Virus record (IMG/VR): IMGVR_UViG_3300034063_000636
Location: 44,215 to 108,214 of that record
DNA length: 64,000 bases
DNA from: a virus
Strand: one strand, 5' to 3'
Part shown: positions 1 to 64,000 of the stretch, in pieces
Numbering within the stretch: position 1 is the first letter of the stretch
Layout: every line of letters begins with the position of its first letter
Program-made: the position numbers and the translations under genes
The notes under the pieces: generated by a model
Database searches by the model: none
What the model was told of the DNA's origin: nothing
The model's input: only the letters and a program-made list of their open reading frames with translations

Positions 1-2
1 AG

Positions 3-2354
3 ACAGTGCCAATTTATGGTATTAATGGAATTGACACTGTTATAACACCACAACAAGCAACAGCACTTCTTCGAATTGATATTAACAACTCTATAAATCG
101 CGCTCGAAGTTCAATTAGCGATGGTGTTTGGAACGGATTAAACGTTGCTCAAAAAGCAGGTTTGGCGTTTCATGCGTATCACATCGGTCTTAATGTGGAT
201 TTTGAGAGAATCGGTGTTCGTTCTGCAATCACTTCTGGCGACCTCGTTAGAGCAGCTCAGTTAATCAGTTCCGATAAACTCAAATCTTCAACTGGGAAAT
301 ATCTGATCAGTGAAGATTCGCTGTCACATATTGCTGCTAATCTATTCAAATCAATTCCAAAGTCATCATTGGCTGAGCAAAGAAGAAATACTTTAACAAA
401 AAGAAATCCAATCTCAGCTGCAGGGGCTGGACTTGGTGTTCAAATTCACGAATCAGATTTATCTGCAGATTCAGATGCAAAATCTCTAAAGTATCCGCTT
501 CCAGAAGAGCAAGGCAAGCCTTCATTGAATGATTTTGCAACCTCATTAGAAAAGAGCGTTACACAAAAATTCCGAGAGCGATCTTCAATCATTGCAATTG
601 GAGCAAATGATCAATCATGGTCAGAACCTGCCTCTCCATACATAGCTGAATATCCATATAACAAGGCTATGGAAACAGAATCTGGTCATGTGTTCGAACT
701 TGATGATACTCCTGGAAGTGAGCGTGTTCATCTAGCGCATAGATCTGGAAGTTTTGTTGAATTTTATCCAAGTGGAACTAAAGTAGAAAAAGTCGTCAAG
801 AGTAATTATAGAATTGTTCTCAACGATGATTATCTTTATGTTGCAGGAAAGGTTAATATTGTCTTAGAATCTAACGCTCATATTAAAGTCGTTGGTGATT
901 GTTTCTTGCAAGTCGAGAATAATCTAGAGGCAAATGTGAGTGCAAATATGAATGTATCGGTTGGTGGCGCATTTAATATGCGAGCCAATACTCTGCACTT
1001 CGACATTGCAAATACATCGACAATCACTGCTAATAATCAATACATTTCAGTTGATGATAAACTTATTATAAATTCGAATACTTCTAACATATCAACTGCG
1101 AATGATTTCACTCTTTACTCTAAATCAAATCAATACTTCAACGTTGCGAATACGATTCATTATAGATCTGGAAACGTGGCGATCCAATCCTCTGGAAATA
1201 TCTCAATCAACAGTGTAGGAAATGGATACTTCACTTCAAGTAATGTTCTTCACCTAAAAGGAAGTTCAACTCGAGTCACTGGATCCTCTGTTGAGATTAA
1301 TGGATTGTTAAATGCTGGTGCGACCAATATGGAAGCGACAGGATATGATTCGAACGGGGATTCTCATGTTCTATCTGTAGCAGGCAGCGGAGGAATTGCT
1401 GCATTGATACCAGATCCTTCCTTAACTCGCATGCCTGCGATAGATGCAAATGGTATTGTTTACTTGTATCATGAAGATAAAACGAACAAGGATAGAATGA
1501 GAAGAAATAGCAGTGAAGAGCAATTTGTTCTAATCGAAATCGCTGATCAGTTCCAAATTAATGTAAATCAAGTGCAAGAAGTTGTAAATGCGACATCTTA
1601 TCTTGAGAAACCAATTAAATTAGGAACTCCAACTGATACACAAAAACATCTAGAACCAGATAGAATCTTTAGATTTAAAGACTCGATAACAGAAGAAAAC
1701 AATAAGTTATTAAGAGATTATCTTGCAAATCCTTATGCATATTCTTCACCATATTCAAACGTTAAGAGATTTATTGCACCACCATCAACTTCAGGCTCTG
1801 ATGTGATCTTTAATGATGTTGTGGGAGAGAGTTTGATTGTGATTAATGATGGTGCGGATATATCTGCTTGGCTGAGAAAACAATTAGTTCTCGCAGCAAA
1901 CGGTTATTGGAGAGAAACTGGTGTTGAAATTTCTGGTAGAATCGAACCGTCGAATCCAAATATCACTGATCTCTGGAGAAATCTCGGATTCTCTAGAGAA
2001 TTTTGGAATTTGAGCGATCAATCGAGATGGGCAATCGCATTCGTCAACTTCGGATTGAAACAGAATGGCTATCGATATGTTCAGACTCCAAATCCAAGAG
2101 ATCTTGAAATTCGAATCGATGATTATCGTTTCACTCGTGTTAAGCCATCAGATGCTCAGCCTGGAGATGTTGTTTTGTGGAATAATGACCATACCAACTT
2201 CGTTTATGAAAACATAAATGGATCTCTAACCTTTATCGGAGGATCTCAACCACCGTATAACGGTAATATCGGTGATGGTCGCATTGGTGACGTCTCTCTT
2301 GTCAGCAGCGGAGGTGCGCAAATTGTTGCAATTCTTCGTCCGTCTAAGACATAA
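3..2354 (+). CDS. gp5: Baseplate hub / tail lysozyme spike (T4 gp5-like), 5'-truncated, with C-terminal CHAP/NlpC-like extension
   Basis: Frame is open to the window edge. T4-lysozyme-like helix (ITPQQATALLRIDIN...WNGLNVAQKAGL); gp5 signature EYPYNKAMETESGHVFELDDTPGSER; beta-helix-type repeats; lies before gp25. Confidence 0.9.
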   Translation, partial: TVPIYGINGIDTVITPQQATALLRIDINNSINRARSSISDGVWNGLNVAQKAGLAFHAYHIGLNVDFERIGVRSAITSGDLVRAAQLISSDKLKSSTGKYLISEDSLSHIAANLFKSIPKSSLAEQRRNTLTKRNPISAAGAGLGVQIHESDLSADSDAKSLKYPLPEEQGKPSLNDFATSLEKSVTQKFRERSSIIAIGANDQSWSEPASPYIAEYPYNKAMETESGHVFELDDTPGSERVHLAHRSGSFVEFYPSGTKVEKVVKSNYRIVLNDDYLYVAGKVNIVLESNAHIKVVGDCFLQVENNLEANVSANMNVSVGGAFNMRANTLHFDIANTSTITANNQYISVDDKLIINSNTSNISTANDFTLYSKSNQYFNVANTIHYRSGNVAIQSSGNISINSVGNGYFTSSNVLHLKGSSTRVTGSSVEINGLLNAGATNMEATGYDSNGDSHVLSVAGSGGIAALIPDPSLTRMPAIDANGIVYLYHEDKTNKDRMRRNSSEEQFVLIEIADQFQINVNQVQEVVNATSYLEKPIKLGTPTDTQKHLEPDRIFRFKDSITEENNKLLRDYLANPYAYSSPYSNVKRFIAPPSTSGSDVIFNDVVGESLIVINDGADISAWLRKQLVLAANGYWRETGVEISGRIEPSNPNITDLWRNLGFSREFWNLSDQSRWAIAFVNFGLKQNGYRYVQTPNPRDLEIRIDDYRFTRVKPSDAQPGDVVLWNNDHTNFVYENINGSLTFIGGSQPPYNGNIGDGRIGDVSLVSSGGAQIVAILRPSKT

Positions 2355-2357
2355 ATA
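2351..2357 (+). promoter_or_regulatory. T4-type late promoter box (ATAAATA)
   Basis: ATAAATA overlapping the gp5 stop codon, upstream of a GAGG RBS and the gp25 start. Confidence 0.55.
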
Positions 2358-2377
2358 ATCATTTAGAGGACTCATAA

Positions 2378-2770
2378 ATGGCAAGAGCTGTTCGCGTTTA
2401 TTCTGATCTGGATCTAAAGTTCACAAAACATCCTGTGACTGGAGATGTTGCACTCAAATTAAACGAAAACGCCATTATTGCATCGGTTAAAAACATTGTA
2501 TTGACGAATAAAGGAGAACGTCGGTTTACTCCTTTATTTGGTTCCGATGTGTTTTCGCAGTTATTCGAACCTCTCGATGACATGACTGCTATGAACATTA
2601 GAGAAGAAATCCTCACAAGTATTACAAATTTTGAGCCAAGAGTAAAAGTAGATTATGTAAGTGTATCGCCTAATTTTGATGCAGATGGATTCGATGTTAC
2701 GATTCGATTCTACTTACTAAACTCTATAAGACCAGTCACAACGGCTATATTTTTGCAAAGGTTAAGATAA
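2378..2770 (+). CDS. gp25: Baseplate wedge subunit gp25
   Basis: YSDLDL...AIIASVKNIVLTNKGERRFTPLFGS...ITNFEPRV motifs; 130 aa; synteny. Confidence 0.92.
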   Translation: MARAVRVYSDLDLKFTKHPVTGDVALKLNENAIIASVKNIVLTNKGERRFTPLFGSDVFSQLFEPLDDMTAMNIREEILTSITNFEPRVKVDYVSVSPNFDADGFDVTIRFYLLNSIRPVTTAIFLQRLR

Positions 2771-2771
2771 C

Positions 2772-4847
2772 ATGGCAAATGTCGAAAGTAAACTCGTTAT
2801 TTCAGAACCAGATTTCTTTACAATAAAGGCGAGTCTCAAGAACTTTTTGAAGTCTCAGAGTACGTTTGCAGATTACGACTTTGAGGGATCAACTTTATCT
2901 CAATTGATCGATCTATTGTCATATAATACTCATTACCTATCATTCTATATGAATATGATTGCAAATGAGTCGTTTTTAGATACCGCCGCACTGAGAGACT
3001 CTGTTGTTTCTCATGCGAAGATGTTAGGATACACTCCTTCTTCCATTCGCAGTGCTCAAGCAAAAATCGATTTAAGTTTCACATTGGCAAATAATCCTGG
3101 AGTTGGATCCATCACTTCGCTAACTCTTCCGAAGTTCACACGATTTGCATCATCAGCAATTGATGGCGTCAATTATATCTTCACAAATTTAGATGAAGTC
3201 ACTGTAACTAAATCAAATAATGCATTTACCTTTGCAGATCTAGAGATTTATGAAGGCAATCCTGTTTCTCAGGTTTTTGTATACAATGAGCTGATCAATC
3301 CTCTTCAAGAATTTAAACTTCTAGATCAAAACATTGACACGTCAACTCTTGAAGTGATTGTGCAAAATTCAAGTTTAGATTTAACACAAGAAACATATAC
3401 TCTTGCAACAGATTCAACAATCTTATCTCAAACAAGTAAAGTTTATTTCCTAGACGAAATCACTAATGGAAATTATAAGATTTATTTTGGAGATGATATT
3501 CTTGGAAAGAAACTTTCTGATGGAAATATCGTTATTGTTTCTTATGTCGTAAGTAAAGGCGCAGAAGCAAATAAAGCAAAAGGATTTAGATTGATGGATT
3601 CTGTTGGTGGCTTAACTGAAGGCACCATCGTCGTTGATCAAATTGCTTTGGGCGGTGCCGCTGCAGAGTCAATCGAGAAGATTAAAAATATCGCACCAAA
3701 ATCATATGCCTCAAATGGCAGAGCGATAACTAAGAACGATTATATTGCATTGATTCAACAAAGATACCCTGCATTCGAATCAGTAAACGTTTGGGGTGGT
3801 GAAGAAAATATTCCTCCAGTTTATGGTAAAGTGTTTGTTTCAGCTAAACCTGCAGCTGGATACGAAATTTCTAGAACAGAAAAAGACTATATCATTAATA
3901 CAGTTATTGATCCAATTAGTATTTTGACAGTGACGCCTGAGTTCGTTGATCCAGATTATAACTTCTTAAATTTAAATGTAAAAGTTACATATGATCCGAC
4001 TGCAACGACTTTAACTCCAGGCGAACTCTCAACTCTTGTTCGTGATAAAATTAATGGATATGCAAATACCTACTTGGATCAATTCAATTCATACTTTAAG
4101 ATCTCAAGATTAATGCATGAAATTGACATGGCACATCCATCAATTGTAAGTAATGATGTTGACGTTAAGATCGAAAAACGACTAACACCAATACTTGGTA
4201 CATCTAGAAGTTACGTCATCAAATACTACACTGAATTAAAACGTTCAACAGGTGCTGATAGAATCAGTTCAAGCCCTGCATATACTGCATATGACAACGA
4301 AGGCATCTTGCGCGAATTCTACTTTGAAGAAGTTCCATTGTCTTCTACTGGTGTCTCTTCAGTTCAAGTTGTTCTTGGTGGTTCTGGATTAACAACCACG
4401 CCAAGACTTGACGTTATTGGTGATGGTATCGGTGCTGAACTTGAGGCTATTGTAACAAACGGAAAGATTACAGCAGTCAATGTTAAAAAGCCTGGTGCGG
4501 ATTATACGACTGCAGCAATTAGAGCATATGATCAAGATAATAATTTATTGACAAATATTATCTTAAAACCAATCGTGGAAAACACGACTGGCAGATTAAG
4601 ATCTTACTATTTCGATAATAATAACATCAAAGTGATTTATTCTGATTCTGCAGGTGTGATCGACTATATTACTGGAACAATTACTCTTACGCAATTTAGC
4701 CCAATCGATGTTAGAGATAATTTTAAAATCTTGAAGTTCTATGCAACCCCAAAGAACACTCTGTTTAATTCTGCTCGAAATACAATCATTACACTAGACA
4801 TTGACAATCAATCTCAAGTTTCAATTGATATTGTTAAAGTAACCTAA
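2772..4847 (+). CDS. gp6: Baseplate wedge subunit gp6
   Basis: DYDFEGSTLSQLIDLLSYNTHY, ANESFLDTA.LRDSVVSHAKMLGY and RAITKNDY...VWGGE motifs. Confidence 0.93.
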   Translation: MANVESKLVISEPDFFTIKASLKNFLKSQSTFADYDFEGSTLSQLIDLLSYNTHYLSFYMNMIANESFLDTAALRDSVVSHAKMLGYTPSSIRSAQAKIDLSFTLANNPGVGSITSLTLPKFTRFASSAIDGVNYIFTNLDEVTVTKSNNAFTFADLEIYEGNPVSQVFVYNELINPLQEFKLLDQNIDTSTLEVIVQNSSLDLTQETYTLATDSTILSQTSKVYFLDEITNGNYKIYFGDDILGKKLSDGNIVIVSYVVSKGAEANKAKGFRLMDSVGGLTEGTIVVDQIALGGAAAESIEKIKNIAPKSYASNGRAITKNDYIALIQQRYPAFESVNVWGGEENIPPVYGKVFVSAKPAAGYEISRTEKDYIINTVIDPISILTVTPEFVDPDYNFLNLNVKVTYDPTATTLTPGELSTLVRDKINGYANTYLDQFNSYFKISRLMHEIDMAHPSIVSNDVDVKIEKRLTPILGTSRSYVIKYYTELKRSTGADRISSSPAYTAYDNEGILREFYFEEVPLSSTGVSSVQVVLGGSGLTTTPRLDVIGDGIGAELEAIVTNGKITAVNVKKPGADYTTAAIRAYDQDNNLLTNIILKPIVENTTGRLRSYYFDNNNIKVIYSDSAGVIDYITGTITLTQFSPIDVRDNFKILKFYATPKNTLFNSARNTIITLDIDNQSQVSIDIVKVT

Positions 4848-4848
4848 T

Positions 4849-7800
4849 ATGTCGACATTGAATAAAGTATCAACGTTAATTGAGTCTCAACTTCCTGAGT
4901 TTATTCGCTCAGAGTTTCCCACATTTGTTGAGTTTCTACAAAAATATTATGAGTTCTTAGAGCAACCTGGAAATCCTACTTATGAAATTAAGTTATTCCA
5001 ACAAAATCATGATGTTGATTTAACTCGTGAGAGTTTGCTTTCTTATTTCAGAACAAAAGTTCTTCCTTCATTTCCAGAAGAATCTCAATTAAGCACAGAA
5101 AGAATTATTAAAAGTGCAAGAGATTTCTATGCTAAAAAAGGAACTCCTGACTCTTTTAAGTTTCTATTCCATGTTTTATATGATAAAGATCTAGAAATCT
5201 TTTTCCCAAAACTTCAGATTTTTAGAGCATCTGACGGTAAGTGGGTATTACCTCAAGCATTCCGACTAACAATATCTCCTGGCAACCAATCAGTTGATTT
5301 GAATGCATTGAAAAATAGAAAAGGTATTGGCACAATATCTCGCGCAACTTGCATCATTGAAAGAGTTTATAGATCATATGATGCTGGCACAAATACTGAA
5401 ATTTATGAGGCTTATGTTTCTGGCGTTACAAGACCATTCGTAAACGGTGAGACATTAGATATTGAATATGTTGATACTAATGGAACAAAATTAGTTTTCA
5501 CTGAAACGATTATCGGCAGTTTGTCAAATGTTCGTATTAATCCTCGAAAGAGAGGCAGAAGATATGTTACTGGCGATCCTGTCGTAATTTACGGTGGATT
5601 GGATCCTGGTCTCACATCAAGACAAAAAGCAGTTGCATATGTTAATAACGTAACGAGCGCAAGTATTGACTCAACAACCATTGTTCGAAGAGGTTATGGT
5701 TTTAGAATCGCTCCGAATAGTTACGTTGATATTATCACTAAAAATACATCGTCTGGCGTTTATGATGGTACAGGAAACGGTTCTGGTGGTAACATTGTTG
5801 TCAGCGTCATTGACACAACATCGCCAAATGCTAACATACAACTCAGCTGGGGATTAGATGCTATTCTTCTTTCTGCTAACTTGACATTGAACGTTGCATA
5901 CGATTTACCAAACACAAATCCAGATACAACGTTCTTGGTCACGCCAGCTGGAACAACGCAAACAACTGTCAACATTGCGAATGCTCCAACAGTAAGTTCC
6001 ACAAACGACTATTATAATAGTACGATACTTCGAATTCTTTCTGGAACAGCATCAAATGGATTTGGAGCAAATATCAATACTGTTGTAATCTCAGACTACT
6101 ATGGTTCAAACACCATGGCTATTCTGAATGCAAACACTCCAATCGAAGGCACTGTGAATATTTCTGGTGTTGAGGTTGTTGGCAATACAACATATCCAAA
6201 TCTCACCAATTTTATTGGTGGCACACCAGGATTTTATAATTACCTGTACTCTGGAAAGACCATTGAAATTAACGGTGAAGAAAGAGTGATTGATGTTGTC
6301 ACAAATGCGAATCACTTAACAGTGACTTCTGCTTTCTCGGGTAGCGCAACGAATAAGAAATTGAATGCAAATTCAATTCTCACAACCACACCAGATGTAA
6401 CAAGTCTAGTTCAAATCAATTCTCTTGGCGATACGAAACTATACAATTCACTTGCGTTTGAAACATTTAATGTCAATCCAATATTGACTACAGCAATTAT
6501 TTCTGGTGGTGCAGATTTCGATAGCGAACCACCAGCGTCATTAAATGTAGTTGCAACGTATGAAACAGACTATTCATCTGATGGATTTATTACGATTAAT
6601 CCAGGAAGTTTCAGCACGTACAATCCAGTAAATGCTTCAATCAAATTAAGTGGTTCTGGATTCTCAACAACTGATGACTGGTATAACGGAAGAAGATTGC
6701 TTCTTGAAAGTCAATATAGAACCATCATTGATTATGATGGTGCTTCGAAAACTGCTTTCTTAGATAGACAGTTTGAGACGAATATTAATCAGATAAACAT
6801 CTTGACAAAAACCATTAGAATGGATAATCGTCCAATCATTCTCGGGATGGGAATTCTTGCCAACGTTGAGGTCATCAATGGTGGAACTGGTTATGCAGTC
6901 AACGATGTATTAAATTTCACTGGAACTGGAGTTGGTGCTGCTGGTCGCGTTTCTGCAGTGAGTGGTGGATTCATCACGGCTATTGAATTGACAAATCGCG
7001 GTGAGGGATATCCTATTGCTCCTAATGTTACAGTAAATGGATCTGGAACTGGTGCAATTTTAAAAGCATATTTGTTAGGTGATGGTGAAGACATCACTCC
7101 AACTGCGACGACTCTCGGAGAAATTATCGACTTTAAACTTACAAGTCGCGGCGCAGGATATATCTCAACACCAAACGTTTCCCTTAAGATTTACGATCTC
7201 TATCTTGATCCATCAAGCAACACAACGAATGTTGCCGAGATTCTCGAAAATGATGTTGTGTATCAAGGAACGCCAAGCGCCAAGACATTCACGGGAATTG
7301 TTGACGGGCAATGGGGATCAAATAATTTCCTTCGCGTTTATAACTACTCTGGCGCACCAGCAAATGGACAGTTGGTTGTAACAAGAGCAAATATCACTGG
7401 AAACCTTGTGAATGTTCACAATACTGGAATTAATGTTACGGCTACCGTGTTTAATGGAGTAAGTTATCCAAAAACATACGGAAATGCGAAAGCGAAAGCG
7501 AATGCAGAATTCTTGCAAGGACTGATCCGATACAACGGATATTATCTAAACAGTGACGGATTTATCAGTTCTGATAAGAGACTTCAGGATAAAGAAAGGT
7601 ATCACAACTTCTCATATGAACTTGTTTCTGAAGAAAGTTTTGACACATACAAGAAAACCATTCTAGATGTGGCTCACCCTGCAGGAACTAGACTGCTTCC
7701 AACGCACGTCATCCCAGAAGATTATAATCTAGAATTTGAATCAGATATTAGTGCTCATGAAGTTGTACTAACAACGAACAATTTAATCGATAATTGCTCT

Positions 7801-8292
7801 GTTGCATTTGAATCGAATAACGTGATCAGTGGAGACGGAACGTTTGACACTGTTGCAAATGTGAATGATATCATTGTCATTAATTCTGCAAACACCTTCC
7901 GCGCATTCTCCAAGATTATTACTGGAATCTCTAATAATTACTCACTAAATATTGAAAGTCCTTGCATTCTTGTGGGAGAAGGTAAGGCGAAAATCAACAG
8001 CGGAAATGCAGTTGTTCAAATTGCTGGAAATACGAATCCGATCGCTCGATTTATATCGACTGGCGATCGAATTATGATCAGTGTTGATGGAAACTTACTC
8101 ACGAAAACAATTAATAGCATTTCTGGTAATGCGATCACATTGAATAGCAATACTGGAATCACTAATACAACAAACCTTACGATCGACACATCAAATCCAA
8201 GAAACTATGGAAATCCAAATGTGCCAGCCATTGTATACTATGTTGTTCCGTCATTCAGTAATGTCGCATATGAGATCGTAAGGACGACATGA
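4849..8292 (+). CDS. gp7: Baseplate wedge initiator (gp7-like) with inserted beta-rich domains
   Basis: QLPEFI...FYAKKGTPDSFKFLF near the N-terminus and YHNFSYEL...HPAG near the C-terminus; sits between gp6 and gp8. Confidence 0.75.
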   Translation: MSTLNKVSTLIESQLPEFIRSEFPTFVEFLQKYYEFLEQPGNPTYEIKLFQQNHDVDLTRESLLSYFRTKVLPSFPEESQLSTERIIKSARDFYAKKGTPDSFKFLFHVLYDKDLEIFFPKLQIFRASDGKWVLPQAFRLTISPGNQSVDLNALKNRKGIGTISRATCIIERVYRSYDAGTNTEIYEAYVSGVTRPFVNGETLDIEYVDTNGTKLVFTETIIGSLSNVRINPRKRGRRYVTGDPVVIYGGLDPGLTSRQKAVAYVNNVTSASIDSTTIVRRGYGFRIAPNSYVDIITKNTSSGVYDGTGNGSGGNIVVSVIDTTSPNANIQLSWGLDAILLSANLTLNVAYDLPNTNPDTTFLVTPAGTTQTTVNIANAPTVSSTNDYYNSTILRILSGTASNGFGANINTVVISDYYGSNTMAILNANTPIEGTVNISGVEVVGNTTYPNLTNFIGGTPGFYNYLYSGKTIEINGEERVIDVVTNANHLTVTSAFSGSATNKKLNANSILTTTPDVTSLVQINSLGDTKLYNSLAFETFNVNPILTTAIISGGADFDSEPPASLNVVATYETDYSSDGFITINPGSFSTYNPVNASIKLSGSGFSTTDDWYNGRRLLLESQYRTIIDYDGASKTAFLDRQFETNINQINILTKTIRMDNRPIILGMGILANVEVINGGTGYAVNDVLNFTGTGVGAAGRVSAVSGGFITAIELTNRGEGYPIAPNVTVNGSGTGAILKAYLLGDGEDITPTATTLGEIIDFKLTSRGAGYISTPNVSLKIYDLYLDPSSNTTNVAEILENDVVYQGTPSAKTFTGIVDGQWGSNNFLRVYNYSGAPANGQLVVTRANITGNLVNVHNTGINVTATVFNGVSYPKTYGNAKAKANAEFLQGLIRYNGYYLNSDGFISSDKRLQDKERYHNFSYELVSEESFDTYKKTILDVAHPAGTRLLPTHVIPEDYNLEFESDISAHEVVLTTNNLIDNCSVAFESNNVISGDGTFDTVANVNDIIVINSANTFRAFSKIITGISNNYSLNIESPCILVGEGKAKINSGNAVVQIAGNTNPIARFISTGDRIMISVDGNLLTKTINSISGNAITLNSNTGITNTTNLTIDTSNPRNYGNPNVPAIVYYVVPSFSNVAYEIVRTT

Positions 8293-8301
8293 GGACCTAA
8301 T

Positions 8302-9714
8302 ATGTCATCACTATTCACTCGAAACTTTGGAACGTTTGCAGCAACTTGCTTTGAGAATTTTATTGCAAGTAACTATGCTTATTTGTACATAACAATTGGT
8401 CGTCCACAAGAATGGGCGAACACTTCAAACTCATCTATTCTAGATGACATCACTGTTCCAAGTCCAGTTGAATCGTCAAATGCGTTCTACAATCTCTGGA
8501 ACGATATGATCGGTATGAAGAGAATCACTTCAGCCGATATGAATCTAGTTGTTCCTCGTGTTGACTGGTCTAACGGAACAACATACGTTGAGTACACACA
8601 AGATCTAAATCTATTCGCAAAAGCCAACACAGCAAACATCGCATATGATAATAAGTTCTATGCAAGAAATACGAAAGATCAGGTGTTCAAGTGTTTGTTT
8701 AATAACGGAAACATTGCCTCCACGATTATGCCAGACATTGATCTTGGTGGCCAGCTCCCTGAGAACCCATATATTGAAACTTCCGATGGATATAAGTGGA
8801 AATATATGTACACGATTCCATATGGATTGAAGAAGAAGTTTTTTACGAACGATTATATGCCAATCTATGTTGAGAGTAACGTGGCTGGAAGTGCTGATAA
8901 CGGTCGACTTGATATTCTTAAGATTATTACAAGTGGCGCTGGATTTAACGCAAATAATAACAACAACTTCCTAAACATCGTAACTGTAAATGGCGACGGA
9001 ACAGACGCCAATATTCGTGTAAATGTCTTTTCAACCGCTGCAAACGGTGGAAATATCACAGGATATACCGTCATCTCTGGTGGTAACAACTACACCAGAG
9101 CATCTATTTCTCTTATCGACCCAAACAAGACTCCTGGAACTGCAAACGCGAATCTAATCGCAATTATCGGTCCTCCAGGTGGACATGGATCTAACGTCGC
9201 AAGCGAACTCGGAGCTTCTGCTCTCATGATCAGCGCAACAATTGAGGGAAATGAGAACGAAACTCTTCCTGCAGTTTCAGGTGGTCAGAATAGATATAGA
9301 CAAATCTCTGTTCTGAAGAATCCTCAACTCACCTCAAATACTGTAGCGACAGGAACGGTTTATAGAACGACAACTAAATATTTCTTAGCAAGTCAGGTCG
9401 GAAGTTTCCAAAATAGAGAGATTGTTTACTCTGGGTCTACTTTGGCAAATGCGAATCTAACTGCTGTCGTTGATCATTTTGACGGTGCTAACTCTGCAAT
9501 ATTTGTGAATAATATCGTAAACACTGCAAATATCAATGTGAGCAACTCGTTCTCAATTACTGGAGCAAATTCTGGAGCAACAGCAACTGTGACTGCACTA
9601 GAAGGAACTACGGTTAAATTGTATTCTGGACAATTGCTCTACGTTCAGAATAGTGCATATATTACTCGAGATCCAACAGAACACCAGCAATTTAAAATTG
9701 TATTAAGGTTTTAG
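8302..9714 (+). CDS. gp8: Baseplate wedge subunit gp8
   Basis: YITIGRPQEW, VVPRVDWSNG, VFKCLFN, DGYKWKYMYTI and PPGGHG motifs. Confidence 0.9.
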   Translation: MSSLFTRNFGTFAATCFENFIASNYAYLYITIGRPQEWANTSNSSILDDITVPSPVESSNAFYNLWNDMIGMKRITSADMNLVVPRVDWSNGTTYVEYTQDLNLFAKANTANIAYDNKFYARNTKDQVFKCLFNNGNIASTIMPDIDLGGQLPENPYIETSDGYKWKYMYTIPYGLKKKFFTNDYMPIYVESNVAGSADNGRLDILKIITSGAGFNANNNNNFLNIVTVNGDGTDANIRVNVFSTAANGGNITGYTVISGGNNYTRASISLIDPNKTPGTANANLIAIIGPPGGHGSNVASELGASALMISATIEGNENETLPAVSGGQNRYRQISVLKNPQLTSNTVATGTVYRTTTKYFLASQVGSFQNREIVYSGSTLANANLTAVVDHFDGANSAIFVNNIVNTANINVSNSFSITGANSGATATVTALEGTTVKLYSGQLLYVQNSAYITRDPTEHQQFKIVLRF

Positions 9715-9725
9715 GAATATAACTC

Positions 9726-12700
9726 ATGGCAATAGATTTTAATGTAGAACCATTTTATGACGATTTTAATGCTTCGAACGGAGCCAAGGAACAGAACTAT
9801 GTTCGTATCTTGTTTCGTCCTGGGTATGCTGTACAGGCTCGCGAATTAACTCAAATTCAGAGCATTATTCAGAATCAGATTAAACAATTCGGTGACCACA
9901 TTTTTAAGAATGGATCTCCAGTTTTTGGCGGTCACATCACTTATGATCTAAATGTTCCTTACATTAAATTGCAAACTGCTTATAACGGTGCTGACGTCGA
10001 CGTGGAAGATTATGAGAACGCTGTTATTCGCAACATTGCTGGTACATCAAAGGCTAGAGCAAGAGTAATTGCCACAGACGATACTCAAACTTATCCAACA
10101 CTAATGGTTAAGTATTTGAGAGGCACTCGATTTATCGACAACGAAGTTATTTCGAACGCAGAATCAGGCGGTAACGAAGCAAAACTATTGGCTTCAAGCG
10201 CAACAGGAATTGGATCAGTTGCAACGATTCAACCTGGTGTGTTCTATGTTGACGGATACTTTGTTCAGGTTCCACAGCAATCAATCGTTTTAGATCCATA
10301 TGCAAGCACTCCGTCATATAAAGTCGGACTTGAAATCGTCGAAACAATTATTGACGAAAGTGCTGATGCAAATCTCCTCGATCCTGCTCAACAATCATTC
10401 AACTACCAAGCTCCTGGTGCGCATCGATACCAATTCTCTTTGGATCTTGCAAAAAGAGCATTAGATTCAGTTGATGACACGAAGTTCTTCGAACTATTGC
10501 GCATCGAAAATGGTGTCATTACAAAACAAGTCAAGTATCCAATTTACTCTGAACTTGAAAAGACACTTGCTCGTCGCACTTACGATGAGTCTGGCGATTA
10601 TACAGTAAGCCCATTTAAAGTCGCGTTTGAAGCAAATACATCAACTGCAGCTGGCAACACCGATAGTTTCATTGCTGTTGTCGCTCCAGGAAAAGCATAT
10701 GTAAAAGGATTTGAGTATGAGGCAATCGGTCCACAAAGACTTACGATTCCGAAAGCACGCACAACTCAAATCTCAACAGACTATGATCTGTCTTTAGAAT
10801 ATGGCAACTATTTGTATGCAAATTCAATCTTAGCATCAAATACTAGCGGATTCTTAAATTCAGCAAATCTACCAACACTCGAGTTGCACTGCGTTCCAAA
10901 GAACAGTGTCAATTTGACAAATGCTATTACTTACAACGCAACCTTTATGGGTAGCGCAAAATTAAAGCATATCACTCGAAATTCTGGAGAAGAATTTATT
11001 GTTTACTTGAGCGATATGCAATTAACATCGAACACCGTTACTGCTGGAACGACTGGTGCAAATACTCTTGCAATCAATTTCCCAGTCAACTATGCAAACA
11101 TCGCTAATGCATACCAAAATGTCTCAGTAAGAATTACTTCTGGTGCATCTTCTGGCGATGTTCGTCGTATTGTTGATTACAACTCAACAACAAGAGTTGG
11201 TGTTGTTGATGTTCCATTTACTGGATTGATTGGATCTGGTCAAACATTCTCGCTTCTATACAGCACTCGAGATATTGATTCTCTTATTCAAGCAAATGCA
11301 GCCAAAACAGCATTCAATGTTTCAATGAATGTTTCGAATAATAGTAAAGACGTCACTGGTCGAACTATTGTTTACGACTCAAATAGAAAAACTTTATTAT
11401 TCAAATTCCCAGATGTTCAAATTGAGCGTGGTTCAATTGACAATGCTGATTATGTGACAAATCGATTCTTCGAAGCGCAATCATTTAATTCAAGTGGTGT
11501 TTCAACGCTCACTTTGACTGGTAATGAAGTGCTCGATTTTGGATCTGACGGCAGCACGATTTCTTCCACACTACTTGGTCAAAATTTCATCTTTGTAATT
11601 AAAACTCTTGGGACTGCAACGGCATATAGCGGAAACTCTACTCCAGTTGCAAATGGACAAATCTTTACACCATCAAGTGTTACAAGAACGTCATCAACAG
11701 GGTTAAGTATCACCTCTGGAATCAATGGATCTTTCACTGCTGACATCTATGTCAGAGTCAAGATGGAAAATTCTGAGAACAGCGGAAACAATGTTCGTAG
11801 TAAGACAAGAGTTGGCAACGTTGCAAATACAACACTGTTGGCAACAGATAGTTACACGCCACACACTACAGTTACTGGATGCACTTCAGTTTATATTGAC
11901 TCTTCAAATGGTCGTATTTGGTTCACAGATCCAGCGAGTACAATTAATAAAACTTCTGGTGGCAACACATCACTCTATATTCCAGACGTTTATAAACTTA
12001 TTAAGGTTTATACTTCTGGAAATCCTGCATACATGCCGAACACGACAAATGCAATTGATGTGACAAATAACTTTATGCTTGATACTGGACAAACAGCAGA
12101 ATACTATGATCATTCTAAGTTAGTCCTCAAGCCAGGAAGAACAGCCCCAAGTGGTCAGACAGTGGTCTTTGTTGAATACTATCAACACGCCACAACAACT
12201 GGATACTTCAGCGTTGATTCTTATCCAGAGACACAGTATTCGAACGGTCAAATCGGTATCTTTAAATCTGGTGATGGTGTTGAATACGTTCTTAGAGATT
12301 GTATTGATTTCCGTCCAACGAGAACACTCGGAACAACAGCCAACACATTCTTCGGCGCAAGAATTCCATTACCATATGAGCCAATGGAATTGACTTATGA
12401 ATACTATCTCCCAAGAAGAGATAAGATTGTATTGACGTCGTCAAAAGAATTGAAGGTTGTCAGCGGTATTCCGAATAAAGATCCAAAGTATCCGCCAGAT
12501 CAAAGTGATGCTATGACTTTGTTTACGATGGATATTCCAGCCTACACAAGTTCACATACTCATGTCACAGCAAGAGCTCTTGATCATAAGAGATATACAA
12601 TGCGTGACATTGGTAAACTTGAACAGCGAATCAGAAACGTTGAATACTATTCTGCACTTACTTTAGCTGAAACAAAGGCTAAAGACTCTGCAATTCTATA

Positions 12701-13634
12701 TGAAGACAACGCAACGCAGAAAGAGAAGTATGGCATTATTGTAGACAACTTTACAGGGTTTAAAGTTGGTGATAGCACCAGTGGAGACTTTGTGTGCTCT
12801 ATTGATGGTGGTAAATTAAAACCATATGCTAAAACAACTAATATTAATTTAGTTCCACAATCTAAGACATACACAACGCCAGATTATCCAACCATGCCTA
12901 AGAAAGTCATGTGGACAATTCCTGGAACAGAAAAGATTATTAATGCTCAAACAGCGGCAACAAAAAACACTGCAATCATTCCACCAGTTCTTGCTGGTAA
13001 GTTTGAGGGTGATGTGCATTTGTTCCCATCAACGGATCATTACTATTCTGTGATGCTTCCACCTGTGCTCAATTCAGATACAGAAATTGTTCCACCACCA
13101 TCAATACATTATGTTCCAGAACTTATTAAATGTGATCCTCCAGTGAAATTTGTGGAACCACCACCTGTTATTGATGTTTACTCTCCAGTTCTTGATACTC
13201 GAGTTGAACCAGTATTGCCGCCAGCAGTACCAGTTCCAGCTATCGTCTTTGAGCCTGTAGCACCTCCAGCATACTTGATTCCAACTCAAACAGTGGATCC
13301 ACCAACAGCATATCCACAAATTGTGATGGATCCAGTTCCATATCCAGATCCAGCAACGATTGGTCAGGTTTTGGTACTTCCACAACCACCAGCTCCAGTG
13401 TCTCCACCAACTCCGCCACCAATCTACATTGACGGAGTGGGAACGATTTCATTAATCGATTTTGTGCCACCTCCACTAGATCCTATTCCAGCGGATATTA
13501 CGGGCTTGGCTCCAATCGTATCAACTGTTGATACCTGGTATGCTGCACCAGTTAGTACCGATCCAGAAATCTCCATCGGCGGTGGCGGAATGTTGAGAGA
13601 TCTTGTTTATGAAGATAGAATAGCATTACATTAA
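9726..13634 (+). CDS. Large virion structural protein (VrlC/DUF4815-like, N-terminal part) with Pro-rich C-terminal tail
   Basis: FNVEPFYDDF...ILFRPGYAVQARELTQIQS, APGAHRY, LARRTYDESGDY and YTMRDIGKLEQRI motifs typical of the large protein after gp8 in non-coliphage T4-like phages. Confidence 0.75.
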   Translation: MAIDFNVEPFYDDFNASNGAKEQNYVRILFRPGYAVQARELTQIQSIIQNQIKQFGDHIFKNGSPVFGGHITYDLNVPYIKLQTAYNGADVDVEDYENAVIRNIAGTSKARARVIATDDTQTYPTLMVKYLRGTRFIDNEVISNAESGGNEAKLLASSATGIGSVATIQPGVFYVDGYFVQVPQQSIVLDPYASTPSYKVGLEIVETIIDESADANLLDPAQQSFNYQAPGAHRYQFSLDLAKRALDSVDDTKFFELLRIENGVITKQVKYPIYSELEKTLARRTYDESGDYTVSPFKVAFEANTSTAAGNTDSFIAVVAPGKAYVKGFEYEAIGPQRLTIPKARTTQISTDYDLSLEYGNYLYANSILASNTSGFLNSANLPTLELHCVPKNSVNLTNAITYNATFMGSAKLKHITRNSGEEFIVYLSDMQLTSNTVTAGTTGANTLAINFPVNYANIANAYQNVSVRITSGASSGDVRRIVDYNSTTRVGVVDVPFTGLIGSGQTFSLLYSTRDIDSLIQANAAKTAFNVSMNVSNNSKDVTGRTIVYDSNRKTLLFKFPDVQIERGSIDNADYVTNRFFEAQSFNSSGVSTLTLTGNEVLDFGSDGSTISSTLLGQNFIFVIKTLGTATAYSGNSTPVANGQIFTPSSVTRTSSTGLSITSGINGSFTADIYVRVKMENSENSGNNVRSKTRVGNVANTTLLATDSYTPHTTVTGCTSVYIDSSNGRIWFTDPASTINKTSGGNTSLYIPDVYKLIKVYTSGNPAYMPNTTNAIDVTNNFMLDTGQTAEYYDHSKLVLKPGRTAPSGQTVVFVEYYQHATTTGYFSVDSYPETQYSNGQIGIFKSGDGVEYVLRDCIDFRPTRTLGTTANTFFGARIPLPYEPMELTYEYYLPRRDKIVLTSSKELKVVSGIPNKDPKYPPDQSDAMTLFTMDIPAYTSSHTHVTARALDHKRYTMRDIGKLEQRIRNVEYYSALTLAETKAKDSAILYEDNATQKEKYGIIVDNFTGFKVGDSTSGDFVCSIDGGKLKPYAKTTNINLVPQSKTYTTPDYPTMPKKVMWTIPGTEKIINAQTAATKNTAIIPPVLAGKFEGDVHLFPSTDHYYSVMLPPVLNSDTEIVPPPSIHYVPELIKCDPPVKFVEPPPVIDVYSPVLDTRVEPVLPPAVPVPAIVFEPVAPPAYLIPTQTVDPPTAYPQIVMDPVPYPDPATIGQVLVLPQPPAPVSPPTPPPIYIDGVGTISLIDFVPPPLDPIPADITGLAPIVSTVDTWYAAPVSTDPEISIGGGGMLRDLVYEDRIALH

Positions 13635-13649
13635 TTAGGGATACCAATT

Positions 13650-16499
13650 ATGGGATATATACCAAGAACAATTTTTGAGCCTTCTATTCGACGCCAGTAC
13701 GAGGACGTTGGGCTACAAAGAACACTCGGGTTCGTTAACGATGACATGCAAACGTCATTTCAAGACAATGAGTCGCAAAGAGCCCAGTATACTCGCTTCA
13801 TGCGAAATCAAGAAATCACATTTGTTTCAAATGGTTTATGTCCAGACGCTAATGCAAATATTTTCTTCGATAAGGTCAACGTAAATCGCTTTACGCAAAA
13901 GGCGAACAAACTGACTGTGACGAATATGTCAGTGCCGTTCTTTCAAGATGAAGAAATTATCAATTCAACAACTAATGCGTACGCAAAAGTTCTAACATCT
14001 TCGAATAACTTCGTTTATGTTAATGAAAACTTTATTAATGTGAATATTGCTCCATATGGATCTAACTCATTGAGTACAACCACAGGAGTTAATTTAACTG
14101 TGGTTTATGAAGATGACGTCATCTATCAAACATCATCTAACAATTATTCTGGTCCAATTACTTTTGCTGGAACTGTTGAGCGTTACGAAAGAACAACCAA
14201 TCAACATGCCTATCTTGTAATCAAGCCTATTGCTGGATCATTTAGAAAATTCTCAGCCAATTCAGTAATTTTCTTTAGAGACGATAACTCAAAGAGAGTG
14301 AATGTTGCTGCAGTTCAAACAGCAGGCAACAATTTCCCAGCAGGATCAACAATCTATAGTAAGCGAGATATTACAAAAACAGCAAACGTTGCTTCGCATA
14401 ATCATTACTCTGGTGTAGTGTCGTATGCAAGCAGCAATAGCACAACTGAGATTCATCTATCTGGAAATGTTGCTCCTGCTGTTGGTGAGACACTTAGAAT
14501 TGCCTCAGGAGCTGGTATTGCTTCTGAAAGAACAATCAATAGCGTTTCTTCAAATGGATTTATGGTCACATTGAATGCTGCAGTGTCAGTAACATCCAAC
14601 TCCAAATATTCTTATGGAAAGCATGAAGTTGATGATTTTGGTGTTCTTGCTGGTTTGTTCCATATTCCAGAAGTTTCTGATGCGTATTTCTCAGCTGGCA
14701 AGAGACTTCTTACGATCACTGACGCTGCATCTAGCGACAGTACAGATTATAAGATGAGAGCATTTAACTATTACTCTGTAGTGGGTAATATGGGTCTCAT
14801 GTCTGATTATGCAAGAGTCGCATATGACACAATTGCGCCTTCGAAAGAAGTTGCACTTAATGCTAATGACATTTTAAAGAATAATAGAAAGTTCTTCCCA
14901 CTTTCTCAAACATTCTTTACTCCATCATCATCAAATACTCACTCAGATGGCATCACATCAGAATTTAACGTACTGCAAATTAGTGGTATTGATTTGTTCT
15001 TTGCTGAGAAACCAACCAGTGGTGATTTACAGCTTCCTGTAAAAGTTACGATCAATGAAGTGGAAAACGATCTTCCATCTACGAAGGTTCTTGGTCAAAG
15101 CATCGTCGAAGCAAAAGATATTAATACCTCATTGATTCCAGACTCATCTCAGATTACAACAGTGACAACATTTAGATTCTCTCCACCAGTCATCGTGAAG
15201 CCATCTAAAGAGTATGCGATCACAGTGTCAACTTCTTCACCAGACTACGCATTGTTTGTTGCAGAAGTTGGTGGAGAAATTCTAGGAACAACTCCTGCAA
15301 GAAGAGTCTCAGAGCAACCATATATTGGAGATCTCTTCAAGGCGCAAAATGCATCAAATTGGTCACCAATCCCGAACGAGGATTTGATGTTCCGTGTTCG
15401 TTATGCAAATTGGAGTGGTGCAACATCAAATACGATCACCTTTGTTCCAGAGAATATTCTATCTAATGTTAATGTTGACTCTATTTTGATTCACAGCACA
15501 GATTATAATTTCAAGCCAACAAGCATCAATTATGCGTTTAAGACAACGAACATCGATGGATCGTTTGATGATGGTTGGAAAAATGTTAGACCAGGAAAGA
15601 TCTTTGACTTCAGCGAAGATTTTGAGACATCTACAAAATCATCTAATCGCAGAAGAAGAATCATTGCAGGTAATAATGAATCGCTACTTGTGAAGGCAGA
15701 TTTGTCAACTACTGATGAAAACATTGCACCATTGGTTGACATGGAAAGAATCAGTGCGGTTGCCTTTGAATATATTATCAATGATGCTGGTATTTCTGCA
15801 TCTGATATTACCTTTACAAATCTTGGTAGACATTCAAATGTGTCCAATATCACCATCACTTTCTCTGCACCTGATCGTTCAGACGGCGTGACTGCAAATG
15901 CTTATGTTGCTGCTCTTGTAAATGCAACTTCGTATGTGTCAAATACATTCCCTTCATATTCTGCCAATATTGCGATGATTGTAGTTGACGAACCAGGCTC
16001 TGGGTATTATACTGCTCCTACGATCACAATTTCTGAGGTCGGAAGTACAGATAATGCGACAGCTGTCGTTGCTGGTGAAAATGGAGCATCAGGTGGTAAC
16101 TGTAAGGCGAAGTATGTAACAAAAACAATTACTCTTGCTGACGGATTCGATGCTGGCGATATTCGAGTTTACTTGGATTGCAATCGCCCTGTTGGCACAG
16201 ATGTGAATGTTTATTATAAGGTCAAGTCTGGAGACGATACAGATCCATTCGAAAATAAAAAATGGCAACGTATGTCAAAAGTCAATGATAATTTCTCGAA
16301 GGATCAAAATCAGGTCATCGAGTTAGAATATCGTGCAAGTCTTGATGTAAATAGAGTTTCTTATGTTGAGAATGGCGTGACTTATCCGCTTGGTGGGAAG
16401 TTTAAATACTATGCAATCAAGATCGTGATGACTGCTGCCAGTTCATCTGTCATCCCTTATATCGCAAACTTTAGAGCAATTGCAACTCCTGCAGGTTGA
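13650..16499 (+). CDS. Large virion structural protein (VrlC/DUF4815-like, C-terminal part)
   Basis: PLSQTFF, IDLFFAEK, FRFSPPV, GDLFKAQNAS.W...EDLMF, KYVTKTITL and terminal FRAIA motifs. Confidence 0.7.
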   Translation: MGYIPRTIFEPSIRRQYEDVGLQRTLGFVNDDMQTSFQDNESQRAQYTRFMRNQEITFVSNGLCPDANANIFFDKVNVNRFTQKANKLTVTNMSVPFFQDEEIINSTTNAYAKVLTSSNNFVYVNENFINVNIAPYGSNSLSTTTGVNLTVVYEDDVIYQTSSNNYSGPITFAGTVERYERTTNQHAYLVIKPIAGSFRKFSANSVIFFRDDNSKRVNVAAVQTAGNNFPAGSTIYSKRDITKTANVASHNHYSGVVSYASSNSTTEIHLSGNVAPAVGETLRIASGAGIASERTINSVSSNGFMVTLNAAVSVTSNSKYSYGKHEVDDFGVLAGLFHIPEVSDAYFSAGKRLLTITDAASSDSTDYKMRAFNYYSVVGNMGLMSDYARVAYDTIAPSKEVALNANDILKNNRKFFPLSQTFFTPSSSNTHSDGITSEFNVLQISGIDLFFAEKPTSGDLQLPVKVTINEVENDLPSTKVLGQSIVEAKDINTSLIPDSSQITTVTTFRFSPPVIVKPSKEYAITVSTSSPDYALFVAEVGGEILGTTPARRVSEQPYIGDLFKAQNASNWSPIPNEDLMFRVRYANWSGATSNTITFVPENILSNVNVDSILIHSTDYNFKPTSINYAFKTTNIDGSFDDGWKNVRPGKIFDFSEDFETSTKSSNRRRRIIAGNNESLLVKADLSTTDENIAPLVDMERISAVAFEYIINDAGISASDITFTNLGRHSNVSNITITFSAPDRSDGVTANAYVAALVNATSYVSNTFPSYSANIAMIVVDEPGSGYYTAPTITISEVGSTDNATAVVAGENGASGGNCKAKYVTKTITLADGFDAGDIRVYLDCNRPVGTDVNVYYKVKSGDDTDPFENKKWQRMSKVNDNFSKDQNQVIELEYRASLDVNRVSYVENGVTYPLGGKFKYYAIKIVMTAASSSVIPYIANFRAIATPAG

Positions 16500-16501
16500 T
16501 C

Positions 16502-16726
16502 ATGTTAGTTAAGATAAAAGACAATGATGATCTTGCAAGAGATGTGAAGTCAAGAGCAATCTTGAATGTTAATAAAAACGTTTTGCTTAAAGATCAGATG
16601 TATCAAGAGAAACTAAAGAAACAACAAGAGGTAGAGTCCTCAATAAATACTCTCAGAGAAGAAGTATCTTCGATTAAAGGCGACATTTCTAAGATTCTAG
16701 AAATGTTGAGTTCCAGAGGTAAATAA
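16502..16726 (+). CDS. Small coiled-coil phage protein
   Basis: LARDVKSRAILN followed by a heptad segment (INTLREEVSSIKGDISKILEML). ATG at 16502 preferred over TTG at 16496. Confidence 0.75.
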   Translation: MLVKIKDNDDLARDVKSRAILNVNKNVLLKDQMYQEKLKKQQEVESSINTLREEVSSIKGDISKILEMLSSRGK

Positions 16727-17769
16727 TGGCGAACACAAATATTTCACATGTCCAATTAGTGAACACCTTTAATGAGTGGCGTGCAGCAACTAATGACTTA
16801 ATTGAAGATAGAAATATTCTTCGAAATGCTCATTATGTCAAAGATAATTCTTCTTTTGACATTGCAAACGGAACCATGACGATCAGCCGTTCAAGCAACG
16901 GCACAGTTCTAACAGTCGCAAACTCTGGTAACGTTGCTGTCGGTGGTTGGGTCAATGCAAATACTCTTGCAACAAACTCAGAACTCTGGTTTGGATTAAG
17001 AACTAGCGACATTGCTTCTGTCATTAAGATGACACAAGAGCCAGCAAATACTGTAGAGGCTGGAAACGCAACTTGGTATACTGCAAATCAGAAATCAAAT
17101 AATCCATATTACGGATTCACCTTCCACTCCAATGGCACAATGGTCATTGCGAATGAAGAGGAGAATGCAACTCAAGTGGTTGTCATCGGTGACTCTGCTT
17201 ACAATGTTTCTCCGACCAAAAATGGTACGATTTTTGGTGTCAGTACAATCGTTGGAACATCAGCACCAACAACAGGATATGAATCTGGTTGGCAACCCGT
17301 TCTAGACCTTCGAAGCAATTCTCTATTCATCATGCCAGTTGCTTCTGCAAATGCAGGCAATTGTTTGTATTACAACGTAACAACTGGCGAAATCACATAC
17401 TCAACTGCGCCAAGCGGTAATGTTCTTGCTGGTGATCCAATTCTAATCAACACTGCAGTTGATTCTGCAAACACTGTAAGACTAAATGTGTCAAACTGGT
17501 TCAAGTATACATTGACAGGATCATCTGGCAATCGTAATTTGACATTCACAAATCCTCCTGCTTCTGGCAATGCATATACGTTCACAATGATTGTGATTCA
17601 AGATGGAACAGGCGGTAAAACTCCAAATTGGACAAATACAGTGTATTGGGCTGGTGGACAAATTCCTCCGCCAACAACTGACGCAAGCGCACAGGATATC
17701 TGGACATTTACCACATATGATGGTGGAACAACATATATTGGCACACTTGCTGTTAAAGACGCGAGATAA
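16726..17769 (+). CDS. Tail fibre / adhesin stalk protein
   Basis: N-terminal NTFNEWR..TN motif; C-terminal domain (IQDGTGG..W...VYWAGG..P......DIWTF) resembles the C-terminus of 35757..37769. Confidence 0.7.
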   Translation: MANTNISHVQLVNTFNEWRAATNDLIEDRNILRNAHYVKDNSSFDIANGTMTISRSSNGTVLTVANSGNVAVGGWVNANTLATNSELWFGLRTSDIASVIKMTQEPANTVEAGNATWYTANQKSNNPYYGFTFHSNGTMVIANEEENATQVVVIGDSAYNVSPTKNGTIFGVSTIVGTSAPTTGYESGWQPVLDLRSNSLFIMPVASANAGNCLYYNVTTGEITYSTAPSGNVLAGDPILINTAVDSANTVRLNVSNWFKYTLTGSSGNRNLTFTNPPASGNAYTFTMIVIQDGTGGKTPNWTNTVYWAGGQIPPPTTDASAQDIWTFTTYDGGTTYIGTLAVKDAR

Positions 17770-17771
17770 TC

Positions 17772-19721
17772 ATGCCGAATAGTTTTGGCTTAAACAAAAC
17801 TTGGATTCCTGGTCCTTCCAGAGGAACAACGACATTCAATACTACTGGCAATATTAATATTGCTTATGGTAGAAATAAAACCACAGTTTCAGGTCGTGGT
17901 GGTTCTGGTTCAGGTGCTTCATACAACACTGTTCCAGGAACAACTAATCCCACTACATTTCCATACACACCAGCATCGTATAATACGGTTCCTGGAAATT
18001 TAAATCCAACAACTTATCCGTTTACTCCAGCATCATATAATACAGTGCCTGGAACGACAAATCCTACAACGTTTCCCTTTGTTCCTGCTAGTTATAATAC
18101 TGTGCCTGGAAATACAAATCCACCAAACTATCCTTACACACCAGATAGTTACAACACTGTTCCTGGAACAACCAATCCAACAGTGTATCCATATACTCCA
18201 GAAAGTTATAACACTGTTCCAGGAAATAGTAATCCGCCAAATTATCCATTTACTCCTGAATCATACAATACAGTGCCAGGAAACTTAAATCCAACCAATT
18301 ATCCATACACACCAGCTTCGTACAATACAGTTCCTGGAAACACTAATCCAACTAACTACCCATTCGTTCCTGCATCATATAATACTGTTCCTGGTAATTT
18401 GAATCCAACAGTGTATCCATATACACCAGAGAGTTACAACACTGTTCCTGGAAATACAAATCCAACAAACTATCCATATACACCAGCTTCCTATAATACT
18501 GTTCCTGGAAATACTAATCCAACTAACTATCCATATACCCCAGAAAGTTATAACACAGTTCCTGGAAATACAAATCCAACGAATTATCCGTACACTCCAG
18601 AGAGTTATAACACTGTAACAAACTATCCATATACTCCAGGCTCATATAACGCACCAACAGGTGTTAGTTGGAATTTGACTGCAATCGGACCAAGTTACGG
18701 TGGTGTTGCAACAATAATTGGTGACGGATTTGATACAAATTGCCCATCACCATATAGCACACCAACTCCGTTTGGTCCAGACGAATTCACATATGAATGT
18801 TTCCCAGCTGGAAATACTGAAAATCCTGCGAGTTATAACACAGTTACCAATTATCCATATACACCTGCGTCGTATAATACAGTTCCAGGAAATGTAAATC
18901 CAACCAATTATCCGTTTACCCCTGCATCGTACAATACAGTCCCAGGAAATTTAAATCCAACGAACTATCCTTATGTTCCTGCAAGTTATAACACTGTTCC
19001 TGGCAATTTAAATCCAACCAATTATCCATACACACCAGCATCGTATAATACAGTTCCTGGAAACTTAAATCCAACGAACTATCCTTATGTTCCTGCAAGT
19101 TATAACACTGTTCCAGGAAATGTAAATCCGACAGTGTATCCATATACTCCAGAAAGTTATAATACAGTTCCTGGTAACTTGAATCCGACTAATTATCCGT
19201 TTACTCCTGCATCGTATAATACGGTTCCTGGTAACAGCAATCCACCAACTTATCCATACACACCAGCGTCTTACAATACTGTTCCTGGGACAACAAATCC
19301 AACCAATTATCCGTATACACCAGCATCGTATAACACAGTATCAGGAAACTTAAATCCAACCAATTATCCATTCGTTCCTGCAAGTTATAACACGGTTCCA
19401 GGAACGACAAATCCACCGTCGTATCCATTCGTGCCTGCAAGTTATAATACTGTGCCAGGAACAACAAATCCAACAGTGTATCCATTCGTCCCTGCAAGTT
19501 ATAATACTGTGCCAGGAACAACAAATCCAACAGTGTATCCATTTACTCCAGGAGTTCCTGGAACACCAACAACTGTTCTTGGTGTATACTTCCCAGGCGG
19601 TGTTGCTGGCGTTGCTCCATATGTTCCAGAAACTGTAGTGAATTATTGGGACTATCCAGATAATGCGACCTATCCAGTCACTGTTCCAACAGGTGCATAC
19701 ATAGTAGTGAAGATTGAATAA
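17772..19721 (+). CDS. Pro/Tyr/Thr/Asn-rich symmetric tandem-repeat protein (putative hairpin fibre)
   Basis: 49 aa head + 12x19 aa + 13 aa + 63 aa unique core (2 Cys) + 13 aa + 12x19 aa + 55 aa tail = 649 aa. Confidence 0.85.
   Translation: MPNSFGLNKTWIPGPSRGTTTFNTTGNINIAYGRNKTTVSGRGGSGSGASYNTVPGTTNPTTFPYTPASYNTVPGNLNPTTYPFTPASYNTVPGTTNPTTFPFVPASYNTVPGNTNPPNYPYTPDSYNTVPGTTNPTVYPYTPESYNTVPGNSNPPNYPFTPESYNTVPGNLNPTNYPYTPASYNTVPGNTNPTNYPFVPASYNTVPGNLNPTVYPYTPESYNTVPGNTNPTNYPYTPASYNTVPGNTNPTNYPYTPESYNTVPGNTNPTNYPYTPESYNTVTNYPYTPGSYNAPTGVSWNLTAIGPSYGGVATIIGDGFDTNCPSPYSTPTPFGPDEFTYECFPAGNTENPASYNTVTNYPYTPASYNTVPGNVNPTNYPFTPASYNTVPGNLNPTNYPYVPASYNTVPGNLNPTNYPYTPASYNTVPGNLNPTNYPYVPASYNTVPGNVNPTVYPYTPESYNTVPGNLNPTNYPFTPASYNTVPGNSNPPTYPYTPASYNTVPGTTNPTNYPYTPASYNTVSGNLNPTNYPFVPASYNTVPGTTNPPSYPFVPASYNTVPGTTNPTVYPFVPASYNTVPGTTNPTVYPFTPGVPGTPTTVLGVYFPGGVAGVAPYVPETVVNYWDYPDNATYPVTVPTGAYIVVKIE
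17919..19553 (+). repeat. 57-bp coding tandem repeat, two arrays of 12 units
   Basis: Unit SYNTVPG(N/T)xNP(T/P)xYP(Y/F)(T/V)P(A/E), mostly diverged at synonymous sites; interrupted by the unique core at about 18642-18830. Confidence 0.95.
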
Positions 19722-19723
19722 AC

Positions 19724-19752
19724 TTGAAATTTTTTATAGATTGTAGTATAAT
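19724..19752 (+). promoter_or_regulatory. Sigma70-type promoter
   Basis: TTGAAA (19724-29), 17 bp spacer, TATAAT (19747-52); then GGAG RBS and ATG at 19776. Confidence 0.75.
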
Positions 19753-19775
19753 GATTTAAATCTTGGAGTTATATT

Positions 19776-20366
19776 ATGCCATCATTCACAAAGTACATAA
19801 AACCACTTCCTCAGTTTTGTATTGTTGATAATTATTTCACTGAAGAAGAAGTCGATAAAATTATTGATCTTGAAGAATTGCAAGAATTCAGTGAGGGTAA
19901 GATGGGAACTGGTCCATCAACAACCACTAATAAACAATATCGCGACAGTGACATTTCTTGGTTGAAATGGAGCCCAGATTCTAGATGGATATTTGATAAA
20001 TTTGGTTCATTGATGGGTCAAGTAAACCACTCTCACTTCATGTATGATATTGATGGTTTTGATGCGTTTCAATACACCAAGTATAAACCAAAGCAACATT
20101 ATAATTGGCACTTTGATGCCTTCACAGAATTTCATGGCTTCGAACGAAAGATTAGTGCAGTGGTAATTTTATCAGACCCCAAAAAATATTCTGGTGGAGA
20201 ATTTCAAATTGTTGCGGATGGAAATATAGAAAAACCGCACTCAATAAAACCACCAAAAGGTTCTGTAATATTCTTTGCTTCTTGGATGCCGCATAGAGTT
20301 GCGCCAGTTAAATCTGGAGTTCGTAAATCTTTGGTTGCTTGGATTATGGGTAAAAGAGTATGCTAA
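19776..20366 (+). CDS. 2OG-Fe(II) oxygenase, prolyl-4-hydroxylase-like
   Basis: HYNWHFD (HxD), RKIS.V..LSDP..Y.GGEF and MPHRVAPVKSGVRKSLVAW (distal His, 2OG-binding Arg). Confidence 0.88.
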   Translation: MPSFTKYIKPLPQFCIVDNYFTEEEVDKIIDLEELQEFSEGKMGTGPSTTTNKQYRDSDISWLKWSPDSRWIFDKFGSLMGQVNHSHFMYDIDGFDAFQYTKYKPKQHYNWHFDAFTEFHGFERKISAVVILSDPKKYSGGEFQIVADGNIEKPHSIKPPKGSVIFFASWMPHRVAPVKSGVRKSLVAWIMGKRVC

Positions 20367-21088
20367 ACAAATTGATTCGTGTTTTTAAAAATGATGTGAT
20401 TGAATTTTACTGTCACCCAAAGTTTGAGAATGTCATTCCTGAACCAAAGCCAGCAATCAAATATTTGCCTGAGTGGTTTAGAATTATTCCTCCAGTTTCA
20501 AAGACTCGGAGAGATGAATACAATGACTTTGCGATGAATGCTAAAAAGTGTTTCCCAATGATTGATGCAATGTCTTTGGGATATACAATACCATTGTGTG
20601 GTGATATTCATGTCATGGTCAATAACGATATGACAGAAATGAAGTATACAAGCCCACCAGAAATGAAATTGGCAGATAGCCATAACGTTGAACAAATTGG
20701 TGGAGAGTCAGCCCCAGGATTTCCAATCAATCCGATCAAGTTTATCAATTATTGGATTATTAAGACTGCTCCAGGCTGGTCGACATTGTTTATTCCTCCA
20801 ATTAATCATGTTGGAACTCCATTTACTTGTTTGGGTGGATTAGTTGACACTGATAGATATCCAAAGGAAGTTAATTTTCCAGCAATTTGGAATCAGCCTG
20901 GTTTTGATGGATTAATTCGTGCAGGAACTCCTCTGGTGACTGCAATCCCAATTAAGAGAAATTCATTTCCGAAAAAACCAAAAGTCAGAAAAATTAAAGA
21001 TAAAGAATTTAATGAGATTGAATTGATTCGAAAGAAACAAGTGACCAGAAAAAATGTATACACAAATGAATTGAGAGATGAACGATGA
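20360..21088 (+). CDS. Hypothetical protein, possible degenerate dUTPase-like fold
   Basis: KKCFPMIDAMSLGY, GGLVDTDRY and IRAGTPLVTAIP; paralogous to the next gene. Confidence 0.55.
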   Translation: MLNKLIRVFKNDVIEFYCHPKFENVIPEPKPAIKYLPEWFRIIPPVSKTRRDEYNDFAMNAKKCFPMIDAMSLGYTIPLCGDIHVMVNNDMTEMKYTSPPEMKLADSHNVEQIGGESAPGFPINPIKFINYWIIKTAPGWSTLFIPPINHVGTPFTCLGGLVDTDRYPKEVNFPAIWNQPGFDGLIRAGTPLVTAIPIKRNSFPKKPKVRKIKDKEFNEIELIRKKQVTRKNVYTNELRDER

Positions 21089-21903
21089 AATTTTTTGATT
21101 TTTTTAAACCTAAAGAAACATTTAATGATTCGATTGACGATGAGATTAAGGAAATCTCAAACACTTCTGTTGTTCAATCGACTATTGGTAGAAACAAGTT
21201 AGAATTTATCGATTCATCAGAACTCGTATTTGCTAGTTTACCAATTCAATTAGCAAAAGATGTTCCTGTAAACTCGCAAGCACATGTAGAAAAGCTCGGA
21301 AATAAGTTCACATTTCCAGTCTGCCCTGGCATGTTTGACTATTCGCGACTTGGCTACATTGTTCCAGCCTGGTCAGACTATCATTTTAAGATAAATAAAG
21401 CTGGATGTGCTGCATTAGTTGGTGGGGGACAAAAAGCATCTCCATTTAAGCCTCCAGTTCCGATGGCAACTGATGTTGTCGATGGTCTTTTTAAATTAAG
21501 CGACGGAATTCCACTTAAAACATATAATATCAATTCTCCTTGGAAAATATTTTCTTACGACAAAGATATATCAGCATTACTTCTTCCTGCTTGGTATCAT
21601 GCAGACGTAGAGTTTTTAGATAATTTTTATGTTTATCCTGGAGTTGTTGATTATAATACATTTCATACTATGAATGTCATTCTTTCTCCAAAAAGAAAGT
21701 GTGAGTATACGATTAAAGCGGGAGATCCTTTATTACACGTCATTCCGTTTTATAATAAACAAATTGAATGTGGTTATGGACCACCAAACATAGAACAAAA
21801 AAGCATATTATCATACGATCCTAAAATCCACGAAACGCAATTTTATCGAAAGAATCATATGATTAAAAAGAGTTTCGCACTAGAAGAAAGCAATAAAGAA
21901 TGA
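21085..21903 (+). CDS. Hypothetical protein, paralog of 20360..21088
   Basis: CPGMFDYSRLGY, PGVVDYN and IKAGDPLLHVIP align with the motifs of the upstream gene. Confidence 0.55.
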   Translation: MKFFDFFKPKETFNDSIDDEIKEISNTSVVQSTIGRNKLEFIDSSELVFASLPIQLAKDVPVNSQAHVEKLGNKFTFPVCPGMFDYSRLGYIVPAWSDYHFKINKAGCAALVGGGQKASPFKPPVPMATDVVDGLFKLSDGIPLKTYNINSPWKIFSYDKDISALLLPAWYHADVEFLDNFYVYPGVVDYNTFHTMNVILSPKRKCEYTIKAGDPLLHVIPFYNKQIECGYGPPNIEQKSILSYDPKIHETQFYRKNHMIKKSFALEESNKE

Positions 21904-22847
21904 AGATATTTGTAAGCATATGCTCATACAGAGACCCTCTGTTAGTATACACTCTAAAAGCATTAATGCAGACCAAGTCTGCAATTACAGAAGTTGTGTA
22001 CGGCATATTTGAACAAAATGAAAAAGAAAATAGTTTAGAAACTCTATTTCCAGATCTAGTCGCCAGAAGCGATGTAAAATATAAACGAATCGATCCACAA
22101 TACTCGGAAGGTGTTGGTTGGGCTCGAAATATTAATGCTCTCCAGTTAACTGACGAGGATTTTTATTATCAGATCGACTCTCACATGGTTTTCGATAAGA
22201 ATTGGGATCGCGATTTAATTAACGATTATAAAGAAGGCTGTAGAGCGATCGAGTCAAACAGAGTCATTATCAGTTCGAACTGTAAAAATTTCGAGATGGT
22301 CGATGGTAATGTCGTTTTAGAGCATGGCATGGACTATACATGCAGAGCAAGATTCTATCAGTTTAATCCAAATCTTTGGCTTTTTGCTCACGGCGAACAT
22401 ATTCCTCCAACTGAAACCGTGATGCCAGCGATACACATCTTTGCTGGAAATATGTTTACACACTCTGATTGGGTTCGAAATGTCGGAATCAATCCTAGAA
22501 TATTCTTTCATGGAGAGGAGCAAGCGATAACTCTCTCATCGTTTGCTGCAGGATATCGATTTTTCCACGGAAAGAGGATGTCGTGCTATCACTATAAAGG
22601 ATCTAATGAACATACATCAAAGCAGGACTTTAAACCTGTTGTTCCTTTAGAGATCATTGAAGAGAGAAAACGTAGATCAGAAATTGAATTTAGAGCATTT
22701 TTAGACTCTCTCGAGGACGATTTACTCGAGGAATACCGAGTCTACTCTGGCGTGAATTATATAAATAAGAAAATAGAAGAACGTGCCATAACCCGAGTGA
22801 TTAAACCAAGCATCGATATTGACTGGGAAGTAGGCGATTCTGAATAA
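21900..22847 (+). CDS. GlcNAc transferase, Gnt1/GT60-like (Skp1-hydroxyproline GlcNAc transferase family)
   Basis: IFVSICSYRDP, GVGWAR, YYQIDSHMVFDKNWD and FFHGEE match family motifs (IFVSIxSYRD, QIDSHMxF..WD, FxGEE). Confidence 0.85.
   Translation: MKIFVSICSYRDPLLVYTLKALMQTKSAITEVVYGIFEQNEKENSLETLFPDLVARSDVKYKRIDPQYSEGVGWARNINALQLTDEDFYYQIDSHMVFDKNWDRDLINDYKEGCRAIESNRVIISSNCKNFEMVDGNVVLEHGMDYTCRARFYQFNPNLWLFAHGEHIPPTETVMPAIHIFAGNMFTHSDWVRNVGINPRIFFHGEEQAITLSSFAAGYRFFHGKRMSCYHYKGSNEHTSKQDFKPVVPLEIIEERKRRSEIEFRAFLDSLEDDLLEEYRVYSGVNYINKKIEERAITRVIKPSIDIDWEVGDSE
22760..22767 (+). promoter_or_regulatory. Canonical T4 late promoter TATAAATA
   Basis: Exact TATAAATA inside the 3' end of the GT gene, about 105 bp upstream of the next structural gene. 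Confidence 0.6.
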
Positions 22848-22872
22848 AAAACATAGTTCATAGAGAATTTTC

Positions 22873-23205
22873 ATGCCATACGCAGAGTTAACGGTTGATC
22901 AGGGCACAACTTTCGAAACTTCTATAGATTTAGTTGGCGATGATGGCGCTGCGATCAATATCGCAGGGTGCGTTTTCTTGGGTCAAGTTCGCAAATCTTA
23001 TTATTCTTCCAATGTAACTGCAAATCTGACAATTACCACTTTAAGTAATACAGGTGGAAATCTAATCATGTCTTTAAATTCAGCAGTCACTGCAAACATT
23101 AGAGCAGGTCGTTATCTTTATGACGTAAAGATGACTGATACAGATAACATAACAACTCGAGTCGTAGAAGGTATTCTAACTGTGACACCACAGGTGTCCA
23201 GATAA
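22873..23205 (+). CDS. Small virion structural / fibre-attachment beta-sandwich protein
   Basis: DQGTTF...QVRKSY...GRYLYDV...RVVEG..TVTPQVS pattern; coupled to the fibre gene by a TAATG overlap. Confidence 0.7.
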   Translation: MPYAELTVDQGTTFETSIDLVGDDGAAINIAGCVFLGQVRKSYYSSNVTANLTITTLSNTGGNLIMSLNSAVTANIRAGRYLYDVKMTDTDNITTRVVEGILTVTPQVSR

Positions 23206-26200
23206 TGAAGATAACGATTACGAATAATAATCAGATCGGTAAGGTTACTTTCGGCAAAGTGACGAGAGTCGGCGATCTATATGCAAACGATATTCTAGAT
23301 CTTATAAACACAGTCGTTTATAGATCAGGCTCAACGATGACAGGCAACTTAAATGTTGCTGCGACAATTATTACGCAAAACGTAATTCCGTCTGTCAATA
23401 ATACATACAATCTTGGTAGTCCAACTTATCGATACAAAGATGCATACTTTGGTGGTAACACTGTATACATCGGCGACTCTATACTATCAGCACAAGCAAA
23501 CAGTCTTTTAACAAATACATTTATTGCTACAACATCATTTGTTAGTGGTGGCTTAAACGTTCTAGACCAAGCAAATGCTGCATATGCTGAAGCCAACTTA
23601 AAACTCGGTCTTGGTGGCGGTACAATTACAGGAAGTCTTACTGTAACTGGAAACCTCGAAGTTCTCGGTAATACAACAACACTTAATGTTGAAACATTGT
23701 CACTCGAAGACAATGAAATTATTCTCAATTCAAATGTAACTGGTCCACCATTACTTGACTCGTTCATAACGATCAATCGTGGATCAATGACAAATGCTGT
23801 TCTTAAGTGGGATGAAAGCACTGATCAATGGAAGTGGTCGGATGGCAATGGCGTATATTATGCACTAGATTCTTCTTTGGGCGCATATGCTCAAGCCAAC
23901 GGAGCGTATGCACAAGCCAATGGTGCCTATGCTCAAGCAAACGGAGCCTATTCTCAAGCCAATGGTGCATTTGCGCAAGCAAACGGAGCATATGCTCAGG
24001 CTAACGGTGCTTACGCCCAAGCAAACGGAGCGTATGCGCAAGCAAATGCAGCAAGCGATAATGCAAACACGAGAGTTCTAAAAGCTGGCGATACAATGAC
24101 TGGTCAGCTGAACATCAGTTCAGGCGGTCTTGTTGTCACTGGCAATATTGTTACAACTGGTGCAAGTGGCGACATAACTGGCGTCAATACCATTTATGCT
24201 GGAACATTCTCAACAACAGCTGGATTAAATGTTACTGCTCAAGCAGCAAATGCTTACGAGCAAGCCAATAATGCTAGAACAACAGCAAATGGTGCATACT
24301 TACAAGCCAACGGCGCTTATGCACAGGCTAATGGGGCTTACGCTCAGGCAAATGGCGCATACGCTCAGGCAAATGGTGCTTATGCGCAAGCCAATGGTGC
24401 CTATGCACAAGCGAATGGTGTTTATGCTCACGCTAATGGAATTTATGATGTTGCAAACGCTGCATATGCTCAAGCCAATGCAGACTATCAACCTGCTGTA
24501 ACAAGATTTGATGTGACCTCTAGCGGAACATCAGCATACAGATTCGATCAATATGGCTCAATCGTTGACGATCCAACACTTTATGTTCGTGCTGGTGAAA
24601 CTCTTGCATTCAATTTGAATGTAGTTGGGCATCCATTCATGATCCGCCAATCAAATGGTGGAGCAAATTATAATACTGGATTGACTCACGTTGAAACTAC
24701 AGGTGTAATTTCTACAGGGGCGAGTGCACAAGGTAAAACAACAGGTGTTCTTTATTGGAAAGTTCCATTTGAACTTCAAGGCAACACTTACGTTTATCAA
24801 TGTCAAGTGCATTCTGCGATGGTTGGCAATATTGTTATTGAGCCACCATCAACGATCATTTATGCTCAAGCGAATGTTGCATTTGATACTGCCAATGGTG
24901 CGTACTCACAAGCAAATGGTGCATATAGCCAAGCCAATGGCGCTTATGCACAAGCCAACGGTGCGTATGCGCAGGCAAATGGTGCCTATGCTCAAGCCAA
25001 CTCAGCATATGCTCATGCAAACATAGTTTACGCTCAAGCCAACGCAAGTTTTGATCAAGCGAATACTGCTAGAACAACAGCAAATGATGCATATGAGCAA
25101 GCAAACACTGCAAGAAGCACAGCCAACGATTCATATGCTCAAGCGAATACGGCACGTGATACTGGCAACAACGCATATGCTCAAGCAAACACCGCTCGCG
25201 ATACAGCAAATGATTCTTACGCTCAAGCAAACACCGCTAGAGACACTGGTAACAATGCTTATCTGCAAGCCAATACTGCTAGAGACACTGGCAACAACGC
25301 ATATGCTCAGGCGAATACCGCTAGAGATACTGGTAACGATGCATATAGTCAAGCGAACACTGCTCGCAATACTGCTAATGATGCATACTTACAAGCCAAT
25401 AATGCATACGCTGAAGCCAATATAAAACTTAACATCTCTGGTGGATCGATCACTGGTGATTTGATCGTTTCTGGAAATCTAGAAGTTCTAGGAAACAGCA
25501 CAACATTAAATGTTGAAACTCTTGCAATTGAAGACAATGAGATTATTCTCAACTCAAATGTAACTGGATCACCAACACTTGATGGCTTTATTACAATCAA
25601 TCGTGGCAGCAACACAAATGCTTCGATTAAGTGGGATGAAAATACGAATCAGTGGAAGTGGACGGATGGTGATACATTCTTCTATGCATTTGACTCTGCT
25701 TTAGATGCTTATGCTCAAGCAAATACTGCACGTGATCAAGCCAATACCGCTAGAGAAACTGGCAATGATGCCTATGGTCAAGCCAACACTGCAAGAACAA
25801 CAGCAAACGACGCTTACCTTCAAGCCAATACTGCTCGCGACCAGGCAAATACGGCACGTGATACTGGCAACAATGCTTACGCTCAAGCGAATACAGCTCT
25901 TGATACCGCTAATGGTGCATACGCTCAAGCAAATGGCGCCTATGCTCAAGCCAACGGAGCGTATGCACAAGCAAATCTAGCATTTGGTCAAGCCAATGGT
26001 GCATACGCTCAAGCAAATGGTGCTTATGCGCATGCTAATATTGTTTACGCTCAAGCAAATGCTGCATTCAATCAGGCAAATACTGGAAATGACTCTGCAA
26101 ATGCAGCCTATGCACAAGCAAATACTGCACGCGATACTGGCAACAATGCATATGGACAAGCGAACACAGCTCGCACAACTGCCAATGACGCATATGCTCA

Positions 26201-29200
26201 AGCAAATACTGCTCTAGATACGGCAAACGGCGCATATGCCCAAGCAAATGGGGCTTATGCTCACGCAAATATTGTATATGCTCAAGCAAATACGGCTCGT
26301 GATACTGCAAATGCCGCTTATGGTCAAGCAAATGGTGCATTCGATCAAGCGAACGCTGCTTATAATCAAGCAAACACTGCCAGAACAACTGCGAATGACG
26401 CTTATGGTCAGGCAAATAGCGCATTTAATCAAGCGAATGCAGCATATGACAAAGCCAATACTGCTCTAGACACAGCGAATGGAGCATATGCCCAAGCAAA
26501 TGGAGCCTACGCTCACGCTAACATTGTCTACGCTCAAGCCAATAATGCATACGATACAGCCAATCTAAAACTTAATATTGCTGGCGGTACAATTAATGGT
26601 TCATTGAACGTTTCTGGTAATTTAAGCATAACTGGTAATACAACATATTACAATGTGGCAACTTATGCTGTTGATGACCCATTAATTTATCTTGGCGCAA
26701 ATAATATTCTGAATGATATTGTTGATATAGGATTTATTGCCACGAAAAATACCAGCGGCAACTTGAGTCATACTGGGTTTGCTCGCGATGCTGGAGATGC
26801 TACTTGGTATTTGTTTGATAATCTATTAGATTCTGGTCACCAAAATAACATAGTCGACTTCGCAAATACCACACTCGCAACACTTCGCGCAAACATTGCT
26901 GCAAATAGCATACTCTTGATGGGTAATGTTGTTGCGACTCAAGCAAATCTAACACTCGCTCATAATCAAGCCAATACTGCAAATAATACTGCGAATGGTG
27001 CATATTCTCAAGCCAATGGAGCCTATGCTCACGCTAATATAGTTTATGCACAAGCCAATGCTGCATTTAATCAAGCCAACGCTGCTTATGATAAGGCAAA
27101 TGGCGCATTTGATACTGCTAATGGTGCATATTCTCAAGCGAACGGTGCTTATGCCCACGCGAATATTGTTTATGCTCAGGCTAACGCTGCATATGATAAT
27201 GCAAATACCAGAGTTCTAAAATCTGGCGATACAATGACAGGCAATCTCAATGTGAGTGCCTTCATCATTACTAATAATGTTCAGCCAAATTTAAATGTTA
27301 CATACGACCTTGGTTCACCAACCAAGAGATATAAGAATCTTTATCTTTCAAATAATGCACTACATTTGGGTGATGCGGTAATCACATCAAATGGATCAAC
27401 ACTAGTTGTTTCTGGTGTTGAAATTGATGGCAGTGGAAATCTAATCGCTGCGTTTGATTCTTATGACCAAGCAAATACTGCTAGAGATACTGCCAATGCT
27501 GCATACAATCAAGCAAACGGTGCGTTCAATCAGGCGAACGGTGCATATGCGCATGCTAACATAGTATATGCTCAGGCAAATGCTGCTTATGACCAAGCCA
27601 ATACTGCTCGTGGAACTGCTAACGATGCGTATGCTCAAGCAAATACTGCACGTGATACTGGTAACAATGCATATGCTCAAGCCAATACTGCTCGAGACAC
27701 AGCAAACGATGCTTATGGTCAAGCAAATACCGCCAGAACAACCGCGAATGATTCTTATAATCAAGCAAACACAGCGCGCACTACAGCCAATGATGCTTAT
27801 GGTCAGGCAAACACAGCGCGTGGAACTGCGAATGATGCATATGGTCAAGCAAATGCTGCTTATCTCCAAGCCAATAATGCATATGATGAGGCAAATCTAA
27901 AAGTTAATATTTCTGGTGGAACCATTTCTGGTGATTTGGTTGTTTCTGGTAATCTTTCTGTACTCGGAAATAGCACCACACTTAATGTTGAAACTTTAAA
28001 AATTGAAGATAACGAAATTATCCTCAATTCGAATGTTACTGGATCGCCAACTCTTGATAGTTTCATCACAATCAATCGCGGCAGTTCAACAAACGCTGTC
28101 ATTAAGTGGGATGAGAATACTGATCAATGGAAGTGGTCAGACGGCGACACATTCTTCTATGCGTTTGATTCTGCGTTGGATGCTTATGCTCAAGCAAATA
28201 CGGCACGCGCGACCGCCAATGATGCATATGGACAAGCCAACGTTGCTCGTGCGACTGCCAATGACTCGTATTTGCAAGCGAACACTGCTCGCGATACTGC
28301 AAATGCATCTTACGATCAAGCGAATACTGCAAGAACTACTGCCAATGACGCATACGGTCAAGCGAATACAGCTCGTACGACCGCTAACGATTCTTATGCT
28401 CAAGCCAATACTGCAAGAAATACGGCTAACGACTCTTACGCTCAGGCGAATACTGCTCGAACAACAGCTAATGATGCTTATGCTCAGGCGAACACAGCAC
28501 GCACTACTGCGAATGATTCCTATGCGCAGGCAAACACTGCTCGTAATACAGCCAATGATTCTTACGCTCAAGCAAATACCGCTCGCGCTACGGCAAATGA
28601 TGCATACGGACAAGCGAACGCTGCGTATAACACAGCAAATACTGCAAACGCAACGGCAAATCTAGCATATGCTCAAGCCAATTCAAATTACCAACCTGCA
28701 GTCACACGACTCAACGTAACAAACTCTGGCTTCTCTGCATATTTACTTGATCAATATCCTGGCAATAATCCAACTGTATACGTTAGAGGCGGTGAAACAT
28801 TAGCGTTCGATCTAAACGTTTCTGGTCACCCATTCATGATTCGTCAGTCAAGCGGCGGAGCAAATTATAACACTGGATTGACTCACGTTTCTTCAACTGG
28901 TGTTGTTTCTACTGACGGTAGCGCTCAGGGGCAAGTTTCAGGAACATTGTATTGGAAGGTTCCGTATAATATTGTTGGCAACACTTATGTTTATCAGTGT
29001 TCAATTCATGGTGGTATGGTTGGCAACATTGTTATTGAACCATCAGTGATTGTTGCTTATGCTCAAGCGAATGCAGCATTTGATACCGCCAACGGTGCAT
29101 ATGCCCATGCAAATATTGTCTATGCACAAGCAAATGCTGCATACAATGATGCAAACGGCGCATATGCGCAAGCCAACGGTGCTTATGCTCAAGCAAATGG

Positions 29201-30617
29201 AGCTTATTCTCAAGCCAATGGTGCCTATGCACAGGCTAACGGTGCATACGCTCAAGCGAATATCGTTTATGCTCAAGCAAATGCAGCGTATGAAAAGGCA
29301 AATGCGCCAATCACCGTTAAGGAAATTTATGCTGGCAATTCAACAGTAGTCAATACTTACACCAATATCAATACAATTCAATTTGATTCTGACTCTGGAA
29401 TGGCAGTTGTAAATGCTGCTTCGAACACAGTCACGATTCAGTTGAATAGTACATTCAAGAATTGGAACGTAGATGGAAATGCTGGACTTGTTGCAGTTGG
29501 TCTTGATACTGTAAACTTTATTGCTGGCAGTGGAATTTCGATTGCTGCAAACAATAATGCATCACCAAAATCTATTACATTCACCAGTACTGGTGGTGGC
29601 GGTGGCGCAGCTAACGTTATCGTTAAAGACGAAGGAACAACTCTTACATCAGCTGTAACTTCGATTGACTTTACTGGTGGTGGTGTAACTGCAACAGCAA
29701 GTGGAAGTAATGTAACAATTTCTGTTCCAGTTGGATTGTCAAATACAATCATCAAAACTGTTTCTTATACTTCCACAAATGCTGCAGCAAATTTAACGTA
29801 TGCTCTACCATTAACACCATCAGATCCTTCATATATCTTTGTGATTAAGAACGGTATTGTTCTTACACCAAATACGGATTATAGCCTCAGTGGAAATACA
29901 CTTACTGTAATCGAATCTGGTGCGGCAAACGATGCGATCGAAGTTCGTTATTTTGATCAAGTTAATATTGTAGAGTATCCAAATACAAAAATTGAAGTTG
30001 ATTCAAACACTGTCGCTTCGCAAACGAATACATTCTATGTCACGAGTAATGTTGCTGCAATAAGCCGACTCTCTATCTCTAAGAATGGTTTGTTGCTCAC
30101 ACCAAATCTACACTTCACAGTGACTGGAAATACTGTAACGTTAAATACAGCTGCTGAGATTAACGATGTATTGACCTTTACACATATTCGTGATTTGGGA
30201 CCATTAGAAGGTTCTGGTTTAACAGAATACAACTATAACACAAGCACATCTTCTGTTGAAACAGTCGATTCTTGGTCTAAGAATACCTATCGCAGCGGTA
30301 AGTATCAAGTTCAAGTTGAAAGTGGCGCTGGATATTATGCCACTGAAATCATGATTATTCATGATGACTCTACTACAAATTTAATACAGTATGGAACATC
30401 TTCTTTTGGTTCGAATGTTGGCGTGTTTTCTTCTGACATAAGCGGAAGCAACGTTCGACTATTGTTTACTGCAACTGATTCCACTTCGTTTGTAACTTAT
30501 AATAGAGTTCTTTTGACAAAGAGATCTTCTGAATCGTTACCGACAGATTTGATGACTGGAAGCGATGCGTATGATCTCATGTTGACTCTACCATTTAACC
30601 CAACAGACCTCAATTAA
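23205..30617 (+). CDS. Giant coiled-coil fibre protein (2470 aa) with repeated beta modules and two cupredoxin-like domains
   Basis: Long ANGAYAQ/ANTARDT heptad tracts; three close copies of a GNLxVLGNxTTLNVETL..EDNEIILNSN..RG..W module; two GHPF...C-x2-H-x2-M domains. Confidence 0.85.
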   Translation: MKITITNNNQIGKVTFGKVTRVGDLYANDILDLINTVVYRSGSTMTGNLNVAATIITQNVIPSVNNTYNLGSPTYRYKDAYFGGNTVYIGDSILSAQANSLLTNTFIATTSFVSGGLNVLDQANAAYAEANLKLGLGGGTITGSLTVTGNLEVLGNTTTLNVETLSLEDNEIILNSNVTGPPLLDSFITINRGSMTNAVLKWDESTDQWKWSDGNGVYYALDSSLGAYAQANGAYAQANGAYAQANGAYSQANGAFAQANGAYAQANGAYAQANGAYAQANAASDNANTRVLKAGDTMTGQLNISSGGLVVTGNIVTTGASGDITGVNTIYAGTFSTTAGLNVTAQAANAYEQANNARTTANGAYLQANGAYAQANGAYAQANGAYAQANGAYAQANGAYAQANGVYAHANGIYDVANAAYAQANADYQPAVTRFDVTSSGTSAYRFDQYGSIVDDPTLYVRAGETLAFNLNVVGHPFMIRQSNGGANYNTGLTHVETTGVISTGASAQGKTTGVLYWKVPFELQGNTYVYQCQVHSAMVGNIVIEPPSTIIYAQANVAFDTANGAYSQANGAYSQANGAYAQANGAYAQANGAYAQANSAYAHANIVYAQANASFDQANTARTTANDAYEQANTARSTANDSYAQANTARDTGNNAYAQANTARDTANDSYAQANTARDTGNNAYLQANTARDTGNNAYAQANTARDTGNDAYSQANTARNTANDAYLQANNAYAEANIKLNISGGSITGDLIVSGNLEVLGNSTTLNVETLAIEDNEIILNSNVTGSPTLDGFITINRGSNTNASIKWDENTNQWKWTDGDTFFYAFDSALDAYAQANTARDQANTARETGNDAYGQANTARTTANDAYLQANTARDQANTARDTGNNAYAQANTALDTANGAYAQANGAYAQANGAYAQANLAFGQANGAYAQANGAYAHANIVYAQANAAFNQANTGNDSANAAYAQANTARDTGNNAYGQANTARTTANDAYAQANTALDTANGAYAQANGAYAHANIVYAQANTARDTANAAYGQANGAFDQANAAYNQANTARTTANDAYGQANSAFNQANAAYDKANTALDTANGAYAQANGAYAHANIVYAQANNAYDTANLKLNIAGGTINGSLNVSGNLSITGNTTYYNVATYAVDDPLIYLGANNILNDIVDIGFIATKNTSGNLSHTGFARDAGDATWYLFDNLLDSGHQNNIVDFANTTLATLRANIAANSILLMGNVVATQANLTLAHNQANTANNTANGAYSQANGAYAHANIVYAQANAAFNQANAAYDKANGAFDTANGAYSQANGAYAHANIVYAQANAAYDNANTRVLKSGDTMTGNLNVSAFIITNNVQPNLNVTYDLGSPTKRYKNLYLSNNALHLGDAVITSNGSTLVVSGVEIDGSGNLIAAFDSYDQANTARDTANAAYNQANGAFNQANGAYAHANIVYAQANAAYDQANTARGTANDAYAQANTARDTGNNAYAQANTARDTANDAYGQANTARTTANDSYNQANTARTTANDAYGQANTARGTANDAYGQANAAYLQANNAYDEANLKVNISGGTISGDLVVSGNLSVLGNSTTLNVETLKIEDNEIILNSNVTGSPTLDSFITINRGSSTNAVIKWDENTDQWKWSDGDTFFYAFDSALDAYAQANTARATANDAYGQANVARATANDSYLQANTARDTANASYDQANTARTTANDAYGQANTARTTANDSYAQANTARNTANDSYAQANTARTTANDAYAQANTARTTANDSYAQANTARNTANDSYAQANTARATANDAYGQANAAYNTANTANATANLAYAQANSNYQPAVTRLNVTNSGFSAYLLDQYPGNNPTVYVRGGETLAFDLNVSGHPFMIRQSSGGANYNTGLTHVSSTGVVSTDGSAQGQVSGTLYWKVPYNIVGNTYVYQCSIHGGMVGNIVIEPSVIVAYAQANAAFDTANGAYAHANIVYAQANAAYNDANGAYAQANGAYAQANGAYSQANGAYAQANGAYAQANIVYAQANAAYEKANAPITVKEIYAGNSTVVNTYTNINTIQFDSDSGMAVVNAASNTVTIQLNSTFKNWNVDGNAGLVAVGLDTVNFIAGSGISIAANNNASPKSITFTSTGGGGGAANVIVKDEGTTLTSAVTSIDFTGGGVTATASGSNVTISVPVGLSNTIIKTVSYTSTNAAANLTYALPLTPSDPSYIFVIKNGIVLTPNTDYSLSGNTLTVIESGAANDAIEVRYFDQVNIVEYPNTKIEVDSNTVASQTNTFYVTSNVAAISRLSISKNGLLLTPNLHFTVTGNTVTLNTAAEINDVLTFTHIRDLGPLEGSGLTEYNYNTSTSSVETVDSWSKNTYRSGKYQVQVESGAGYYATEIMIIHDDSTTNLIQYGTSSFGSNVGVFSSDISGSNVRLLFTATDSTSFVTYNRVLLTKRSSESLPTDLMTGSDAYDLMLTLPFNPTDLN
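23880..29300 (+). repeat. 21-bp period coding heptad repeats (several tracts)
   Basis: Degenerate gcNtaYgcNcaRgcNaaY-type units encoding AYAQANG / ARDTAND. Confidence 0.9.
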
Positions 30618-30629
30618 GGACTTCTTACG

Positions 30630-30636
30630 ATAAATA
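30630..30636 (+). promoter_or_regulatory. T4-type late promoter box
   Basis: Intergenic ATAAATA upstream of ATG 30663. Confidence 0.6.
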
Positions 30637-30662
30637 ATTGTACGATTTAAGAGAGAACTAAA

Positions 30663-31157
30663 ATGCCAACAACATTACAATTTAGACGTTATGGAACTGC
30701 AGCCACTGCATCAGTTACTGGTGCAAATGGTGAATTGACGATTGATACTGATAAAGAAACAGTCGTCGTTCATGACGGATCCACGGCTGGTGGGTATGCG
30801 CTCGTAAGAGATGGCGCTGCAACGATCAGCGACACGTTCGGAAATCTTCGTGGAATTCCGATTTCTGGTTCAGAAAAATCTACCAGTTATACGCTCGCTG
30901 CAAATGATGTTGGTCGTTTGGTGATCGTAACAACTAGCGGAAGCATTACAGTTCCGAACACCACATTTGGTGGTGGTAATGTTGTTTCAGTTTACAATAA
31001 CACAAGCAGCAACGTTGTGCTTACATTGAGCACTGCGGCAGCATATGTTTCTGGCAATAATACAAATAGAACATCTCTTAATCTAGCAACTCGCGGCATT
31101 GCAACAGTTCTTTATATTAGTTCAAATTCTTGCGTAATTACAGGAAGCGTATCATAA
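30663..31157 (+). CDS. Short tail fibre protein with Mtd-N-like N-terminal domain
   Basis: LQFRRYGTA...GANGELTIDTDKETVVVHDG.TAGG. Confidence 0.75.
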   Translation: MPTTLQFRRYGTAATASVTGANGELTIDTDKETVVVHDGSTAGGYALVRDGAATISDTFGNLRGIPISGSEKSTSYTLAANDVGRLVIVTTSGSITVPNTTFGGGNVVSVYNNTSSNVVLTLSTAAAYVSGNNTNRTSLNLATRGIATVLYISSNSCVITGSVS

Positions 31158-31158
31158 G

Positions 31159-32829
31159 ATGGGTGGTATTCATTTAGCATTGATGGCTTCGTTTTCTACC
31201 ACTGGTGTCAGTTTCGGCACAGGAACTGTCATTCAATCATTCACATCAACTGGTTCTTGGACATGCCCAACAGGCGTTACTTCTGTTGAATGTCTTTTAG
31301 TTGCTGGTGGTGGCGGTGGAACAAATGACCTTGCTGGCGGAGCAGGTGCAGGTGGAGTTGTATACAATAATTCAGTTTCAGTAACACCAGGAACAACATA
31401 TACAATTACAGTTGGTGCTGGTGGAGCTGCTGCCAGCAATGGTGTGAATTCAAGTGCATTCAGTATGACAACAGCTGTTGGTGGTGGGACAAGCGGTGCT
31501 TATAATGGTGGATCAGGATCTGCTGGTAAAAATGGCGGATCAGGTGGAGGTGGCGGCGCAACACCATCATACAGTGGTCCAGGCGGTAGCGCTGTATATC
31601 CAGGATCCCCATTTATTAGTGCAACAAGACAAGGATATGATGGCGGTCAGGGAACTGCAGGTGGTGGTTCTGGTGGTTATGGCAGATCTGGCGGTGGCGG
31701 TGGAGCTGGAGAAGCAGGTAAAGCAGGATCAGCTGGAAGCGGTGGTGGAGCAGGAACCAATGTACACAGCACGTTACTTCAATCTGCTGGTTTTGGTGTA
31801 TTGTCTGGTGGATTATATTACATAGCAGGTGGTGGTGGCGGCGCTGAAGATGGCGGACCAGGAGGAGTTGGTGGTGGTGGAAATGGCGGATATCGAAACG
31901 GCGCACTCGCAACTGCAGGTCAAACAAACACTGGTGGTGGAGGAGGTGGGAATTGGTATGCTGCAGCTGGCGGTGCTGGTGGTTCTGGATTAGCAATTAT
32001 TAAGTACACCCAACCAACTGTTGTTGGAACTGTTTATACATTTACCACATCTGGAACTTGGACTGCTCCAACTGGCGTCACTTCCGTTGATTATCTCGTT
32101 GTTGCTGGTGGTGGAGGAGGTGGAACTATTGGCGGAGGCGGTGGTGCTGGTGGATACCGAACAGGGACTGGATTTGCAGTTACACCTGGAAACACTTATA
32201 CCATTACTGTCGGATCTGGTGGTGCAGGATCACCAAATAGTGTTAGTTCAACTAATCCACAAGCATCCAATGGATCTAGTTCAGTTTTTGATACAATAAC
32301 GTCTGCAGGTGGCGGCGGTGGCGGATCGTATAATGCTCCTGCAGGTGCTGGCAATAATGGACGTGCTGGTGGATCAGGCGGTGGTGGCGGTTTAAATGGT
32401 GGACCATCGTCAGGTGGTGCTGGCAATACTCCATCAACATCACCATCTCAAGGAAATAATGGTGGAGCAGCAACACCTTCTGCTGCAGCGGGTCAGGGCG
32501 CAGGTGGCGGAGGTGGAGCTGGAGCGGCAGGTGATAGTGGTGGAACAGCACCTTCTGCTGGTGGTAATGGCGGTAATGGTGCAGCATCTACGATCACAGG
32601 CACATCTGTAACTTACGCTGGTGGCGGTGGTGGAGCTGGCAACGTTGCCCCAGCTCCTGCAGGCACTGGCGGATCAGGTGGTGGTGGTGCTGGATCAAAT
32701 ACTCTTAACGGGACAAATGGAGCCGCTGGTCTTGGTGGTGGCGGCGGTGGCGGTGGCAATGGTCCTTCTGGTTATATGGGTGGCGGCACTGGTGGATCAG
32801 GTATAGTAATCATTAAGGTTGCAGCATAA
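31159..32829 (+). CDS. Glycine-rich adhesin, 2 domains
   Basis: Two FT..G.WT.PTGVTSV..L.VAGGGGG...GGSG..IIK units. Confidence 0.8.
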   Translation: MGGIHLALMASFSTTGVSFGTGTVIQSFTSTGSWTCPTGVTSVECLLVAGGGGGTNDLAGGAGAGGVVYNNSVSVTPGTTYTITVGAGGAAASNGVNSSAFSMTTAVGGGTSGAYNGGSGSAGKNGGSGGGGGATPSYSGPGGSAVYPGSPFISATRQGYDGGQGTAGGGSGGYGRSGGGGGAGEAGKAGSAGSGGGAGTNVHSTLLQSAGFGVLSGGLYYIAGGGGGAEDGGPGGVGGGGNGGYRNGALATAGQTNTGGGGGGNWYAAAGGAGGSGLAIIKYTQPTVVGTVYTFTTSGTWTAPTGVTSVDYLVVAGGGGGGTIGGGGGAGGYRTGTGFAVTPGNTYTITVGSGGAGSPNSVSSTNPQASNGSSSVFDTITSAGGGGGGSYNAPAGAGNNGRAGGSGGGGGLNGGPSSGGAGNTPSTSPSQGNNGGAATPSAAAGQGAGGGGGAGAAGDSGGTAPSAGGNGGNGAASTITGTSVTYAGGGGGAGNVAPAPAGTGGSGGGGAGSNTLNGTNGAAGLGGGGGGGGNGPSGYMGGGTGGSGIVIIKVAA

Positions 32830-33005
32830 TGGCAAAACCAAAACAATATCAAGTTCAAGAATTACAAACAGATCTTGGAACAATACACACTCAAGCAAAC
32901 ACTGCTTATGGTCAAGCCAACGCTGCATATGCTGCAGCGAATAATGCATATGCTGCAGCAAATAGTGCTAGTGGTGGATTCGCAAAAGTCTTTTTCAGTT
33001 TATAA
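32829..33005 (+). CDS. Micro-protein (58 aa) with fibre-like heptads; not in the ORF track
   Basis: MAKPKQYQVQELQTDLGTIHTQANTAYGQANAAYAAANNAYAAANSASGGFAKVFFSL; ATG overlaps the upstream TAA and the ORF fills the gap. Confidence 0.8.
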   Translation: MAKPKQYQVQELQTDLGTIHTQANTAYGQANAAYAAANNAYAAANSASGGFAKVFFSL

Positions 33006-33017
33006 CAGGACATTACA

Positions 33018-33344
33018 ATGGCAGAAAGATATAAAATTCTAGGACAAGTGGCTGGAACAACTGCGTTTGCAAATGTCTACACAGTTCCAGCAGCAACATC
33101 AACAGTAGTCTCATCAATTATTGTCACGAATCGATCTTCTTCAAATACGAATTATAGAATCGCAGTGCTTCCTGCAGGTGCTGCTGTTGCAAATCAATAT
33201 TATATTGCCTATGATTCTGTAATTGCAGGAAGCGATGCGATTGGTTTATCACTTGGATTAACTCTTGGCAACACTGATGTGATCACTGTAAATGCATCTT
33301 CAAATGTAATCACGTTCAGCGTGTTCGGAACAGAAATTACCTAA
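33018..33344 (+). CDS. Adaptor-like small beta protein
   Basis: YKILGQ...VYTVPAAT.TVVSSI.VTNR...LGLTLGNTDVI...FGTEIT; close paralog of 38905..39231. Confidence 0.75.
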   Translation: MAERYKILGQVAGTTAFANVYTVPAATSTVVSSIIVTNRSSSNTNYRIAVLPAGAAVANQYYIAYDSVIAGSDAIGLSLGLTLGNTDVITVNASSNVITFSVFGTEIT

Positions 33345-33345
33345 T

Positions 33346-35718
33346 ATGGCTTCGAAGTTATTTGCCTTTCAAAGTTTTGCATCAAGCACGAGAATTTTCA
33401 ATTCTCGCGCGACACCTGCCGCAGTTGGAGCGCAAGAAATTGTTGTAGAAACTTTCGCCAATACAACTACATGGACTGCACCAGAAGGCGTCACATCAGT
33501 TGAATATCTTGTTATTGGCGGTGGAGGCGGAGGGGGTGGAAGATTCGTCGGTGGTGGCGGGGGTGCTGGCGGATTTCGAGCAGGCACTGGTTATGCTGTA
33601 ACACCAAATACTTCTTATACAATCACTGTGGGCGCTGGCGGTAATGGTGCAACCTCACCAAGCATATATGGATCAAATGGATCATCTTCTGTATTTGATA
33701 CGATTACATCTGCTGGCGGTGGTGCAGGAGCTGGATTAGACAATTCTGCACCAGGAACTGCTCAAAATGGACGCGCAGGTGGCTCTGGCGGCGGCGGAAG
33801 TGGTTTTGCAGGAGGGGCTGGCGGCACTGGAAACACCCCTTCAACTTCTCCATCGCAAGGTAATAACGGTGGAAATGGTAGTTCTTCTGCTCCTTTCTAT
33901 GCTGGAGGCGGTGGTGGCGGTGCGGGTGCTGTTGGAACTAATGGCAGCGGATCAAGCGCAGGTACTGGTGGAAATGGAACAGCATCTTCAATTACTGGAA
34001 CTTCTGTAACTTATGCAGGTGGAGGTGGGGGTGGTTCAGATGTTTCTGGTGGTTCTGGTGGAACTGGAGGTGGAGCCAATGGTGGAGCAGGCGGTTCAAA
34101 TGCTCCGAGCGCAGCACCAGCAAGCACTGGCAGCGGTGGTGGTGGATCTGGTGGTGGACCTTCTCCAAGTGGATATAACGGCAGCAGTGGCGGTTCAGGC
34201 GTAGTAATTTTAAAATACACAAAACCAAACGTAAGTGCAAATGCCAATGTCTGGGTATTCAGAACATCAACATCATGGACTGCGCCAACAGGAGTCTCGC
34301 TGATCGATTATTTGATCGTCGGTGGTGGCGGTGGTGGAGCTGGTTATGGTGCAGGCGGTGCAGGTGGGTTTAGAACAGGCACTGGATACTCAGTATCACC
34401 AGCAACATCTTATACTATTACAGTCGGATCAGGTGGTGCTGCAGGTGATATTTCAAATAGAGGCGCAAATGGTGCTGCCTCTATTTTTGCATTAACATCA
34501 AATACATCAGCAAATGTTTCTTCTGCTGGTGGCGGTGGTGGTGGATGCAATTCAGGAACACAAACTGGATTAAGTGGCGGAAGCGGTGGTGGCGGTGGTG
34601 GCGGAACATCTCCTGCTGGTGCTGGTGGAACAGGTAATACACCTGCAGTTGCACCAGCACAAGGTAACAATGGTGGCACTGGTGGAGTTTCTCCTGGAAA
34701 TTCAGGTGGAGGTGGTGGTGGTGCTGCAGCTGCAGGATCTAATGGAGCAACAAATACTGGTGGTAATGGCGGAAACGGTACTGCTTCTACATTGTCTGGT
34801 TCTTCGGTAACTTATGCTGGCGGTGGTGGTGGTGGAACTAATAATGGAAGCCCTGCTACAGCTGGTAATGGTGGAACTGGTGGTGGTGGAAATGGAAGTA
34901 ATGGCAATCCAAGTTCTATTGCCCAAGCTGGCACCGCAAATCTTGGCGGAGGTGGTGGAGGAGGAGGATTCCCTAGCAATCAAACAGGAAATACTGGCGG
35001 CTCTGGTATCGTTATTATCAAAGCATATGCAACCGCAAACGCAAACCTTGCAACATTCACTTCATCTGGAACATGGACAGCACCCACTGGAGCAACACAA
35101 GTTGAATACCTTGTGATTGCTGGCGGAGCTGGCGGTAATGGCGGTGGTGGTGGTGCTGGTGGATTGAGAACAGGTTCTGGATTATCAGTTTCGCCTGGAT
35201 CATCATATACAGTTACAATTGGTGGCGGTGGTGCTGCAGGAAGTAATGGAACTAACTCAGTGTTTAGCACTATTACATCACTCGGTGGTGGTGTTGATAG
35301 TGCTGGTGGAAGACAAGTAACAGGTGGTTCTGGTGGTGGTGCTGAAAGACAATATCCATCAACAGTTGGTCTCGGTACTCCAGGTCAAGGATTTAATGGT
35401 GGCACTGGAAATGCTCCTGCTAATGCATCTGGTGGAGGCGGCGGAGCTGGTGGTGTTGGCGGAAATGCATCTTCAACTGGCGGCGTAGGTGGACCAGGAG
35501 CATTCTCGACGATCAGCGGATCATCAGCAATTTATGCTGGTGGTGGTGGCGGTGGTGGTCAAAGTGGCGGAGGATCAGGAGGAGCTGGTGGTGGTGCATC
35601 GGGTGGTGTTGGTCCAGCAAGTTCTGCATCACCTAATACTGGTGGTGGTGGCGGAGGAATTTACACCAGTGGTGCTGGTGCAGGTGGTTCTGGTATTGTT
35701 ATTATTCGTTGGTCGTAA
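33346..35718 (+). CDS. Glycine-rich adhesin, 3 domains
   Basis: Three WTAP.G...EYL..GGGGGG units; ends in IVIIRWS. Confidence 0.8.
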   Translation: MASKLFAFQSFASSTRIFNSRATPAAVGAQEIVVETFANTTTWTAPEGVTSVEYLVIGGGGGGGGRFVGGGGGAGGFRAGTGYAVTPNTSYTITVGAGGNGATSPSIYGSNGSSSVFDTITSAGGGAGAGLDNSAPGTAQNGRAGGSGGGGSGFAGGAGGTGNTPSTSPSQGNNGGNGSSSAPFYAGGGGGGAGAVGTNGSGSSAGTGGNGTASSITGTSVTYAGGGGGGSDVSGGSGGTGGGANGGAGGSNAPSAAPASTGSGGGGSGGGPSPSGYNGSSGGSGVVILKYTKPNVSANANVWVFRTSTSWTAPTGVSLIDYLIVGGGGGGAGYGAGGAGGFRTGTGYSVSPATSYTITVGSGGAAGDISNRGANGAASIFALTSNTSANVSSAGGGGGGCNSGTQTGLSGGSGGGGGGGTSPAGAGGTGNTPAVAPAQGNNGGTGGVSPGNSGGGGGGAAAAGSNGATNTGGNGGNGTASTLSGSSVTYAGGGGGGTNNGSPATAGNGGTGGGGNGSNGNPSSIAQAGTANLGGGGGGGGFPSNQTGNTGGSGIVIIKAYATANANLATFTSSGTWTAPTGATQVEYLVIAGGAGGNGGGGGAGGLRTGSGLSVSPGSSYTVTIGGGGAAGSNGTNSVFSTITSLGGGVDSAGGRQVTGGSGGGAERQYPSTVGLGTPGQGFNGGTGNAPANASGGGGGAGGVGGNASSTGGVGGPGAFSTISGSSAIYAGGGGGGGQSGGGSGGAGGGASGGVGPASSASPNTGGGGGGIYTSGAGAGGSGIVIIRWS

Positions 35719-35726
35719 TTGCGCAG

Positions 35727-35733
35727 ATAAATA
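35727..35733 (+). promoter_or_regulatory. T4-type late promoter box
   Basis: Intergenic ATAAATA upstream of ATG 35757. Confidence 0.6.
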
Positions 35734-35756
35734 TTCAATAAATCTAAGAGTGTTAA

Positions 35757-37769
35757 ATGTCTGAACCAATTATAAGAATAGCCCAAGTTGCGAATCTAGA
35801 GAATCGTCTAGCATCCGCAGTTGCGAACATTTCTGTTTCTTCAAATGGTGTGTTCTCGACCAATGCAAATGGGTTCAACTTTGTTAACACTGCAACAGTT
35901 CAAATAACTGTTGCTCCTGGTGCAAACGGTAATGCAAATATTTCTTTTGCATCAAGTGGTGGAACAGTAGTTGTTCGCGATAACTTTACTGGCGATGGAA
36001 ATACAGTAAACTTCACACTTTCGACAGAACCAGAAGATCAAACTCATACTCTTGTGTTTGTTGATCTTGTATTCCAGAGTGAAACAGCATATTCTATTAG
36101 TGGAAGTACGCTTACATTCGGAACTGCTCCTGATAATGGCGCGAATGTCGATGTTTACATCTACGGTGGTGGTGTTGGTTCAACAGTCGTAACATCTGAT
36201 GTGTTTACTGGAACTGGCGCATGCACTAGTTATCAATTAACACAAACAGCAACAACATCAAGAACGTTTATATATCTCGATGGCGTTGCTCAGCGTCCAG
36301 AATATGATTATCAAGTTAGCGGAACAACGTTGTCATTTAATGTTGCTCCAGCAAACGCAACAGTAATCGAAGCTCGAACACTCAGCGCATTTGATACTGT
36401 TGACATCAACGTTGCACCAGTTTCGTTGTATTCAGACAAATTCACGGGAACTGGTTCTTGCACTCAGTTTACTTTATCTCAAACAGGCACAACTGATTCG
36501 ACGTTTGTATTCTTAAACGGTGTTTCACAAAAACCTGGAACTGACTTTACAGTTGGTGGTGTGAGTAATACAACACTTACATTAACAAGTCCACCTGCCA
36601 ATGGGTCTGTTCTTGAAGTTAGAACAGTCGGTGCGTTTAGATTATCTGAAAATCAATCAAGAATTGAATCAGATATCTTTACTGGCGATGGTAATACTGT
36701 ATCGTTCACGATGTCAACAGTCAGTACGACTAAAAAGACATTCGCATTTATTGATGGTGTCGCACAAAAGCCTGTAACAGATTATTCTGTCGGTGGCAAT
36801 ATTATTACATTTACTGAAGCACCACCATCAGGAACATTTATTGAAGTTCGATCAGTTGCTCCGTTTATATTTGCAACCTCTACTGGTGATCTTGCATACG
36901 GTCAAGCCAATCTTGCATACAATACAGCAATTGCGGCGTATAGCCAAGCAAATAATGCAGCTGCTGTTGCTGCGAATGCTGTATTAAAAGCTGGTGATAC
37001 GATGACAGGGAACTTAACGTTCTCTGGATCAGGATTAAGAATTTTTGGTGACTTCAGCAATACAACAGTTGCTAATCGATTGATGTTCCAGACAACATCA
37101 GCATCGTCTGCAACACGTGTTGATGCTATACCAACGAGCGGAACAACAACAGCAGAATTTGGTGCATTTAATAATAGTGATCCAACTAATGCGAGTCGTG
37201 TCACACTTACCGTCACATCAACTGATGCTAGACTCCAATCAACTAATACTGGAACTGGCGATTATCTACCTTTGAACATTTATACTGGTGGAGTTGCAAG
37301 ATTACATGTTGATAATATTGGCAACATTGGTATTGGCACAACATCGCCCAACACCAGACTTCATGTAAACGGCACGATAACTCTTGAAGAAGTTTTAGAA
37401 AAGTCTAATATTACTGCAACTGCAATGGGCGCGAATGTCAACTTTGATGTTCTTGATTGCGCAGTGGTTTACTACACAGCAAATACAACTGCGAATAGCA
37501 CATTGAACATTCGTGGAAATACAACAGTCAATCTAAACAGCGTGATGTCAACGAATCAGGCTATGACAATCGCCTTTGCTGTTACAACTGGCGCTACTGC
37601 ACATAGAGTTGCGAATGTTCAAATTGATGGAACATCAATCACACCTAAATGGTCAGGTGGTTCTGCTCCAACAGCATCAGCGAATTCAATTGATGTGTAT
37701 TCGTTTACAATTTTTAAAACTGCCTCGGCAACTTATACTGTTCTTGGTTCCAAAACTCAGTTTGCATAA
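35757..37769 (+). CDS. Tail fibre / stalk protein with four repeated beta domains
   Basis: Four FTG(D/T)G....F.L...(D/N)GV.Q....Y.V.G..LTF...P..G..IEVR-type units, a short heptad tract, GNIGIGTTSP and a C-terminal KWSGG.AP...IDVYSF domain. Confidence 0.75.
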   Translation: MSEPIIRIAQVANLENRLASAVANISVSSNGVFSTNANGFNFVNTATVQITVAPGANGNANISFASSGGTVVVRDNFTGDGNTVNFTLSTEPEDQTHTLVFVDLVFQSETAYSISGSTLTFGTAPDNGANVDVYIYGGGVGSTVVTSDVFTGTGACTSYQLTQTATTSRTFIYLDGVAQRPEYDYQVSGTTLSFNVAPANATVIEARTLSAFDTVDINVAPVSLYSDKFTGTGSCTQFTLSQTGTTDSTFVFLNGVSQKPGTDFTVGGVSNTTLTLTSPPANGSVLEVRTVGAFRLSENQSRIESDIFTGDGNTVSFTMSTVSTTKKTFAFIDGVAQKPVTDYSVGGNIITFTEAPPSGTFIEVRSVAPFIFATSTGDLAYGQANLAYNTAIAAYSQANNAAAVAANAVLKAGDTMTGNLTFSGSGLRIFGDFSNTTVANRLMFQTTSASSATRVDAIPTSGTTTAEFGAFNNSDPTNASRVTLTVTSTDARLQSTNTGTGDYLPLNIYTGGVARLHVDNIGNIGIGTTSPNTRLHVNGTITLEEVLEKSNITATAMGANVNFDVLDCAVVYYTANTTANSTLNIRGNTTVNLNSVMSTNQAMTIAFAVTTGATAHRVANVQIDGTSITPKWSGGSAPTASANSIDVYSFTIFKTASATYTVLGSKTQFA

Positions 37770-37781
37770 GGTGAATAAACT

Positions 37782-38675
37782 ATGCCAATGATTGGAACAT
37801 TTGGTGCTGGATCAATAGGAAGTTATGGAAGGCGTGGTGGACGTGCTGGTCCAGCTCCTGGAACTTTGATTTTAGGTGTTACCAGTGGGTCATCGTCATT
37901 TACAATACCAGTCGGCGTGGCACAAATTAAAGTTTATGGTGCTGCAGGAGGCGGTGGTGGATCAGACTCGAGCCCATCAACTTCTAACGGCGGTGCTGGT
38001 GGCGGTGGTGGTGAATCGCAAATTGTCGGATATACAATAAACGTCACTCCTGGAGAAACATTAACATATTCTGTTGGTTCAGGTGGTTCGGGTGGCGTTG
38101 ATGCTGATGGAAGTGCTGGCGGATCTACGATTATTCAAAGATCTGGCTCAACCATATTCTCGTTGGCTGGTGGTGGCGGCGGTTCTGTCAGTCAAACTGG
38201 TGGCACTGGCGGCACACTAGGATCATTTGGAAGTCATGGTGGTGGTCCAGGTGGATCGGGTGGACCAAGATTTAATCCTGGTGGTTCAGGCACTTCTGGC
38301 GTAGGAGCAAGAGGTGGCGGTGGTGGCGGTGGATTCGGTGACAACTCGCCACCTATTAATGGTGCGGCAGGTGGTTCTGGTGGAAGTTCTACAGATACGA
38401 GCACTTTCCCAGGAAGTCTTGCATTAGGTACTAGCGGTGGTGGTGGCGGACCAGCGCAAAATGATGGAACTAGTGTTCCTGCTGCGACTGCTGGTCGTGG
38501 TGGAATTTATTTTTACTCAGGTGGCGGTGGTGGTGCTGGCGCAGGGGTTAGATTCCCTGTTGTTTCGTCGCTATACTTTGGAGGCGGCGGTGGTGGAACT
38601 GGCGGTATTGATGGAGGTCTTAACCCATCAGGTGGTGCTGGAGCGCCAGGAATTTTATATGTGGTAGTGGCATAA
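37782..38675 (+). CDS. Glycine-rich adhesin, single domain
   Basis: MPMIGTFGAGS..SYG N-terminus; FTIPVGV..IKV..AAGGGGG...GAPGILYV. Confidence 0.78.
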   Translation: MPMIGTFGAGSIGSYGRRGGRAGPAPGTLILGVTSGSSSFTIPVGVAQIKVYGAAGGGGGSDSSPSTSNGGAGGGGGESQIVGYTINVTPGETLTYSVGSGGSGGVDADGSAGGSTIIQRSGSTIFSLAGGGGGSVSQTGGTGGTLGSFGSHGGGPGGSGGPRFNPGGSGTSGVGARGGGGGGGFGDNSPPINGAAGGSGGSSTDTSTFPGSLALGTSGGGGGPAQNDGTSVPAATAGRGGIYFYSGGGGGAGAGVRFPVVSSLYFGGGGGGTGGIDGGLNPSGGAGAPGILYVVVA

Positions 38676-38676
38676 A

Positions 38677-38683
38677 ATAAATA
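38677..38683 (+). promoter_or_regulatory. T4-type late promoter box
   Basis: Intergenic ATAAATA upstream of ATG 38694. Confidence 0.5.
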
Positions 38684-38693
38684 GGAATAGAAA

Positions 38694-38903
38694 ATGTCAA
38701 CAACAGTCGCAACAATAGATGTCGGTGGAACAGGAGCGAATACAGCTGCTGCAGCTCGCGTCAATCTTGGTGTTACAAATTATAATTTCGTGAACACTGG
38801 AACTGTTCAAGTGACTGTAACGAATACAACAACAGGAAACGCGAATGTTTCCTTTACCGCTGCAGATGCAGGGTTCAATCCATTTTTATTAGCAGGTATG
38901 TAA
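38694..38903 (+). CDS. Micro fibre/stalk protein (69 aa)
   Basis: GGTGANTAAAARVNLG tail-fibre motif; NFVNT.TVQ.TV....GNAN.SF shared with the 35757 protein; hydrophobic end FNPFLLAGM. Confidence 0.8.
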   Translation: MSTTVATIDVGGTGANTAAAARVNLGVTNYNFVNTGTVQVTVTNTTTGNANVSFTAADAGFNPFLLAGM

Positions 38904-38904
38904 G

Positions 38905-39231
38905 ATGCCAACAAATTATAAAGTATTAGGGCAAGCAGCAGTAACAACAGCGGTAGCAAATGTCTATACTGTCCCTGCTGCAACTCAAGCAGTTGTTTCA
39001 ACGGTTGTGATTACAAATAGAACAAGTTCAAATGTAAACTACAGACTCGCAGTTCAACCTGCTGGAGCAGCATTAGCCAATCAGCACTACATTGCTTATG
39101 ATGCAATTGCTGCAGCAAGCGATTCAATTGCTTTGACTTTGGGGCTCACTCTTGGCAACACTGATGTGATTTCAGCAAACGCATCAGCAAACAGTTTATC
39201 AATTAGCATCTTCGGTTCAGAAATCACCTAA
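38905..39231 (+). CDS. Adaptor-like small beta protein
   Basis: Paralog of 33018..33344. Confidence 0.75.
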   Translation: MPTNYKVLGQAAVTTAVANVYTVPAATQAVVSTVVITNRTSSNVNYRLAVQPAGAALANQHYIAYDAIAAASDSIALTLGLTLGNTDVISANASANSLSISIFGSEIT

Positions 39232-41789
39232 TGGCAACAAAGTCGTTTCTCCTCAACACACTTCGAAGTTCTTCGCGAATACTAAATCCGCGAGGGGCAA
39301 CGCCAGCACCAACTGTTTTTGAAATTGTTGTAGAAACATTTGCCAATACTACTACATGGACTGCACCAGAAGGTGTGACAAGTGTTGAATATTTGGTTGT
39401 TGGTGGCGGTGGAGCTGGTGGTTCTGGACCAGGAGTTGTTGGTCATGGTGGCGGCGGTGCTGGTGGATTCAGAACAGGCACTGGATTTGCAGTGACTCCA
39501 GGTAACACATATACAGTAACTGTTGGTGCTGGTGGAAGTGGTGGATATAACAGTTCAACTAACGGATCGAGTTCTATATTTTCCACCATCACATCTGCTG
39601 GCGGCGGTTATGGTGGAAGTTATAATGGAACTCCATCAAATATAAAGGGGGCGGACGGCGGTTCTGGTGGTGGTGCAAATTGGGACGGTTCTACAGGAAC
39701 ACCAAATATATTTGGTTTAGGCAATGTCCCTTCTGTAAGTCCGTCGCAAGGAAATAATGGGGGCACATCAAATAATAATTTTCCAGCATCTCGTGGCGGT
39801 GGTGGTGGCGGTGGAGCTGGTGGTGTTGGTGGCAACGCAAGTCCAAGCACAAATATTGCAGGCGCAGGTGGTGACGGTACTACATCTACAATTTTAGGTT
39901 CTAGTGTAACTTATGCTGGTGGTGGAGGAGGCGGTGCTGCTCCTGGAACTGCAGGTCCTGGTGGTTCTGGTGGAGGTGGAACTGGAAGTACAAATGGCGG
40001 TGCAGTAACTGCTGGAACAACAAACACTGGCGGCGGTGGCGGTGGGGGAAGTTCTCCTGGTCCATCAACATCTGGTGCCGTAGTTGGTGGTGCTGGCGGT
40101 TCTGGTATAGTTATTCTTAAATACACAAAATCAAACGCAAACGCTAATGCCAATGTTTGGGTCTTCAGAACATCAACAACTTGGACTGCTCCAGCTGGAA
40201 CAACATTGATTGATTATTTGGTGGTTGGTGGTGGCGGCGGTGGCGGCGGCAATTGGGGAGGCGGCGGTGGCGCAGGTGGATTCCGTACTGGAACTGGATA
40301 TACAGTTACATCAAATACATCTTACACAGTTACAGTGGGCGCTGGTGGATCTGGTGGTAACGGTGGAACATATCCTTCGGCTGGTGACGCCAATGCAAGA
40401 GGAGCAAACGGCTCTGTATCTATTTTTGCGCTTACATCAAACTCCTCAGCAAATGTCTCATCTTCTGGCGGAGGGGGAGGAGCAAATGGCAATAATCCTG
40501 GATCACCAGGAGCTCCTGGAAATATTGGTTTAGCAGGTGGTTCTGGTGGTGGATCAGGTTGGAGTAACTCAGGTGCTTCTGGAAATGTGCCAGGAACTGC
40601 ACCATCGCAAGGTAATAATGGGGGAAACGGTGGTCCAGGCGCGCCAAATTATGGTGGCGGCGGTGGCGGTGGTGCTGGTGCAGTTGGCAGTAATGGAATC
40701 TCTACGGCTGGTGGAGCAGGTGGAACAGGAACTGCATCATCATTATCTGGCACCTCAGTAACATACGCTGGCGGCGGTGGTGGAGGTTCTCAAAACGGCA
40801 CAAATGGTGCTGGTGGAGCTGGTGGCGGAGGAGCAGGTGCGCCTTCTCCTTCTAGCACAACTACTGCCGCTTCAGGAACAGCAGGAACAGGCGGTGGCGG
40901 CGGCGGCGGTGGATTTACTCCTGGTCCAAATGTTGGCGGAATAGGTGGTGCTGGTGGTTCAGGTATTGTTATTATTAAAGCAGTTTCTGGTGCTAACGCA
41001 AACGTAGCAACATTTACATCCTCTGGTTCTTGGACTGCACCTACTGGAGCAACGCAAGTCGAATATCTCGTTGTTGCTGGTGGTGGCGGTGGTGGAGCAT
41101 GGGTTGGTGGTGGCGGTGGTGCTGGTGGTTTAAGAACAGGAACTAATCTTGCTGTTACTCCTGGACAAACATACACAGTAACTGTTGGTGGCGGCGGAAC
41201 TGGTTGGAGTTTAGGTCCAAGTGGCAGTTTAACAACAACAGGTACAGTAGGAAGCAACAGTACATTTAATGCAGTTACTTCTATTGGCGGAGGATTTGGT
41301 GGTGGATACGGACCAAATAATCCTGCTGCGTCATCAGGAGGTTCTGGTGGCGGCGCTGGTGGTGGTGATGGTTATTCTACCACAGGATCAGCAGGAACTC
41401 CAGGACAAGGAAATAGTGGTGGTAATGGAACAGGTCAGCCGCTGTATTGTGGAGGCGGCGGTGGAGGCGCAGGTGCCGCAGGAAGTAATGGTGCATCAAA
41501 CCAAGGTGGCAATGGTGGCGCAGGATTAAGTTCAACCATCACTGGTGCAGCAGTTACATATGCTGGTGGTGGAGGCGGTGGCAACAATCCAAATCCAGGA
41601 GGCAATGCAGGAGCAGGTGGAACTGGCGGTGGTGGCGCAGGTGCTGCTTCAACACCATCTGGTGCAATTGCAACAGCAGGAACAGCAGGACTCGGTGGTG
41701 GCGGTGGTGGATCAGGTCAAAGCAGTTCACAACCACAATCTATAGGCGGCAATGGTGGCTCTGGAATCGTCATCCTTCGTTGGTCATAA
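39231..41789 (+). CDS. Glycine-rich adhesin, 3 domains
   Basis: Same scaffold as 33346..35718. Confidence 0.8.
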   Translation: MATKSFLLNTLRSSSRILNPRGATPAPTVFEIVVETFANTTTWTAPEGVTSVEYLVVGGGGAGGSGPGVVGHGGGGAGGFRTGTGFAVTPGNTYTVTVGAGGSGGYNSSTNGSSSIFSTITSAGGGYGGSYNGTPSNIKGADGGSGGGANWDGSTGTPNIFGLGNVPSVSPSQGNNGGTSNNNFPASRGGGGGGGAGGVGGNASPSTNIAGAGGDGTTSTILGSSVTYAGGGGGGAAPGTAGPGGSGGGGTGSTNGGAVTAGTTNTGGGGGGGSSPGPSTSGAVVGGAGGSGIVILKYTKSNANANANVWVFRTSTTWTAPAGTTLIDYLVVGGGGGGGGNWGGGGGAGGFRTGTGYTVTSNTSYTVTVGAGGSGGNGGTYPSAGDANARGANGSVSIFALTSNSSANVSSSGGGGGANGNNPGSPGAPGNIGLAGGSGGGSGWSNSGASGNVPGTAPSQGNNGGNGGPGAPNYGGGGGGGAGAVGSNGISTAGGAGGTGTASSLSGTSVTYAGGGGGGSQNGTNGAGGAGGGGAGAPSPSSTTTAASGTAGTGGGGGGGGFTPGPNVGGIGGAGGSGIVIIKAVSGANANVATFTSSGSWTAPTGATQVEYLVVAGGGGGGAWVGGGGGAGGLRTGTNLAVTPGQTYTVTVGGGGTGWSLGPSGSLTTTGTVGSNSTFNAVTSIGGGFGGGYGPNNPAASSGGSGGGAGGGDGYSTTGSAGTPGQGNSGGNGTGQPLYCGGGGGGAGAAGSNGASNQGGNGGAGLSSTITGAAVTYAGGGGGGNNPNPGGNAGAGGTGGGGAGAASTPSGAIATAGTAGLGGGGGGSGQSSSQPQSIGGNGGSGIVILRWS

Positions 41790-41790
41790 A

Positions 41791-41797
41791 ATAAATA
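41791..41797 (+). promoter_or_regulatory. T4-type late promoter box
   Basis: Intergenic ATAAATA followed by a GAGG RBS and ATG 41814. Confidence 0.6.
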
Positions 41798-41813
41798 CAA
41801 AGAGGTTACATTC

Positions 41814-41981
41814 ATGCCAGTAGTCGTATCAGTAGCACAAGGTGGAACAGGAGCAAATACATCAGCAGCAGCATTGACTGCTCTTGGTGCTGCGCCAACG
41901 GCTGCTTATGTACAGGCAAATAATGCATATGCGCAAGCAAACACAAAAGCATCAATCGGACTCGTCATCGCGTTGTCCTAA
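41814..41981 (+). CDS. Micro fibre/stalk protein (55 aa); not in the ORF track
   Basis: MPVVVSVAQGGTGANTSAAALTALGAAPTAAYVQANNAYAQANTKASIGLVIALS, with a GAGG RBS. Confidence 0.8.
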   Translation: MPVVVSVAQGGTGANTSAAALTALGAAPTAAYVQANNAYAQANTKASIGLVIALS

Positions 41982-41993
41982 TCGGAGTCAATA

Positions 41994-42329
41994 ATGGCAG
42001 AAACATTTAAATTTGTAAACGCAACGCTAACGACAGCAGCGATTACTTCACAAAACCTTTATACTTCCCCAGCACTTACAACTTCGATTGTGTTCATGGG
42101 GCAGATTGCAAATAGTGATGGCGCGAATGCTGCAATGTTCTCTGTCACTGCAACTGATGCCAGTGGAGCAAGCACAAAGTATTTGGCAAGAGACATTCCT
42201 GTTCCTGCTGATTCTGCAACGACATTCTTGACTGGCAAACTCGTTCTCGAAGCTGGCGATTATATCTCCGCAAATGCAAATTCTAACGCACACATCGATG
42301 TTTCACTCAGCATTCTTCAATTGACATGA
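41994..42329 (+). CDS. Adaptor-like small beta protein (divergent)
   Basis: LYTSPA.TTSIV...IAN...KLVLEAGD.I; same size and position as the two adaptors above. Confidence 0.7.
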   Translation: MAETFKFVNATLTTAAITSQNLYTSPALTTSIVFMGQIANSDGANAAMFSVTATDASGASTKYLARDIPVPADSATTFLTGKLVLEAGDYISANANSNAHIDVSLSILQLT

Positions 42330-44953
42330 GTTATCTTTTCCTTGGTAAACGCAATTTGCTAGGCAGTAATGCTGCAAATACAGCAGGCATTTGGCGTGCT
42401 GAAGATATTACGCAGATGCGATATTATGATTTTATTAGAGGACCAGTCGCCGCACAAGAAATTATTGTTGAAGTATTCGCTAATACAACTACGTGGACAG
42501 CACCAACAGGTGTAAGCGAAGTCGAATATCTTGTTGTCGGTGGTGGAGGTGGTGGTGGGGCTGGACCTTCATCTGGCTATGGTGGAGGTGGCGGCGGTGC
42601 TGGTGGATTTAGAACAGGCACTGGATATTCTGTAACTCCTGGCGTATCTTATACAGTAACTGTTGGAGCAGGTGGAAATGGCGTTTCTCCTGCTACTAAT
42701 GCACTTGGTTCAAATGGATCTTCTTCTGTATTTGGTAATTCTCCAAATGCGATAACATCGGCGGGTGGTGGAGGTGGCGGTGCTGCTGCATCACCACTAC
42801 ACATAGGATTAAGTGGTGGCTCAGGCGGTGGCGGCGGCGGATCAACCACAAGCAACGGTGGTGTCGGAAATACGCCAAGCACATCTCCATCGCAAGGAAA
42901 CAATGGTGGCACAGGAGCTGCTGGTCCATTAGGTGGAGCTGGTGGTGGAGGTGGCGCAGGAGCAGTTGGCAATAATGGATCATCACCAGGAGTTGGTGGT
43001 AATGGCGGTGCTGGATCCTCCTCTACAATTGCTGGTGCTTCTGTAACTTACGCTGGTGGTGGTGCTGGCGGCGCAACATTTGCTGCAGGAGCTAGCACTG
43101 GTGGTGCTGGTGGTGGTGGAAATTCTGTTCCTAACGGCACAGCCAATAACGGCACTGCAAGTACAGGTGGTGGTGGAGGTGGTGGTAGCACAAATCCAGG
43201 AACAACTTATGCTTCTGGTTCAGGTGGCTCTGGCGTCGTAGTCATCAAATACACAAGACCAAACGCAAATGCTGCTGCCAATGTCTGGGTCTTCAGAACA
43301 TCAACAACTTGGACTGCTCCAGCCAATACAACTTTAATCGATTATCTTGTAGTTGGTGGCGGAGCTGGTGGAGGATTTTTAGGTGGTGGTGGAGGAGCAG
43401 GTGGGTTCAGAACTGGATCTGGATACTCAGTTACACCAGCAACATCATATACAATTACAGTGGGTGCTGGTGGTAATGGTGGATTATATCCATCATCAAC
43501 TGCTGCATCAAATGGTAGCGTATCTATTATTGCTCTTACAAGCAATGCATCATCAAACGTGTTTTCTTCTGGTGGCGGCGGTGGAGGCAGTCACAATTCT
43601 CCAGCTGCAGGTTCGCCGAATCTAGGATTTAATGGTGCATCGGGTGGTGGTGGTGGATCATCTGGTGGTTCTGGTCCAGGCGGAACAGGAAATATACCTG
43701 CTGTAAGTCCATCACAAGGAAATAATGGCGGCAATGCAGCTGGAAATGCACCACCTGGATATGGTGGAGGCGGAGGAGGTGGCGGAGGAGCATCAGGTAA
43801 TACTGGAACTAGTTCTGCAGGTGGAAATGGTGGAATTGGCATAGCATCTACGATGTCTGGTGTTTCTACTTTTTATTCTGGTGGCGGTGGTGGTGGTTCA
43901 CAGCAAAATACAACACGTGGGGTTGGTGGTGCTGGCGGTGGCGGCGATGGGAATTCTGGAAACCCAGCAACAGTTCCATATGCAGGAAATAATGCAATAA
44001 CAAACACTGGCGGTGGTGGCGGTGGCGGTGGATGGAATCCTAACACCTATGGCGCGGGTGGTGCTGGCGGATCTGGAATAGTTATCATCAAAGCAATCTC
44101 TGGTGCGAATGCAAATCTAGCCACGTTTACTTCTTCAGGTTCATGGACTGCACCAACAGGCGCGACACAGGTTGAATATCTCGTTGTTGCTGGCGGAGGC
44201 GGTGGTGGTTGGTTAAGTGCAGGTGGTGGTGGTGCAGGAGGTCTTCGCGTTGGAAGTGGGTTATCTGTAACTGCAGGTCAAACTTATACTGTTACTGTGG
44301 GTGCTGGCGGTACTGCAGCAACTGGTTCAACTGGTAGTCCTTATGCAACATCAAGCGGCGGTTCTGGAGGCAACTCAACATTTAGCACAATTACATCTAA
44401 TGGTGGTGGTGGTGGTGGAGCATATAATTCTGCTGGTCCTGCTTATCAAAATGGAGTTGCTGGTGGTTCTGGTGGCGGTGGCGCCATAGGTGAACCATCT
44501 CTCGGTGGGGTTGGAGGCGCAGGAAATACGCCAGCAACTTCTCCGTCGCAAGGAAATGGTGGCGGAACTGCAAATTATAATTCACCAGGTGGAACTTATT
44601 CTGGTGGTGGTGGAGGAGGTGCAGGTGCAAATGGAACATCTGCAGCAGCTGCAACTGGCGCTGGTTCTGGTGGTTCAGGAGTATCCTCTACAATCACAGG
44701 TATTGCAGTAAATTATGCTGGTGGCGGTGGTGGTGGCTGTCATAATAGTAGCACCAATAACACACTAGGTGGCGTTGGTGGCACTGGAGGCGGTGGTAAT
44801 GGCGCAGTTGGTCCAGGATTTGTAAGCACTTCAGCCACAACCAATACAGGTGGCGGTGGTGGAGGTGGTGGCTGGAATCCAGGTGGACCTAATTCCAATG
44901 GCGCTCAAGGTGGAACTGGTGGCTCAGGTATTGTCATTCTCCGCTGGTCATAA
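42326..44953 (+). CDS. Glycine-rich adhesin, 3 domains
   Basis: Same three-domain scaffold with a different N-terminal peptide (AGIWRAED). Confidence 0.8.
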   Translation: MSYLFLGKRNLLGSNAANTAGIWRAEDITQMRYYDFIRGPVAAQEIIVEVFANTTTWTAPTGVSEVEYLVVGGGGGGGAGPSSGYGGGGGGAGGFRTGTGYSVTPGVSYTVTVGAGGNGVSPATNALGSNGSSSVFGNSPNAITSAGGGGGGAAASPLHIGLSGGSGGGGGGSTTSNGGVGNTPSTSPSQGNNGGTGAAGPLGGAGGGGGAGAVGNNGSSPGVGGNGGAGSSSTIAGASVTYAGGGAGGATFAAGASTGGAGGGGNSVPNGTANNGTASTGGGGGGGSTNPGTTYASGSGGSGVVVIKYTRPNANAAANVWVFRTSTTWTAPANTTLIDYLVVGGGAGGGFLGGGGGAGGFRTGSGYSVTPATSYTITVGAGGNGGLYPSSTAASNGSVSIIALTSNASSNVFSSGGGGGGSHNSPAAGSPNLGFNGASGGGGGSSGGSGPGGTGNIPAVSPSQGNNGGNAAGNAPPGYGGGGGGGGGASGNTGTSSAGGNGGIGIASTMSGVSTFYSGGGGGGSQQNTTRGVGGAGGGGDGNSGNPATVPYAGNNAITNTGGGGGGGGWNPNTYGAGGAGGSGIVIIKAISGANANLATFTSSGSWTAPTGATQVEYLVVAGGGGGGWLSAGGGGAGGLRVGSGLSVTAGQTYTVTVGAGGTAATGSTGSPYATSSGGSGGNSTFSTITSNGGGGGGAYNSAGPAYQNGVAGGSGGGGAIGEPSLGGVGGAGNTPATSPSQGNGGGTANYNSPGGTYSGGGGGGAGANGTSAAAATGAGSGGSGVSSTITGIAVNYAGGGGGGCHNSSTNNTLGGVGGTGGGGNGAVGPGFVSTSATTNTGGGGGGGGWNPGGPNSNGAQGGTGGSGIVILRWS

Positions 44954-44956
44954 ATA
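44950..44956 (+). promoter_or_regulatory. T4-type late promoter box
   Basis: ATAAATA overlapping the stop codon, upstream of 44990. Confidence 0.5.
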
Positions 44957-44989
44957 GTTTCTTTAATATGTAATTGGGAGTATAATTGT

Positions 44990-45247
44990 ATGACTGACAA
45001 AATTTATCGTATGTATGGAATTAATACTGCAGTTGAACTCTTGCGTCCAGGCGCAAAGTGGGAATGGACTGGTGGCGTAGGTTTCTCTCGTTGGGAAGAT
45101 CCAAGACCAGTTCCTACAAAAGAAGAAGTCGAAGAGACAATGGAAAAGATCAAAGCATTTGAAGATTCCATTAATACAGTATGGACCGAGGAACAAATCA
45201 AAGAGATCCGCGGATATGAACAACAAATACAGGATGCTACAACTTGA
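44990..45247 (+). CDS. Small hypothetical protein (possible fibre assembly factor)
   Basis: GGAG RBS; AVELLRPGAKW...WED.RP.PT.EE pattern. Confidence 0.6.
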   Translation: MTDKIYRMYGINTAVELLRPGAKWEWTGGVGFSRWEDPRPVPTKEEVEETMEKIKAFEDSINTVWTEEQIKEIRGYEQQIQDATT

Positions 45248-45852
45248 ATATTTTTACATTATTTCCAACAGCAGTCGGTAAGTTTCAATTAGATAGAGAA
45301 TTAACAAAGCAAGAATTAAAGTTTATTGCTGATGCAGAACGTCGTCCAAATATGGGCAATCAAACAAGCGTAAACAATTACGTCTTGAAAGAAAAGCCTT
45401 TAAAGAAACTTGGCGATTTTCTACTTGAGTCAGCAAATAAATACTTGACTGAGATATACAAACCAAGAGATGATGTGAAACTATATATCACTCAATCTTG
45501 GTTGAATTATACTGAGAAAGGCGGCTATCATCACAAGCATGCACATCCGAATAGTTTTGTTTCTGGTGTGTTTTATGTAAATGCTGATGTCACCAAAGAT
45601 AAGATCTTTTTTTATGGTAATGAGCAGTACAAACAAATTAAGTTAGATCCAATCGAATTTAATTTGTATAATTCTGAATCATGGTGGTTAGAGGTAGGTG
45701 TGGGAGTATTATATCTTTTCCCATCTTCTTTGACTCACATGGTTGAGACTGTTCAGCATGAGGAAACGAGGATTAGTTTATCCTTCAATACTTTTTTGAA
45801 GGGAACTATTGGTAGTAATCACAATTTAACAGAGTTATTGATAGAGGAATAA
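45244..45852 (+). CDS. Putative 2OG-Fe(II) oxygenase (TIGR02466-like)
   Basis: WLN......HHKHAHPNS.VSGVFY...LFPS.LTH.V......RISLSFN. Confidence 0.82.
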   Translation: MNIFTLFPTAVGKFQLDRELTKQELKFIADAERRPNMGNQTSVNNYVLKEKPLKKLGDFLLESANKYLTEIYKPRDDVKLYITQSWLNYTEKGGYHHKHAHPNSFVSGVFYVNADVTKDKIFFYGNEQYKQIKLDPIEFNLYNSESWWLEVGVGVLYLFPSSLTHMVETVQHEETRISLSFNTFLKGTIGSNHNLTELLIEE

Positions 45853-45854
45853 AA

Positions 45855-46226
45855 ATGGCACACTTTGCAGAATTAGACGCAAATAATGTTGTTTTACGAG
45901 TCATCGTTGTAGGAAATGCAGACACATCAGATGCCAGCGGTGTTGAAAAGGAACACATTGGCGCTGCTTTCTGCGAAAAACTATTTGGTGGCACTTGGAA
46001 GAAAACATCTTACAACGGTAACATTCGCAAGCGTTATGCTGGCGTTGGCTACACATACAATGCTGATCTAGACGCTTTCGTCCCACCAAAGCCATATGCT
46101 TCATGGACTTTGAACAACACCACTGCTGATTGGGAAGCACCAGTCGCAATGCCTGTTGAAGAAGGCAAAATGTTCTCATGGAACGAAGAAACAGGCGCAT
46201 GGGTTGAAACTCCAGGCATGGTCTAA
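45855..46226 (+). CDS. Phage hypothetical protein (possible fibre assembly chaperone)
   Basis: MAHFAELD.NNVV.RVIVV...WKKTSYN...RKRYAG.G.TY....DAF..PKPY.SW; strong GAGG RBS. Confidence 0.65.
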   Translation: MAHFAELDANNVVLRVIVVGNADTSDASGVEKEHIGAAFCEKLFGGTWKKTSYNGNIRKRYAGVGYTYNADLDAFVPPKPYASWTLNNTTADWEAPVAMPVEEGKMFSWNEETGAWVETPGMV

Positions 46227-46243
46227 AATAGGAAGTATTCGTT

Positions 46244-46819
46244 ATGATGTCAATGAACGTGAAAGATTATGTGAAAATCTATGATGATTTTCTTGATAAG
46301 AAACTATGTAAAGCAGTTGCCAAGAAGTTAAAGAAAGCTGATTGGCAACTGCATACATTTTATCAAGCAACCACTGGCGAATTTATTAGTTACGATAAAG
46401 AACTCTCGATTTCTTATGGTAAAGATCTAGAAGAAACTCAAGAGATTCAGAAGAAAATTTGGTTTGCGATTGAGCAATATGTGATGAAAGATCATGCGCA
46501 TATGGCTGATTGGTTTAGTGGTTGGAATGGTTATACTCAGGTTCGATATAATCGTTATAACACTGACACGCAAATGAAATTGCACTGTGATCATATTCAT
46601 AGTATGTTTGACGGAACACGAAAAGGTATTCCGACTCTTTCTATTCTAGGATCGTTAAACGATGATTATGAAGGCGGTGAGTTAGTATTTTGGGAAAGCG
46701 AAGCGATTCATCTCAAAGCAGGATCGATTATGATTTTCCCAAGTAACTTTATGTATCCGCATAAGGTTATGCCTGTGACAAAGGGAACAAGATATTCATA
46801 TGTCTCATGGGCATGGTAA
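46244..46819 (+). CDS. 2OG-Fe(II) oxygenase, prolyl-4-hydroxylase-like
   Basis: HCD (HxD), LNDDYEGGEL and FPSNFMYPHKV.PVTKGTRYS. Confidence 0.87.
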   Translation: MMSMNVKDYVKIYDDFLDKKLCKAVAKKLKKADWQLHTFYQATTGEFISYDKELSISYGKDLEETQEIQKKIWFAIEQYVMKDHAHMADWFSGWNGYTQVRYNRYNTDTQMKLHCDHIHSMFDGTRKGIPTLSILGSLNDDYEGGELVFWESEAIHLKAGSIMIFPSNFMYPHKVMPVTKGTRYSYVSWAW

Positions 46820-46830
46820 AATACAAGTAG

Positions 46831-47223
46831 ATGGCAGACAAACTTCACGGTCGAGCAATTCAAACTAATTCGATTCCTGTCGATAGAATAGTGCCAGGGA
46901 CAATTACTCTTGATCAATGCGACGCCACGATTGATAACTATGTCAACGATGGTGGTCGACCTTTTATAAGATCTATTAGTTACTTCGGTTCAAATACAAC
47001 AGCTGCAACTAGCGGTGGTCAAACTGTTCGATTGACAGGCAGCAATTTCGCAGCGAACATCCAGATTTATGTAAACACTTCTGCTGCCCCTGCAGTCTCC
47101 AGAACTAATGCCAATTCCGTTTCCTTTACAACTCCAGGAAACGAAGCAGGAACTTATTTGGTTTATGCTATTAATCCTGATGGAGGATTTGCGATTCTAG
47201 TGCCTGGAATTGTTTATGCATAA
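46831..47223 (+). CDS. IPT/TIG-like domain protein; short paralog of the next gene's N-terminus
   Basis: Colinear with aa 1-131 of 47250..51818 (MADKL.G.AI...GTYLVY.IN..GG.AILVPGI.Y). Confidence 0.8.
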   Translation: MADKLHGRAIQTNSIPVDRIVPGTITLDQCDATIDNYVNDGGRPFIRSISYFGSNTTAATSGGQTVRLTGSNFAANIQIYVNTSAAPAVSRTNANSVSFTTPGNEAGTYLVYAINPDGGFAILVPGIVYA

Positions 47224-47226
47224 ATA
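47220..47226 (+). promoter_or_regulatory. T4-type late promoter box
   Basis: ATAAATA overlapping the stop codon, upstream of 47250. Confidence 0.55.
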
Positions 47227-47249
47227 AAGAAAAATCATAGGATTTTCGA

Positions 47250-50200
47250 ATGGCAGACAAATTAGACGGCGGTGCAATTGTAGCCAATACAATTCCTGGC
47301 ACAAAAATCCAATCTGGCACAATCACAACGACGCAGTTAGATCCTGCAATTGCTGCTGCTGTTACCGTACCATTACATCCTAAAATTTCTTCGATCACTT
47401 ATCCTGGGAATGATACTGCTGCAAACACAGGCGGCGGTGATTCGATTGTCATCAATGGTTCTGGATTCGGAACTAACGTTCAGGTCTATATCAACGGAAC
47501 TGCTGCTCCGTCAGTAACTCGCAACAATGCGAATGCAGTCACAATTACAACTGCTGCTCAATCTGCTGGAACTTATCTAGTCTATTTGATCAACACCGAT
47601 GACGGCGGTACTGCTATTCTTGTTCCTGGTATTCAGTATTCTGGAATGCCAACATGGGTTACAACATCACCACTTACTGGTCAAGAAGCAGCTGTTGCTT
47701 GGAGCATTTCACTCTCAGCAACAGGTGATTCACCAATTACTTATGCACTACAAGCAGGAAGCTCGTTACCTGCTGGAATTACATTGGCTGCAAATGGATT
47801 AATCAGCGGTACAATGACCTCTCCGCCAGAAAGCGACACAACATATAATTTTACAGTACTTGCAACCGACCCACAATCCCAAGACACACCTAAAGCATTT
47901 AGTGTTTCTGTAACTGTTGTTGTTGATCCGCAGTTTCAATACACGACTTTGTTATTACAAGCTGACGGAACAAACAACGGCAACAATCATGCGTTTTTAG
48001 ATTCTAGCAATAATAATTTCACGATTACTCGAAATGGAAACGCAACTCAAGGTTCGTTCACGCCATTCAGTCCGACTGGGTGGAGTAATTATTTTGATGG
48101 AACGGGAGATTATTTGACATGGAGTGGATCCACACTTTCTGGAGATTTTACAGTTGAATGTTGGGTTTTCAAAACTGCTGTAGATGCGAGTGGATACACA
48201 AATGTGTTTTCAGGTTCTAATGGCAATCATCAGTTATTCATAGACGCTACAACAGCGGGATCAATAGGGCTCGTAATCGGAGCATCTACAATAATTGCTG
48301 GAAGCGGTGTTGCTGTTACTCCTAATATGTGGCATCATTTGGCATGGGTTAGAGAAGGATCTACTTGTCGCGTTTATGTAGACGGAATTCAACAGGGAAC
48401 TGGATCAAGTTCAACCTCATTTGCATTAGGTGTGATTGGTCGATATTATGAAGGCGGATATGAAATGAATGGATACATTTCTAACGCCCGTATTGTTGCT
48501 GGAACTTGTTTATATCCAAGTGGAACTACATTCACACCACCAACATCACCATTGACTGCTGTTTCTAACACCGCATTGTTAACATGCCAGAGCAATCGTT
48601 TTCGCGACGCAAGCACCAATAATTTTGCAATCACACGCAATGGCGATGTTTCTGTTCAAACCTTCTCTCCATTCGCAACAACTACTGCATATTCACCAGC
48701 AACACATGGCGGGTCAGCATTCTTTGATGGGAGTGGGGATTATCTTGAAACCACTAGTTCTCAAATCATTCCTAGCGGAAACTTTACGATTGAGGCGTGG
48801 GCTTACATAACAAACAGTAGTTCCACGCAAACCATCGTTGCACAAGGGACTGGCGTAGGCGATGGCGCACGAACATGGATGGGAATTGAAAACAGCAGCG
48901 GTGCAAAGTGGGCTGTTCAAGTAGGTGGGACACAGGCTATCAGCAGCGTTACGCCAGTTTTAAACGCATGGCATTACCTTGCTATGGTTTACAGCGGATC
49001 AACCATAAAGATGTACCTAAACGGTACAGAAATAGCCTCAGCCTCTTCAACAACAAACGCATCAAATACGACGCTAAAGATTGGAACTAACTGGGGCGGT
49101 TACATTACGACTGGATTTTTATCCAATATCCGTATTTCTAACACCGCAAGAACAATTAGCGCAGTCCCGTCATCGTTGTTGGCGGCAGATGCAAATACAG
49201 TTTTTCTTGCCAATTTCACCAACGCACAAATTTATGATGCAGCAGCAGGAGCTGTTCTTGAATGTATTGGCGATGCGAAAGTCAACACAGCGATCAAGAA
49301 GTATGGCGCAGGATCAATTACGTTTGATGGAAATGGAGATTATTTGATAACGAATGCGCCTTCTACAGAAACAACCAATCTTGGATCTGGTGACTTTACT
49401 GTAGAATTGTGGGTTTACTTTAATGGTGTATCTTCAGTTCAAACATTTGTTGATTGGCGTGATGCATCTACAGTTGCTGCATATCCTCTATTAGTGTTGA
49501 ACTCAGATGCAACCATACTTTGGTCTCATTCTAACAACACTAGAATTACCAGCTCTCCAATATCAGCAAATACATGGTATCATGTTGCGGTTTGTCGTGC
49601 TGGTGGACAAACTAAACTGTTTATTAATGGAACTCAAAGCGGGTCAACATATTCTGATTCTACAACATATCTTACCACTTCTGGTGCACCGAGAATTGGA
49701 ATCGATAGAAGAGCTGCACCATCTTATTACTTTAATGGTTACATCGATGATCTTCGTATCTCCAAAGGTCTTGCTCGTTATCGATACCCATTCACTCCAC
49801 CAACACGTGCATTTCCAACAAAGGGTGGAACAGCACCAGCAGCTACTGCTGATGAGTATTTTGACTATACAACACTGTTATTGCCAGGAAACGGAACGAA
49901 CAATCAAAACAACCATACATTCTTAGATTCTTCGAATAATAATTTTACTATCACAAGAAATGGCAATGCAACTCAAGGAACATTTAGTCCGTTCAGTCAA
50001 ACTGGATGGAGTAATTACTTTGATGGAAGCGGAGATCGCTTAACTGGAGCATCGCCAATACCAGGGCTTTCGTTTGGAACAGGCGATTTTACTACAGAAT
50101 ATTGGGTATATAAAACAAATTCTGGAGTCAATGCAGTCGTATTTGACGCCAGATCAAGCGCATCAGCTTCTCCTTGGGTATTGGCTATAGACACAAATAA

Positions 50201-51818
50201 TTGCCCTTATTTTTATGATGGAAGCACATATACTTCTAGTTTACCAATACAAATAAATTTTTGGAATCATGTTGCAACAGTAAGAACTTCAAGTACCTTA
50301 AAAATATTCGTTAATGGTGTTCAAGGATATTCAGCTTCATATAGTACAAATTTAGACAGAACTGCTGGATTTGTAATTGGCGATACCGTGCACGCAGCTG
50401 CTCCTCTATCAGGATATTTGTCGAATTTGCGCATCATTAAGGGCACAGCAATTTATACATCAGAATTTACTCCATCAACGTCACCTTTAACTGCTATATC
50501 AAATACTTCCTTATTAACATGCCAATCAAGTCGTTTTATAGATAATAGCGCCAATAATCTAACAATTACTCGAGCTGGTGATGTTTCTGTCCAAGCCTTC
50601 TCTCCATTCGCACCAACAGCATCATATGCTGCAGCGAATGTTGGTGGTAGTGGATACTTTGATGGAAGTGGAGACAGACTTTCACTCAGCGGAAATTCTG
50701 CATTCGACATTTCCAGCGGTGATTTTACGATAGAGGGATGGATTTATCCTCAAAGTAACGCCGCAACACAAGGTCTTTTTGTGCTGTTTACCGCAACAAA
50801 CAGCAATTATGCTGGGATGACTTGCTATGTCTCACGCAACACTAATTCAACAATAACAGTCGAGGGGGCTTCGCCGTCTATTGGGGGTGGCTCTCCAGCC
50901 ATTTCAATTACAACTACCGCAACTGCCTTGCCAAATACTTGGACACACATAGCGGTTACGAGAAGTGGCAGCACCTTCACATGCTGGCTAAATGGTGTTT
51001 CTGCTGGAACTGCAACCTTCGCGGGGACTTTGTATTGGTCTCCTCCAAATCTATATGTGGGTTCTGGGAACGATAGCGCAACGAATTACTTTACGGGATA
51101 CATCAGCAATGTTCGTATTGCAAAAGGCACGGCTGTTTACACGACAACCTTTACTCCCCCTACTGCTCCACTTACTGCCATAAGCAACACTTCGTTCTTA
51201 CTAAACTTCACCAACGCAGGCATCACTGACGCGACAGCCAAAACTATTTTTGAAACTGTTGGTGATGCAAAGATTAGCACAGCGCAGAGCAAATTTGGTG
51301 GATCGTCGATGTATTTCGATGGCACTGGCGATCTTTTGCTTGCGAAAAATAATAATAATTTTGATTTTGGAACAGGAGATTTCACAGTTGAGTTTTGGAT
51401 AAATGCATCAGCTTCTGGAACATATAATCAAGTTGTTGGAACACAAAATTCTAATGCGGATAATGGTGCATGGAGAGTTGGTAATCGTTTCAATAGCGCA
51501 AATGTGCTTTATTTCGCGAGAGGAAATGGATCGAGTTTTGATGAGTTTACTGCAGCAGTAAACGTCAATGACGGCAGCTGGCATCATGTTGCAGTTGCAA
51601 GGGCTTCTGGTTCAGTAAGAATATTTGTTGATGGTGTTTTTGCAAACAGCTCAACAATAAGTGGAACTTGCACATCAGGAAATGATTTGCGAATTGGATT
51701 TAATCCAAGAGATAGTTCATATGTCACTGGTTATGTTGATGATCTTCGCATCACCAAAGGCATCGCTCGTTACACTCAAAACTTCGCCCTACCAACAACA
51801 GCACATTTAACTAGATAA
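47250..51818 (+). CDS. Virion lectin-like protein: IPT/TIG + Ig-like + six LamG/concanavalin-A-like domains
   Basis: Six YFDG.GD.L...(D/N)FT.E.W...W.H.A......(N/D)G...GYI...RI units arranged as two internal copies of about 650 aa. Confidence 0.85.
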   Translation: MADKLDGGAIVANTIPGTKIQSGTITTTQLDPAIAAAVTVPLHPKISSITYPGNDTAANTGGGDSIVINGSGFGTNVQVYINGTAAPSVTRNNANAVTITTAAQSAGTYLVYLINTDDGGTAILVPGIQYSGMPTWVTTSPLTGQEAAVAWSISLSATGDSPITYALQAGSSLPAGITLAANGLISGTMTSPPESDTTYNFTVLATDPQSQDTPKAFSVSVTVVVDPQFQYTTLLLQADGTNNGNNHAFLDSSNNNFTITRNGNATQGSFTPFSPTGWSNYFDGTGDYLTWSGSTLSGDFTVECWVFKTAVDASGYTNVFSGSNGNHQLFIDATTAGSIGLVIGASTIIAGSGVAVTPNMWHHLAWVREGSTCRVYVDGIQQGTGSSSTSFALGVIGRYYEGGYEMNGYISNARIVAGTCLYPSGTTFTPPTSPLTAVSNTALLTCQSNRFRDASTNNFAITRNGDVSVQTFSPFATTTAYSPATHGGSAFFDGSGDYLETTSSQIIPSGNFTIEAWAYITNSSSTQTIVAQGTGVGDGARTWMGIENSSGAKWAVQVGGTQAISSVTPVLNAWHYLAMVYSGSTIKMYLNGTEIASASSTTNASNTTLKIGTNWGGYITTGFLSNIRISNTARTISAVPSSLLAADANTVFLANFTNAQIYDAAAGAVLECIGDAKVNTAIKKYGAGSITFDGNGDYLITNAPSTETTNLGSGDFTVELWVYFNGVSSVQTFVDWRDASTVAAYPLLVLNSDATILWSHSNNTRITSSPISANTWYHVAVCRAGGQTKLFINGTQSGSTYSDSTTYLTTSGAPRIGIDRRAAPSYYFNGYIDDLRISKGLARYRYPFTPPTRAFPTKGGTAPAATADEYFDYTTLLLPGNGTNNQNNHTFLDSSNNNFTITRNGNATQGTFSPFSQTGWSNYFDGSGDRLTGASPIPGLSFGTGDFTTEYWVYKTNSGVNAVVFDARSSASASPWVLAIDTNNCPYFYDGSTYTSSLPIQINFWNHVATVRTSSTLKIFVNGVQGYSASYSTNLDRTAGFVIGDTVHAAAPLSGYLSNLRIIKGTAIYTSEFTPSTSPLTAISNTSLLTCQSSRFIDNSANNLTITRAGDVSVQAFSPFAPTASYAAANVGGSGYFDGSGDRLSLSGNSAFDISSGDFTIEGWIYPQSNAATQGLFVLFTATNSNYAGMTCYVSRNTNSTITVEGASPSIGGGSPAISITTTATALPNTWTHIAVTRSGSTFTCWLNGVSAGTATFAGTLYWSPPNLYVGSGNDSATNYFTGYISNVRIAKGTAVYTTTFTPPTAPLTAISNTSFLLNFTNAGITDATAKTIFETVGDAKISTAQSKFGGSSMYFDGTGDLLLAKNNNNFDFGTGDFTVEFWINASASGTYNQVVGTQNSNADNGAWRVGNRFNSANVLYFARGNGSSFDEFTAAVNVNDGSWHHVAVARASGSVRIFVDGVFANSSTISGTCTSGNDLRIGFNPRDSSYVTGYVDDLRITKGIARYTQNFALPTTAHLTR

Positions 51819-51821
51819 ATA
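51815..51821 (+). promoter_or_regulatory. T4-type late promoter box
   Basis: ATAAATA overlapping the stop codon, upstream of 51842. Confidence 0.55.
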
Positions 51822-51841
51822 TCTAAAAACGGATCACTTCA

Positions 51842-52426
51842 ATGACAACAGTTGTATCTACTAAAATCGGCGGAACAAATCTCCAAACTATTGGAACTGC
51901 TGGTCAGGCTCTCAAAGTCAATTCAACTGGAACTGGGCTCGAATGGGGTTCGGTTGGTGGAGCAATCAACGTTGCTAACGAAATTACCACTAATAGTTCG
52001 GGTTACTATATTCTATTCACGAATGCAGCCTCTGGCAATATCACATCAACCAACGTTGCCACTTCGAAGTTATACTTTAATCCTAGTACTGGTACTGTAA
52101 GTGCAACGAATTTCAATTCTCTTTCTGATCTACAAGAAAAAGAAAACGTTGAGACGCTAAAAAATGCAGTAGAAATGCTTGCTAATATTCGTGGCGTTCG
52201 TTTCACATGGAAAGAAACAGGCGCACCATCTCTTGGTGTTATTGCTCAAGAATTATTACTAGTTGCACCAGAATTAGTTACACGCAACGAACAAGGTGTT
52301 CATACTGTAAACTATGCAGGTCTCAATGCTATTCTTATTGAAGCAATGAAAGATCTTCACTCACAAGTACAATTACTTCGCACTGAAATTGAGAATCTAA
52401 AGAATGGCAATTCTACAGGCGGGTAA
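51842..52426 (+). CDS. Mini tail fibre with C-terminal peptidase S74 (intramolecular chaperone) domain
   Basis: LSDLQEKENV (S-x4-K)...F.WK.....GVIAQE...PELV...VNY..L...LIEA.K, then a coiled coil. Confidence 0.85.
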   Translation: MTTVVSTKIGGTNLQTIGTAGQALKVNSTGTGLEWGSVGGAINVANEITTNSSGYYILFTNAASGNITSTNVATSKLYFNPSTGTVSATNFNSLSDLQEKENVETLKNAVEMLANIRGVRFTWKETGAPSLGVIAQELLLVAPELVTRNEQGVHTVNYAGLNAILIEAMKDLHSQVQLLRTEIENLKNGNSTGG

Positions 52427-54860
52427 CACAGTAGTTGGCGACGCAGGTAACGGCAATTTCAATGTAGTGTCTGTTACGAGTAATGGGTACATCGAAATCC
52501 CAGATACCACGCCATCCGTCAATGCAAATTCGAATTCTTTTATAACTCTCGGTGCTACTGGCGTCACAATTAATAACGCCATGTGGTCTTGGTGGATCAA
52601 GCCACTAGTCCTTCGCGACAAAAACGCATCCAATCATTGGACGTATGCTTGCTTCACACAATCTAATGGAGCGGTTGGCGTCTCTATTACCAATCATAAT
52701 ACTGCAAACACAACGCAGTATACAATTACACCAGCAAATACTTTCTCAAAAGACGATCACAATGCCAGCGCAGTTGTAACTGGCAATAACAAAGCCTATA
52801 TTTTTATTCAGGGTCGTACGGCAAATTCTGCAGTATTAAATACAAAAAATATGTTTTATATTGAATTTAATGAAGGCGAAAGTCCAGCAAATAAAAATCT
52901 TGTCAACGTAACTTTCTCGACTGCCCCAACAGCAACGGCATCGTTCTATCCAAACGCATTTAATGCCAACGGAAAGTTTATTTTATTGGGTCGTCAACAA
53001 GTTTTAAACACTGCGAATCAATGGCTGGCTGTAACTGGTGATTATCCTGTTGCGAATTTGTCGACGCCAAAAGGATTGTTTAAGTCAATTTACACTTGGC
53101 CATATTTTGCAATTAGAAGAAGTTACGAAGATAAAGATATTTTAAATTTTGCTCAGGGCTGGCATCCATACGATTCGACTTCCAATAATAACATTTACTT
53201 TGGTAAAATTCTTCGTAACGGAAACACTGCCCCATGGGATGTGTATGCGAATAATGCAGTCATCGGTAATCTAACTGATGGAACTGGATTGCCATTTGAC
53301 GAAGCAGACTTTGAATTAGTGTTCACCAATTCAGGGGCAAATAATTCTGTTCGTTTGTTTGACGTTCATGACGATGCTGTAGCATTCGGAACATTCAATA
53401 AACTTGTTAATATAATTCAATATAAAGTCGCATATAAAACAGGAAATACTTGGTATACAAAAACTGTTTGCACTGGTGGATATCCATTCCACGGTGTTCA
53501 AGTTCGTGACTATTATGGCGGCATGGCAATCTCTGAGAGAGACAAATACACTATCACAGTTGCCGCTGAAGTAAACAATCAATGGGATATTCGTGAATAC
53601 AAGAGCACCGACAGCGGCAATACTTGGATTTTAAACAATAGCACAAGAGCAGACATCTATCAAGTTGCTGGTCGTCCAATGGACGAAGTCTTATCTGAAG
53701 ATGCACATATCTATAACAGCACAGATCAACTTGGATCATTTAGTTGGTTCGGATCTTATGACGGTTCAGACTTCACCACATTTAGCACGAACGTTGCATC
53801 AACAAGATTAGTCGGAACAGGAAGACAAAATCCTACTATCGATGCAAATCAAAAAGGATTTTTCAGCACTGTAAACACACCTTCAAGTGGATATATTGAA
53901 GTCAGTTCAGTATCATTATCGCATGGCTATGCAAGCGGTGGACTCACACTCTTACCATTCCCAGCTCAGTCTGATCGTATCGATAAGTTTCCGTTTGCAT
54001 CAGATACAAATGCAACAACGATAGGTTATTTGTCGCAACAAATTAGAGGTGCAGCTGGCATATCATCAACAACAAATGGATATACTGCTGCTGGTCAGTT
54101 TGCTTCACCTGCGATTTTACCTGCAAATCAAACTTCTATTGGTAGAATTGAACGATTCCCATTTGCTGTAGACATTGGCTCAACCTATGTTGGCGAGCTT
54201 GTAACAAAAAGAGCTTTCCCTGCTGGTTCAGAATCTTCTACACATGGATATGCAAGCGGTGGTCAGACCAATTTGCCTGCATATCCACCAGTAACTTGGA
54301 CAGCTGCAATAGAAAAATTTCCATTTGCTGCTGAGTTTGCTGCTGCCACAACTGTGGGTAATTTGACAGTAGTGCGATTTGGTGCTATGGGTCAAAGTTC
54401 AAGCACTCACGGTTATGCTTCTGGTGGTGGAACGCCTCCACCTCCTGCTCTCGTCAATGTCGCAACAATTGATAAATTTCCATTTGCGACGGATACAAAT
54501 GCAACATTTGTTGGAGATTTGACTGAAGCGAGACGTGTTGGTGCTGGCACACAATCAACCACTCATGGGTATGCTTCTGGTGGTGGACACCCCGCAACTC
54601 CTACATTATACTCAAATGTCATTGACAGATTTCCATTCTCTAGCGACACAAATGCATCAGATGTGGGTGATCTAACTCAGGCTAGAAGAACAACTGGTAC
54701 AGGTTCTTCTTCAACAACTCATGGGTATACAGCTGGTGGCTCAGATTCACCAACTTATGGAAATGTTATAGATAAGTTTTTATTTGCTGCAAGCGCGAAT
54801 GCCACAGATGTTGGTGATTTAACTCAAGCAAGAATTGACCCTGCAGGTTCACAAGGCTAA
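52404..54860 (+). CDS. BNR/Asp-box domain fused to a six-bladed Kelch-like propeller
   Basis: DDHNAS, WPY and STDSGNTW (Asp-box); six GY..GG...I(D/E)(K/R)FPF...VG.LT..R repeats. Confidence 0.7.
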   Translation: MAILQAGNTVVGDAGNGNFNVVSVTSNGYIEIPDTTPSVNANSNSFITLGATGVTINNAMWSWWIKPLVLRDKNASNHWTYACFTQSNGAVGVSITNHNTANTTQYTITPANTFSKDDHNASAVVTGNNKAYIFIQGRTANSAVLNTKNMFYIEFNEGESPANKNLVNVTFSTAPTATASFYPNAFNANGKFILLGRQQVLNTANQWLAVTGDYPVANLSTPKGLFKSIYTWPYFAIRRSYEDKDILNFAQGWHPYDSTSNNNIYFGKILRNGNTAPWDVYANNAVIGNLTDGTGLPFDEADFELVFTNSGANNSVRLFDVHDDAVAFGTFNKLVNIIQYKVAYKTGNTWYTKTVCTGGYPFHGVQVRDYYGGMAISERDKYTITVAAEVNNQWDIREYKSTDSGNTWILNNSTRADIYQVAGRPMDEVLSEDAHIYNSTDQLGSFSWFGSYDGSDFTTFSTNVASTRLVGTGRQNPTIDANQKGFFSTVNTPSSGYIEVSSVSLSHGYASGGLTLLPFPAQSDRIDKFPFASDTNATTIGYLSQQIRGAAGISSTTNGYTAAGQFASPAILPANQTSIGRIERFPFAVDIGSTYVGELVTKRAFPAGSESSTHGYASGGQTNLPAYPPVTWTAAIEKFPFAAEFAAATTVGNLTVVRFGAMGQSSSTHGYASGGGTPPPPALVNVATIDKFPFATDTNATFVGDLTEARRVGAGTQSTTHGYASGGGHPATPTLYSNVIDRFPFSSDTNASDVGDLTQARRTTGTGSSSTTHGYTAGGSDSPTYGNVIDKFLFAASANATDVGDLTQARIDPAGSQG

Positions 54861-55948
54861 TGGCAATTACAATCAATAATATAACCGTTATCGATGATAG
54901 TTCAAATGCAAATTTGACGCAAGTGTCAATATCATCTTTAGGATATATGATCGCTGGTGCTGCGAATACAACACCACCGCATGCAGGAACATTATATGGA
55001 TATGCTTCTGCTGGAATTTATCCACTCAGATCTCCGCCGCCAGTATACAATCAAACAATTGAAAGATTTCCGTTTGCTACAGATACAAATGCAACATCAA
55101 TTGCAAGCGCGCAATTAAAAAGAAGAAGAGGTGGGTCTTGTTCTTCAGAATTAGCAGGTTATGCAGTTAGTGGGGACTCTACAACAGAATCTAGCCCACT
55201 CCCACCTCAAATGGGTTTAGCATATTACTTTAATATTGAAAAATTTAATTTTGCCACTGAAGCGCCATCAGCTGGCGTTGGTAATCTACAATTTGTTCGA
55301 GTCAATGGCGGTGTAGGTGTTGCATCGCCAACTCATGGATATGTTGGTGGGATGAAAATATATAATGAAGTCCCTGTCGACATTGAAAGATTTTCTTTTG
55401 CAAATGAAGCAGAAACAGCAATTATTGGTGGTATGACATATTATCGTCAGGGTCCATGTGAAGCAGCATCTTTAACTGATGGATACATTATGAATGGAAC
55501 ATTGTTAGGTTCTGGTCCACCAGCAACTATCTTGACAAATATAATTGAAAAGTATCGTTTTTCATCCGAAACAGATTCAGCTTTGGTTGGAGAAACAACA
55601 CGCGCAAGATGGCTTGTGATTGGAGCGTCTTCACCAACACATGGTTATGCAATGGGCGGGGTTGCAAATACTCCTGTTGTACGATATAGAACAATTGACA
55701 AAATGTCATTTGCAGCTGAGGGAACGTCAACTTATGTTGGTGATCTTTCATCAAATAACGCAAGTGCATGTTCATCATCTAGCGCAACGCATGGATATAT
55801 GCTTGGCGGCGCAACGAGCAATAATCCTCCAGCACCAGTGACAGCGACAAATGCAATTGATAAATTTCCTTTTGCTACTGATTCCAATGCTACTGATATT
55901 GGGGATTTGACAGAACCTAAATTCCAATCTAATGGGTTTATAAATTGA
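54860..55948 (+). CDS. Six-bladed Kelch-like propeller protein
   Basis: Six repeats of about 50 aa; N-terminus similar to that of 52404. Confidence 0.75.
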   Translation: MAITINNITVIDDSSNANLTQVSISSLGYMIAGAANTTPPHAGTLYGYASAGIYPLRSPPPVYNQTIERFPFATDTNATSIASAQLKRRRGGSCSSELAGYAVSGDSTTESSPLPPQMGLAYYFNIEKFNFATEAPSAGVGNLQFVRVNGGVGVASPTHGYVGGMKIYNEVPVDIERFSFANEAETAIIGGMTYYRQGPCEAASLTDGYIMNGTLLGSGPPATILTNIIEKYRFSSETDSALVGETTRARWLVIGASSPTHGYAMGGVANTPVVRYRTIDKMSFAAEGTSTYVGDLSSNNASACSSSSATHGYMLGGATSNNPPAPVTATNAIDKFPFATDSNATDIGDLTEPKFQSNGFIN

Positions 55949-55973
55949 TTTTTAGTTGACTTTTTGTTATAAT
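55945..55973 (+). promoter_or_regulatory. Sigma70-type promoter with extended -10
   Basis: TTGATT (55945-50), 17 bp spacer ending TGt, TATAAT (55968-73); upstream of ATG 55992. Confidence 0.75.
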
Positions 55974-55991
55974 ATAGTTTTTGGGTAAATA

Positions 55992-56819
55992 ATGAACAAA
56001 TTATTCTTCTGTGGCGGATTGCCTCGCACTGGTTCTACAGTGCTTATGAATATCCTGCAGCAAAATCCAAGAATATTTACAACAGGCACTTGTGCTTTGC
56101 CCGATCTCTTGCATCAGCAAGTTTTAATCAAGTCTCGTTATCGCGAGCAATTTCAAGCAATGAGTTTGGAGCAAGCCGATAAAGCCATGTACGGATTAAT
56201 TCATGGAGCAACGAAGGGATGGTTTGAAGCACTTACCAACAAACCTGTCGTAATATCCAAGAATCGTTCTTGGTCAAATCTATTTCATTTATATCCAGAT
56301 AGCAAGTATATTTGCATGGTTCGTGATCTTAGAGATATTATTGAGAGTTTCGAGAAAATAAATCAACGAACTCTTGCTCTTCATTCTTTTGCCGACGATA
56401 ATGCTCTTGTTCCTGCCATGTCTGAGTCTGAGAAGTTTGGGTATTATTTTAAATCATTAAATGTTTTGTCTGATGCATTAGCGAACGATGTTACTAGAAT
56501 GATGGATGTATTCAAGAAAAATCCATCTAAAGTTTTGTTTATTCGATTTGAAGATTTTACAAAAGATCCAATCTATATTCTTAAGAAAGTCTACAATCAT
56601 ATAGGCGAAGAATATTATTCACATGATTTAGAAAATATCAGTCAATCAGTTTTGTTCGAACATGATCATGCATATTTTAAAGAACGTGCTGATCATCAAA
56701 CTGCTCCATCTTTTCAATATTATAAAGAACCACAGAGAACATTTTCTACTCGCTTTCAACAGGAAGTTTTAAACAATTATAAATGGTTTTACGAAGGGTT
56801 TTATCCAGATGCATCCTAA
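55992..56819 (+). CDS. PAPS-dependent sulfotransferase
   Basis: 5'-PSB loop GLPRTGSTVL, 3'-PB motif MVRDLRDIIES and IRFEDF..DP. Confidence 0.87.
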   Translation: MNKLFFCGGLPRTGSTVLMNILQQNPRIFTTGTCALPDLLHQQVLIKSRYREQFQAMSLEQADKAMYGLIHGATKGWFEALTNKPVVISKNRSWSNLFHLYPDSKYICMVRDLRDIIESFEKINQRTLALHSFADDNALVPAMSESEKFGYYFKSLNVLSDALANDVTRMMDVFKKNPSKVLFIRFEDFTKDPIYILKKVYNHIGEEYYSHDLENISQSVLFEHDHAYFKERADHQTAPSFQYYKEPQRTFSTRFQQEVLNNYKWFYEGFYPDAS

Positions 56820-57372
56820 TCAACACAATATTTTTTCTGTTCCTATTTGGGGATATATAATTAATAGCGAGAAATATCACTCGAGCGATTATCTAGATTT
56901 AATTTCACATCTAGAAGAAACAGAGCCATCTAAAAAGAAAAGTAATTTTGGTGGGTGGCAATCTAGAAGTGATCTTCATAAAGAAGGATTGTTCCAAGAG
57001 TTTAAAAAGGTTATATTAATTCTTGCAAATGATATTGCTAAATCGCAAGACCTACCAGAATTACATTTAATCAGTATGTGGGCGAACATAAATTACAAAC
57101 ATTCATTTAACGCAGCGCATACACACGAAGGAATATTATCTGGTGTGTTTTATTTGAAGACTCCACCCAACTGCGGCAAATTAATACTCGAGAGCCCAGC
57201 AGTAAGAGCCGATACTAGTCCATATAAAATTAGAAATTATCCAGTTGAACCAAGCCCATTAAGTTGTATTATATTTCCAAGTTGGCTTTCGCATTATGTT
57301 GAACCAAATATGAGTGATGAGAAGAGAATTAGTTTGAGTTTTAATTTTGATATTAAGAGAGAAATATCATGA
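56809..57372 (+). CDS. Putative 2OG-Fe(II) oxygenase (TIGR02466-like)
   Basis: WANIN....N..HTH....SGVFY...FPSWL.H.V.PN.S...RISLSFN. Confidence 0.82.
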   Translation: MHPNQHNIFSVPIWGYIINSEKYHSSDYLDLISHLEETEPSKKKSNFGGWQSRSDLHKEGLFQEFKKVILILANDIAKSQDLPELHLISMWANINYKHSFNAAHTHEGILSGVFYLKTPPNCGKLILESPAVRADTSPYKIRNYPVEPSPLSCIIFPSWLSHYVEPNMSDEKRISLSFNFDIKREIS

Positions 57373-58610
57373 GTGTAAAAGAGCATTTCGATAATAACGG
57401 ATTTGTAATCCTATCTAATGTCTTGCCAAAAGAAAATTGTGAACAATTAGTCACTTACATGTTTGATCTTCTCAAGCAGGGTAAACTTGTGAAAGACGAG
57501 CAATGCCCACTGAGTGACTCTGTTTATGGAGATCCCACATTCGATGAACTATTGCAAAGATTTGCCAAGCCGATTGGTGATCATCTAGGCAAAACTCTTC
57601 TCCCAACATATACCTATGCTCGAATCTATCGAACTGGCGAGGTACTGAAAAAACATAAAGATCGTCCAGCCTGTGAGATTAGCGCGACCATGACGCTTGG
57701 ATTCGACGCTAAACATCTTTGGAAGATCTTCTTTGATGAAGAAAAAGAGATTCCAGTCGATCTTGATATTGGAGAGATGGCAGTTTATGCTGGATGCGAT
57801 ATCTTACATTGGCGTCCAGCGTTTAAAGGTAACTGGCACATTCAAGTATTCTTTCATTATGTTGATGCGAATGGTCCATATGCATCTCATGCAAAAGATG
57901 GTCGTGAGAAGTTTGGTGTAGATAAAGTCAAAAATGTTCTTCCCAAAACAGAGAAGCAAGACTTTAAGTTTCCAAAACCGATATTCAATACCATTATTAT
58001 TCCGAGCACTTTAGATAATACTTTTCCTGGATATTATCCGATCAACAGTCAAAACATTCCAGAGTTAAAGTTTACTGATAAAGAATGCGATACGATACTT
58101 AAAATGCTCAACGATGCATATCCATCGACAGCAGGTGTTGGTGGATCGAAAGAAAATAGTCGTATTTCTAGAGGTATTCGCTCAGCCAATATCTATATCC
58201 TAGAAAACGACGAAGAAAACCATTGGATCTTTCAGAAAGTCGCAAACATTGTATCGTTTGCGAATGAACATCATTTTCAATACGATTTAACTGGAATCAC
58301 TCATGGAATTCAGTTAATTGAATATTCCTCTGACTTCGACGTTAAGGGTCATTACGATTGGCACGTTGATGCTGGAAATGGTGAGCCAGTGACTCGAAAG
58401 ATCTCTTTCACGGCTCAATTAAGCGATCCCAGTGAATATGAGGGGTGCGAGTTAGTTATAAATAATCATGGAACAGAAGTCGTTGCAACCAAAGAGAGAG
58501 GTTCGGTTCATTTGTTCCCAAGTTATATGACGCATAAAGTGACTCCGATTACGAAAGGAAATCGTTATGCATTAGTCATTTGGATTCATGGATCTAGGAG
58601 ATTTAGATGA
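57369..58610 (+). CDS. Tandem two-domain 2OG-Fe(II) oxygenase
   Basis: Domain 1: YARIY...LKKHKDRPACEIS...LHWR. Domain 2: HYDWHVD..RKIS..QLSDP..YEG...HKVTPITKG.R. Confidence 0.85.
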   Translation: MSVKEHFDNNGFVILSNVLPKENCEQLVTYMFDLLKQGKLVKDEQCPLSDSVYGDPTFDELLQRFAKPIGDHLGKTLLPTYTYARIYRTGEVLKKHKDRPACEISATMTLGFDAKHLWKIFFDEEKEIPVDLDIGEMAVYAGCDILHWRPAFKGNWHIQVFFHYVDANGPYASHAKDGREKFGVDKVKNVLPKTEKQDFKFPKPIFNTIIIPSTLDNTFPGYYPINSQNIPELKFTDKECDTILKMLNDAYPSTAGVGGSKENSRISRGIRSANIYILENDEENHWIFQKVANIVSFANEHHFQYDLTGITHGIQLIEYSSDFDVKGHYDWHVDAGNGEPVTRKISFTAQLSDPSEYEGCELVINNHGTEVVATKERGSVHLFPSYMTHKVTPITKGNRYALVIWIHGSRRFR

Positions 58611-59527
58611 GTGAGAATGAAGCGAAAGATAAAGAATTAGCCATTTTTGAGGAAATTCGCAAGGATTTGGCGCTATCCTCAGAACTCAAAGTCCCAATGA
58701 GTTATGTTTTTGGGCGAGGTACTGTAAAGGCAATACAAAGTTTCGGTAACACTTCGTTGCTTGTCAACTCTACGAAAGTCGATAAGGCGATTCAAAACGT
58801 CGAAGAGTTGCAAAGCATTTGGAATCATAGTCACTCTCAGTGGTCTTGGAAGCATCTAAATCTCAGTTATCATGCACCATATAAGAATATGCGTCAGATT
58901 GCTGCTGAGATGGCTAAAAAGAAAGCCGCATTGAACGAAGCCAAATGGCGCCATGTTGAGGTTGAGATTAAGATTCGTAAAATTGAAGAAGAACTTCAAA
59001 AAGAGGGTCTCGATTATTGGCGCGAAGTAGAATTAAAAGTTAAACTCACGAAACTTAAAGAGGGTTTGGCTGAAGGTATGAGTTACGTTGAAGGAGCAAT
59101 GAAAGACGTTCTTACGTTGAATGCTCTTTACGAAGAATTAAAAGAGAAGGTTTCTGGTTTCACTGAACATGATATTGAGAAAGAAGAAACAAAGAGTCAC
59201 CTAAAACGTTCAATTGTACAATGCATTCGTGATGTTCGTCAGTTTGGTAGTATTTCGAAAGGTGAACAAGAATACGTCGAACAGATTGGTGTGAATCCAA
59301 TGAAGTTGCAGGCAGTTCTTCGAGCCTATGTTGAAAATGAAGCCAAACAACAAACATGGGACGTAAGCGGATTGTACGAATTTGTTGATAAGTTGGTTGA
59401 CGAATTGGCTGATGTTTATAAAGTTGACGTTGCTAGAATGAAACTACAAGGATTCAGCAGCGAACCAATTGAGGAATTTTCTTATTCAAATAAGGTAGCA
59501 TTGCTCGAAAAGAAAGAGGAAGAATAA
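58607..59527 (+). CDS. Coiled-coil-rich hypothetical protein
   Basis: 306-aa E/K/L-rich helical ORF with an ATGA overlap. Confidence 0.7.
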   Translation: MSENEAKDKELAIFEEIRKDLALSSELKVPMSYVFGRGTVKAIQSFGNTSLLVNSTKVDKAIQNVEELQSIWNHSHSQWSWKHLNLSYHAPYKNMRQIAAEMAKKKAALNEAKWRHVEVEIKIRKIEEELQKEGLDYWREVELKVKLTKLKEGLAEGMSYVEGAMKDVLTLNALYEELKEKVSGFTEHDIEKEETKSHLKRSIVQCIRDVRQFGSISKGEQEYVEQIGVNPMKLQAVLRAYVENEAKQQTWDVSGLYEFVDKLVDELADVYKVDVARMKLQGFSSEPIEEFSYSNKVALLEKKEEE

Positions 59528-59857
59528 ATGCCTGTTGCAGAATACAAGTTACATAAACAAGGTCATCGTCGCCTAGTGCCAGAGTTTATCGACGATCGCG
59601 GTCACTGGTTTAACCCAAGTGATCACACCTATATTGGCTGGATTGAAGAAAATCCAGATCACTATGTGCCAGATACAATTAACTATCTTACAAAAGAGCA
59701 ATTTGTTACTCGAGCACTTGCAATACATGCTGCCAGCCCAATGCATGGCGATGATGGTGAGTCTCCAGTCGGTGGTGCTCAACTTACAAGTGAACAGGTG
59801 CAAACAGCTGCAGAATCATGGTATGATGGATTTGTAGCAAAAAATACAGCTGGTTAA
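59528..59857 (+). CDS. Hypothetical protein
   Basis: 109-aa ORF abutting the upstream stop codon. Confidence 0.7.
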   Translation: MPVAEYKLHKQGHRRLVPEFIDDRGHWFNPSDHTYIGWIEENPDHYVPDTINYLTKEQFVTRALAIHAASPMHGDDGESPVGGAQLTSEQVQTAAESWYDGFVAKNTAG

Positions 59858-59858
59858 A

Positions 59859-59987
59859 ATGGAAATTATTCTTGCTCAAAAAATATCTGAATTGGATAAG
59901 AGTGAATTGATCAATCTGCTTATGAAGTTGCAAATGAACGAGCCAGAAGCATTTAAAGCACTTCAAGAAGCAGTAGACGATCTATGA
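59859..59987 (+). CDS. Micro-protein (42 aa); not in the ORF track
   Basis: MEIILAQKISELDKSELINLLMKLQMNEPEAFKALQEAVDDL; fills the gap and overlaps the next gene by ATGA. Confidence 0.7.
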   Translation: MEIILAQKISELDKSELINLLMKLQMNEPEAFKALQEAVDDL

Positions 59988-60991
59988 TCCGTGTTCAAAA
60001 AGATAGAATACAATTTGACGATTATACTCTTTATGCTACTCCCACTGGATTTTCCTTTGACGGGAGAATAGTTGCATCAAACTTTATAAATCTTTTTCAA
60101 GGGACAATATCTGGTTATGCGAGCAGTGGATACAATGGTGGCGCATTAGCAACTATTGATAAATTTCCATTCGCAACTGATGCGAACGCAACTCCAGTTG
60201 GCAATTTAAGCCAAGCAAGATTTTTTGGTGCATCGCAATCTTCAAAAACACATGGCTATCATTCTGCAGGTTATAATGGGAGTAACGTTAACACCATTGA
60301 TAGATTTCCGTTTGCTGTAGATGCAAATGCAACAGATATTTCTGATACTACAACTTCAGTTAGATCTCATTCAGGTCAATCCTCTACAACACACGGTTAT
60401 AGTAGCGGTGGATTAACTTCGGTTGATTCTAATGTTATTGACAAATTTCCATTTAGCGTAAATCAAAACGCAACTGATGTTGGCGATTTAACTCAAGCAA
60501 GATTTGGCGTCGCTGGACATAATTCTAGCGTCAGTGGATATGTTTCTGGTGGATTAACATATCCTCCATATACTAGTAGAGACACTATCGATAAATTTCC
60601 CTTTGCCACTGACACAAATGCAGTAGATGTAGGAAACTTATCTCAAGCAAGATACTATCCAGGAGGCGTTTCTTCTGCAACAAATGGATATACTGTTGGC
60701 GGAAATTTATTTAATGGCACCCCACCAAGCGCGAGTGTTAATATCATAGATAAATGGCCATTTGCTGCCGATACAAATGCAACTTCTATTGGAACTTTGT
60801 CTCTTCAAAGATCTGGGCTTGCTGGTTCTTCATCAACAACTAATGGATATTCCACAGGCGGTCATTACGTTCCTTCGTGGCCAGGTGGCTACAGTAATGT
60901 TATCGATAAATTTCCGTTTTTTACAGATGCAAATGCAACTGATATTGGTGATTTGACTCAAGCGAGACAAAGCGTGGGGCATCAAGTATGA
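59984..60991 (+). CDS. Six-bladed Kelch-like propeller protein
   Basis: Six GY..GG...IDKFPF..D.NAT.VG.L.QAR repeats. Confidence 0.78.
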   Translation: MIRVQKDRIQFDDYTLYATPTGFSFDGRIVASNFINLFQGTISGYASSGYNGGALATIDKFPFATDANATPVGNLSQARFFGASQSSKTHGYHSAGYNGSNVNTIDRFPFAVDANATDISDTTTSVRSHSGQSSTTHGYSSGGLTSVDSNVIDKFPFSVNQNATDVGDLTQARFGVAGHNSSVSGYVSGGLTYPPYTSRDTIDKFPFATDTNAVDVGNLSQARYYPGGVSSATNGYTVGGNLFNGTPPSASVNIIDKWPFAADTNATSIGTLSLQRSGLAGSSSTTNGYSTGGHYVPSWPGGYSNVIDKFPFFTDANATDIGDLTQARQSVGHQV

Positions 60992-62010
60992 CCATTCGCA
61001 TTTACGACAATAGAATTGATTTCGGCAACTATAGTTTATCAGTTGACAACATTGGAATTTCTGTCAAATCATCTTATTCAAATTCCATGGGAACGTTGAC
61101 CGCCACTTCAATCGAAGCATTAAACTATCCATTCCAAGGAACTGTGGCAGGATATACGAGTGGAGGATGGCTTCCTCCTGGATCTAACGTTATTGACAAA
61201 TTTTCTTTTGTGTTTGCATTGTCTAATGCAACTGACGTTGGAGATTTAACTCAAGCCAGATGTTTGTTGGCGTCTCAATCATCAGCAACCTATGGTTATT
61301 CAACAGGTGGATATCTGGGACCACCATTTAGTAATGTAATTGACAAATTCCCATTTGCAATACACAGTAATGCAACAGATGTTGGTGATTTGACACAAGG
61401 TCGATATGGTCCAGTTGGTCAATCTTCAAATACTGCAGGATATAGCAGCGGTGGCATCACACCGCCAACTAGAGCAACGATCGACAAATTTCCATTTGCT
61501 GTTGATTTAAACGCCACCTCTGTTGGAAGTTTATCTCAAGCAAGATATTATTCAACTGGACATTCATCAACTACTCATGGATATACTGCTGGCGGAACCA
61601 GTTCAAATGTCATTGACAAATTTCCATTCGCATCGGACGCAAATGCAACAGATATTGGAGATATCTTATCTGCTTCTGCATATCAAATCGCCTCAGGCAT
61701 TTCTTCTCAACATCATGGTTATGTGACTGGTGGTGGTTGGCCAGGAACTGTTAGCAATGTGATTCAAAGGTTTTCATTTATCACAAATCAAAATTCTTCT
61801 GATATTGCTGATTTGACTCAAGGTAGGTACGGTGCAGCTGGAACTTCTAGTACAACTCATGGTTTCACTGCAGGTGGTGCTGTTGCGCCATATACGGTTC
61901 AGAACACTATTGATAAGTTTCCATTTTCTGCCAGCGACGGTGCATATCTTTGCGTTGATCTTGGCGATCTTACTCAATCTCGTGGATATATGAGTGGACA
62001 ACAAGACTAA
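60988..62010 (+). CDS. Six-bladed Kelch-like propeller protein
   Basis: Paralog of 59984..60991 with six repeats. Confidence 0.78.
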   Translation: MTIRIYDNRIDFGNYSLSVDNIGISVKSSYSNSMGTLTATSIEALNYPFQGTVAGYTSGGWLPPGSNVIDKFSFVFALSNATDVGDLTQARCLLASQSSATYGYSTGGYLGPPFSNVIDKFPFAIHSNATDVGDLTQGRYGPVGQSSNTAGYSSGGITPPTRATIDKFPFAVDLNATSVGSLSQARYYSTGHSSTTHGYTAGGTSSNVIDKFPFASDANATDIGDILSASAYQIASGISSQHHGYVTGGGWPGTVSNVIQRFSFITNQNSSDIADLTQGRYGAAGTSSTTHGFTAGGAVAPYTVQNTIDKFPFSASDGAYLCVDLGDLTQSRGYMSGQQD

Positions 62011-63041
62011 TGGCTATTAAAGTTTACAATAATAAAATTATGATCGGATCATACACGATTCAAGAAGGTTCAGGCGGGCTCGTGTTTGATGGATCGATCA
62101 AAGCAGAATCATTACTGCGTGAAGGATCATTTCAAGGATCGGTGGCAGGATTTGCTTCTGGTGGATACATAATGCCAGGTGGATCATCAAATGTTATTGA
62201 CAAATATCCTTTTGCTACTTCTACTTCAAATGCAACAGATCATGGAGACTTAACTCAAGGTAGATATGGCGCAACGTCTCAATCTTCTGATTTGCATGGA
62301 TATACTTCTGGTGGTGCAACTGGTGGACCTTCAACAAATACAATAGATAAATTTGCATTTGCATATGCAGGTAATGCTTCAGATGTTGGTGATTTGAGCG
62401 AGGTTGTGTACACTAGTGGTGGCAGTTCATCTAAACAATTCGGATTAGGATTTGGTGCTGGCAGCGTTTACCCAACATCAAGCAATATTATACAAAAAAT
62501 TCCCTTTTCTGTGGATAGTTTTTCATTTGATATTGGGGATTTAAGCGTAGCTCGTGGATTTGCTGCTGGTCAATCATCAACAACTCATGCATATAACTCA
62601 GGTGGGGAACCTACTAGTGGCGCAACAGCATTGAATGTTATCGATAAATTTCCAATGGCTGCTACAAGTTATGCATTAGCGTCTGATGTTGGTGATCTAG
62701 CCAGCGCATCTACTCGACACACTGGACAATCTTCCACCACTCATGGTTATTCTAGTGGTGGTGGAACTTGGCCACCTGGAACCTCAGGGGCAACAATTCA
62801 AAAATTTTTATTTGCGTCTGATTCGAATGCTACTAGCGTAGGGAGTTTAACTGCAGCTAGATGGACTGGATCTGGATCATCTTCAACTGTTGAGGGATAC
62901 ACTAATGGAGGAAATGCGCCACCCTCCTACACAAACGTCTCCACTATTGATAAATTTCCATTCTCAACTGATTTTAATGCAGTTAGCGTGGGGTCGCTTA
63001 CAGTTGCAAGAGGATTAGGCTCTGGTGGATTCCAAATTTAA
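62010..63041 (+). CDS. Six-bladed Kelch-like propeller protein
   Basis: Paralog of 59984..60991 with six repeats. Confidence 0.78.
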   Translation: MAIKVYNNKIMIGSYTIQEGSGGLVFDGSIKAESLLREGSFQGSVAGFASGGYIMPGGSSNVIDKYPFATSTSNATDHGDLTQGRYGATSQSSDLHGYTSGGATGGPSTNTIDKFAFAYAGNASDVGDLSEVVYTSGGSSSKQFGLGFGAGSVYPTSSNIIQKIPFSVDSFSFDIGDLSVARGFAAGQSSTTHAYNSGGEPTSGATALNVIDKFPMAATSYALASDVGDLASASTRHTGQSSTTHGYSSGGGTWPPGTSGATIQKFLFASDSNATSVGSLTAARWTGSGSSSTVEGYTNGGNAPPSYTNVSTIDKFPFSTDFNAVSVGSLTVARGLGSGGFQI

Positions 63042-63053
63042 ATAGGGCATAAC

Positions 63054-63060
63054 CTAAATA
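63054..63060 (+). promoter_or_regulatory. Late promoter variant CTAAATA
   Basis: Intergenic, upstream of a GAGG RBS and gp13. Confidence 0.45.
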
Positions 63061-63083
63061 TAGAATAAAAACTGAGGTCTCAA

Positions 63084-63845
63084 ATGGCATCTCCATCAAC
63101 TCGCGAACAACTTAAAGATTACGCTCTTCGTAAACTTGGATTTCCAGTTATCGACATTAATGTCGACGACGATCAATTGGAAGATCGCATTGACGATGCT
63201 TTACAAAAGTATCGTGACTATCACTACGATGGAACAGAAGAAATATATCTTGCGACTCAGTTAACTGCAAATAATCTTGCTAACGGCTACGTCGACGTCT
63301 CCGATAATATCGTCGGAATTACTCGAATTATGCCTATCACTGGCGATAGCGTCAGTTCTCAAAATGGTCAAGGATTTAACATCTTTGATATCAATTATCA
63401 GCTTCGCCTCAATGACTTCTACAGTTTAACTGCATCAAGTTACACTTACTATTACATCGCTCGCACGCATCTTGCGATGCTTGATATGATCGTGACTGGA
63501 GAAGTTCCATTTAGATATAACAAAACTGTGAATCGCGTGACAATCTACATGGACTGGAATGCAAGATTATCTGAGAATGATTATATTGTGATGCAAGCAC
63601 AAAGAATTATCGATCCGACAGTTTATACAAAAATTTATAATGATTCTTGGGTAAAAGAATATACAGCTGCACTCTTCAAGAAACAATGGGGTGCAAATTT
63701 AAGTAAGTATGCAAACTATGCACTTCCTGGTGGTTTGGTCGTCAATGGAGAAGCAATTCTCAGAGATGCAACACAAGAAGTTGAATTGCTCGAGCAGAAA
63801 CTTCGAGACATTTATGAATATCCACCAATGATGATTGTGGGATAA
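63084..63845 (+). CDS. gp13: Neck protein gp13
   Basis: LKDYALRKLGFPVIDINVDDDQLEDRIDDAL..Y..YHYDG, WVKEY..AL.K.QWG.NL.K and LPGG...NG. Confidence 0.93.
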   Translation: MASPSTREQLKDYALRKLGFPVIDINVDDDQLEDRIDDALQKYRDYHYDGTEEIYLATQLTANNLANGYVDVSDNIVGITRIMPITGDSVSSQNGQGFNIFDINYQLRLNDFYSLTASSYTYYYIARTHLAMLDMIVTGEVPFRYNKTVNRVTIYMDWNARLSENDYIVMQAQRIIDPTVYTKIYNDSWVKEYTAALFKKQWGANLSKYANYALPGGLVVNGEAILRDATQEVELLEQKLRDIYEYPPMMIVG

Positions 63846-63847
63846 AA

Positions 63848-64000
63848 ATGGGCACATCAGTATACTTTAACAATCAAGATGCAACTCGTGAGCAGTTCCT
63901 CATTGAGGACATGATCATTGAGTCAATCAAGAATCATGGAATTGATGTTTATTATATCCCAAGAGAATCTCAATCTGAACTTGATGATTTATTTGGCGAT
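63848..64000 (+). CDS. gp14: Neck protein gp14 (3'-truncated)
   Basis: MGTSVYFNNQDATREQFLIEDMIIESIKNHGIDVYYIPRE...LFGD; follows gp13. Confidence 0.85.
   Translation, partial: MGTSVYFNNQDATREQFLIEDMIIESIKNHGIDVYYIPRESQSELDDLFGD

What the first reader, a model, noticed from the sequence alone, without database searches (positions are those of the whole stretch)
52404..63041. Propeller adhesins with Pro-loaded variable loops surround a sulfotransferase and oxygenase operon
Seen: five genes encode 30 blades in total. The variable loop after the GG motif contains Pro in 26 of 30 by my count (e.g. GTPPPPAL, RSPPPVY, SSPLPPQ, NNPPAP, YLGPPF, TWPPGT). In their midst is a separately promoted operon with a sulfotransferase and three 2OG-oxygenase domains. 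Inference: these loops lie on one propeller face and are hydroxylated, then possibly sulfated, as a second modification module parallel to the GT60 one. PAPS would have to come from the host or from genes outside the window.
Basis: partly seen in the sequence, partly recalled or inferred. Interest (0 to 1): 0.8.

Follow-up and report, generated by a model that had tools for sequence, protein, structure and literature searches.

The report
Cyanophage Kelch propellers with tailoring enzymes
A freshwater T4-like cyanophage encodes five Kelch-type propeller proteins next to its tail-fibre genes, wrapped around a conserved set of hydroxylase-like and sulfate-adding enzymes; the enzymes probably decorate the phage's own appendages, but the proposed "hydroxylate the loop prolines, then sulfate them" route gets no support from comparing many related phages.

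Summary
Five genes (52404-55948 and 59984-63041) each encode a six-bladed propeller, 30 blades in all. An AlphaFold model (pLDDT 90) matches Keap1/KLHL Kelch domains. The loop after the GG motif, the Kelch B-C loop, contains Pro in 26 of 30 blades; 8-14 are expected by chance.

Between the two groups of propeller genes lie:
- a sulfotransferase whose nearest solved relatives are the tyrosylprotein sulfotransferases TPST1/2;
- a TIGR02466-type 2OG oxygenase;
- a fusion of an HxD...H domain with a PKHD/P4H-type oxygenase;
- a coiled-coil protein;
- two small proteins.

This layout recurs in 63 independent groups of viral contigs, and also in Synechococcus phage S-SKS1 and marine virus AG-345-L05. 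The sulfotransferase sits directly downstream of a propeller gene in 21 of 22 groups.

The loop Pro is a family-wide trait: 84% of 1,234 loops, peaking at +3/+4 after GG. It is equally frequent with the sulfotransferase (80.5%) and without it (78.7%). It is not significantly rarer where no P4H-type gene is in view (70% against 80%, p=0.5).

The enzymes probably tailor the propellers or another virion protein. The target residue is unknown, and Hyp-sulfation is only one option. Iyer et al. 2010 predicted hydroxylate-then-sulfate operons in bacteria. Earlier notes of this scan describe the same kind of cassette in other genomes.

The parts
51842..52426 (+). 194-aa fibre-like protein with a C-terminal Peptidase_S74 intramolecular chaperone domain (context: marks the tail-fibre module)
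   Evidence: Pfam PF13884, 1.1e-10. Homologues precede the propeller arrays in 33 related loci.
52404..54860 (+). Propeller protein A (818 aa): about 500-aa N-terminal domain of unknown fold plus a six-bladed Kelch-type propeller; 6 of 6 B-C loops contain Pro
   Evidence: Blade HMM finds 6 hits; phrog_19111, 2.6e-19; loops. The N-terminal domain has only a weak BNR_4 lead.
54860..55948 (+). Propeller protein B (362 aa), the most divergent of the five and the one directly upstream of the sulfotransferase; 6 of 6 loops contain Pro
   Evidence: A propeller gene lies directly upstream of the sulfotransferase in 21 of 22 independent groups.
55945..55973 (+). Sigma70-like promoter candidate (TTGATT-17-TATAAT with upstream TG) in the 43-nt gap before the sulfotransferase
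   Evidence: Not conserved as such in relatives. Consensus match only.
55992..56819 (+). PAPS-type sulfotransferase (275 aa), Sulfotransfer_3, TPST-like fold
   Evidence: Pfam 3e-18. A profile of 22 homologues against PDB gives TPST1 6.7e-11 and TPST2 1e-9. AlphaFold2 pLDDT 87; Foldseek top hit TPST2, 1.2e-9, TM about 0.5. Conserved GLPRxGST, K90, R111 and S119.
56809..57372 (+). 2OG-Fe(II) oxygenase (187 aa), 2OG-FeII_Oxy_5 / TIGR02466 type; overlaps the sulfotransferase gene by 11 nt
   Evidence: Pfam 3.8e-19; TIGR02466 1.3e-25; phrog_81 2.8e-42; PDB 3bvc and 2rg4, uncharacterised proteins.
57369..58610 (+). Two-domain oxygenase (413 aa). The N-terminal domain belongs to the cyanophage family mislabelled 'ferrochelatase' and has an invariant HxD...H. 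The C-terminal domain is a PKHD/P4H-type 2OG-FeII_Oxy_3 domain.
   Evidence: Pfam 9.6e-13 for the C-terminal half; phrog_2954 4.6e-44 and phrog_61 9.6e-31; PDB PiuC 4.6e-9 and B. anthracis P4H 0.11; N-domain invariants; no PDB hit for the N domain.
58607..59527 (+). Coiled-coil protein (306 aa), a constant companion of the two-domain oxygenase; function unknown
   Evidence: Homologues in 38 loci next to the oxygenase. No informative family, PDB or atlas match. No match in cultured phages.
59528..59857 (+). Small protein (109 aa), a constant companion; function unknown
   Evidence: Homologues in 36 loci. No family match.
59859..59987 (+). Conserved 42-aa ORF; its stop overlaps the start of the next propeller gene
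   Evidence: Translation. Full-length tblastn matches at 47-57% identity in 23 related loci besides the window's own contig L003.
59984..60991 (+). Propeller protein C (335 aa): short N-terminal beta domain plus a six-bladed Kelch-type propeller; 3 of 6 loops contain Pro
   Evidence: N-terminal domain shared with D and E.
60988..62010 (+). Propeller protein D (340 aa); 5 of 6 loops contain Pro; this is the protein that was modelled
   Evidence: AlphaFold2 and Foldseek. More than 4,363 homologues in metagenomes. Among 44 homologues the loops are hypervariable (majority-residue frequency 0.32 against 0.70 elsewhere), and Pro is the only residue kept.
62010..63041 (+). Propeller protein E (343 aa); 6 of 6 loops contain Pro
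63084..63845 (+). Neck / head-tail adaptor protein (T4 gp13-like), context marker at the downstream end of the arrays
   Evidence: phrog_211, 3.6e-41. Follows the propeller arrays in 37 loci.

Best explanation
The five genes encode six-bladed Kelch-type beta-propeller proteins of the tail-fibre/neck module of a freshwater T4-like cyanophage. Each has a short or long N-terminal attachment domain. Its propeller has six B-C loops that form one hypervariable face and keep little besides a Pro at +3/+4 after the GG doublet. They are most likely ligand-binding (host-binding) tips of virion appendages, multiplied by tandem duplication.

The seven genes between them are a conserved companion cassette: a TPST-like sulfotransferase, a TIGR02466-type oxygenase, a fused DSBH plus PKHD/P4H-type oxygenase, a coiled-coil protein and two small proteins. 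I think it most likely tailors a phage structural protein inside the infected cell before assembly. The adjacent propellers are the best candidates. The tailoring would be hydroxylation by the 2OG oxygenases and sulfation with host PAPS.

Shown: the fold, the loop statistics, the enzyme families and the recurrent gene linkage.
Inferred: virion location, that the enzymes act on proteins at all, and which residue is modified. Hydroxyproline followed by sulfation is one possibility among several (Tyr, Ser/Thr, or a glycan) and is not favoured by the comparative data.
For: Fold and loops.

Fibre-module context:
- Baseplate genes lie upstream.
- An S74-chaperone fibre protein lies directly upstream, and gp13-like directly downstream.
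- Homologues are fused to Mtd_N or LamG domains.
- BFVD structural neighbours include 'virion structural protein' of PhiPA3-like phages.

Linkage:
- Of 63 independent groups of viral contigs with propeller arrays, 36 show a P4H-type oxygenase inside or beside the array, and 19 more are truncated.
- Relatives add further 2OG-FeII_Oxy_3 genes and a methyltransferase to the same slot.
- The sulfotransferase lies directly downstream of a propeller gene in 21 of 22 groups. 12.3 are expected for a random slot in the cassette (Monte Carlo P about 1.5e-5, not corrected for shared ancestry). This holds both when it heads the oxygenase block and when it sits alone at the far end of the second array (L032, L047, L063).
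- The same adjacency is seen with sulfotransferases only about 24-27% identical, in S-SKS1 (genus Llyrvirus) and in AG-345-L05, where it lies between two 11-12-blade proteins.
- In some relatives the sulfotransferase follows the propeller gene with a 7-20 nt gap or a TATAAATA-like late-promoter motif. That fits co-expression with structural genes.

Enzyme type: the nearest solved relatives of the sulfotransferase are protein-modifying enzymes (TPST1/2). The oxygenase C-domain belongs to the PKHD/P4H group; its eukaryotic members Tpa1/Ofd1/OGFOD1 hydroxylate a ribosomal-protein proline (established knowledge).

Precedent in prediction: Iyer et al. 2010 (PMC2938197) proposed that bacterial operons of such dioxygenases and sulfotransferases hydroxylate and then sulfate co-encoded tail-collar or collagen-like proteins.
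Against: - No direct evidence of any modification, or that the propellers are in the virion.
- Loop Pro content does not covary with the sulfotransferase, and no loop residue does.
- Covariation with the oxygenase is not significant.
- Two near-complete genomes keep Pro loops without these enzymes.
- The two-domain oxygenase pair also occurs at 35% identity or less in more than 200 cultured cyanophage, pelagiphage and OM43-phage records that lack these propellers. The pair is therefore not specific to them.
- In cultured cyanomyoviruses, oxygenase clusters lie in the same hyperplastic region next to fibre genes, so co-location could partly reflect genome architecture.
- The position aligned to the TPST catalytic base (Glu99 of TPST2) is not acidic and not conserved in this family.
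- Sulfotransferase homologues at 31-33% identity lie among GT4/GT9 glycosyltransferases with no propeller nearby.
Confidence: 0.45

Rival explanations
1. One reading: the P4H-type oxygenase hydroxylates the Pro at +3/+4 of the B-C loops, and the sulfotransferase then O-sulfates the hydroxyproline. This would give a sulfated binding face. It is a special case of the best explanation.
For: - Pro is the only conserved feature of otherwise hypervariable loops. It is positionally fixed: 46% at +3 and 30% at +4 in 1,234 loops.
- The common contexts [A/S/T]-P-P and S-P-[S/A] resemble plant Hyp motifs (from memory).
- A PKHD/P4H-type domain is present.
- Arrays without such a gene in view show a weak, non-significant trend to fewer Pro loops (70% against 80%).
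- Iyer et al. 2010 proposed hydroxylation followed by sulfation for related operons.
Against: - Pro frequency is identical with and without the sulfotransferase (80.5% against 78.7%, p=0.92).
- Genome G003 (91% complete) has Pro in 11 of 12 loops with no sulfotransferase and no above-threshold P4H-type gene. Genome G007 (100% complete) has 6 of 10.
- The nearest solved sulfotransferases act on tyrosine.
- Hydroxyproline O-sulfation is not a known modification, to my knowledge.
- A fixed Pro in a short loop has an obvious structural reading.
Confidence: 0.1
2. The enzymes are auxiliary metabolic or secondary-metabolite genes with no virion target. They would act on small molecules or peptides, or consume 2-oxoglutarate, and they share a hyperplastic genome region with the propeller arrays.
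For: - Cyanophage dioxygenase clusters have been read as secondary-metabolite or 2OG-modulating genes (Iyer et al. 2010; Sullivan et al. 2010, PMC3037559).
- Homologous oxygenase pairs occur in many phages without propellers.
- In S-CAM8 and S-T4 they lie in variable regions beside fibre or replication genes.
- No residue in the loops covaries with enzyme presence.
Against: - The sulfotransferase keeps its place directly behind a propeller gene through rearrangements and in three distant lineages.
- Gene starts and stops overlap across the whole block, all on the same strand as the structural genes.
- The coiled-coil and small proteins that always accompany the oxygenase are found only with propeller arrays and not in cultured phages.
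Confidence: 0.25
3. The sulfotransferase sulfates a sugar, not an amino-acid side chain. The sugar would be either a glycan that phage glycosyltransferases put on virion proteins, or a host surface polysaccharide precursor.
For: - Viral homologues at 31-33% identity are followed by GT4-type and GT9 glycosyltransferases.
- AG-345-L05 has a GT1/GT4 gene in the same propeller/sulfotransferase cluster.
- A second, distant sulfotransferase in L008 sits with FkbM/RfbT-like methyltransferases, typical of sugar tailoring.
- The window itself encodes a GT60 GlcNAc-transferase next to a P4H-type oxygenase at 19776-22847.
- Heparan-sulfate 3-O-sulfotransferases appear among the weaker fold matches.
Against: - There is no glycosyltransferase inside this cassette or in most related cassettes.
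- The best sequence and fold matches are protein tyrosine sulfotransferases, well ahead of carbohydrate sulfotransferases.
Confidence: 0.15

Closest known systems
Kelch-repeat beta-propellers (Keap1, KLHL3, KLHL12 Kelch domains; phage 'Kelch-like' proteins such as those of BcepSaruman, vB_PcaM_CBB and PhiPA3)
   Same: Six four-stranded blades. The GG doublet ends strand B and is followed by a variable B-C loop. An aromatic residue sits in strand C and a basic residue before strand A. TM 0.85-0.91 to Keap1/KLHL domains. Kelch-like proteins and virion structural proteins of other phages appear among the BFVD neighbours.
   Different: No Pfam Kelch model, and no other Pfam or NCBIfam model, matches. 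Sequence identity to Kelch domains is 14-17%. The repeat has its own consensus (I-D-K-F-P-F-A-x-D-x-N-A-T-D-V-G-D-L-T-x-A-R ... G-Q-S-S ... G-Y-x-S-G-G) and lacks the Kelch Trp. The B-C loops carry a Pro at +3/+4, which Keap1 loops mostly lack (Keap1 from memory). The genes form tandem arrays of up to 11. The family is almost confined to viral contigs.
Predicted bacterial 'hydroxylate then sulfate' operons: 2OG-Fe(II) dioxygenases plus sulfotransferases co-encoded with phage tail-collar or collagen-like proteins (Iyer, Abhiman, de Souza, Aravind 2010, NAR; PMC2938197)
   Same: Several 2OG dioxygenases combined with a P-loop sulfotransferase, next to a phage-tail-type structural protein. Methyltransferases appear in some versions. 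The same logic applies: the co-encoded structural protein is taken as the substrate.
   Different: Those operons are bacterial. Their candidate substrates are tail-collar or Gly-rich collagen-like proteins, not Kelch propellers. Some encode PAPS synthetase, which this phage record lacks. The dioxygenase families named there (beta-hydroxylase, phytanoyl-CoA hydroxylase) are not the ones matched here (TIGR02466, PKHD/P4H type). That proposal is also untested, and I did not compare the sulfotransferase sequences of the two systems.
Tyrosylprotein sulfotransferases TPST1/TPST2
   Same: Best sequence-profile match (6.7e-11) and best fold match (1.2e-9). Shared 5'-phosphosulfate loop (G-x-P-R-S/T-G-S/T-T), the Lys aligned with TPST2 K158, and the 3'-phosphate motif R...S.
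   Different: TM only about 0.5. The alignment covers about 210 of 275 residues. The residue aligned to the catalytic Glu99 is Gly/Ala/Ser/Thr. The enzyme is cytoplasmic and viral rather than a Golgi membrane protein. No acidic-Tyr motif is enriched in the loops.
PKHD-type / prolyl-4-hydroxylase-type 2OG oxygenases (PiuC/YbiX; Tpa1/Ofd1/OGFOD1; Bacillus anthracis and PBCV-1 P4H)
   Same: The C-terminal domain of the 413-aa protein matches 2OG-FeII_Oxy_3, PiuC structures (4.6e-9) and, weakly, B. anthracis P4H (0.11). It also matches the NCBIfam PRK05467 models below their cut-offs.
   Different: Scores are far below the equivalog cut-offs (64 against 143 bits). It is fused to a second DSBH-like domain that is known in cyanophages only under the misnomer 'ferrochelatase'. 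Substrate unknown.

Membership tests
Kelch-repeat beta-propeller superfamily | Six (5-7) blades of four antiparallel strands closing into a propeller | tested here: met
   AlphaFold2 pLDDT 89.9. DSSP shows 6 x 4 strands after residue 50. Foldseek matches Keap1/KLHL with TM up to 0.91.
Kelch-repeat beta-propeller superfamily | Sequence motif: hydrophobic strand ending in GG, then a conserved aromatic and a conserved Trp, recognised by the Pfam Kelch models | tested here: not met
   No Pfam Kelch model, or any other Pfam model, matches at E<=0.01. The GG and an aromatic (F of I-D-K-F) are present, but the Trp is absent from the consensus. So it is Kelch-like in fold and a separate sequence family (phrog_19111, function unknown).
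Phage receptor-binding / tail-fibre proteins | Present in the virion and mediates adsorption | not testable with these tools
   Only context is available: the position between the S74-chaperone fibre gene and gp13-like, fusions to Mtd_N/LamG in homologues, and hypervariable loops.
PAPS-dependent sulfotransferases (Sulfotransfer_3) | 5'-phosphosulfate-binding loop and 3'-phosphate-binding motif on a P-loop-like alpha/beta fold | tested here: met
   Pfam 67 bits against a cut-off of 27. Invariant L-P-R-x-G-S-T, K90, R111 and S119 in 22 homologues. The fold matches sulfotransferases only.
Tyrosylprotein sulfotransferase (TPST) | Catalytic base Glu (E99 of TPST2) and a peptide-binding cleft for acidic Tyr peptides | tested here: not met
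   The aligned position is G/A/S/T and not conserved. TM is about 0.5. No Tyr or acidic enrichment in the loops of sulfotransferase-bearing loci. It resembles TPST most among solved structures, but I do not file it as a TPST.
Prolyl 4-hydroxylase / PKHD-type 2OG oxygenases | DSBH fold with HxD...H iron triad and a basic 2OG-binding residue; family model above threshold | tested here: met
   The C-terminal domain scores 49 bits against the 27-bit cut-off of PF13640. PiuC 4.6e-9.
Prolyl 4-hydroxylase / PKHD-type 2OG oxygenases | Acts on peptidyl proline | not testable with these tools
   NCBIfam equivalog models are matched far below their cut-offs. Covariation of loop Pro with the gene's presence is not significant.
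2OG-Fe(II) oxygenase (N-terminal domain of the 413-aa protein) | Recognisable DSBH family match | tested here: inconclusive
   Invariant H96-x-D98, H147, R149 and K153. Only phrog_2954 matches (labelled 'ferrochelatase'). No Pfam or PDB match better than E 0.12.
Iyer et al. 2010 hydroxylase + sulfotransferase + tail-protein operons | Conserved neighbourhood of 2OG dioxygenases, a sulfotransferase and a phage-tail-type or collagen-like protein | tested here: met
   The neighbourhood recurs in 63 independent groups. 18 of these carry both the sulfotransferase and a P4H-type oxygenase.
Iyer et al. 2010 hydroxylase + sulfotransferase + tail-protein operons | Same enzyme families (beta-hydroxylase, phytanoyl-CoA hydroxylase, FIH1-linked sulfotransferase) and substrate type (tail-collar, collagen-like) | not tested
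   I did not fetch the sequences of that paper. The Pfam families matched here differ from those it names.

The most novel reading that the evidence does not exclude
Phages of cyanobacteria carry a dedicated enzymatic tailoring layer for their host-recognition proteins. Hypervariable Kelch-type propeller tips would be hydroxylated and sulfated, and in relatives methylated or glycosylated, by phage-encoded enzymes using host PAPS and 2-oxoglutarate. Adsorption specificity would then depend on post-translational chemistry as well as on loop sequence. The sulfotransferase would be the first viral protein sulfotransferase of the TPST-like kind.
Probability: 0.3. Interest if true: 0.8.

Novelty: new variant of a known kind. 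Interest (0 to 1): 0.58.

Why it matters
If the cassette really modifies the propellers, phage host recognition in abundant aquatic cyanophages would have a chemical layer that genome-based host-range prediction cannot see. The many '2OG-Fe(II) oxygenase' and 'ferrochelatase-domain' genes of cyanophages have so far been read as DNA repair or 2OG-modulating genes (Sullivan et al. 2010); they would gain a concrete role. It would also give the untested 2010 prediction of prokaryotic hydroxylate-then-sulfate systems an accessible model. The propeller family itself has more than 4,000 metagenomic members, no Pfam model, and arrays of up to 11 genes. It is a large, unannotated class of probable phage receptor-binding modules.

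Tried and rejected
1. Megablast of the 10.6-kb region against 50,697 phage records gave no match.
2. Covariation of loop composition with the sulfotransferase gave no signal for any residue.
3. Covariation of loop Pro with P4H-type oxygenases: only 8 candidate negative groups. Two are doubtful: L054 has a PF13640 hit my local HMM missed, and L040 shares a genome with an enzyme-bearing array. The result was not significant. Three further scans seeded with divergent propellers added few negatives.
4. Identity of the coiled-coil and 109-aa proteins: Pfam, PHROGs, NCBIfam, PDB and the ESM atlas gave nothing usable.
5. The N-terminal oxygenase domain, searched as a profile against PDB, gave nothing significant.
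6. T4-type late promoter TATAAATA: two copies in the window, as expected by chance. One is inside the oxygenase gene at 58457. None lies in the gaps flanking the cassette.
7. Terminator scan: fewer sites than in shuffles.
8. RNA evidence: one metatranscriptome library holds short contigs only over 58855-59943. Two others hold nothing usable. DNA carry-over cannot be excluded, and contigs cannot rank genes.
10. Literature: no paper in the held library links cyanophage sulfotransferases or oxygenases to virion proteins. One query was malformed.
I re-ran it from references.

Full report
WHAT IS THERE. The window is the structural module of a T4-like cyanomyovirus. Baseplate hub and wedge genes lie at 3-9714. 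Long fibre-like genes follow, then a gp13-like neck gene at 63084-63845. Word matches place the same DNA in 19 lake or freshwater metagenome runs from 2016-2024, so this is a persistent freshwater phage population. The record holding the window is 108 kb and estimated 63% complete.

THE OBSERVATION. All genes from 51842 to 63845 are on the + strand, and most starts overlap the preceding stop.
- Repeats. Five ORFs (818, 362, 335, 340 and 343 aa) contain a roughly 48-residue repeat: I-D-K-F-P-F-A-x-D-x-N-A-T-D-V-G-D-L-T-x-A-R ... G-Q-S-S ... G-Y-x-S-G-G, followed by a variable loop. An HMM built from the window's repeats finds six per protein, 30 in all.
- Fold. AlphaFold2 of the 340-aa protein with 44 homologues gives pLDDT 89.9. 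It shows a small four-strand N-terminal domain, a linker, and 24 strands in six blades. Foldseek against the PDB returns Keap1, KLHL3, KLHL12 and designed Kelch propellers at E about 1e-19 and TM up to 0.91.
- Loop identity. The loop after GG is therefore the Kelch B-C (2-3) loop. In Kelch domains these loops, with the short D-A loops, form one face, the one that binds ligands in Keap1. This follows from established structure; I could not read model coordinates.
- Pro count. Loops are 14.9% Pro and the rest of the propellers 2.6%. 7.7 to 13.5 loops with Pro would be expected by chance.

THE ENZYMES.
- 55992-56819 is a Sulfotransfer_3 protein. Its PAPS-binding motifs are invariant in 22 homologues. 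A profile search of the PDB ranks TPST1 (6.7e-11) and TPST2 first, then the CurM/OLS sulfotransferases. The AlphaFold2 model (pLDDT 87) again hits TPST2 first, at TM about 0.5. The residue aligned to the TPST catalytic Glu is not conserved. I therefore call it TPST-like, not a TPST.
- 56809-57372 is a TIGR02466 / 2OG-FeII_Oxy_5 oxygenase.
- 57369-58610 fuses two domains. The N-terminal domain belongs to the cyanophage family long annotated 'ferrochelatase'. It has an invariant HxD...H...R/K pattern but no Pfam or PDB match. The C-terminal domain is a PKHD/P4H-type 2OG-FeII_Oxy_3 domain; its nearest solved relative is PiuC.
- Then come a 306-aa coiled-coil protein, a 109-aa protein and a conserved 42-aa ORF that the ORF list missed. 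The 42-aa ORF closes the apparent gap to the next propeller gene.
- A sigma70-like promoter match lies in the 43-nt gap before the sulfotransferase. It is not conserved in relatives, and the scan as a whole is not above chance.
- No APS kinase is found in the record.

HOW GENERAL IT IS.
- Size and range of the family. The propeller family has more than 4,363 members among metagenomic proteins. It matches no Pfam or NCBIfam model; its only family match is phrog_19111, function unknown. In 185,579 species genomes it appears only on five short MAG contigs.
- Layout. I fetched about 140 loci from viral contigs, called ORFs and labelled them with HMMs built from the window. They collapse to 63 independent groups. 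The usual layout is: S74 fibre gene, 2-11 tandem propeller genes, [sulfotransferase], [TIGR02466 oxygenase], two-domain oxygenase, coiled-coil, small protein, more propeller genes, gp13.
- Enzyme frequency. 36 groups show a P4H-type oxygenase, 18 of them also the sulfotransferase, and 19 groups are truncated. Relatives add further 2OG-FeII_Oxy_3 genes and a Methyltransf_24 gene in the same slot.
- Sulfotransferase position. It lies directly behind a propeller gene in 21 of 22 groups, against 12.3 expected. This holds whether it heads the oxygenase block or stands alone at the end of the second array.
- Distant lineages. The adjacency recurs with very divergent sulfotransferases in S-SKS1. It also recurs in AG-345-L05, where two 11-12-blade proteins flank the sulfotransferase, and a GT1/GT4 glycosyltransferase, a LamG protein, another oxygenase and a second sulfotransferase follow.

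- Family-wide trait. Across 211 distinct propellers (1,234 loops), 84% of loops contain Pro. Loops are 14.1% Pro and blade cores 2.9%. Pro peaks at +3 (46%) and +4 (30%) after GG.
- Conservation. Among 44 homologues of the 340-aa protein, the loops are hypervariable (majority-residue frequency 0.32 against 0.70 elsewhere). Pro is the only residue that reaches a majority.
- Sulfotransferase. Per independent group, loops with Pro are 80.5% with the sulfotransferase and 78.7% without (p=0.92). No amino acid differs.
- Oxygenase. With a P4H-type oxygenase in view the figure is 79.6% (n=36). With none within 5 kb on either side it is 70.3% (n=8, p=0.50), and two of the eight negatives are doubtful.
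- Enzyme-poor genomes. Two near-complete genomes (G003 91%, G007 100%) lack the sulfotransferase and any above-threshold PF13640 domain. They still have Pro in 17 of 22 loops.
- Conclusion. The Pro is a property of the propeller family, independent of the sulfotransferase. A dependence on the oxygenase is neither shown nor excluded.

WHAT SPEAKS AGAINST A SPECIFIC LINK.
- Homologous oxygenase pairs occur at 35% identity or less in more than 200 cultured cyanophage, pelagiphage and OM43-phage records that have no such propellers. There they lie in variable regions near fibre genes.
- Sulfotransferase homologues at 31-33% identity sit among GT4/GT9 glycosyltransferases with no propeller nearby.
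- These facts keep two rivals alive: unrelated metabolic genes in a hyperplastic region, and a glycan as the sulfate acceptor.

COMPARISON WITH WHAT IS KNOWN.
- Kelch-like proteins are known in phages.
- Iyer et al. 2010 predicted that bacterial operons of 2OG dioxygenases and sulfotransferases hydroxylate and then sulfate co-encoded tail-collar or collagen-like proteins. They read cyanophage dioxygenase clusters as secondary-metabolite genes.
- Sullivan et al. 2010 read the cyanophage oxygenases as DNA-repair or 2OG-linked genes.
- I found no paper tying them to virion proteins.
- Earlier notes of this scan report the same kind of cassette in at least 13 other genomes, with the same partial verdict. 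One of them (e1-5881365) says the loop Pro appears only where the oxygenase pair is adjacent; my sample does not bear out 'only'.

VERDICT. The gene linkage is real and broad. That the enzymes tailor the propellers or another virion protein is the best reading (about 0.45). The specific Hyp-then-sulfate chemistry is unsupported (about 0.1). I class it as a new variant of a predicted but untested kind of system.

Noticed in passing
window 59859-59987 (+): A 42-aa ORF, below the ORF-list threshold, fills the apparent gap between the 109-aa gene and the next propeller gene. Its stop overlaps that gene's ATG. It is conserved full-length at 47-57% identity in 23 related loci besides the window's own contig, so it is a real small gene of the cassette.
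   Followed up: partly
window 60958-61606: In a lake metagenome run that is not the source sample, a minor contig joins 60958 to 61606, skipping 647 nt (depth 3.9 against 6.7). This looks like recombination between the tandem paralogues at 59984-60991 and 60988-62010, giving a chimeric propeller gene in part of the population.
   Followed up: no
all 30 blades, e.g. window 60988-62010: Each blade keeps D-x-N-A-T in the turn after strand C. This is an N-x-T sequon with an acidic residue at -2, the form used by bacterial N-glycosylation. It is probably structural, and nothing here tests it.
   Followed up: no
window 52404-53900 (residues 1-500 of the 818-aa protein): A large N-terminal domain of unknown fold precedes the propeller. 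The only lead is ESM-atlas similarity to BNR_4 (PF15892) proteins at 0.83, below the tool's reliability bar.
   Followed up: partly
window 58855-59943: Short contigs from one aquatic metatranscriptome library (96-99% identical) lie only on the coiled-coil gene, the 109-aa gene and the 42-aa ORF. This is a weak hint that this part is transcribed; DNA carry-over is not excluded.
   Followed up: partly
window 19776-22847: A second enzyme block: a P4H-type 2OG-FeII_Oxy_3 oxygenase, two paralogous DUF6065-like proteins and a GT60 (PF11397) GlcNAc-transferase. This is the family of the Skp1 hydroxyproline GlcNAc-transferase. It lies just after a 649-aa repeat protein. It is the subject of other first-reader notes.
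   Followed up: partly
L008:1169-4696: In a related contig a second, distant sulfotransferase (23% identical) heads a run of genes three of which match methyltransferase families, one of them FkbM/RfbT-like. The run lies upstream of the propeller array and looks like a sugar-tailoring set.
   Followed up: partly
L146 (IMGVR_UViG_3300007538_000089), about 10001-11143 and beyond: One ORF carries 18 blade matches, i.e. a triple propeller in one polypeptide. AG-345-L05 has 11-12-blade proteins. The family therefore exists as single, double and triple propellers.
   Followed up: no
cultured cyanophage records (S-T4, S-CAM8, ACG-2014f and others): The N-terminal domain family of the 413-aa oxygenase is annotated 'ferrochelatase' in many GenBank records. 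Its invariant HxD...H pattern and its constant pairing or fusion with a 2OG oxygenase suggest a DSBH oxygenase and a misnomer.
   Followed up: partly
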